From Leptolyngbyaceae cyanobacterium (GTDB lineage Bacteria; Cyanobacteriota; Cyanobacteriia; Phormidesmidales; Phormidesmidaceae): a stretch of DNA of 28,874 nucleotides. Below the pieces are notes generated by a model. The model had not been told where the DNA came from. It ran no database searches and was given only the letters and a program-made list of their open reading frames with translations. Where the stretch lies: positions 1-28,874 of the forward strand of contig CBDHHL010000054.1 in assembly GCA_965263355.1 (NCBI GenBank). Reading direction: 5' to 3'. Shown here in pieces: positions 1-28,874 of this stretch. The position numbers were made by a program, and so were the translations under genes. Positions within the stretch are counted from its first letter, which is position 1. The number at the start of each line of letters is the position of its first letter.

Positions 1-17
1 AGACACTCCACGATACT

Positions 18-353
18 ATGGCTAAGTTGGAAACCCAATTCGCTCAGTTAGAACCGGACAGCAAACAGTATATTGCTCCTGAGGGAACAGAAGTGCATGC
101 CTATGCTGTTAAGCGACCTTACGGAACCTATTGGTACAACAAACTGGCGGCCCATATAGCCATGTTTTATCCCCAGGCACAGCAACGACTGGTACGGCAC
201 ATCCATTTGGGTAAAACGGACGATCCACGCCATCGAGAAGCACAGGTGGGAATTGAGCAGCGCAATCAGTTGGTCAAAACTCGGACACAGCTGATGACGG
301 CGGCCAAGGCATTGGAAGAGGCGCTGTCAATCTTACAAAATCCACTTTCCTAA
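18..353 (+). CDS. Hypothetical protein upstream of the recombinase (may begin before the window)
   Basis: 111-aa ORF, co-oriented with and 67 bp upstream of the recombinase; no recognisable domain. Confidence 0.55.
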   Translation: MAKLETQFAQLEPDSKQYIAPEGTEVHAYAVKRPYGTYWYNKLAAHIAMFYPQAQQRLVRHIHLGKTDDPRHREAQVGIEQRNQLVKTRTQLMTAAKALEEALSILQNPLS

Positions 354-420
354 AACTCTGTTCAGTCTCAGGACTAATAGGGATATCTTTGATACTCTTG
401 TACCAGTATTATAGTTATCC

Positions 421-1440
421 ATGGCTAAAACCGATCCACAACCCACATTTATTGATTTCCAAGATGGCAAGCCTAAGGTTAAAGAGCCTATAGCGCCTCA
501 GGTAACTCGTGAGCCGGATTGGGTGGATCGGTTTCTGGAAGATCGGGAGTTAAGACCCAGTACAAAGAAAACCTATACTCGTCAGCTGCGTCAATTTCAG
601 CGGTGGTTAACCGGAAAAGGATGGCCAGATGTTACGGAACAGGATTTAACTCGCTATAAAACTCATCTAAAAACGACGCCTAAGGCCAATTCATTAGACG
701 AGACATTATCTCCAGCTAGTATCAACCAGGCGCTGGCGTCTATTCAGAGTTTCTTTAAGTGGCTGACGGCCAAACGACTCATTCAGTACAATCCGGCCTT
801 GAGCCTTGAGAAGGTGACGGATACGCCGAGTCAGGTGAAGGATTTAGAGGTGTCTATCATCCAAACGTTGGAAGAGGTGCTGCCGTTTCGGGGTGAACGG
901 TACAACCGGGACCGGGCAATATTTGAACTGCTAAAGCATGGGTTGCGGGCGAATGAAGTGGCTGCTCGTAATGTGGGTGACTATGGAAATCAGTCCATCA
1001 CCATTCAAGGGGCTAAGTGGGGCAGTGATGGCATTGTGCCGTTATCGGCTCAGGCTTGCAGGGCATTAGATAGCTACCTGGGGTGGTGTCTAAGCGAAGG
1101 GTTTGATACAAGTGCTGATGCGCCTTTGTTTATTAGCCTTTCTAACCGGAATCGTGGTCGGCGGATGGGCTACAAGGGTGTGTACAACTGCATCAAGGAG
1201 TTGGCTGAGTTAGCGGAACTGGATGAAAAAATTCATCCTCACCAGCTGCGCCATACGTTTGGAACTCAGCTGATTTTGGAAGGCATGAATCCTGAATTTG
1301 TGCGCAGGCTAATGCGGATTAAGTCTATAGGGGTATTTGGGCGGTACACCAAACGAGCATTGGAATTAAAGGCGAAAGAAAGTTTCTATGACACGTTACA
1401 GGCATCCGAGTCGGGGCTGTTTGGATCAGTGTCGGAATAG
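421..1440 (+). CDS. Tyrosine recombinase (XerC/D-like), probable plasmid resolvase
   Basis: N-terminal SAM-like region (LRPSTKKTY, SPASINQALASIQSFFKWL); catalytic GLRANE, HPHQLRHTF and C-terminal RYT tyrosine. Confidence 0.92.
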   Translation: MAKTDPQPTFIDFQDGKPKVKEPIAPQVTREPDWVDRFLEDRELRPSTKKTYTRQLRQFQRWLTGKGWPDVTEQDLTRYKTHLKTTPKANSLDETLSPASINQALASIQSFFKWLTAKRLIQYNPALSLEKVTDTPSQVKDLEVSIIQTLEEVLPFRGERYNRDRAIFELLKHGLRANEVAARNVGDYGNQSITIQGAKWGSDGIVPLSAQACRALDSYLGWCLSEGFDTSADAPLFISLSNRNRGRRMGYKGVYNCIKELAELAELDEKIHPHQLRHTFGTQLILEGMNPEFVRRLMRIKSIGVFGRYTKRALELKAKESFYDTLQASESGLFGSVSE

Positions 1441-1472
1441 CGATCTCATCCAACAACATCCACAGGCTCAAA

Positions 1473-2516
1473 TTAATCTAGCTCAGCCAGTAACTCTCGT
1501 AGCGCTTCATCAATCCGATTAATGCGCACCTGCATTTTGCGAGTTACCTGACTATCCTTGCCCGATAGTTTCTTACTCACTTTGGAATAGAGCTTTTGAA
1601 CAGTATCAAATGTAGGTTGCTCACTGATTCCATTTTTGTCTGTATCAGCTGTCTTCCCCTGAGTCTTTAATTCAACAATTCGTTTCCGCAGCTGCTCTTT
1701 TGTCAAAGAATTTTGCAGAACTTCATCTACTAGCTGATGCTGTAAATCTGATTGGGTACGGGCAACCAATAACGCCTTAGAAGGATCTAACTTTCCTTCA
1801 CGTACGTTATCCATAATGAACTGAGGCAAATCGAGCAGCGGCAGACGATTGGACACAAAGCTGGCTAACGAAATGCCAAATTCACCCAGGATTGCTTCCA
1901 CATCCTTGAGGGTATCGATGTTGATTATTCCGGAATAATCATTTTTTCTGGCCTGGGCATTGCGCACTTTTGTTAGTAGAGAAGGCACCCCATCAGCTGT
2001 CAATTCTGTACGCAAACTGATTAGCCCAATCAAGCTATCGGTTTCTTCTACGGCGGTGATATTTTCACTGAGCAGATGAGCAATGAGGGCAATCTCCAGG
2101 GCCTCTTCATCGGTCATTTCCTTGACCACGCCAGGAATTTCGGTATGGTTCAACGCACAGGCACTACGCCAGCGTCGCTCTCCAGAGACAATCTCTAAAT
2201 GACCATCACTAGCAGGCCGGGTCAAAATTGGTTCGCAGACACCGTGTTTATCGATGGACGCTTTTAGACGCTCCATCGCATTGGGATCAAAATATTTCCG
2301 TGGCTGCTTCATGCCATCGGGCAACCGCAGCGGCAAGATTTTATCGACGGGTAATAGGGCAGAGGTTTCTTTGGGCTGAGATTGAATGCGATTTAGCTCT
2401 GACTTGAGTTGAGCGATCTCATGGGAGGGTTCGGTTTGAGACGGACGCTCAGCGGATCCAAAGACAAACTCATTGGCTAATGAACTATCTAATGTTTGGC
2501 GGCTTTTACGGGTCAT
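1473..2516 (-). CDS. parB: ParB/Spo0J-family partition protein
   Basis: QPRKYFD, SIDKHGVCEPILTR, IVSGERRWRSA (ParB CTP-binding motif); lies directly downstream of parA. Confidence 0.93.
   Translation of the reverse strand: MTRKSRQTLDSSLANEFVFGSAERPSQTEPSHEIAQLKSELNRIQSQPKETSALLPVDKILPLRLPDGMKQPRKYFDPNAMERLKASIDKHGVCEPILTRPASDGHLEIVSGERRWRSACALNHTEIPGVVKEMTDEEALEIALIAHLLSENITAVEETDSLIGLISLRTELTADGVPSLLTKVRNAQARKNDYSGIINIDTLKDVEAILGEFGISLASFVSNRLPLLDLPQFIMDNVREGKLDPSKALLVARTQSDLQHQLVDEVLQNSLTKEQLRKRIVELKTQGKTADTDKNGISEQPTFDTVQKLYSKVSKKLSGKDSQVTRKMQVRINRIDEALRELLAELD
1922..1941. promoter_or_regulatory. Perfect 20-bp palindrome TGATTATTCCGGAATAATCA inside parB; candidate parS
   Basis: Perfect inverted repeat; near-identical copies at 3456-3475 and 3480-3499. 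Confidence 0.6.
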
Positions 2517-2519
2517 AAC

Positions 2520-3158
2520 TTACATAACCTCCATTAGCTCTTTGAATAGTCGATCAAATTCTCTGGCAGATTCAGTGGCAGCTCTGCCGGACAAGTTCCA
2601 TACAGTTCCTTGTTGACCAAAGGTATCAGCTACACACTGTTTTTGGTGGATAACTGTCTTAAGGATCGGGATATTGGACTTTGATAACAGGGCCATCGCC
2701 TCATCTTTTAGGCGGGTTCCTTTGACTGCCCGAGCGAGAAATAGTGCAGCATTTGGAGGGCCATTACGAACGGACTGGGCTTGTCTGACCAGCTTGACGG
2801 CATCGGCTGCACTGCGCAGATCTACACCGGTTGGTTGACAGGGGATCACAGACACATCGGTTCTGAACAGAATGGCCCGTGTGACTTCAGACAAACCGGC
2901 TGGCCCGTCAACAATGGTGAAGTCATACTGGCTGGCGATATCAGGCAGCTGATCAATCACTTCGTCAGCAGACTGCAAGACGACAACATCGATATCGGCA
3001 TCCTCCAAACATTCAATCCAGATAGAGCTGGATCGCTGAGCATCTGAATCAACTAAACAGACGGTGTGACCTTTTTGACGTAACCAATAGGCAAAGTGGA
3101 CGGATGTGGTGGATTTGGAGCAACCACCTTTTTGATTAGTGAATGAGATAACTGTCAT
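2520..3158 (-). CDS. parA: ParA-family ATPase (short form, 212 aa)
   Basis: Deviant Walker A NQKGGCSKST, VDSDAQRS, Walker B IVDGPA. Confidence 0.95.
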   Translation of the reverse strand: MTVISFTNQKGGCSKSTTSVHFAYWLRQKGHTVCLVDSDAQRSSSIWIECLEDADIDVVVLQSADEVIDQLPDIASQYDFTIVDGPAGLSEVTRAILFRTDVSVIPCQPTGVDLRSAADAVKLVRQAQSVRNGPPNAALFLARAVKGTRLKDEAMALLSKSNIPILKTVIHQKQCVADTFGQQGTVWNLSGRAATESAREFDRLFKELMEVM

Positions 3159-3455
3159 GGTTTTATGGAGTAGCTGTAGTTAAGGGCTATAGGACATCGC
3201 TGGAGTCCTAACCGTAAACACTGACAACAAACGACTAAATTCTGTTAGATTCTGAGACTTCGACAAAAATCTGGAAATACTGGGAGTAAGGCGATCCCAA
3301 CTACGATGAACAATTCTGCTGAGTAACAAGTTGCTGATTTTTGTAATGGCTCCGTCTGCTCGTATGCTGGGCAATAAAAGTTTCAACAGACAAAACGATT
3401 CTAAATTCAACGACTAATTTTCCAAGTCTTTGGAAGAGCGTTTTAGCTTGAGATT

Positions 3456-3499
3456 TGATTATTCTGAAATAACCATGATTGATTATTCCAGAATAATCA
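3456..3499. promoter_or_regulatory. Two tandem 20-bp palindromes upstream of parA; candidate parS or operator
   Basis: TGATTATTCTGAAATAACCA (3456-3475) and TGATTATTCCAGAATAATCA (3480-3499), matching the copy within parB. Confidence 0.6.
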
Positions 3500-4128
3500 C
3501 CATTGTCAACATCAAATTATCAAATTTGAATTACTTGTCATTTAATGTGTTTTCAGAGGAACGCTTGAACACTAAGGGTTATGACTTGAAAAGTAAGCTA
3601 CGAGAAGTGAGAAAGCAGATCAAGTGAACTAGGATCATAAGTACTATCCTACACTGCTTTTTCAAAAAAATTATATGGACCTGCGGGGACACTCACGCAA
3701 AAACCTACTGTTTTAAAGTTCGTGAATAATTTTGAGTTATGTCAGATGAAGTAACTGACACACTAGGGTACAGGTATCTCAATTAAGGGGAGATGGTAGT
3801 GATAATTCACACATCATGGAAGCGTTCGAGGAGATATATGGCGCTCTCAAGGAGTCATGACCTATTTATCTTGGATTGCCCAGCAGCCTAAATACATCTA
3901 CAACTCTCCATACACATATTCAATTACAGCCGTATTTAGCCATCTGAACCGTTTGAACATGTGTTGTGAAAAACTTTAAGGCTCTATATGGGTTTCTAGG
4001 AGGTCTGAATTAAGAAACGCTTGAAACTCTTATCATGCTAGTCTTTTAGCCTAGGAGGCGCAGGGCCTCTGAAACATGCTTTGGGTAAGGCTTACAGGTC
4101 ATTGCATTAGTCAACCTCCCTGAAACAG

Positions 4129-4407
4129 CTATTGAGCCAACTTTAAATTAATAGGTAACGTATCCACTAAGTCGGCTGACCAGATATTGTCGTAGGGAAT
4201 ATTGCCTCGCTGGTACGCAGCTCGAACGGTATCAGCATCAGCGGCTTCCAAGTGACAGACAGTTCGCTTACGATCGCGGGATAAATAGGTACGCCGCCAG
4301 GTAATATTACGTTCTGAAAAACAAGGGAGTGATCTCTCTTCTAATTGATCCCAAAGAGCCTGGTCGATGGGTGGATCGTAACTGGCTTCCACAACAATTA
4401 GGGCCAT
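4129..4407 (-). CDS. DUF4242-like small protein (SCO4226-type)
   Basis: 92 aa with W-x-RTYLS-x-D-x-KRTVC-x-x-EA-x-DA-x-x-VR pattern; lies downstream of the BTAD regulator. Confidence 0.7.
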   Translation of the reverse strand: MALIVVEASYDPPIDQALWDQLEERSLPCFSERNITWRRTYLSRDRKRTVCHLEAADADTVRAAYQRGNIPYDNIWSADLVDTLPINLKLAQ

Positions 4408-4470
4408 GTCTGCATTGGATTAAAATCAGTTTCAAAATTTTAGGATGAATACTGCGGATTAGAAGCAAGC

Positions 4471-7400
4471 TTAAGGGATTTTTGCGATTGACTGTTCGAC
4501 GGCATGCTGGGCCTGATGGCTTAACGATTGAGCACGGGCGCTCAGGGACTTATAATCGCCGATTGTCTTCTTTAGGAGTTTGTAGAATTCCTGTTTTTGC
4601 TCTTGTATTGAAGCACTTAGAACAAGCAAGGCTTTTGCAACTGCTACATCGTTGGGATGGTCTACTTGTTGGGCAGCTTGGTTTGAGATCGCAGCATACC
4701 GTTGGGCTGCACCACGCTCACCATGGGCCAGGGCAAGTTCACTAGCGTGACTAGTAACAAAAACAAGTTTGCGCTGGGCATCTAGCTGCTGAAGCTGCTG
4801 GATAGTCTGCTCGAGCAGCACATTTGCATTGGCATCGTCCGCATAGGTATGAAGTGCAATTAGGGCTTCTGCGAACGTGCCCTCACTGCCAGCGGGTAGC
4901 TGACCAGAAAGCTCTAACAAAGCTTGAGCATCGCTCACGTTTGGCTGATGCTGGTCCCAGCCAGTCATCACCAACTGAAGCAGCGCATAACTCTGAGGCA
5001 TAAATTCCTGGCGACTGCGGTTGATCTGTAGGGACTTTTGTAAATAAATCCGCGCTTGCCCATAGTTACCGCGATGACGTTCAACACCGCCTAATCCTGT
5101 AGCGATGTCAGCAAGAACCAAGCCTAATCGATCAGCTAATGTCTGAGCTTCGAGCAAGATTGCTTCAGCTCGCTTCATATCACGCTCGATTTCAGCCAGA
5201 CAGCATCCAGTTGCGGCCAGACTCTTAGCTTGAAACTGTGGACTTGGGGGTAAATCCTCTAAAGCTTTGAGGGTTTGAGCCTGCACGGTTTTGAGATGTC
5301 CCCGCTCATAGTTAAAGATATTTAGCGTGTCCTCAGCGATGACTTGAGCTTCGGACATTGAAAGGTTGATGGCATCTGTCAATAGCTGCTGTAGTTGCAC
5401 TTCTAGACTGGCCACTTCATCAGGAGCAACACCGGCAAATGCTCTAGCCCTTAGTAACTGGGCTGACAACAACAAACGATCCGAACTGGGCAGATGGTTG
5501 CAATGCACCAGTCCCTGATTTACAAGGCGAATCACATCTTCATAGGCAAATAAACGTAGACTGCGGGCGGCGGCGGCTGTACTGGATCGTGCGGCCAGAC
5601 CATGGTTGCCGGACAGTCCCGCATGATAGGCAACTTGACTAGCCAGATCGTCATCAATGGTTTGAGTTTCTAACGTTTTGGCCAGCTGGCCGTGAATCAA
5701 TCGTCGGCGCGGTTGAGATAGTTGACCGTAGGCGGCCTGCCGAACCAAATCATGGACAAAGTCATAGTTTCCCTGGTCTTCGATAGATTGCTCTGGTGTC
5801 GGACGCACAATTTGCTGTTGTTCCAACTGCTCCATAGCAGTTAAAAATTGCATGGGAGGGTAGCTCGCAGCTAGAGCCAGGGTTTCTGGATTAAAGTGAC
5901 GCCCGAGAGCTGCAGCCCAAGGTAATAGATCTCGCGCTGCACCATCTAATCGCTGTAGGCGATCCTCAATTAACCCAGTCAAATCGTTGGCAGCATCTAA
6001 TGTGCTGGAACGGACAACTTCCAGGGCAAATAAGGGATTGCCACCACTGTCGATATATATATCTTGTAGTTGCGATGGGCTGGCTGACTGTTGTCCCAAT
6101 ATCGGCTGTACCAACAACTCGATAGCGTCAGGAGAGAGTGGGGGAACCGGAACTTCTTGCAAACGATTGGCTCGCCGCAACGACTTGACCAGAGTATGGG
6201 CTGCGGTGTTGTCTTGGAGTTCAGGCAGCCGAGCAGAGCAAGCAATTCGCAACGCTCCCTGACCGAGTAAACGAAACACGTAGTGCAGCAGGTTTGCGGA
6301 GGCTTCGTCTAACCAGTGGATATCGTCAAAGATTAGCAGTAGAGGCTTTTCAGTACTGGCGACTTTACTCAGCGTCTGGACAACGGCATCAAGTAACTGG
6401 CTACGATCGCGAGGCTGTTGTTGAACGGTAAAGAATTCATTTAGAGTCGGAAATTCTTCAGGGGGAAACGACGCCCGCAACAGATCGATCCACACCCCAT
6501 AGGACCGCAGCTGCTCAGCCCCAAATGCACGTCCCCAAGAGGGTTGCCAGTGATGCTCCAGGGCAGAATCCGCTAACGCTTCTAGCAAGCAAGTTTTACC
6601 AATGCCCGGTTCACCCGTTAACAGTAGTACCGACTCAGGAGTGGCTAGCAACCACTGTTCAAGGATTTCCAGCAGGTCTTCTCGACCAACAACGGCGGAC
6701 TTAGGTTGCAAAGATAATGCAACTGGCGGCGGCGCTTGATCTTTGGATGGCTCATCTATGGCATCCTCAGCCATTAATAGCCGTTGATAGATCTCAGCTG
6801 TTGCCGGGCTGGGATTCACCCCTAGCTCCTCTTGGAGTGTGGTCATGCACTGGTGATAAAGCTGCAGAGCTGTTGCCCGATCGCCACTTTCGCCATGCAA
6901 TGTCATCAGAGTTTGATAGCTGTTCTCATCCAACGGAGCAGCCTGCAGCCACTGCTGTCCGGTTGAGATCGCACGTGAGGTTTCCCCCAGCCCTTGCAGC
7001 AGCTGAGTGATTTGGGTTAAAGCGCCTACGTACTGCTGTCTAAGCCGTTCCTGTTCAGCATAAATCCACTCGGCGTCGCAGTCAGGCCAGAGATCGTCCT
7101 GATAGGCATTCAGTGCTATTTCTAAAGCGTTAACAGCCGCAGTACCTGCTTGATTTTTGGCCCTTTCAAGGGCATCTTCGAACACTTCGACATCTACTTC
7201 ACAGGGACGTTGCGGCTGCCACTGCAGAGTTTGCTTTGTAACTGTGAGCAGCTGCTCAATAACGGGATAATTGTGACGCAAATGATGCAGCTCTTTACGC
7301 AGATTCGTACGAGCCTGGCCTTCAGCAATATCGGGCCAGAATTGGCCAGCAATGTGACGACGGGCTTGGGGAGCCTGACGATGCAAAATTAGATAGGCGA

Positions 7401-7500
7401 TTAGCTGCTGCGATCTCAGCCGCATTCCTGTCGCCATCGTCCCGTCCACCATCAGACGAAAATTACCAAGGAGTGCGATCTGTAGGGTCGGTACTGTCAT
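4471..7500 (-). CDS. SARP/BTAD + STAND (AAA_16-like) ATPase + TPR transcriptional regulator
   Basis: N-terminal wHTH (LLGNFRL, RTNLRKELHHLR), BTAD (PLDENSYQTLM, LQEELGVNPS), Walker A GEPGIGKT, Walker B LIFDDIHW, GGNPLF, FVHDLVR; ATG at 7500. Confidence 0.9.
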   Translation of the reverse strand: MTVPTLQIALLGNFRLMVDGTMATGMRLRSQQLIAYLILHRQAPQARRHIAGQFWPDIAEGQARTNLRKELHHLRHNYPVIEQLLTVTKQTLQWQPQRPCEVDVEVFEDALERAKNQAGTAAVNALEIALNAYQDDLWPDCDAEWIYAEQERLRQQYVGALTQITQLLQGLGETSRAISTGQQWLQAAPLDENSYQTLMTLHGESGDRATALQLYHQCMTTLQEELGVNPSPATAEIYQRLLMAEDAIDEPSKDQAPPPVALSLQPKSAVVGREDLLEILEQWLLATPESVLLLTGEPGIGKTCLLEALADSALEHHWQPSWGRAFGAEQLRSYGVWIDLLRASFPPEEFPTLNEFFTVQQQPRDRSQLLDAVVQTLSKVASTEKPLLLIFDDIHWLDEASANLLHYVFRLLGQGALRIACSARLPELQDNTAAHTLVKSLRRANRLQEVPVPPLSPDAIELLVQPILGQQSASPSQLQDIYIDSGGNPLFALEVVRSSTLDAANDLTGLIEDRLQRLDGAARDLLPWAAALGRHFNPETLALAASYPPMQFLTAMEQLEQQQIVRPTPEQSIEDQGNYDFVHDLVRQAAYGQLSQPRRRLIHGQLAKTLETQTIDDDLASQVAYHAGLSGNHGLAARSSTAAAARSLRLFAYEDVIRLVNQGLVHCNHLPSSDRLLLSAQLLRARAFAGVAPDEVASLEVQLQQLLTDAINLSMSEAQVIAEDTLNIFNYERGHLKTVQAQTLKALEDLPPSPQFQAKSLAATGCCLAEIERDMKRAEAILLEAQTLADRLGLVLADIATGLGGVERHRGNYGQARIYLQKSLQINRSRQEFMPQSYALLQLVMTGWDQHQPNVSDAQALLELSGQLPAGSEGTFAEALIALHTYADDANANVLLEQTIQQLQQLDAQRKLVFVTSHASELALAHGERGAAQRYAAISNQAAQQVDHPNDVAVAKALLVLSASIQEQKQEFYKLLKKTIGDYKSLSARAQSLSHQAQHAVEQSIAKIP

Positions 7501-7614
7501 CAATACCTGCTTCTCCGTGGAATGATTCGCTTAGGGAACGCTGGAGCAACGAACGGGCAACTACCGTCTTTCTACTGTTGAATCATACCAATCCAAAGGA
7601 ACTTGGAGGTTATG

Positions 7615-8736
7615 ATGACAACCCTAAATAGCTTAATAGAATCTGAAACTCAATCGACCGACCTGGTACAAACCGATGACCAACTGCAAGAACAGTCAGC
7701 CGCGTTTGTCAATCGTCTACTCGATATCCTTAACAGTGGCGCACTGGCTAGCATGCTATCCATTGGCCATCGGACAGGTCTTCTGGATACGATGGCCACT
7801 TTACCAGCGGCCACAAGCCATGAAATTGCTGAGGCTGCTGGTCTCAACGAACGCTATGTGCGGGAATGGTTGGGGGCGATGGTGACCGGACGCATTATGA
7901 CCTATGACAGTGCAGACCAAACCTACCACCTGCCAACGCCCCATGCGGCTTTCTTGATCCGCAGCGCTAGTCCTCACAATATGGCTACCACCATGCAATT
8001 TATTCCCTTAGTGGGTGCCGTAGAAGACGCTATTGTGGATTGTTTTTATCATGGCGGTGGTGTGCCCTACTCGGCCTATCACCACTTTCATCGAGTGATG
8101 GCAGAAGACAGCGTTCAAACCATTGTGGCTGCCTTAGAAGGACGCATTTTACCCCTGGTTTCTGGCCTAACAGAACGTTTGGCAGCAGGTATCACGGTTG
8201 CCGATATCGGCTGTGGTCGCGGGCAGGCGATACATGCCCTGGCCAAACTGTTTCCCAAGAGTCAATTTGTGGGTTATGACCTATCCACTGAAGTCATTAA
8301 TTGGGCTATCGCTGAGGCTCAACGACAAGGTATTTCAAATGTGACATTTAAGTGCCAGGATGCGGCTCAAATTGAAGCCGTCAACCAGTATGACCTGATT
8401 CTCTCTTTTGACGCTATCCACGACCAGGCCCAGCCCGAGCAGGTTTTGCAAAATATCTATCAAGCCTTGCGAGCAGACGGCCTGTATCTAATGCAGGAAC
8501 TACAGGCGTCAAGTCAACTAGAGAACAACTTAGACCACCCCATTGGTCCACTGCTTTACACCATTTCATGCAATCACTGTACAGCGGTTTCCCTGGCAGC
8601 GGGTGGCCCTGGTCTTGGCACCATGTGGGGTGAAGAGTTAGCGGTAGAAATGCTTCAGACAGCAGGCTTTAGCCACATCAATGTGAAACATCTGGAGCAC
8701 GATTTCCAGAATAGCTATTTCCTGGCTTACAAATAA
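7615..8736 (+). CDS. Class I SAM-dependent methyltransferase with N-terminal wHTH (Rv2258c-like)
   Basis: GLNERYVREWL, VADIGCGRG, FDAIHD; GGAGG RBS at 7605-7609 favours ATG 7615. Confidence 0.9.
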   Translation: MTTLNSLIESETQSTDLVQTDDQLQEQSAAFVNRLLDILNSGALASMLSIGHRTGLLDTMATLPAATSHEIAEAAGLNERYVREWLGAMVTGRIMTYDSADQTYHLPTPHAAFLIRSASPHNMATTMQFIPLVGAVEDAIVDCFYHGGGVPYSAYHHFHRVMAEDSVQTIVAALEGRILPLVSGLTERLAAGITVADIGCGRGQAIHALAKLFPKSQFVGYDLSTEVINWAIAEAQRQGISNVTFKCQDAAQIEAVNQYDLILSFDAIHDQAQPEQVLQNIYQALRADGLYLMQELQASSQLENNLDHPIGPLLYTISCNHCTAVSLAAGGPGLGTMWGEELAVEMLQTAGFSHINVKHLEHDFQNSYFLAYK

Positions 8737-8875
8737 CGCCTGCCGCAAAAAGTTTGAATTCCTGAATTCGTCCCGTTCACAGCGGTTGCGATCGCTGATG
8801 GAAACGATTGTCTAAATTTTCCCCGTGTTTATTCCCATTATCCGTTCATTTACCCGACATAAAGGAGAAACAATC

Positions 8876-10402
8876 ATGGCTTACAACACCATTTCCATGC
8901 CAACAGAACTCAAAGTTGCTTCAACAAATATCAGCCCTGACCAGGGGCTCGTGCTCTCATCCTATTGGTTTGGTCTCCATGACGGTAGCTTTGATTATTT
9001 CAACGCTGGAGAAGCGGCCTCTATCGCCCTGGAAGGTCTTGCCGAAGACGCATCGACGGGCGACCCGCAAGGACAGCAACCCCCTGAGATCCTCGAAGCA
9101 TTGATCGCTGGTGGTACTGACTTCAGTCTCGCACCCACCGAAACTCTCGCAGATGAATTTGCTGCCAGTGATGCCGCACAGAACAATGGCTATCAGGCAA
9201 TACTACTAAACGACAACTTAAATCGAGTCCCGATTGTGCACGATTTCCCAGGTGAAACAACGGAGTTTCAATTCACTGTTCCCGATTTTAACGCCACGCA
9301 GCATGGTTACTTTAGCTATGCATCCATGCCATTTCCCACCAACGATGCCTTTATTGGTAATGATGATCCAATGGAAGTGTCGTTGTTTGATGCAGACGGT
9401 AACTTTGTCGGTGCTAACTTTGTGGTTGTCGGTAGTGATGTCTGGGATGCAGGCACCGAGGTAAACACCGAGAGCCCAGATGATGTGCCCTTTGCTTTGA
9501 GTCAGCTATTTAAGGGACCCGATGAAAATGGTGTTGTTCATAAGCACGAACCATTAATGCCACCGGGTGCAGGTGGCGTCGTTGATTTTGAGCTAAACGG
9601 GGAGACCCCTTTTGCCAATTCCGACTTCACAGCTCCCAACTATGAGGTGGCCCAGATTACGGTCTCGGGTATTTACCAAGGTACTCGCCAGGGCGATCTC
9701 ATTGTGGCCGGTGTTGGTGATGATGAAATTAACGGCAAAAGAGGAAACGATCTGATTGCAGGAGGCCTAGGCAATGACCTTATCCAAGGAGGACGAGGCC
9801 ACGATATTCTCAGAGGTGACTTAAACAATCGTGACCCTCAATCGGATATCGCAGGAGGCGATGACATTATCCACGGTGGCAGAGGTAACGACCGTATTGG
9901 CGGAAAATCAGGTAATGACACACTGTACGGAGATCAGGGCAAAGACGCCATCTGGGGTGATGCCGGGGATGATCTACTCGATGGTGGACGCGGCAAGGAT
10001 ACTCTCATTGGCGGTATCGGTAGCGATCAGCTGGTTGGGGGTCGAGGAAAAGATATCCTTACTGGCGTAGATCCTAGTGCTCAGGCGGCAGGCTTTGGTG
10101 AGTTTGACCAAATGACTGGCGGTAAGGGCGCAGATCGTTTCATTTTAGGCGATAAAAAACAAACCTACTACCTTGGCCAAGGACTGGTGGATCATGCCGC
10201 TATCTTCGACTTTTCTCTGGCCGAAGGTGACGTCATTCAGCTTCACGGCGAAGCCGCTGACTACAGCTTAGGGGCCTTTACCGAAGGCGAAATTTCGGGC
10301 GTCACCATCGTCACAGGCGGCGACCTAGTTGGAGCCGTGGCTGGCATCTCACTGGCTGACCTCAGTCTGAGCGATACAGCTGCGTTTGAATTTGTCGGTT
10401 AA
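8876..10402 (+). CDS. Spondin-domain protein with RTX/hemolysin-type Ca-binding repeats
   Basis: Spondin_N-like motifs (LAEDA, SYASMPFPTNDAFIG, WDAGTEVN) followed by many GGxGxDxL/I nonapeptides; AAGGAG RBS before ATG 8876. Confidence 0.85.
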   Translation: MAYNTISMPTELKVASTNISPDQGLVLSSYWFGLHDGSFDYFNAGEAASIALEGLAEDASTGDPQGQQPPEILEALIAGGTDFSLAPTETLADEFAASDAAQNNGYQAILLNDNLNRVPIVHDFPGETTEFQFTVPDFNATQHGYFSYASMPFPTNDAFIGNDDPMEVSLFDADGNFVGANFVVVGSDVWDAGTEVNTESPDDVPFALSQLFKGPDENGVVHKHEPLMPPGAGGVVDFELNGETPFANSDFTAPNYEVAQITVSGIYQGTRQGDLIVAGVGDDEINGKRGNDLIAGGLGNDLIQGGRGHDILRGDLNNRDPQSDIAGGDDIIHGGRGNDRIGGKSGNDTLYGDQGKDAIWGDAGDDLLDGGRGKDTLIGGIGSDQLVGGRGKDILTGVDPSAQAAGFGEFDQMTGGKGADRFILGDKKQTYYLGQGLVDHAAIFDFSLAEGDVIQLHGEAADYSLGAFTEGEISGVTIVTGGDLVGAVAGISLADLSLSDTAAFEFVG

Positions 10403-10426
10403 GTCATTCACTCAACATCACTACAA

Positions 10427-10786
10427 ATGGAGAACCTTCCCATGATTACCAATACGAAAAAAATTCTTACACTTGGTCTGAGCCTGGGCTTGCTGGCCAT
10501 GATTGCTCAACCTATTCGATTAGAGCCTCGTCAGCCAGATCAGATTGTTCAAAATGGCTTGCGTCTCAATGGTCTACGCCTAAATGGCCTGCGCTTAAAT
10601 GGTCTACGTCTCAATGGTCTGCGTTTGAATAGTCCAGCCTCCAATCAACAGGCTGTGAATCTATCTGAAGAGACTCCACCTGATTGGTTAAACCCCTCTA
10701 TTACAACCGTTCAGCTGCCTGGTCATAACAACGTTGACAGCATTCTGCTCGAAGACGGTAAACTCTCCTTTCGGTCAGCTGAATAG
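10427..10786 (+). CDS. Small, probably exported protein with (NGLRL)5 repeat
   Basis: KK plus hydrophobic N-terminal segment (signal peptide-like); five exact NGLRL repeats; lies between two co-oriented genes. Confidence 0.75.
   Translation: MENLPMITNTKKILTLGLSLGLLAMIAQPIRLEPRQPDQIVQNGLRLNGLRLNGLRLNGLRLNGLRLNSPASNQQAVNLSEETPPDWLNPSITTVQLPGHNNVDSILLEDGKLSFRSAE
10553..10627 (+). repeat. 5 x 15-bp coding tandem repeat (NGLRL)
   Basis: aatggcttgcgtctc / aatggtctacgccta / aatggcctgcgctta / aatggtctacgtctc / aatggtctgcgtttg; all differences are synonymous. Confidence 0.95.
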
Positions 10787-10804
10787 GTATCCACAAGGGT
10801 AATC

Positions 10805-11566
10805 ATGCAACGCTTTTACTGGCTTATACTACTGGTTTTAATTGGGGGTGGTGTGATCGCCCACAATCGATCAACCCACTCTCAGCCCGTCATCGAAAAC
10901 GTGGATGCTATCTTAACGACTTTTGATGAGCAGGGGCAATCGCGCACACTGGCTATCAAAGATGTACAGCTCGACCCTGACGATAGGGCACAAGAAATTT
11001 ACTTATATACTGTGCTCCATCAGGGAAACAATGGGCAGTGGCACAACCTGTGTTTGCCAGATGTTAAGGGCGTTGCTAAAGCCTTACCCTTGGCTGGACG
11101 ATGGAATCACACGGGGGCACATATTGATGACGACAATATCACCTTTGCCTGCACCAATGGTGCCCTCGCTAAATGCGTTCGTTGGGGGTATAAACCTTGG
11201 AAAACCATCCAAGGTGAATCATTGCGAGATTATCATCAAGCCTGCACCCGGCTAGTACGGGCTGATTACTGTGGGGACGGCATCAGCCATACCCAAGAAG
11301 GCACTTCCATCGACGTATACGATCGCCTCGGATTACAACAACGTACTCAGCAAAGTGGCATGACGTTTGAAGCCGCTTGGGATGCCAACGGGGCGATTCA
11401 ACTCAATCACACCCGCTTCCCAGACACGATTGAAACATTGCAGCAGGCTTGCCCTGAAAAGCTATCAGCAAGCCTGCCAGCAGAGGCTACCAATCGTCAA
11501 ACCTTGGGTAAGTACCTGAAGCCAATACTGTTCAACGATTCATTCGTTCCACTCGAAATACCGTAA
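10805..11566 (+). CDS. ADYC-domain protein, probably exported and Cys-rich
   Basis: FACTNGALAKCVRWGYKPW, HQACTRLVRADYCGDG, FEAAW motifs; N-terminal hydrophobic segment. Confidence 0.85.
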   Translation: MQRFYWLILLVLIGGGVIAHNRSTHSQPVIENVDAILTTFDEQGQSRTLAIKDVQLDPDDRAQEIYLYTVLHQGNNGQWHNLCLPDVKGVAKALPLAGRWNHTGAHIDDDNITFACTNGALAKCVRWGYKPWKTIQGESLRDYHQACTRLVRADYCGDGISHTQEGTSIDVYDRLGLQQRTQQSGMTFEAAWDANGAIQLNHTRFPDTIETLQQACPEKLSASLPAEATNRQTLGKYLKPILFNDSFVPLEIP

Positions 11567-11616
11567 AACCGGGATTGAAGATTACGCATCCAACAACACA
11601 AACTCGGGTTATCGTA

Positions 11617-12153
11617 ATGCCTAATTCTCAAACACTCGCTATTAGCCGACAAGACTACGGGATCAAACTCTTATTTCCTAACGATGCGGCACATTTGCAA
11701 ATCCTGTTTGATCAATGCGCTGACTTTTTTATGATGACTAACGGCGCACCCGCTGCCCCAACTACAGCTGCCGAAGAGTTTACTGATGTTCCTGATAGCA
11801 AAACGCCTGAAGATATTAGTGCATTTGGATTGATAGACGACCACGGCCATCTTATCGGCACTCTCATTGGGGTACAGCAGTACCCTGACGCTGACACCTG
11901 GTGGATCGGGCTTATGCTGCTGGCTCCTGAATATCGGAGGCAAGGGCTCGGACGAGATTTTTATCGCGCTTTTGAGCAGTGGATTGGCCAGCAAGACTAT
12001 CAGTTTATCGCGCTGTGTGCAATCTCATCCAACACTGCTGGTAGACAATTTTGGCAGCGCATGGGATTTGAAGAGCGCCGAAAAACACCGCCGCGAGTCT
12101 ATGGCACCAAAACTCATGCGGTTCATGTTTATCAACGACAAATTAAATCATGA
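11617..12153 (+). CDS. GNAT-family N-acetyltransferase
   Basis: IGLMLLAPEYRRQGLG (acetyl-CoA motif A), N-x-x-G-x-x-FW-x-x-MGF. Confidence 0.88.
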   Translation: MPNSQTLAISRQDYGIKLLFPNDAAHLQILFDQCADFFMMTNGAPAAPTTAAEEFTDVPDSKTPEDISAFGLIDDHGHLIGTLIGVQQYPDADTWWIGLMLLAPEYRRQGLGRDFYRAFEQWIGQQDYQFIALCAISSNTAGRQFWQRMGFEERRKTPPRVYGTKTHAVHVYQRQIKS

Positions 12154-12181
12154 CAACCCAAATAACAGGAGATCGAAAATC

Positions 12182-13453
12182 GTGAATGTTTTTATCGTAA
12201 CGGCAGGTTCACGGGGCGATGTGCAGCCTTTTATTGCCCTGGGTCAAGGCTTAAAACAAGCTGGGCATACCGTTACGCTCTGCACTTGCTCAAGTTTTAA
12301 GACATTTATTACCGAGCATGGTCTGAACTATGGCTACATGAACAATGACTTCATCAAGCTAGTTGGTTCAGAAACGGGGCGTAAAGCAATAGAAGGAGGG
12401 AAAAATGCCTTTAGCCTGATTAAAACCTCCCTAACCTTACTAAAAGAGTCCAAGGCCCTAAATCGGGATATGCTCGAGGATGCGTGGAATGCTGCGCAAG
12501 CTGTCCAGCCCGATATCATCATTTTCCATCCTAAAGTGCTGGCAGGTTCACACATTGCAGAGAAATTAGGCATTCCAGCCATTATGGCGCTGCTGGTGCC
12601 TGCGATTGTCCCCACGGCTGAGTTCGTTGCTACGGGCTTTCCAAATTTAAAGCTGGGCGCTAAATACAACCAGCTTTCCTATGGGATTGTGCGCCGAGGA
12701 TATCGTATGTATGACGATGTCGTGAACGAATTTCGCCAAACAACTCTCGACCTTAGCCCAGTCCCTAAAGATCAGAATCCTTTGCAAATGAGCAATGGCA
12801 AACCAATATCAGTAATACATGGCTATAGCAAACACATTTCCCCACGCCCAAACGATTGGCCCAGGACGGCTCATACTACGGGCTATTGGTTTTTAGAGCA
12901 TAGAGAAGACTATCAACCTCCCAGCGACTTGGTAGATTTTTTAGCAGCAGGTGAGGCCCCCATTTATGTTGGCTTTGGCAGTATGGCTGGGCGCAATCCA
13001 GAACGGATAACAAGTGCTGTGATAGAGGCCATTCAACAATCAGGAGTACGCGGCATTATTGCCACAGGCTGGGGTGGCTTAAAGGCAGCCCACTTACCAG
13101 AAACCATTTTCAAACTTGAACACGTTTCCCACGACTGGCTATTTCCTCAGGTATCGGCAGTGATTCACCACGGAGGGGCAGGCACCACTGCCGCTGGGCT
13201 GCGGGCAAGTAAACCCACTATCATCTGCCCTTTTCTAATTGACCAACCTTACTGGGGCGAACGCATCTATTCACTAGGAGCCGGCAGTAAACCCATTCCA
13301 CAAAAGAACTTGACAGCGACGAAACTGGCTGCCGCAATTCGAAAAGTGACAACAGAATCCTCCATTCAAGAAACTGCTGAAAGAATAAGCAGCAAACTCA
13401 ATAGCGAGGATGGCATTGGTAATGCCATTTCAATCATAGAGAACCACCTGTAA
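12182..13453 (+). CDS. GT1-family glycosyltransferase (sterol glucosyltransferase-like)
   Basis: GSRGDVQPF, PIYVGFGSM, HDWLFP, HHGGAGTT, DQPYWG; likely GTG start at 12182 after AGGAG. Confidence 0.9.
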   Translation: MNVFIVTAGSRGDVQPFIALGQGLKQAGHTVTLCTCSSFKTFITEHGLNYGYMNNDFIKLVGSETGRKAIEGGKNAFSLIKTSLTLLKESKALNRDMLEDAWNAAQAVQPDIIIFHPKVLAGSHIAEKLGIPAIMALLVPAIVPTAEFVATGFPNLKLGAKYNQLSYGIVRRGYRMYDDVVNEFRQTTLDLSPVPKDQNPLQMSNGKPISVIHGYSKHISPRPNDWPRTAHTTGYWFLEHREDYQPPSDLVDFLAAGEAPIYVGFGSMAGRNPERITSAVIEAIQQSGVRGIIATGWGGLKAAHLPETIFKLEHVSHDWLFPQVSAVIHHGGAGTTAAGLRASKPTIICPFLIDQPYWGERIYSLGAGSKPIPQKNLTATKLAAAIRKVTTESSIQETAERISSKLNSEDGIGNAISIIENHL

Positions 13454-13474
13454 TCGAAGAAACACTTTTTTATC

Positions 13475-14362
13475 ATGAGTCAACAAGACTTAAAAAACAT
13501 TATTGCAATGCTGCCAGACTTTGTCTGGGGTGAGACCCCGGCTGAGATGAGAGAAAACTTTGAAGCGGGTTTCACATTGCCGACCCATCCAACTGCCCAA
13601 GTAACCTCCATCGATGCTGATGGTGTCCCTGCAGCACTTATTGTTCATCCTCCAGCTAGCTCTAACGTGATTCTCTATCTCCATGGTGGAGGCTTTATTA
13701 TGGGGTCCTGCCAAACCCATCGCCGTATTGCTGCTGACCTGGCTGAAGCGTCAGGAGCGAGTGTACTCTGTCTCGACTATCGCCTTGCTCCAGAATATCC
13801 ATTTCCAGCTGGGCTAGAAGATTCACTAACGGCCTATCACTGGCTGCTTAAGGAATTCCAGCCTCAGCAGATAGCACTTGTCGGAGATTCAGCTGGAGGA
13901 AATCTAGCGTTAGCCACACTGTTATCTTTACGGGATGCAGGCAAAACCTTACCAGCATCAACCGTTTTGATTTCACCTTACTGCGACCAGACCAGAACAA
14001 GTCAAACTATCGTAAGCCACGCTGAAAGAGACCCCATGGTGTCATCAGACCTGCTAAACACTGTCACTGCTTGTTATGCACCCAACAGAGATTTGCAAAA
14101 TCCGCTGATTTCACCAATATACGGTGACCTGTCAGGACTACCACCCCTACTTGTTCATGTTGGTGCAGCTGAGGTTCTACTGGATGATGCACTCAAACTT
14201 GTGCGTCAGATCGGCTTAGTCAATGGCTCCGTTGAAATCAAGGTTTGGCAAGATATGATTCACTGCTTCCATCTATTTGCACCAATCTTATCGGAAGGGC
14301 GAGTTGCTATCTCAGAGATAGCGACTTTCTTGAATCGTTACTGGTCATCATCTCAGGAGTGA
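13475..14362 (+). CDS. Alpha/beta hydrolase, HSL-family esterase
   Basis: HGGG oxyanion motif, DYRLAPE, GDSAGG nucleophile, C-terminal MIHCF histidine. Confidence 0.92.
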   Translation: MSQQDLKNIIAMLPDFVWGETPAEMRENFEAGFTLPTHPTAQVTSIDADGVPAALIVHPPASSNVILYLHGGGFIMGSCQTHRRIAADLAEASGASVLCLDYRLAPEYPFPAGLEDSLTAYHWLLKEFQPQQIALVGDSAGGNLALATLLSLRDAGKTLPASTVLISPYCDQTRTSQTIVSHAERDPMVSSDLLNTVTACYAPNRDLQNPLISPIYGDLSGLPPLLVHVGAAEVLLDDALKLVRQIGLVNGSVEIKVWQDMIHCFHLFAPILSEGRVAISEIATFLNRYWSSSQE

Positions 14363-14411
14363 GCAGAATAAAATTGAACCGGTGCGATATAGAGAAGCCT
14401 CACAGGCAGCA

Positions 14412-15836
14412 CTAAAAATAGTCAAACGTACGACGCAGAACAAGCTCATTATCTGCAGTAATTGTTCGAGTACCACTCTCCATCATCGAAATAAGCCCTT
14501 GACTAATCCCAGTTAGCATCGCCAACTTACGCTGACTCCAGCCCTTTTCCGCCCTAAGACTCTTAATTTCCTCTGGAGTCAACTTAGGTACCGCAGGCTC
14601 TATCTCAACAGATTCCTCTGCCACCTCTCCAGACGGAAGATTGGCCGTATCCCAACTCTCAGGCGGAGAAACCAACAACTGCGCCTTTAACAACTGATCA
14701 AAAAATCCCCTAGGCCGACGACTCGTATCCCGCCCAAACCCCGACGGCTGAATCTCCACCGGATACGTCTCAGCATCAAACGTAATCTGCCAACCCCGAT
14801 CATGTAACGCCAGCAAATCCTCATCCCACGTATTCGTCAGCTTCTTCCGCAGTTGATTATCCGACTGCGCATTGTGCACACGTTCCACACCATAGGCCAC
14901 CTCCAACAGAGTACGCACTCGCAACGGATGTTGTGGACTAAACTGCGCCTTAAACAACAGCCACACCATCAATCGAGCAGCCCCCGCCCGGTGCTGCCAA
15001 ATGCTCATCACACTTTCCAACAGTGATTTCGGCAACACACCTGGATTCACCGGCAGCTCCTGCTCCTGAGCCGCTTCCTCATTCAAAAAGTACTTAGCCC
15101 ACAGCCCCGCCTTCACCACAAAGGACATCCCAGTCAGCTCTTTATTCCCAAAAATATCCTGCTGGTAATGATGGCGAGTACCCAAGAGGTGCCACAGGCG
15201 TCCTTCCTCAACCGTAAACCCCTTTCGCTTGCCGTGGCGCGGCCAGGAAATCAGTGTCGTAATCTTACAAGGCTGTTTAACAATCTCCTCAATCAGCGCT
15301 AGCTTCTCACGACGGTTTTTATCTGTACGTCGCTGCAAACCAAGATAGGCCTCAATTTGGCGATCATCAATCACCAACTCCTCTTCCCAGGGCCGTTCCA
15401 TCTGAGACGCATGGGCCGCCAGGATCAGGTGTATACACGCCGCCCGAATATCAAACGTATCAATAACCGCCAGGGCCGCCGCCCCCGCTAAGGCGGCAGG
15501 ATGTTCTTCTTCCGTATTGTCCGCAACCCAGAAACAAATTGCCCCCTGGCCATCATTAACCTCACGGCTATAGATCAGCTTGCCATCGGGATCAGTGGTC
15601 CAAGGCAACTGCTGACGCTGGGTGAGAATATTGCTCGCTTCCCAGATTGGCAATGAGGACGTTACTTTAGTCAGCGATCCCTGATCAAATAGATCTGGAT
15701 TTGTTTTAGGACGCTCACCTGGGGCGGATTTAGTGGCAGGCTGTTTCTGCTGTGTCGCGACAGAACGACTTGCCCGCGTCTCAGCATCTAGTTTTTTGTT
15801 AGATTTTGAGGCCATTGGATTCCCTGACTTCAACAT
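14412..15836 (-). CDS. Plasmid protein with C-terminal XRE/Cro HTH; possible replication or origin-binding factor
   Basis: C-terminal IKSLRAEKGWSQRKLAMLTGISQGLISMMESG is an HTH_3 motif; the roughly 400-aa N-terminal part is unassigned; divergent from the Rep-like gene across the repeat array. Confidence 0.8.
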   Translation of the reverse strand: MLKSGNPMASKSNKKLDAETRASRSVATQQKQPATKSAPGERPKTNPDLFDQGSLTKVTSSLPIWEASNILTQRQQLPWTTDPDGKLIYSREVNDGQGAICFWVADNTEEEHPAALAGAAALAVIDTFDIRAACIHLILAAHASQMERPWEEELVIDDRQIEAYLGLQRRTDKNRREKLALIEEIVKQPCKITTLISWPRHGKRKGFTVEEGRLWHLLGTRHHYQQDIFGNKELTGMSFVVKAGLWAKYFLNEEAAQEQELPVNPGVLPKSLLESVMSIWQHRAGAARLMVWLLFKAQFSPQHPLRVRTLLEVAYGVERVHNAQSDNQLRKKLTNTWDEDLLALHDRGWQITFDAETYPVEIQPSGFGRDTSRRPRGFFDQLLKAQLLVSPPESWDTANLPSGEVAEESVEIEPAVPKLTPEEIKSLRAEKGWSQRKLAMLTGISQGLISMMESGTRTITADNELVLRRTFDYF

Positions 15837-16019
15837 TGTTCACGTCCAGGACGGTCATTTGTCCGTAGAAGAATCTACAGGTTTTAAATTGGACGTGGTT
15901 TAGAGAGCATCGGACGGGCAAGAAAGAACTATGCCAAGCTTTACACCACGCGGTGAATTATAGCGCCATATTCACACATATGAGGACAACTTACAGAAAG
16001 CGTGAATATTCTCATAGTC

Positions 16020-17315
16020 GTGATTACATTTAGCCTCAAAACCTCCATTTGATTACAAAATTCTCTAGACCCTGGCACCTAAACTGAGACAACAATAGTC
16101 AACACACCAGATAGCAACAGCTTTAGATGATTACAAGTAACTTTAGAACTCAAGCTCGATTACAAGTAATTCTAGAACCTAGACCCTAAAAATAGATCGT
16201 ACAAACCGTTGAAGTGATTACATTTAGGGGCGATAACGGCTGTGATTACAGGTTTTCTCTAGAACCTGAGCCCAAAGTTGATTACAACAAAGCCTAGTCC
16301 CTCGACCTGATTACAAACGTTTCTAGACCTCAGGCTTGATTACACAATTACTCTAGAACCCGAGCCCTAGAAAATCAGTCAGAAGCCTCATTGAAGTGAT
16401 TACATTTAGAGCTGATAGTGGCTGTGATTACAGGTTTTCTCTAGAGCCTGAGCCCAAAGCTGATTACAACATAACCTAGAGCCTCGACCTGATTACAAAT
16501 GTTTCTAGAACCTGGGCTTGATTACATGATTACTCTAGAGCCTAGTACCTAAAGTATGGTGTTGATGGGGAGTTAAAGGTGTTGCTTGGGGTCCCTCCGA
16601 GTTCCCCAACCCCCCTGGGCAGGGCCGGAACGCCGCCCTACAACCCAACGTACTGAGTTATTCCTAATGGCATTAAGTAAGGAGTTACGGCGAGGTCGAT
16701 TATATGTATCCCGGACTCGTTTCGATAACAGATTTAGGGCATCAAACTCACATCATGCTGCTATTGCTTATGAGCCCTAAGGTCGCTCATTACTAGATTA
16801 CATATGCTTTCTAGACTCTAGATCTCAAAGTTGATTACAAAAGGCTCTAAAGGCTAGACCTGATTACAGGTATCTCTAGAACCTGGTACCTGTAATCACA
16901 CTAGAACATTCCAAGAAGGCGGCATTTAGAAGCAAAACCCTAATCTTGATTACATTCTTGTTCTAGAGCTCAATCCCAAAGTGATTACAGAATTACAAAC
17001 ATACAGTTCTGATTACATCAATACTCTAGAGCCAGGCCCCTTCAGTGATTACATCCATGGTTCCCAAAGGGATTGATTACACGATTTATCTAGGGTCTGG
17101 CCCCCATAATGATTACAAAGTAGCTCTAGAACATGGACCGGAAAATTCTAGGTCCCCTACCCCAAACTCTCTAGACCCCATACCCAAAATTTTGATTGTT
17201 GTTATGTGATATTTCCCGACAACAAAAGAGTCTGATTTTTTTAGCCCTCTCAGAAGCTAAGCCATGATTACAAATTTTCTGTTATCAGAACAATCCAGGC
17301 AAGATTTTGTAATCA
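16020..17315 (+). repeat. Iteron-like array, consensus TGATTACA-N6-7-TCTAGA; putative replication origin
   Basis: About 24 direct GATTACA copies counted by eye, mostly spaced about 29 or 36 bp; two inverted copies (16891, 17308); a roughly 182-bp higher-order duplication (starts near 16209 and 16391). Confidence 0.85.
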
Positions 17316-17577
17316 GTCGATCTGTTATAAGCAGTGAAGTCAATATGAGTAGTTCATTTGTATAAGGCGCAATCACACAATTAAAACTCAGTGCTGTCAA
17401 GTGCTTTAGGCCATTTTGAAGCAGAACAGTTTTAGTTCTGTTCTTTTGGGTTTCTATCCCTAGCTGTCAGCAGGGTTGTTTTATGTTGCCAAAATACAGT
17501 CTACTCGTAGACAACGGGAATCACTCATCTGAGTGCAGCAACATCTCGATGTTGTTAACGGAACTGTAGACTGAAGC

Positions 17578-19449
17578 GTGACATTGGCTCTACCAAATCC
17601 ATTTGAATACGTGCAAGAACGAAGCAATCGATTTCTTGCACTATTTCCCCATCGTCATGATTACATCTACGCGAACCATCCATCACCGGGTAAACGCCCC
17701 CAATGGCAAACGGAAAGTCGGCATCCGTTATCAGACCGGCTGATTGAACAGGGTACTTATCTCTATGGTGTGCGATTTGGGAAAGAAACCCAGTACGCCA
17801 TGGTGGATATTGATGTTGGCAGTGCGTACCATCCCAGGCGGGATCCCATCGCGTTTCAAAAACTGACCGAGGCACTAGAACCCTTAGGTCTAGTCTCAAC
17901 GATCACCTGCACCTCATCCGATAGTCAGGGCCTGCACCTGTATTTTCCATTTTCAGAATCACTGACAGCTTGGGAAGTGGGCAGTGGCATCACATTACTT
18001 CTGGAAAGCCAGGGATTTAAGGTTACGCCTGGTCAACTTGAAGTCTTTCCGAATGCTCGGCTGTACACCATCGAAAGTACACCGAATCTATTTAATGCGC
18101 ACCGGCTCCCCCTACAGCGTGGGTCGTATTTACTGAATGATGATTTAGAACCGATCTGGACTGACCAGACTACCTTTGTCGATCAGTGGAGACAATGCCA
18201 GAGTCGCAACATCCTAAGTAATGAGACACTGCAACGGATCATCAAACAAAAAAAACGGCGCAGTTATCGTCTCTCGAATAAGGCTGACAAGTTTCTAAAC
18301 GATCTCAATGCTGAAATTGAGCAAGGTTGGACTGACCATGGACAAACGAATCGATTGCTAGGACGTATCACCATGCGGACCTATGTATTTCACCATGTGA
18401 TGTACGGTGGTGAACCGCTAACCGGGGACAGTCTGATCAAAGAAGTTCTAACTGTTGCAAAAGCGTTACCTGGTTACGAGTTGTGGTGTCGTCACCAGCA
18501 TGAAATTGAAGACCGTGTTTCAGAGTGGGTCAGCTGCATTGAGAAAAGTCACTACTTTCACTATGGTGAGCAGTTTGGAAAATACAAATCTAAAAAGGAG
18601 ACGCCAGAATCTGAAGATACTGATCTCAGTTGGAATCAACAGCAGAGTCAAAAGACTAAAGATAAAATTCAAGCTGCTCTTAAAGAACTCACAGATAAAA
18701 ATGAACTTCCAGAACAGGCAACTGCTAGATTCAATGCCCTCCGAAAATTTGGCATCGGGGGTGGGTCGCTATATCGATATAAAGACCTTTGGCATCCACT
18801 CTGGAAATCACAGAAGAAATCCCCCCAGACCCCCCAATTTAATAATGAATCTGGACAGTTTGGCCAGGCTAACGCGCCAAACTGTCACAGCTCCACAAGC
18901 TTATTACAAGAGATAGATGGTAATAATAATAAAATCAATGGTTCTAGCGATCTGAAATCTGTTGCACCTCAACCAGAGGGTGGTAATCCCAATCGAGAAG
19001 GGATTCAGCGTATCCGAGAGATGTTGTCGAAGGCTCAGGTCACTGTCGATTTGCAGGCCGCTCAGGAGGTGATAGAGGCTGAGGAGATGCTGGCTCAGGA
19101 GTCTAGAGCAGCTCACCTGCAGCAGATGGCTTACTGGCTAACGTTGGATGACCCGATTTTGATGGCAGAGGCCCTGGCATGGTTACAGCAACAGCCGCCT
19201 GAGCTATGTGCTGAGTTGTTGGATACGAAGCTGTCAGATATACAGCAGCAGTCGTTAGAGACGATTGTGGAGATAGTAGAGCAGCTGCAGCGGTTGGATT
19301 GGGGTCCAAGAAGGATAGGGGAGGAGTTGCGAAGCTTCTTCGAAGCGGCAGGGCCAACGCAATTTTCCAAATCCTCCCTCGCCCATCTCACAGCTGAGAA
19401 ACGACAACAGTGGTTATCTTATTTACTTTCTCTTTCTGACACGGGGTAA
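17578..19449 (+). CDS. AEP primase-like protein, putative plasmid replication initiator
   Basis: AEP motif I (MVDID) and motif II (SSDSQGLHLYF), LEVFPN; lies directly downstream of the repeat array. The Rep role is inferred. Confidence 0.7.
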   Translation: MTLALPNPFEYVQERSNRFLALFPHRHDYIYANHPSPGKRPQWQTESRHPLSDRLIEQGTYLYGVRFGKETQYAMVDIDVGSAYHPRRDPIAFQKLTEALEPLGLVSTITCTSSDSQGLHLYFPFSESLTAWEVGSGITLLLESQGFKVTPGQLEVFPNARLYTIESTPNLFNAHRLPLQRGSYLLNDDLEPIWTDQTTFVDQWRQCQSRNILSNETLQRIIKQKKRRSYRLSNKADKFLNDLNAEIEQGWTDHGQTNRLLGRITMRTYVFHHVMYGGEPLTGDSLIKEVLTVAKALPGYELWCRHQHEIEDRVSEWVSCIEKSHYFHYGEQFGKYKSKKETPESEDTDLSWNQQQSQKTKDKIQAALKELTDKNELPEQATARFNALRKFGIGGGSLYRYKDLWHPLWKSQKKSPQTPQFNNESGQFGQANAPNCHSSTSLLQEIDGNNNKINGSSDLKSVAPQPEGGNPNREGIQRIREMLSKAQVTVDLQAAQEVIEAEEMLAQESRAAHLQQMAYWLTLDDPILMAEALAWLQQQPPELCAELLDTKLSDIQQQSLETIVEIVEQLQRLDWGPRRIGEELRSFFEAAGPTQFSKSSLAHLTAEKRQQWLSYLLSLSDTG

Positions 19450-19464
19450 TTTAATGGGCTACTT

Positions 19465-19573
19465 GCGATCGCATCCTGATATAAGAAACAAGTATTTTTC
19501 TTCGCGATCGCACCCCACACCAAATCGAAGCATAGGCAACTTGAAATCGCAACAAAATCCCCTTTGCGATCGC
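19465..19573. repeat. Cluster of three HIP1 octamers (GCGATCGC)
   Basis: Copies at 19465, 19504 and 19566; others seen at 8788 and 21190. Confidence 0.85.
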
Positions 19574-19714
19574 ACGCAAAAACCATGAGATCTCACCCCT
19601 GAAACATAGCCCACCCAACGTTTTTCATATACATAACCTGCACCACCAAAACTTTAAATCTTGATTTTATTCCTTAAGAGAAAAGAGCAAGAGGGGAAGA
19701 GAGAAAAGAGCAAT

Positions 19715-20524
19715 TTAGAGCCCTGGGGGCGCACAACTCACTCGAAAACCGATAATGTTGTTGCGGTTGCCGGGCGATAGTAGTTGCGCGAGGCGGAGCG
19801 GCAATACCTAGGAAAGTAGAACCACGAGCCGCCGCGTCGCACCCGATATGCCTCTGAATTCTCGGTCAGCCAGGGGCTTCCATCCTTTGGAGCCTGATCA
19901 TAATTGCTATGCCAGTGGTCCGCACACCATTCCCACACATTGCCGTGCATATCGCATAGGCCATAGGCATTGGCTAGACCAAAGTGTGTTACATCGACAG
20001 TCTCTTCCAGATATCTCCCCTTTGGACCATTGTTATAGGTAGATGTCGCACGATAGTTGGCCACCTCATCCGTCAGCGTCTGTCCAAAGTAAAAAGGTGT
20101 CTGAGTGCCTGCACGACAGGCATATTCCCACTGGGCCTCGCTGGGCAGTCGTGTAGGGCCTTCCTGTATGGGCCGCTAGCCGTGCACAAAACTCCTCTGC
20201 CTCGTACCAGCTCACCCGCTCCACCGGGCGCTTGGCTCCCTTAAATTTAGCTGGGTCAGAGGGCAGTTCTATATGCACCTGATCCATGGTCACTACTGCC
20301 TGCCACTGGGCCTGGGTCACCGCATAGCGCCCCATTAGAAAGGTGGGAACAGTTACCCTATGCTGTGGCCCCTCTGAATCGCTACGCTGGGGTTCATCCT
20401 CTGGAGAGCCCATCAGAAACTCACCACCGGGCACCAGCACCATATCTAACCCAATGCCATCGCCCAGGTCTTCCGTAAAATATTGCGCTGTATCCGTACG
20501 CCGACGAATCGTAAGTTCAGCCAT
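19715..20524 (-). CDS. DGR target 1: stand-alone FGE-sulfatase/CLec-fold protein (about 269 aa; two frameshifts as given)
   Basis: Joined frames give [62 protein letters not shown]; +1 near 20152 and -1 near 19773. Confidence 0.85.
19723..19836 (-). repeat. DGR variable repeat VR1
   Basis: Aligns to TR with 10 substitutions, all at TR adenines, plus a 1-bp deletion. Confidence 0.93.
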
Positions 20525-20578
20525 AGGGGTCTCTACAAACGCTACCGCATTCTAACCTACGTTCCTGCCTCCCTGCTG

Positions 20579-20619
20579 CCCAGGCTCTGCCTGGGTACAC
20601 CCCCCAGAGGCTCTGCCTC
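20579..20619. repeat. REP-like double mini-hairpin element (cccaggc-tct-gcctggg ... gaggc-tct-gcctc)
   Basis: Two perfect stems with 3-nt loops; related copies at 20699-20737, 23521-23560 and 24272-24293. Confidence 0.7.
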
Positions 20620-20627
20620 CAAACAAG

Positions 20628-20839
20628 AATCCGCCAACTCTTCGGTTTCCCTACCAAGCTAGCGGACCCGGTTTTATTTTTGGATGCCCTCTCAGTTACA
20701 GGCTCAGCCTGAACTGGATATCCTGAGGCTCTGCCTCTAATACAGACATCGCCGGAGCAGGTCTGGACTCTTCTGAGGTACGCCCGACAGATTCCCATCT
20801 GCCAGTTCTGACCAGGCCATTGCTGACCGTTGAAGAGTG
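20628..20839 (-). ncRNA. Putative structured 3-prime spacer of the DGR template RNA
   Basis: Segment directly 3-prime of TR; minus-strand stems need G-U pairs (ctggcagat/atctgtcgg, gatgtct/gggcatc, gtccgctagct/agttggcggat). Confidence 0.6.
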
Positions 20840-20954
20840 CTGGGGGCGCACAACTCACTCGAAAACCGATATTGTTGTTGCGGTTGCCGGGTTGATTGTT
20901 GTTGCGCGAGGCGGAGCGGCAATTCCTAGGATTGTTGATCCACGAGCCGCCGCT
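20840..20954 (-). repeat. DGR template repeat (TR), 115 bp
   Basis: AAC/AAT-rich copy of the target C-terminus ([37 protein letters not shown]); starts 8 bp after the RT stop; carries A at every position where the VRs are substituted. Confidence 0.95.
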
Positions 20955-20961
20955 CTGCGGC

Positions 20962-22053
20962 CTACCCCACAGATAGGTTATCAGCCTGATCATCTAGCTC
21001 TCGCACAAATACCAATTGATCAAAGATTTTTCGGCGTAACCGATGGGTATCCCCATGGCTCAGGTGCGCTTCCCAGCTACTCAGTCGCTGCACCAGGTCT
21101 TCGAGCCCCACTTCACCCCTGGCATACAGCCCCTGTAATAGCTTCATGCGTTTTCTTGCCCGCTGCAAATTATCATTGCGTACACGGATGCGATCGCGCA
21201 GCACCCGAAACCCGACAAAATTGGCTCCATACCGGGTTTCAAATAGCTGACTCTTATGCGGATGCAGTCTCAGCCGCAGGGATGCTAAATACTCCTCCAT
21301 CGCTGCCCTAGCATCCGCTAGCACCGACCACTCATCCCCAAAGGCAACAAAATCGTCAACATATCTCAGATAGCGCCGTAGCTTTAGCTGCTCTTTGACA
21401 AAATGATCAAATGGGTTCAAATACAGATTGGCAAAAAACTGACTGGTCAAATTCCCAATGGGCAGACCCCGGCGTCTTTCAACCGGCGTTAGCAAGTCAT
21501 CCCCAGGGAAATACTCAACCACCGGCATCTGAGGGTTACTGGCATCGATAATTTTATCAATCAGCCATAGCGTATCCGGGCACTTCAGCTTACGCCGCAA
21601 CAATCCTTTGAGAATCTCATGATCGATTGAGGGAAAATACTTTGAAATGTCACACTGCAAGCAGTAACGATAGCGACGCGCCAGCCCCACAAATTTCGTC
21701 AGTGCCCGATGGGTGCCATAGCCCAATCGATTGGCATAGGTATGGCCAATCAGCGTTGGCTCCAGCAGCGGTACGATCACATTACACAGCGCATGGTGCA
21801 CCACCCGATCCCGATAGGGGGCTGCCGAGATCATCCGCACCTTGGGATCGTGAATATAAAAAGTGTAATACTTGCCAGGTGTGTAGGTCTTGTCCCGCAG
21901 TTCCCGTTGCAGGCTCAACAAAGAGCGCTCCAGATGGTAATTAAACTCCAGCACATTGGGCCGATAGCGTTTGCCCTTTTGGGCCTTGCGAGAGGCTACT
22001 AGCAGATTTTCAAAGGTAATAATCTGGGGCCACAGGTTACCGTAGCGCTTCAT
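20962..22053 (-). CDS. DGR reverse transcriptase
   Basis: [24 protein letters not shown]-type [18 protein letters not shown]; 363 aa with no maturase or endonuclease domain; intact ORF. Confidence 0.96.
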
Positions 22054-22457
22054 GCCAGCGCAGGCTTCAGAATCGGCTTAGGCTGTGGCTTGCGAGGGGG
22101 CACAGTTGCTTGCCTAGACTGCTGTTGCTTGATCCACCCACCCAGGTCGGTCCCAATGCCATCAATCAGCTCGCTCACATAGGTATAGCGCTGGGCAGAC
22201 AACAAATTAAACTCAAACAGCAACCGAGTCTGGTAGCGCAGCACATCCAGCTTGCTATTGAGCGTCTGCAGTACATCCAGCTTATCTTGTTGATACTGGG
22301 CCACAACTAGCGCTTCTAGCAGGTCATAGAGCCCATTGATCGTCCGATCCCCTAGTTGAAACCGATGATTGCGTGGCAGCTTTTGCAATATCGGCACGTA
22401 CCACTTAATCAGATCATAGGTTTTCTGAATAATTGGCAGCTCTTTTCCCTGGCTCAT
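22050..22457 (-). CDS. avd: DGR accessory variability determinant (four-helix bundle)
   Basis: [37 protein letters not shown] overlap with the RT start. Confidence 0.92.
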
Positions 22458-22641
22458 TTAGTCACTGAGGTAGATGTCTGTTTTTGAAACTACTCTAATC
22501 CCATCGCTTTCAGATCAAGATTTATGCCCCCGTAAGCATTGCGCAACACTTAAATACTTTTCTTGAAGAATATAAACCTATCCGTCTCTGCTTATTTTTA
22601 TTTCTTTAGAGAAAAGAGCAAGAGGGGAAAAGGAAAAAGGA

Positions 22642-23495
22642 CTATGGAAGAGAGCCTGGGGGCGCACAACTCACTCGAAAACCGATATCGTTGTTGCGGT
22701 CGCCGGGTAGATAGTAGCCGCGCGAGGCGGAGCGGCAATACCTAGGATTGTTGAGATCCACGAGCCGCCGCGTATCACCCTGCTGGCCTCTGAATCCTTT
22801 GTCAGCCAAGGACTTCCATCCTTTGGAGCATCATCATAATTTTCATGCCAGTGGTCAGCACACCACTCCCATACATTTCCATGCATGTCGTACAGGCCAA
22901 AATCATTGGCCACCTCGAATAGCCCAACAGGTGTCGTCTCTTTCGATACTCCCCTTTTGGCCCATCTCCATAGGAACCAGAGTAAGTCTTATTATTGATT
23001 TCCCGATCCTGCCCACAGTAGTTCGCCAGGTCCGTCGTAATCGTTGCCCCAAAGTGAAACGGCATCTTGGTACCTGCTCGACAGGCATACTCCCACTGCG
23101 CCTCGCTAGGCAGTCTATAGCGCCGTCCTGTATGTATCGACAGCCGTGCACAAAACTCCTCCGCCTCATACCAACTCACCTGCTCCACTGGGCGATCCTC
23201 ACCCTTAAAGTTAGATGGCTCCAGCGGCATCTCCATATTTACCTGGGGCAGCCCCGCCACTGCTCGCCACTGGGCCTGGGTCACCACATACTTCCCCAGA
23301 AAGAATCCAGACACCGTCACCTCATGCTGTGGCCCCTCCCACAAACCTATCCACCTCCGTCCCTGGTGAGCCCATCAGAAACGTGTCACCGGGGATCTGC
23401 ATCATCCACAGGGTGATGCCACCGGGCAGTGCCTCATCGTAGTAGGTCACCCGCTGCTGCCGTTTATTAATGACTACATTCACCGCCTGGACCAT
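22642..23495 (-). CDS. DGR target 2: stand-alone FGE-sulfatase/CLec-fold protein (about 284 aa; three frameshifts as given)
   Basis: ATG 23495 after a GGAG RBS; same FGE motifs; ends [13 protein letters not shown]; frameshifts near 23341, 22942 and 22754. Confidence 0.85.
22656..22772 (-). repeat. DGR variable repeat VR2
   Basis: 9 substitutions versus TR, all at adenines, plus a 2-bp insertion near 22754. Confidence 0.93.
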
Positions 23496-23568
23496 AGTAA
23501 TTCTCCCTCTCTCTTCGGCCCCAGGCTCCGCCTGGACGGACACACCTGAGGCTCCACCCCCAGCAATC

Positions 23569-23979
23569 TCAATCCCTTTCTTCTACCCAATTTTCCAAAT
23601 CAACACCAGGATACGCCCGAAAATCATCCAAATTATTAGTCACCAACGTCAAACTCAAACTCCTGGCATGACTAGCAATCAGTTTATCTAACGCATCCCG
23701 TTTGCGGTCGGGCACCGCCGCCCTAACGTCAGCATAGACACCCGCCGCCACCTGATCAAAGGGCACGGATGGAATCAACTGCATTAAAGCAACCAACGCC
23801 TGCTGATTTTGCTGACGAGTCTTATCACCACTTACCCGTACCCCATACTCCAGCTCAGCTACTGTAATCGCAGAAATCACCACATCCCCCTGACGACACT
23901 CAGCAAAACGTCGAGCCACCGACGGTGGCTGATGCTTCATCAGATAGATGCAGATATTCGTATCCAACATATACTTCAT
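23569..23979 (-). CDS. vapC: VapC PIN-domain toxin
   Basis: YMLDTNICIY, ISAITVAELEYG, DKLIASHA, LVTNN; ATGA overlap with the antitoxin gene. Confidence 0.93.
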   Translation of the reverse strand: MKYMLDTNICIYLMKHQPPSVARRFAECRQGDVVISAITVAELEYGVRVSGDKTRQQNQQALVALMQLIPSVPFDQVAAGVYADVRAAVPDRKRDALDKLIASHARSLSLTLVTNNLDDFRAYPGVDLENWVEERD

Positions 23980-24209
23980 AGCGCTTCTCGATCCTGAGTT
24001 CCCTGGTCCGGGCGTCCCGCTACCATAAAGTCTGCTGAAAACGCAGCAAATCGTTCCATTACATCCAACAGCGGAGGACCGACAGGACGAATAATCAGCA
24101 CGTCCCCCTGGCGCTCAATCTCATAGTCAATATCAAGCCGATCAAACTGTAACTCCTTAGGAATCCTTATCGCCTGAGAGTTACCACTCTGAAAAACACG
24201 AGTCCGCAT
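23976..24209 (-). CDS. vapB: VapB antitoxin (AbrB/SpoVT fold)
   Basis: TRVFQSGNSQAIRIPKE and IERQGDVLIIRP. Confidence 0.93.
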   Translation of the reverse strand: MRTRVFQSGNSQAIRIPKELQFDRLDIDYEIERQGDVLIIRPVGPPLLDVMERFAAFSADFMVAGRPDQGTQDREAL

Positions 24210-24232
24210 CAGTGTTTGCCTTAATCACCACT

Positions 24233-24252
24233 TGTATACACAAGTATATACA
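24233..24252. promoter_or_regulatory. Imperfect palindrome upstream of vapB; candidate autoregulatory operator
   Basis: TGTATACACAAGTATATACA, about 24 bp upstream of the vapB start. Confidence 0.5.
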
Positions 24253-24350
24253 GATTTTACATCCACACTCAGTCCCAGGCTCCGTCTGGGGACAAGAGAA
24301 GGAGATACCCTGAGCGAAAAGAGCAAGAGGGGAAGAGTATAAAGAGCAAG

Positions 24351-26264
24351 CTAGAGCCCTGGGGGCGCACAACTCACTCGAAAACCGATATGTCGTAGTC
24401 GCGGTTGCCGGGTAGATAGTCGTCGCGCGAGGCGGAGCGGCAATACCTAGGATTGTTGATCCACGAGCCGCCGCGTAGCACCCGTACAGCCTCTGAATCC
24501 TGCGTCAGCCAAGGGCTTCCATCCGTTGGTGCCCCCTTATAATCTTCATGCCAATGGTCCGCACACCATTCCCACACATTGCCATGCATGTCGTACAGCC
24601 CAAAGTCATTCGCCACCTCAAAACATCCCACAGGTGTAGTCTCTTGCGATACCGTCCCTTTGGTCCATACCCATAGGTATAGCTGCCGTCGTAATTAGCA
24701 ATATCCGTCGTCAACGTCGCCCCAAAGTGAAACGGCGTTTCGGTCCCTGCCCGACAGGCATACTCCCACTCTGCCTCACTCGGTAGCCGATACTTCCGCC
24801 CCGTATACACCGACAGCCGCGCACAAAACTCCTCCGCCTCGTACCAGCTCACCCGCTCCACCGGGCGATTATCTCCTTTAAAGCTTGACGGGTCCGACGG
24901 CATTTCTACATTTACCTGGGTTAGCCCTGCTACAAACCGCCACTGGGCCTGGGTCACCGCATACTTACCCAGCCAAAACTCAGGGACCGTCACCTGATGC
25001 CGTGGCCCCTCAGAGCTTTGACGCTCAGTTTCGTCCCTGGGCGACCCCATCCTAAACGTCCCTCCAGGCAATGCCACCATCTCCAGGGTCAACCCATCCG
25101 TCAGTGGCTCCACCCACTGCCGTCCCTGCCGCCGCTGCCGGGTCACCACCCACTCCACCGACTGTCGCCCCGGCAATAGCCGCGTCAGCAGATTACCTCT
25201 CTCTCGCTTCTCTAACCGCCCTGTCCTAAATTCAAAAGTCTCTAATCTATAGTCTGCTGACCTGGCGCAGCCCGCTCCGCAACCTCTAGCTGCACCTCTG
25301 CTACCGTCACCATTTCCTGCTTTAGCTCTGGCCAGGACTCATCCACAGCGGCCTCATCGGGCACTGTAGCCGCATCCAAAATCTGTGCCGTCACAAACTC
25401 CAGCGTCTGAAACTCGGGCAGCTCTGCTCTAATCCCCTCCAAACTATCCGAATCTGCAGCTACCGATTGAGGCCCGTTAAACGAGACAGCCTCAGTTGCA
25501 TCCACACCAGCACCAGCCGTCTCCCCTGAGAGAATTCGATTCTTATCTCTCAGCTCTCGCTGCAGCATCGACGGTAGTTGTAAAGACTTCCCAGCCACCT
25601 CATAGGTCTTCTCCACCCGCTCCGCTGCTAGCTGCTGATTACTCCGCTGCACATCGCTCACCAGCGACGCATACTCAATTAACTCAGGATAATCCGACAG
25701 TTGCCCCCTCAGAGTTTCGGTCACCTGAGCTAACCGGGCCATCTCCGCCCGACTGAGTAACTCACGGCCCACCTGTTCTCCCTGCGCCATACTGGTCTGA
25801 AAACGGTCGGCGATCTCGGTAACTACTTTTTCTTTCTCTGCTGACCCCAAATACACCATAGCCGCCCACTGCTGCGTCTCTAACTCACGATCCGTGAGCT
25901 GGGCATTTTTGGCCAAATAGCCCACATAGCTAATCAACAGATTCGCCACATCCCGCTTACGCTCATCCGTAAACCTATCAGAGCCATGCGCTAAAACATA
26001 GGCCCGCACATCCGTATCCATGGCGTACAGCTCATAGCCCACCTGGGAGAACAAATCTGACAACAGCAGATCCACCTCCGCCATCCACGGCACCTCTCGC
26101 AAAAACTGATGACGCAGATAGCCCACCAACTCCGGCGTCAATACCAACGGCAACGCCGCATGGCACACCAGTTCGTAGTAACCGGGCTCAAACCGCTCCA
26201 CAAAGCGCTGCACCCGGCGCTCGGCCCGCTCCTTACGTTCGTCTAGTGTCAGCCCCTCAGCCAT
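24351..26264 (-). CDS. DGR target 3: multidomain protein (vWA-associated helical N-terminal domain, acidic linker, C-terminal FGE-sulfatase/CLec), about 637 aa; three frameshifts as given
   Basis: ORFs 25242-26264, 24505-25176 and 24374-24631 join with single-base corrections near 25244 (giving [15 protein letters not shown]) and 24646 plus the VR indel; ends [11 protein letters not shown]. Confidence 0.8.
24359..24475 (-). repeat. DGR variable repeat VR3
   Basis: 9 substitutions versus TR at adenines plus a 2-bp insertion near 24392. Confidence 0.93.
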
Positions 26265-26282
26265 TGCGTCAGCTATCTCTCC

Positions 26283-27401
26283 CTACAGCACCTGCGGTTG
26301 CAACCCACGGATCACATCAATGGCATTACTCAGCCCATCATCATCCATTTGAAACATCCGCACAAGATTAGCGACAATCTCGGCAGAGCTCCCCGACCAT
26401 CGCTCCACTGGCACCGGGTTTAACCAGGCACATAGCTGAGTTCGCTGCCGCAACTGTCGCAAAAATCGCGTCGTTGCTCGAATTCTTTCTAACCGTCGAT
26501 ATCCCCGAGAAGCTCCACAATCACTCACCACCAAAACACTGGTATTGGCATCACAGGTAGCCAGCACCGTTGCCAGGTCCACCGGCTGAGTCATAAATGC
26601 ATCGGTGTAAACATAGTCCGCAGGCACATTTTGAAAATAACAAACCGTCACCTGCTCTTCCGGCAAACCGCTTTCATAAAGGGCCGTATCAACTACCTCA
26701 CGGGTAAGCGAATGCAACGGCATCATCGAACCATTTTGATCAATAAACAACACCAACTGCGCCCGGTTATACCCCCGCCGCCGCATCACCGGCTCTAAAT
26801 AAAACCCCTGCTGGGCCGCCCGCTGCACCGTCGCCGCCACATCTAAAATATCCGCCGGCCCCTCCGCCACCGTACGCCGCAGATAGCGCCAGCCATAGCT
26901 CATAGACCGCCTCGACACCGGCAAATAGCCCTGCAAATCCACAGCCTGAGCACTCTCAGCTAGCGTAAAGGGTGCCCGCACGGGTTGAGCAGCCGCATCT
27001 ATGGCCGCACTCTCTTCTTTTTGGGTAATCGCCTGCGGTGGGTCTTGCCTAGGCATCGATGACGGCAACGGCTCCACCGCAGCAGCCGGGGCAGGCTCAC
27101 TATCGTCATCCACAAACCTCACCGACGCACTGCTGGCAGCCATCTCTTCTAGGCCCTTTTGCCACAGGGGCTCAAACTGCACCCGCTCATCCTTAGAGCT
27201 ACACCAGATCAGCACCAGCGCCTGCTTTAGCCCATCGAGATCCGGGAACTCCTCAGACAACGGTGCCAACGGACTGGCCGCATCACTCACCAGGGCCACC
27301 CCCGCCAGCAGCTCCTCCACCCCCAGGTTAAAACCGCTCTGGCGCAGCCGCCCAAAGGTCTCAAATATCAGGTCTGGCAAATCCTCTCGGGTCATGGTCA
27401 T
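26283..27401 (-). CDS. vWA-domain protein (CoxE-like, MoxR partner)
   Basis: LDVAATV, MIDAS-like FIDQNGSM, VVSDCGA, WLNPVP; overlaps the moxR stop. Confidence 0.88.
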   Translation of the reverse strand: MTMTREDLPDLIFETFGRLRQSGFNLGVEELLAGVALVSDAASPLAPLSEEFPDLDGLKQALVLIWCSSKDERVQFEPLWQKGLEEMAASSASVRFVDDDSEPAPAAAVEPLPSSMPRQDPPQAITQKEESAAIDAAAQPVRAPFTLAESAQAVDLQGYLPVSRRSMSYGWRYLRRTVAEGPADILDVAATVQRAAQQGFYLEPVMRRRGYNRAQLVLFIDQNGSMMPLHSLTREVVDTALYESGLPEEQVTVCYFQNVPADYVYTDAFMTQPVDLATVLATCDANTSVLVVSDCGASRGYRRLERIRATTRFLRQLRQRTQLCAWLNPVPVERWSGSSAEIVANLVRMFQMDDDGLSNAIDVIRGLQPQVL

Positions 27402-28368
27402 GAAGAAGCCGCAAACCCAGCCCGACGCCAGTCGCCCCGCAGCTTAAACAACAGCTCCTTGTAGGGCAGTTCACCTGCCTTGGCCTTTAGCGCCTCCGCC
27501 GCATAGGGCTCGTTGGCAAAGTGGGCCAGGGCCCCCAACCAATCTAAAAATTCACTGGTCCCCGGCAGCTTGGTTAACCCCTTCTGACCCCGAATCGCCA
27601 AAAACTCATCCAACGCCGCATCCACCAAGTCTGCTGACGGGGCAGGTTTTACCTCTGCTTCTCCCTGTTCAGCCATCTGCTGAAAGTGGATTTCCACAAT
27701 CTTTTTCAGATCATCCCGCTCGGGAAACTCAATAAAGTAGTACACACATCGCCGTAAAAACGGAGCAGGCAAATTTCCTTTCTCTTTATTACTGGTGATG
27801 ATCACAATGGGTGGGTACTTAGCCGTAATCGTTCTACCGGTCTCCCGCACCCGAAACGCATAGGGTTTCTCCAACAGCGCCAGCAAATCATTGGGAAAGT
27901 CCAGGTCCGCCTTATCAATCTCATCGATCAGCACCACCGACGGGCAATCATTCCTAAACGCCTGCCCCAACTCCTTAAATTCTAGATAATTCATTGACAT
28001 TCCTCGGATTAGCCGTACGTTGGCCCTCCCTTGCTTTGGCATTCACATCCTTTCAGCAAATTGACATCATGCAGCCGCAGCAGTGCATCGTATTCGTACA
28101 ACCCCTCCTGATACCGTGTAGTCGAGCGAATATTCCATCGATAAAGCGGATACCCCAGCTCGTGGGCCACCGCCGATGCCAGTCGCGTTTTGCCACAGCC
28201 CGCCTCACCCTCCAGCAACAAAGGCCGCTTTAGAAAAATCGATAGATTGACCGCCTTGATTAACTCCTCAGAGGGTAAGTAAGGCTCTGCTCCCGGACAA
28301 TCAGCATGAATAGCCTCGGGTTCAGTAGGACGGTTCTCCGAATTACCAGTAAAAAATCTCATAAGCAC
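27398..28368 (-). CDS. MoxR-family AAA+ ATPase (frameshifted near 27990-28050 as given)
   Basis: RPLLLEGEAGCGKT and YDALLRLHD in one frame; VVLIDEIDKAD, IITSNKE and LPAPFLRRC in another. Confidence 0.88.
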
Positions 28369-28391
28369 TCAAGCCATTACCCATCACAACA

Positions 28392-28874
28392 CTAAGCATT
28401 ACAAAACTCTTTTTCAATCGCATCACGAACAATTGATGGAATCCCACCCATACCACGCCTGTAGAAACGAGCAGCCACCGTTTCAAGTTCCCTCGCTGGT
28501 AATCCTGTAAATTCTAACCAATCTTCAATATCATCTTTACTCCAGTTACCAAGATCAATATTTAAAACCTTATTAGGCTTAACGCTAATATCATTTTCAT
28601 CAGTTAACAAAGGAGACATAATCTCCAGGCAACTTTCAGGCAAAAAATCATCTGAAACAACAACAAGGAAAACATAAACACGTCGCCATGATTTTTCAGA
28701 AACAACTTTTGATAATTTAGAAATTAGCTTTGGGTAAAATGTCTCACAGAGCCAGCTAAATACATGTTCTTGCTCAGGAATCCTATGCCACTGCTTAATT
28801 TCCAGGAATAGAATACTCTTACTACGCAAAGATTCACAAATTCTCTCAACAACATTCTCTAAGAGTTCATCGAA
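28392..28874 (-). CDS. C-terminal part of an inactive-STAND (iSTAND)-like first component of a MoxR/vWA system (truncated by the window edge)
   Basis: Frame is open to the edge (FDELLENVVERICESLRSKSILFLEIKQW); LGNWSKDDIEDWL and GGIP resemble STAND helical motifs; lies directly upstream of moxR. Confidence 0.55.
   Translation of the reverse strand, partial: FDELLENVVERICESLRSKSILFLEIKQWHRIPEQEHVFSWLCETFYPKLISKLSKVVSEKSWRRVYVFLVVVSDDFLPESCLEIMSPLLTDENDISVKPNKVLNIDLGNWSKDDIEDWLEFTGLPARELETVAARFYRRGMGGIPSIVRDAIEKEFCNA

Follow-up and report, generated by a model that had tools for sequence, protein, structure and literature searches.

A periodic pyrimidine array following the genes rewritten by cyanobacterial diversity-generating retroelements, a likely part of their landing site

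The target site of the diversity-generating retroelement (DGR) of the Bordetella phage BPP-1 consists of (GC)14, a 21-bp IMH and a GC-rich hairpin or cruciform (PMC3240598, PMC5703328), and better primer pairing of VR than of TR has been proposed for it (PMC5703328). The step of retrohoming in which mutated cDNA locates and enters its target is described as unresolved in PMC5703328 and PMC12875486. Retrohoming is biased to the single-stranded lagging template (PMC12875486), and the published Avd site lies in the spacer RNA, not in target DNA (PMC6182149). Cyanobacterial DGRs with CLec targets appear, in the accessible text of the surveys, as Lineage 4 (PMC5758913) and clade 5E (PMC10907252), and also in PMC7517822. 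Inverted repeats were recorded for 34% of surveyed DGRs (127/372), according to the accessible text of PMC5758913.

The DGR of the window and its three VRs

The window (the whole stretch of 28,874 nucleotides analysed here) contains a DGR of the cyanobacterial CLec type, with an RT, Avd and a TR, VRs altered at adenines only, and FGE/CLec C-termini as targets:

20962..22053, minus strand: DGR reverse transcriptase, intact, 363 aa (PF00078)
22050..22457, minus strand: Avd, 135 aa (PF22296)
20840..20953, minus strand: TR, 114 nt with 28 adenines, without an array 3' of it
20765..20838, minus strand: TR-downstream spacer, in which IMH* bases 20832-20838 and purine-rich 20765-20773 form a predicted primer stem
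19715..20524, minus strand: target gene 1, FGE-sulfatase/CLec fold (PF03781), frameshifted in the window sequence
22642..23495, minus strand: target gene 2, FGE-sulfatase/CLec fold (PF03781), frameshifted in the window sequence
24351..25176, minus strand: target gene 3, CLec part (PF03781), frameshifted in the window sequence
19723..19835, minus strand: VR1, all 9 substitutions at TR adenines, plus a 1-nt gap
22656..22771, minus strand: VR2, all 8 substitutions at TR adenines, plus a 2-nt insertion
24359..24474, minus strand: VR3, all 8 substitutions at TR adenines, plus a 2-nt insertion

The RT is 92-93% identical to two Leptothoe/Leptolyngbya RTs and 62% identical to that of a Pseudanabaena biceps element listed as Lineage 4 by Wu et al. 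(PMC5758913). TR follows the RT, and several FGE-sulfatase/CLec targets adjoin MoxR-type AAA and vWA genes; target gene 3 is possibly the end of a longer vWA-linked gene. The spacer is assigned a putative primer role by analogy with BPP-1 (PMC5703328).

Against TR, the three VRs together show 25 substitutions at adenines, none elsewhere and three small indels. Most of the target-gene frameshifts are missing from short-read contigs, the 2-nt insertion in VR2 is likewise not in them, and the target gene 1 indel at 20150 is not present in the contigs of runs X1 and X2. A second VR2 allele was found on a contig of run X2, with 9 of 10 depth-assignable differences opposite TR adenines; the comparison covers contigs of two samples of one study, the other allele being in the second, and cross-mapping is possible.

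A clade-wide array of pyrimidine units

The first-pass annotation had described an identical 19-nt pyrimidine motif after every VR and proposed it as a cis-acting target-recognition signal. We found that the exact copies do lie at 19680-19698, 22611-22629 and 24316-24334, that they are separated from the end of TR/VR identity by 24, 26 and 24 nt (24-26 nt had been given), that all three are past the stop codons (19715-19717, 22642-22644 and 24351-24353), and that TR is not followed by a copy, all as described. The window has no further matches at up to 3 mismatches; in 100 shuffles the mean was 0.01 matches and none reached 3. While the 19-nt identity is real, it does not give the full extent of the motif, as the conserved element is a tract of 35-47 nt that begins just after the stop codon, and profile scores are highest upstream of the 19-mer, within the same tract:

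19676..19713, minus strand: pyrimidine repeat array after VR1, includes the 19-mer (profile score 29.1 at 19689-19712)
22607..22641, minus strand: pyrimidine repeat array after VR2, includes the 19-mer (profile score 30.7 at 22620-22643)
24314..24350, minus strand: pyrimidine repeat array after VR3, includes the 19-mer (profile score 27.8 at 24325-24348)

Sequence past the motif had been called unrelated, which is not wholly so: VR1 and VR2 have 22 of the next 40 nt in common, in AT-rich DNA, and the other pairs 12-13 of 40; VR1 and VR3 also have 19 of 24 nt in common before the motif. About 25 nt beyond the VR3 motif lies a dispersed palindromic repeat (24275-24290) that VR1 and VR2 do not have. 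The exact identity is local, with five copies in two sister genomes matching at 17-18 of 19 positions.

In the lineage of the window, the 19-mer represents an array found across the clade, in which 3-7 pyrimidine units with the core CTYT recur every 7-8 nt. Each unit reads as a purine, two or three C/Y, and then CTYT. Units are mostly spaced 7 or 8 nt apart, and self-match peaks of the array at lags of 7, 8, 15 and 16 (0.54, 0.57, 0.55 and 0.52) compare with 0.42 in shuffled sequence. At a score of at least 0.85, the array is found after 84 of the 94 current VRs, after none of the 69 TRs and after 2 of the 829 other stop codons; these VRs, from 55 loci, some of them near-identical, are not independent and were drawn from the best 80 of 276 relatives. 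Genome-wide tests were run on five related genomes. All 18 FGE ends that differ from a TR by 0 non-A mismatches score at least 15 bits on the profile, although 13 of these are in the training set or duplicate it; the 5 new ones score 15.2-35.0. Of the 31 rows of FGE ends with at least 12 mismatches to TR, 25 fall below 0. The remaining six match no TR in their own genome and still reach 14-34 bits; an array can thus be retained in a genome that has no template to match it. The first-pass annotation had set out in advance that its signal should not be common after non-target genes, and the motif is indeed rare there, both after the 829 stop codons and among the FGE paralog rows.

Fourfold sites of the RT are 28% identical (median of 78 relatives; 62-64% in sister species). 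As RT synonymous sites are saturated and yet the array persists, and as sister copies still match at most positions of the 19-mer, the array is apparently under selection, which supports the view of it as a target-linked cis element. The array might instead be a passenger, copied together with the CLec-IMH module by target duplication or conversion, with the identity in the window reflecting recent copying. Consistent with this, within a genome, arrays belonging to one DGR are closer to each other than to the arrays of a second DGR, and the window copies share the flanking stretches described above. However, the same unit grammar is seen with RTs whose synonymous sites are saturated and in non-cyanobacterial hosts (for example L062, L067, L069 and L070), the cross-validated sensitivity of the profile across loci is 0.86 at 20 bits, and in a Leptothoe trio substitution rates in the array are well below those of flanking and synonymous sites. 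Copying accounts for the exact 19-nt identity and not for the clade-wide pattern, and we regard the passenger reading as very unlikely.

The suggestion that the motif could predict remote targets was borne out for some forms of the pattern and not for others. In the five genomes (38 Mb), all 7 matches of the lineage consensus are at VR ends, and 11 of 12 exact matches of the clade-wide pattern are at FGE gene ends. With one mismatch allowed, only 26 of 54 matches are at FGE ends, about half being background, and the exact 19-mer failed as a universal marker, matching 14 metagenome stretches of which none is beside an FGE-type VR. Clade-pattern matches elsewhere (exact or with one mismatch) number 28, no more than the 33 of a reversed control, and no VR-like peptide was found at 11 inspected non-FGE sites. 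Cyanobacterial short dispersed or tandem repeats of the STRR type occur in many copies across intergenic DNA regardless of gene. An origin as such a repeat was rejected given the placement of the lineage consensus at VR ends and the lack of an excess elsewhere. We also surveyed distant DGRs (69 plasmid, phage and viral loci, of which 40 gave 44 VRs; three of these belong to the ingroup, and the 3' end of two is mis-set). Scores of at least 0.8 came only from the three Acaryochloris VRs of the ingroup and from two coding-region cases, and periodicity at z>2 (8 of 44 VRs versus 3 of 40 TRs) was not convincing. Since distant phage DGRs do not have the tract, the array is not a universal DGR requirement.

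Position, primer pairing and hairpins

The array keeps to the IMH junction rather than to the stop codon where the two separate. In L076 it lies 7 nt past the junction but 40 nt past the stop, and in L037 and L067 it begins inside the coding region. The distance from the first unit to the stop codon has a median of ~3 nt and an sd of 5.8, compared with an sd of 4.7 from the junction, the two anchors being separable in only 5 of 93 cases. Pairing with the predicted RNA primer end was computed at the same junctions:

19717..19723, minus strand: VR1 IMH junction, 6 contiguous pairs with the predicted primer end, one a wobble
22646..22656, minus strand: VR2 IMH junction, 2 contiguous in-register pairs with the primer end, an imperfect match
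24353..24359, minus strand: VR3 IMH junction, 6 contiguous pairs with the predicted primer end, one a wobble

Among relatives, computed pairing is better for VR than for TR in 83 of 93 cases, with means of 6.2 versus 1.4 contiguous pairs. The poor pairing between the window's VR2 and the primer end counts against the explanation preferred below.

Could the units themselves pair with RNA? They may be repeated weak pairing sites for the purine-rich primer end (AAGAG versus CTYTT), at which the RNA-cDNA would dock and slide into register. The commonest primer pentamer (46 of 63 loci) has the unit core as its wobble complement, and in two AAAAG loci the matching position is T in 9 of 9 cores versus ~73% otherwise. 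In six AGGAG loci, however, all 32 of 32 cores have T where C would be possible, and the A expected for two ATGAG loci occurs in 0 of 6 cores, so that covariation of units with primer is mixed and mostly negative. A long RNA-pairing site was sought from TR-330 to +260 and rejected, with complementarity to the TR RNA region in the top 5% for 3 of 94 VRs and little identity (9/94). Docking by the units is thus quite unlikely, and the RNA-pairing option of the first-pass annotation is not supported, as locus-specific complementarity is absent and the units do not follow primer changes. Its triplex option fared no better. Opening of the duplex beside the IMH by H-DNA would suit the strong purine/pyrimidine strand asymmetry across 35-47 bp, but mirror-repeat arms measure 5.3 nt versus 5.5 nt in shuffles (4-6 nt in the window copies), and shuffled sequence has longer runs of pure pyrimidine than the tract (17.6 versus 15.1) because purines recur in the tract at 7-8, 15 and 23 nt. 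With mirror symmetry absent and the tract broken by regularly spaced purines, a triplex is highly improbable.

The first-pass annotation had reported no GC stem common to the three window copies, and DNA folding agrees (z-scores of +0.05 to +1.85, both strands). All three window VRs were classed as 'none' by our hairpin rule, and no inverted repeat of the BPP-1 type (7-10 bp, GC-rich, GRNA loop, 4-34 bp after VR) is common to them. That the motif stands in place of a hairpin is true locally, in the lineage of the window; it does not hold in general, since at 69 of 94 related VRs the array is followed by a GC or GA-zipper mini-hairpin. These hairpins are short, mostly with 3-nt loops, and typically lie 40-70 nt from the junction; 16 of 94 use G-A mismatches and those cannot be cruciforms. 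GCGNAGC occurs on the coding strand in 40 of 94 cases and on the complement in 1 of 94 (controls: 16 and 31 of 829), and loops of this type form a mini-hairpin in DNA and a far weaker one in RNA (PMC13037366). Two separate RT clades, as read from a drawn quick tree of cyanobacterial RTs only, are without the mini-hairpin, one of them containing the window, and their VRs still track their own TR. In line with continued rewriting of targets that lack the hairpin, the window VRs carry no non-A substitutions, and where the TR of hairpin-less L002 departs from those of its sisters, the L002 VRs agree with their own TR. The array is kept where the downstream mini-hairpin was lost.

These hairpins also bear on another possibility, that the array has no homing role and serves the mRNA 3' end of CLec targets in pausing, termination or stability. 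In most cases the array begins at or near the stop codon, a terminator-like T-run lies some bases after the hairpin in 44 of 94 VRs (control: 10 of 829), and the array persists on the six FGE ends without a matching TR. On the other hand, it is rare after other genes and most non-target FGE paralogs, it stays with the IMH junction in L076, where the stop lies far upstream, and in L037 and L067, where it lies downstream, and the favoured loop type is that of a DNA mini-hairpin. The window copies lack a stem with a T-run, the sole terminator-like match being a 5-bp stem over the VR1 IMH, and no intrinsic terminator (GC stem directly followed by a U-run) was found at the window motif. A scan of the window gave 3 promoter-like sites (5.1 in shuffles) and 10 terminator-like sites (5.1 in shuffles, sd 2.0), none on the motif. 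We consider an mRNA 3'-end signal rather unlikely.

A proposed landing site and its relation to known systems

We suggest that the array is likely the second half of the landing site of DGRs in this clade, just 3' of the target IMH, and that it probably acts as a single-stranded landing pad, read by a putatively binding protein, next to the primer-pairing IMH. An array of this kind comes after nearly all genes rewritten by cyanobacterial DGRs and likely forms a core part of the landing site even where the hairpin has been lost. The coding strand would be exposed as single-stranded DNA, probably as the lagging-strand template, and an RNA-cDNA hybrid would anneal to it, the cDNA to VR and the RNA end to the first 6-9 IMH bases. 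A repeat-reading protein, for which the RT-Avd complex is our best guess, may then bind the unstructured array and hold the site open and in register. The GNA mini-hairpin after the array in most relatives would serve as an enhancer, which the lineage of the window does without.

A more tentative reading, which we consider less likely than not, is that the array and not the hairpin is the core target-recognition signal of this clade. Its 3-7 units would then be a single-stranded pad recognized by sequence, possibly through the subunits of an Avd pentamer within the RT-Avd-RNA-cDNA complex, and a strand-specific mini-hairpin of the GNA or G-A-zipper type would be an optional booster. On this view the homing of cyanobacterial DGRs to many remote targets and the lack of a detectable inverted repeat in two thirds of DGRs would both be accounted for, and the array would be a portable retargeting tag. 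A conserved element that marks the current targets of a large clade allows a direct mutational test of retrohoming, for which hairpin-less lineages that still track TR are natural controls. Array and IMH junction together help to find remote and orphan targets in cyanobacterial genomes.

In a literature search that left Arambula 2013, Guo 2014 and Paul 2017 outside, we found no earlier description of the pyrimidine array. The accessible text of PMC5758913, PMC10907252 and PMC7517822 scores only inverted repeats or suggests unnamed cis features, without mention of such an array. The window locus resembles the cyanobacterial CLec DGRs of these surveys in its RT, Avd, TR after the RT, and several FGE-sulfatase/CLec targets near MoxR-type AAA and vWA genes. 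As with the archaeal DUSEL4 DGR, whose hairpins have GRA loops (PMC4372165), hairpins of the relatives have three-base G-N-A loops (GAA, GTA or GCA); unlike there, the lineage of the window has no hairpin, and no array is described for DUSEL4 in the accessible text of that paper. The Legionella pneumophila plasmid DGR (L159) likewise has three 8-nt tandem units between its VR end and a GC hairpin, but these are AT-rich and of different sequence. As in BPP-1, a cis sequence lies 3' of VR and is absent after TR (84/94 VRs, 0/69 TRs), the first bases past the junction pair with a spacer-derived RNA primer better than TR does, and a GC-rich hairpin lies further on in most relatives. Unlike BPP-1, whose record has no such element between VR and hairpin, the cyanobacterial sites carry a periodic pyrimidine array of 3-7 units after the primer-pairing bases, the hairpins of relatives are short, and the window has no common hairpin.

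The 19-mer and its setting in the window

We found three exact copies of the polypyrimidine 19-mer in the window and nothing else at ≤3 mismatches, and 0 of 100 shuffled windows contained three matches. The copies lie 24, 26 and 24 nt past the end of TR/VR identity, all beyond stop codons, and the 19-mer is missing after the TR, which confirms the placement in the first-pass annotation. The complete minus-strand DGR comprises Avd, RT, the template repeat (TR) and three FGE-sulfatase/CLec targets ending in variable copies of it (VRs), and adjoins AAA and vWA genes. All VR substitutions relative to the TR (25/25) are at adenines, and the closest RTs (92–93% identical) come from two Leptothoe/Leptolyngbya genomes. 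Features of the window are:

4471–7503: 1010-aa BTAD-STAND-TPR protein
8825–11566: in order, RTX-repeat protein, 119-aa ORF (five 15-nt tandem repeats at 10552–10645) and ADYC-domain gene
16000–17135: iteron-like direct repeats, 5' of a 623-aa ORF without Pfam match (17578–19449)
19680–19698, 22611–22629, 24316–24334: 19-mer copies of the minus-strand DGR
20579–20594, 23520–23535, 24275–24290: short palindromic dispersed repeat near target genes, also present in the related loci L142 and L001 (L001:5941)
20840–20953, minus strand: TR
23569–24209: PIN-domain gene preceded by a short ORF, between targets 2 and 3
27398–28368: split AAA gene

The integrase, ParA/ParB and iteron-like repeats suggest that the window is part of a cyanobacterial plasmid, in which the repeats and the 623-aa ORF are possibly the origin and Rep protein; the short ORF upstream of the PIN-domain gene looks, by eye, like its antitoxin. 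Short-read contigs from the closest runs lack the frameshifts that the window shows in the three target genes (20150, 22753, 22938–22943, 24645). The intact state is therefore the probable one for these genes, with indel errors in the window sequence; VR1 and VR3 contain indels as well.

A periodic array linked to targets

From 276 related RT loci the survey took the best 80, with TR and VR ends found via their peptides. The rule used for TRs identified none in 11 loci, and we discarded 9 of the 103 VR-like ends for excess non-A mismatches or shortness, giving 94 current targets across 55 loci. Among the surveyed and compared loci, L155 (an Ideonella plasmid) carries avd and RT twice each, all four genes in succession, and L075 has a second, truncated TR-like copy 3' of the RT. 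An untrained array score (best pyrimidine fraction over 28 nt, requiring at least 7 C) reached at least 0.85 at 84/94 VRs and 0/69 TRs, versus 2 of 829 other stop codons from the same loci. The median tract is 39 nt long and shows a periodicity, with self-match maxima at lags 7, 8, 15 and 16; units, mostly spaced 7 or 8 nt, run from a purine through a C/Y run to CTYT and number 3–7 in 92/94 VRs. The window 19-mer is the final two and a half units of its lineage's version. Identity to it is 17–18/19 in the sister genomes and mostly 12–16/19 in other relatives, while fourfold-degenerate RT sites are 62–64% identical to the window in the sisters and 28% elsewhere (median, 78 loci), a divergence at which neutral inheritance cannot keep the pattern. 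We conclude that the array is a real, selected, target-linked element. The main rival reading is an mRNA 3'-end signal, consistent with the array usually beginning at the stop codon and with a T-run downstream in 44/94 VRs; however, the array is rare after other genes, and it follows the junction where junction and stop part (L076, L037, L067).

In five whole genomes (38 Mb), the lineage consensus had seven matches, all just 3' of an FGE VR (reversed control, 0). The clade-wide pattern lay at FGE ends in 11/12 exact matches but in only 26/54 with one mismatch, which limits the suggested prediction of remote targets. The exact 19-mer had 14 matches in metagenomes, none at an FGE-type VR. Among 54 FGE-end rows, from 75 Pfam matches in the five genomes, all 18 ends without non-A mismatch to a TR scored at least 15 bits on a trained array profile, 13 of them being in or duplicating the training set. 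Among the 31 rows with at least 12 mismatches, which include a duplicate and a case with a decayed TR, 25 scored below 0 and six 14–34 bits. These six look like orphan targets; having no TR match, they count against a strict array–target link. FGE genes with an array and an IMH-like junction (IMH, the junction bases at the VR end) and no matching TR in their own genome, probable orphan targets, are found at L145, L124, L118, L129, L115 and L107; L145 neighbours an additional RT along with a decayed TR. At 20 bits over 2.0 million strand positions, the profile gave three matches beyond the VR list, all by eye missed VR ends. In three VRs on one contig (L142) the dispersed palindromic repeat is inserted within the array, and their non-A mismatches number 3, 3 and 8, most of them at differing positions; this fits a loss of targeting, but it is a single event and the TR may be unassembled.

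Hairpins, predicted primer pairing and a probable exposed strand

No GC stem common to the sequence 3' of the three window VRs was found, which bears out the first-pass annotation for this locus. Its reading of a motif instead of a hairpin does not extend to the survey, where the array is mostly followed by a Watson-Crick GC hairpin (53/94 VRs versus 87/829 controls under the same rule) or a G-A-mismatch zipper (16/94 versus 1/829, a pattern defined after data inspection); 25/94 VRs have neither. In a quick RT tree, the window trio and a Nodosilinea-type quartet form two separate, fully supported hairpin-poor clades amid hairpin-bearing ones. VRs of both still match their own TRs, and in a second-sample contig with another VR2 allele, 9/10 assignable differences are opposite TR adenines. 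At L001:5941 the dispersed palindromic repeat is a 7-bp hairpin directly 3' of one array.

The GCGNAGC core, described in the covered text of PMC13037366 as a very stable DNA mini-hairpin, much weaker as RNA, is on the coding strand in 40/94 VRs and on the opposite strand in 1/94. The zipper hairpins, with tandem G-A mismatches and a GNA loop (16 VRs; e.g., L041:7411, L047:6380, L071:7478, L030:7529), could form only on the coding strand and not on both. They point to recognition of the coding strand as single-stranded DNA rather than as a cruciform.

In the spacer 3' of the TR, the predicted fold pairs IMH* (the TR counterpart of IMH) with a purine-rich segment. The conserved end of this segment (20765–20773 in the window, and in all related TR spacers) favours VR-specific IMH bases, pairing better with VR than TR at the junction in 83/93 cases (mean 6.2 versus 1.4 contiguous pairs, with the top-scoring of nine offsets used as VR register and the TR allowed its own best). 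This comparative sequence pattern supports the primer–IMH pairing proposed for BPP-1 in the covered part of PMC5703328. The array lies directly 3' of the annealing site, at a median of 13 nt, and in the reconstituted BPP-1 system homing is preferred where the coding strand serves as template for lagging-strand synthesis (PMC12875486, covered sections). Together, this position and strand bias suggest that recognition of the array takes place on exposed single-stranded DNA, where a repeat-binding protein, most likely RT-Avd, may hold the site open and in register; the Avd site described in the covered part of PMC6182149 is on the spacer RNA. A triplex-prone tract, also suggested at first pass, is unlikely. 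Units serving as RNA-pairing sites for the primer end are weakly possible, but they do not follow primer changes in 8/10 informative loci.

Comparison with known systems

The window carries a cyanobacterial CLec DGR of the usual kind. Its array differs from the BPP-1-type hairpin (Guo 2011, PMC3240598, covered text) in not being a hairpin, and fills the IMH-to-hairpin stretch. Distant phage DGRs are without it, so the array is clade-limited; a Legionella plasmid DGR (L159:3192–3220) has three different, AT-rich 8-nt tandem units between VR end and hairpin, and a Prosthecochloris DGR two similar units. Such an array is not described in the covered portions of Wu 2018 (PMC5758913; supplement by terms), Vallota-Eastman 2020 (PMC7517822), Dore 2023 and 2024 (the latter PMC10907252), Pfreundt 2014, PMC8867640 or Paul 2015 (PMC4372165), and literature searching with pyrimidine terms gave no paper. 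We regard the array as new to DGR target-site anatomy, as a variant of it.

Follow-up and report, generated by a model that had tools for sequence, protein, structure and literature searches.

Overall, our analysis indicated that the window (the whole 28,874-nucleotide stretch of DNA analysed) probably carries a plasmid-borne cyanobacterial DGR that serves a split-form, iSTAND-type MoxR-vWA ternary conflict system, which we regard as the best explanation of the locus as a whole. The system is a newly found representative of a known class, an iSTAND-type MoxR-vWA ternary system with a DGR; as the original prediction had recognized, the class is not new, and both the MoxR-vWA ternary systems and their split form have been published (PMC7159879, PMC8195603). 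The genes form one run on the minus strand, in the order iSTAND-like ORF, moxR, vWA, target 3, vapB, vapC, target 2, avd, RT, TR and target 1, with targets on both sides of the RT (Table 1). This layout had been read correctly, including the gap of 18 bp between vWA and target 3 (26283/26264). A misassembly of separate loci, which had been named as the refuter of the single-locus reading, was rejected because an isolate, Leptothoe spongobia TAU-MAC 1115 (NZ_JADOES010000007.1), carries the entire run, unbroken and collinear; it has the identical gene set at ~85% DNA identity and differs in its iSTAND allele and in the deletion of most of the vapBC module.

Table 1. Features of the locus and their positions in the window
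Feature	Position	Strand	Basis or remark
Iteron-like direct repeats	16006..17135	.	
Probable plasmid replication protein	17578..19449	+	hits in 74 plasmid records; unnamed by Pfam and NCBIfam
Pyrimidine 7/8-nt repeat tract behind VR1	19675..19710	-	
Target 1, CLec-only	19715..20524	-	ortholog 269 aa; two frameshifts: +1 at 20151, -1 at 19775 (VR)
VR1 with IMH	19723..19835	-	9/27 A changed, 0/86 non-A, -1 indel
Spacer RNA: TR:Sp pairing stem and GGAA-loop hairpin	20745..20839	-	RNA fold z -2.45
Template repeat with IMH*	20840..20953	-	114 nt homology, 28 A
DGR reverse transcriptase, 363 aa, intact, YVDD	20962..22053	-	RVT_1
Avd, intact	22050..22457	-	NF033474 135.7 bits (cut-off 80); bAvd
Pyrimidine 7/8-nt repeat tract behind VR2	22608..22643	-	
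Target 2, CLec-only	22642..23495	-	ortholog 282 aa; three frameshifts: -2 at 23342, -1 at 22942, +2 at 22753 (VR)
VR2 with IMH	22656..22771	-	8/28 A changed, 0/86 non-A, +2 indel
vapC PIN toxin, accessory	23569..23979	-	PIN 59.6 bits
vapB antitoxin, accessory	23976..24209	-	NF040493 above cut-off
Pyrimidine 7/8-nt repeat tract behind VR3	24311..24346	-	
Target 3: vWA-L domain, linker, CLec (FGE-sulfatase)	24351..26264	-	ortholog 638 aa; three frameshifts: -1 near 25270, -1 at 24643, +2 at 24393 (VR)
VR3 with IMH	24359..24474	-	8/28 A changed, 0/86 non-A, +2 indel
CoxE-type vWA protein, stand-alone, 372 aa, intact	26283..27401	-	VWA_CoxE (PF05762) 39.8 bits, cut-off 26.4
MoxR-type AAA+ ATPase	27398..28362	-	AAA/AAA_5/AAA_2 on two ORFs; two frameshifts: +1 near 28050, +1 near 27992
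EAD9-iSTAND-family protein, C-terminal half (5' part beyond window)	28392..28874	-	family profile E 9e-35

The three-target DGR proved genuine. One TR matches all three VRs, with 25/83 adenines changed against 0/258 other bases, which is far beyond chance, and changes were likewise confined to adenines in L. spongobia (37/87 against 0/255) and Leptolyngbya PCC 7375 (25/60 against 0/168). The window's TR differs from that of L. spongobia by one base, and the TRs of all three differ at few positions; since eight of the eight matched VRs share the letter of their own TR, all of them were rewritten after the lineages split. The TR and all VRs have 31 nt of IMH/IMH* in common and diverge beyond it. 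Each VR lies at the 3' end of a target with an FGE-sulfatase (CLec) match and, in the window, a broken frame; in the intact orthologs of targets 1 and 2 this is the sole match, as expected of bare CLec domains. The RT is 93% identical to that of L. spongobia and 92% to that of PCC 7375, is mostly covered by contigs of the same study (X1 and X2) with zero differences from the window, and has its best plasmid matches beside annotated avd genes. The spacer RNA, whose stem and hairpin elements have been reported for cyanobacteria (bioRxiv 10.1101/2023.10.23.563531), is conserved across related loci; a search of Rfam gave 0 matches. A promoter scan of the locus stayed at chance level (7 against 7.3), and no strong terminator was found 3' of the targets.

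This DGR probably belongs to a described cyanobacterial clade. The RTs of the best 80 genome loci are 55-93% identical to it and nearly all labelled cyanobacteria, a group described as monophyletic with a minimum RT identity of 55% (PMC7517822, in the portion available); in a metagenome scan, the closest RT among the matches listed was 76% identical. A phage origin is unsupported, as long matches to viral RTs do not exceed 37%. The accessible parts of the papers on this clade (Lineage 4, Wu 2018, PMC5758913; clade 5E, Dore 2024, PMC10907252; Vallota-Eastman 2020, PMC7517822) describe the same target-avd-RT-TR layout, several CLec targets, short CLec-only targets beside a long one, MoxR/vWA neighbours and plasmid examples, and we saw no structural difference. 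Two to three targets are common there (36/68 loci with a TR/VR pair; three local targets in 11/68). The original interpretation was right about the DGR, the iSTAND gene, the single locus and the known class, but overstated, since such target numbers are common and the split layout was already published. The DGR of Bordetella phage BPP-1 (PMC3240598; PMC12875486; bioRxiv 10.1101/2023.10.23.563531) also has an RT, Avd, TR/VR, IMH/IMH* and a structured spacer RNA. However, the targets in the window are cytoplasmic-type proteins rather than a tail fibre, and its VRs have a 7/8-nt pyrimidine tract instead of a GC hairpin.

The first reading of the locus, accurate on layout, DGR and plasmid context, overlooked ten frameshifts, which became apparent on alignment with the intact L. 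spongobia locus. As assembled, neither MoxR nor any target has a full reading frame. All ten fall in moxR and the three targets and none in vWA, avd, RT or vapBC (P 0.005 if uniform). We consider it quite likely that most of them are errors of a consensus drawn from a mixed, diversified population. At least four of the ten sites are reverted in contigs of the same study, among the 12 of 45 indels listed: both extra bases of moxR are left out in the X2 and X3 run contigs, and the +1 of target 1 near 20150 in the X1 and X2 contigs. Such contigs drop minor variants; X1-X3 may include the source sample, and X4 covers parts only. In addition, VR frameshifts affect 3/3 VRs in the window against 5/112 elsewhere, and the three VRs are unusually near the TR (8, 9 and 8 A changes against a median of 15, with nine or fewer in 6/107), as averaging over variants would give. 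Alternatively, the frameshifts could be real in the haplotype, making moxR and the targets pseudogenes, while intact RT, Avd and TR perhaps serve remote targets and addiction maintains vapBC. Such decay would fit the six sites not seen reverted, the part of the X2 depth without the reverting indel at 20150 and 24645, its lack in X3 at 20150, the existence of real VR indels (11/372 DGRs with frameshifts, PMC5758913) and of dead cyanobacterial DGRs (PMC4143802). However, vWA is untouched, though useless without MoxR; the indels fall at places of disagreement between contigs and window, and none lies in the long stretches where the two agree; two constant-region breaks hit the same codon of two paralogs (24643, 22942); and the VRs have zero non-A substitutions. 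We therefore hold a decayed copy to be unlikely. Remote targets were sought in the genomes of L. spongobia and PCC 7375, in place of the source strain. The case is a caution that an active DGR may seem dead in a metagenome consensus.

With respect to the conflict system, an HMM check settled that the upstream gene is of the iSTAND family. The window holds the end of its NBD and helical domain 1, and its ORF matches a family profile made from 113 relatives; with the Pfam iSTAND model alone it scores 17.1 bits, below the cut-off of 24, whereas its full-length positional counterpart in L. spongobia passes PF19995 (28.3 bits), as do 111/114 aligned family members. The family has a G-x-P helix near its end (G319 and P321 nearly invariant), just past which the window's protein also stops, and its consensus is without a GK[ST] Walker A; the matching region of the window's gene lies beyond the window end. 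EAD9 is present in 92/114 relatives, from which we infer an N-terminal EAD9 adaptor for the cut-off gene. The GC content of this ORF is 0.37, compared with 0.51-0.57 downstream. The window's moxR is identical in 863/965 columns to an intact ortholog of 320 aa that has neither a VMAP-type N-terminal extension nor PsWR; the VMAP MoxR of PCC 7375 (392 aa) has PsWR. The vWA protein (93% to L. spongobia) has 282 relatives of 204-651 aa, and its D221, G224 and S225 are invariant. The locus differs from VMAP ternary systems in that the upstream gene is iSTAND and the vWA is not fused to an effector. According to the sections available, published iSTAND systems (PMC7159879; PMC8195603) share the order iSTAND, MoxR, vWA, the CoxE-type vWA, a MoxR without VMAP extensions, FGS/CLec as the commonest effector, and the split form. 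In contrast, those sections link DGRs to VMAP systems, and here an iSTAND system has one. The two text-file supplements of Kaur 2020 (PMC7159879) hold no iSTAND rows.

From sequence comparison, we take the N-terminal domain of target 3 to be the separately encoded vWA-linker (vWA-L) of Kaur et al. 2021; by structure match it has a STAND winged-helix/arm fold. The name rests on its position, on a protein (P0121) that joins a vWA to this domain with 49% identity at residues 389-569, and on a profile-profile comparison in which it matched the segment that follows the vWA in VMAP-type proteins (probability 51%, E 1.5e-4); the domain's HMM gave no match to VMAP-type vWA proteins. The search for longer vWA proteins scored 8000 candidates and yielded at least one fusion, a count that may be too low. 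In the best 80 RT loci, a CoxE vWA occurs in 14, all of which have the N-domain (14/14). The predicted complex of the vWA with the target 3 linker scored 0.72 (best of 3 controls, 0.14), passing a mark reached by 116/157 solved and 2/215 mismatched pairs, and a pass was likely for two halves of a protein fused elsewhere; at least 32% of contacts recur between runs, with partner pLDDT of at least 82. The anchored receptor proposed at the outset thus gained support from the fusion, the co-occurrence and the predicted docking, whereas its split layout is already known, as the placement of vWA-L and effector together in a neighbouring gene of their own was described for 'a minority of iSTAND systems' (PMC8195603). 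The accessible text of that paper has 0 occurrences of 'winged' or 'wHTH', no winged-helix assignment of vWA-L and no docking model.

Based on these data, we propose a putative mechanism. In its first step, which can be read from the sequence, RT-Avd copies the TR with adenine errors, and this copy takes the place of the final ~37 codons in each of three CLec genes. The targets would then be addressed, somewhat probably, by the IMH together with the pyrimidine tract, which would substitute for the BPP-1 hairpin. In the third step, target 3 is predicted, with fair confidence, to correspond to the effector half of the usual vWA component, split off from it, and to dock on the vWA via its winged-helix vWA-L domain. 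Finally, following the published model, which we slightly favour here, the variable CLec tip would bind a ligand derived from an invader, MoxR would act as a threshold switch by remodelling the vWA-bound complex, and EAD9-iSTAND would relay the signal to effectors whose genes lie elsewhere; targets 1 and 2 may serve as free binding-domain copies, broadening the repertoire or buffering it. The intact, compact, all-soluble copy in cultured L. spongobia and the specific predicted vWA-linker interface offer a way to probe how a ternary conflict system assembles.

The modelled folds also suggest another reading, in which iSTAND contributes an NBD and helical domain 1, target 3 contributes a winged helix, an arm and a DGR-rewritten sensor, both form one STAND receptor, and MoxR-vWA replaces a lost nucleotide switch. 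The iSTAND and N-domain models fit one after the other along shared chains: MalT 8bob_D at 12-235 (Z 12.2, rmsd 4.5, 211 aligned) and 246-397 (Z 10.2, rmsd 6.3, 142 aligned), NRC2 at 152-368 and 386-545, and Dark at 118-336 and 344-579. The iSTAND proteins stop just past the G-x-P helix, and two proteins (P0083, P0104) fuse the N-domain with iSTAND. Nevertheless, a Z of 6-10 is modest for helical domains, Foldseek returned nothing for the N-domain at E 0.001, and an Atlas search found clusters without a name and one weak lead, WHD_MalT at 0.76. Moreover, the same N-domain follows vWA in VMAP systems without iSTAND, its conserved face is predicted to bind the vWA, and between the window and L. 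spongobia iSTAND is 25% identical while the N-domain is 85%. Unlike a one-chain STAND/NLR receptor, the parts lie on two genes with moxR and vWA between them, and there is resemblance only. A split receptor of this type therefore seems unlikely, and its combination with a tract-addressed DGR, giving a two-gene NLR-like receptor with a hypermutated sensor and an external MoxR-vWA motor switch, less likely still.

It is also rather unlikely that the CLec domains serve regulatory tuning rather than defence, sensing host, symbiont or metabolic signals as in the model of Vallota-Eastman 2020, put forward in the available part of PMC7517822. Profile searches found no recognisable toxic effector within the run besides the accessory vapBC, which would agree with tuning. 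Fast iSTAND exchange, a location on a plasmid and the EAD adaptors are instead in keeping with a conflict system (PMC7159879).

The tract is a concrete candidate for the signal by which DGRs without a hairpin downstream of the IMH (about two thirds, as only 34% have one; PMC5758913) pick local and remote targets. The GC-rich hairpin of BPP-1 type was sought 3' of the IMH, where no stable DNA fold was found (z +0.5, -1.1, -0.5). The 7/8-nt pyrimidine tract follows 113/113 VRs, 0/67 TRs and 0/54 phage VRs, and its presence tracks which paralogs match a template in two genomes; natural negatives exist in two cultured strains. We think it reasonably likely that cyanobacterial DGRs address their targets by this periodic array, a putative protein-binding site, in place of the hairpin. 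Base-pairing of the tract with its cognate spacer RNA (superior to non-cognate pairing in 38/67), mirror symmetry for H-DNA (arm 4.46 against 4.28 shuffled) and G-quadruplexes (at least four CCC runs in 14/67) were unsupported. A loose three-unit pattern is unspecific genome-wide (12 and 37 matches against 12 and 18 in the reversed control), and the strict pattern also finds perfect GCCCTCT/ACCCTTT microsatellites off CLec genes in 3/5 genomes. We found no paper on the tract, and the accessible parts of PMC5758913, PMC10907252 and PMC7517822 do not mention it.

Lastly, the block from target 2 to target 1 (target 2-avd-RT-TR-target 1) might be an autonomous cassette with the ternary system as an exchangeable neighbour, whose CLec is diversified only through having acquired a target 3' end. 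In PCC 7375 (JH993795.1), the same block, continuing into rep, adjoins a hydrolase-caspase-VMAP-MoxR-(vWA-FGE) system unmatched by its DGR; the vWA-FGE gene is no target (29/79 non-A mismatches to the TR), so adjacency does not imply coupling. A MoxR system is absent within the sequence examined in 46 of the 80 best RT loci, many of these stretches being short, and present in 34/80. The latter count speaks against a mere passenger, as does VR3, which in two lineages is an exact match to the TR and retains its tract, and we find this reading improbable. The plasmid location is supported, as first suggested, by the rep-like gene, the iteron-like repeats, and ParA/ParB and tyrosine recombinase genes in the window; a rep-like ortholog adjoins the DGR in PCC 7375 too. 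The vapB and vapC genes are whole ORFs in the window, and the module is missing from PCC 7375.

The co-oriented gene run predicted from the iSTAND-like gene to target 1 was found in the same order on the minus strand (table). Between the template repeat (TR) and the variable repeats (VRs) of the three CLec (FGE-sulfatase) genes, 25 of 83 adenine positions differ, compared with none of 258 other positions. The predicted three-target DGR is thereby borne out, and the repeats show adenine-specific rewriting of three CLec tips by one template. A search of genome contigs with the RT confirmed 276 relatives. In one of them, Leptothoe spongobia TAU-MAC 1115 (RT 93%), the whole run is intact and collinear at approximately 85% DNA identity, encoding iSTAND (337 aa), MoxR (320), vWA (372), target 3 (638), target 2 (282) and target 1 (269), which refutes a misassembly of separate loci. 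The three-target DGR with its ternary system is real. The left part of the window carries a tyrosine recombinase, ParA/ParB, iteron-like repeats and a 623-aa gene that matches 74 plasmid records, with cyanobacterial names throughout among the matches listed; therefore, the predicted plasmid is likely. Homing favours targets co-directional with replication, according to passages of PMC12875486.

Features of the window and their forward-strand positions
Feature	Position	Length	Remark
Gene run	28874 -> 19715		cut-off ORF, moxR, vWA, target 3, vapB, vapC, target 2, avd, RT, TR, target 1
TR	20840-20953	114 nt	aligns with the three VRs
Pyrimidine 7/8-nt tracts	19675-19710, 22608-22643, 24311-24346		behind the VRs, where BPP-1 has a hairpin
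iSTAND allele	28392-28874		GC 0.37
vapBC	23520-24294		REP-like palindromes on both sides
Rep/iteron region and targets	16000-26300		all targets directed toward the rep/iteron region, likewise in PCC 7375
Iteron-like TGATTACA repeats	16006-17135		between a divergent rep-like gene and the 474-aa gene
474-aa gene	14412-15836		HTH at the C-terminus
Small secreted-looking protein and ADYC-domain gene behind it	10427-11566		NGLRL pentapeptide repeats in the small protein
Cargo block	4129-14362		BTAD-AAA-TPR regulator divergent from methyltransferase, RTX-repeat protein, GNAT, glycosyltransferase, esterase; no evident frameshift

DNA folds of the VR flanks gave no hairpin behind the VRs of the window. 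Whereas the BPP-1 DGR places a hairpin behind its VR, the cyanobacterial DGRs carry a pyrimidine repeat tract there, which in the window follows each VR and is absent behind the TR. We surveyed 67 loci with a TR/VR pair, including the window and leaving aside L081, a locus with a cut TR, and one VR at a contig end. The tract followed 113 of 113 VRs but 0 of 67 TRs; among 637 other ORF ends it occurred at 8, and several of these resemble overlooked targets. Its unit, approximately T(T/A)RC(C/T/A)CTYT, mostly occurs in 3-7 copies, spaced by 7 or 8 nt in 150 and 149 of 414 spacings, respectively. A stricter finder detected the tract in 104/105 cases of the genome set, 59/74 of a separate metagenome set and 0/54 viral DGRs, all positives belonging to one clade; a GC hairpin is present in 29 of the 54 viral DGRs. 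Four plasmid DGRs from outside the cyanobacteria carry a hairpin at that site, and a fifth, from Prosthecochloris, was scored neither way. Paralogs in eight VR flanks of three close loci are 76% alike within the tract and 36-43% beyond it.

These loci gain interest because the tract has natural negatives and because a cultured strain carries an intact copy that is open to testing. In L. spongobia and Leptolyngbya PCC 7375, we scored 26 full CLec genes from the best 30 of 38 matches, four being dropped as TRs or fragments. The tract accompanied 10/10 genes with 0-1 non-A mismatch to a TR and was missing from 12/13 with at least 19, including the vWA-FGE gene adjoining the PCC 7375 DGR (Fisher p 1e-5, with paralogs that are not independent). 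Judging by these sequences, the tract tracks target status in two genomes of one clade. Three further L. spongobia genes (L091, L093 and L095 on G001:C37) have 3-8 non-A mismatches to the nearest TR and a palindromic REP-like insert within the tract, as if homing had stopped after the insertion; alternatively, their cognate TR was lost. These three genes adjoin a cluster of MoxR and a fused vWA-CLec. One CLec gene, L100 in PCC 7375 (G002:C5), has a full tract and matches neither of the two TRs found in that genome, being either an orphaned target or one whose TR is unassembled. In 3/5 genomes searched, heptamers of this kind also occur as perfect microsatellites at other places. Pairing with spacer RNA, H-DNA and a G-quadruplex were tested and not supported; therefore, our best guess is that the tract is a candidate protein-binding array. 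The parts of the DGR literature accessible to us gave no description of the tract, which may be found in the Wu or Dore supplements, the Kaur source data or subscription journals; Fig. 6C of PMC4143802, an alignment of the 3′ UTRs of 12 targets, could display it.

Relative to the intact ortholog, the window carries ten frameshifts that the original prediction overlooked: moxR and target 1 have two each, and targets 3 and 2 have three each. The vWA, avd and RT genes have none, and vapB and vapC are whole ORFs. Decay of the locus, one of four rivals to the mechanism proposed below, would account for such breaks. We compared the window with contigs from three runs of one study (X1-X3), which may include its source and are thus not independent, and from one other run (X4); minor variants are dropped in these contigs. 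Among 12 of 45 indel rows listed, at least 4/10 sites (20150, 24645, 27992 and 28049) are reverting indels; against an artefact, the other six show no reversion among those rows, and the reverting indels are missing from some of the depth in X2 and X3. Around 27985-28023, the contigs disagree with the window and with one another, so several haplotypes are present. Where contigs are identical to the window (parts of RT-avd, vapBC and vWA), there is no break. Frameshifts affect 3/3 VRs in the window versus 5/112, all five from MAGs, in 67 further loci, and the window VRs are changed at 8, 9 and 8 adenines compared with a median of 15 (nine or fewer in 6/107). Averaging over a diversified population would produce both effects, and we consider it probable that the frameshifts are a consensus artefact of a mixed population. 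An X4 contig also omits 23692-24012 in the vapBC region, as does L. spongobia, where vapBC is mostly deleted; PCC 7375 lacks it.

Residues 1-240 of target 3 (N-domain) have no Pfam name; a search gave 388 relatives, and in 119 of the 120 listed the domain opens the protein. Behind the N-domain, relatives carry FGE, caspase-TPR, nSTAND, iSTAND or amylase domains. Two of them, P0083 and P0104, have it fused ahead of iSTAND; in P0083, a weak EAD9 match lies between these domains. Of 8000 longer candidates, one has vWA and the N-domain in a single protein, and a profile comparison (probability 51%, E 1.5e-4) related the N-domain to the part of VMAP-type proteins that follows vWA. According to passages of Kaur et al. 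(2021, PMC8195603), this linker, vWA-L, lies with its effector in a separate adjacent gene in a minority of iSTAND systems, as target 3 does here. Therefore, the split is already published, and the system is, as predicted, a further case of a known class. The modelled complex of the window vWA and N-domain scored 0.72 (best control, 0.14), above a mark reached by 116/157 solved pairs and 2/215 mismatched pairs; contacts agreed by at least 32% between runs, with partner pLDDT of at least 82. Since vWA and the N-domain form one fused protein elsewhere, a pass in this test was likely. In the predicted contact, vWA 224-231, 298-299 and 329-334 meet linker 44-68, and several residues there are invariant. 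The models support a predicted docking of target 3 on vWA via vWA-L. The fold of vWA-L and this locus may be listed in the Kaur source data, the Wu and Dore supplements or subscription journals.

The cut-off ORF scores under the Pfam iSTAND cut-off by itself; a profile of 113 relatives matches at E 9e-35, and 111 of 114 aligned family members carry iSTAND (92 carry EAD9), which upholds the predicted iSTAND-like gene. It is AT-rich and shares only 25% identity with its L. spongobia counterpart beside neighbours that are 85-93% identical, and has therefore been exchanged. One contig diverges from the window past 28574, which suggests several iSTAND alleles ahead of one moxR. Modelled at pLDDT 89.5, the N-domain is similar to the winged-helix and arm part of STAND ATPases, with Z 10.2 (rmsd 6.3, 142 aligned) for MalT and Z 6-8 for plant NLRs, Dark and CED-4. 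The model of iSTAND from L. spongobia (pLDDT 93.3) maps to the NBD and helical domain of STAND chains (MalT 12-235, Z 12.2), directly before the part of the same chains resembled by the N-domain. A split NLR is a rival account of the system.

The mechanism we propose starts from the adenine-specific rewriting of three CLec tips by one TR, which the repeats show, and has target 3 dock on vWA through vWA-L, as the complex model predicts. Following passages of Kaur 2020 (PMC7159879) and Dore 2024 (PMC10907252), the variable tip would sense an invader, MoxR-vWA would set a threshold, EAD9-iSTAND would relay to effectors encoded elsewhere, and targets 1 and 2 may be free binding domains. Regulatory tuning is a rival role for the system, and a passenger cassette is a rival account of the DGR-ternary adjacency. 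Among the best 80 of the 276 loci, many of them short, MoxR is VMAP-type in 19, of the window's type in 15 and absent from 46; a CoxE vWA occurs in 14, and the target-3 N-domain in 14/14 of these. PCC 7375 (RT 92%) shares the target 2-avd-RT-TR-target 1-rep block but differs upstream, where it has a hydrolase-caspase-VMAP-MoxR-(vWA-FGE) system. The ternary system beside one DGR-rep block is thus swapped, VMAP in PCC 7375 (L004 712-8439) and iSTAND in the window (24351-28874), and DNA similarity between the two starts within the CLec domain. The TRs of the window, L. spongobia and PCC 7375 differ at a few positions, at which 8/8 matched VRs have the letters of the TR in their own locus; therefore, all eight were rewritten after these lineages had diverged.

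At L003 12379-21089 in L. spongobia, the DGR adjoins clustered ORFs that resemble tail sheath and tube genes, a putative contractile injection system, and not the rep gene. In Acaryochloris marina, pREB2 (L002) keeps a TR, CLec genes and a MoxR system and is missing the RT, and pREC1 (L001) carries avd-RT in the opposite orientation with an IS between them and the TR.
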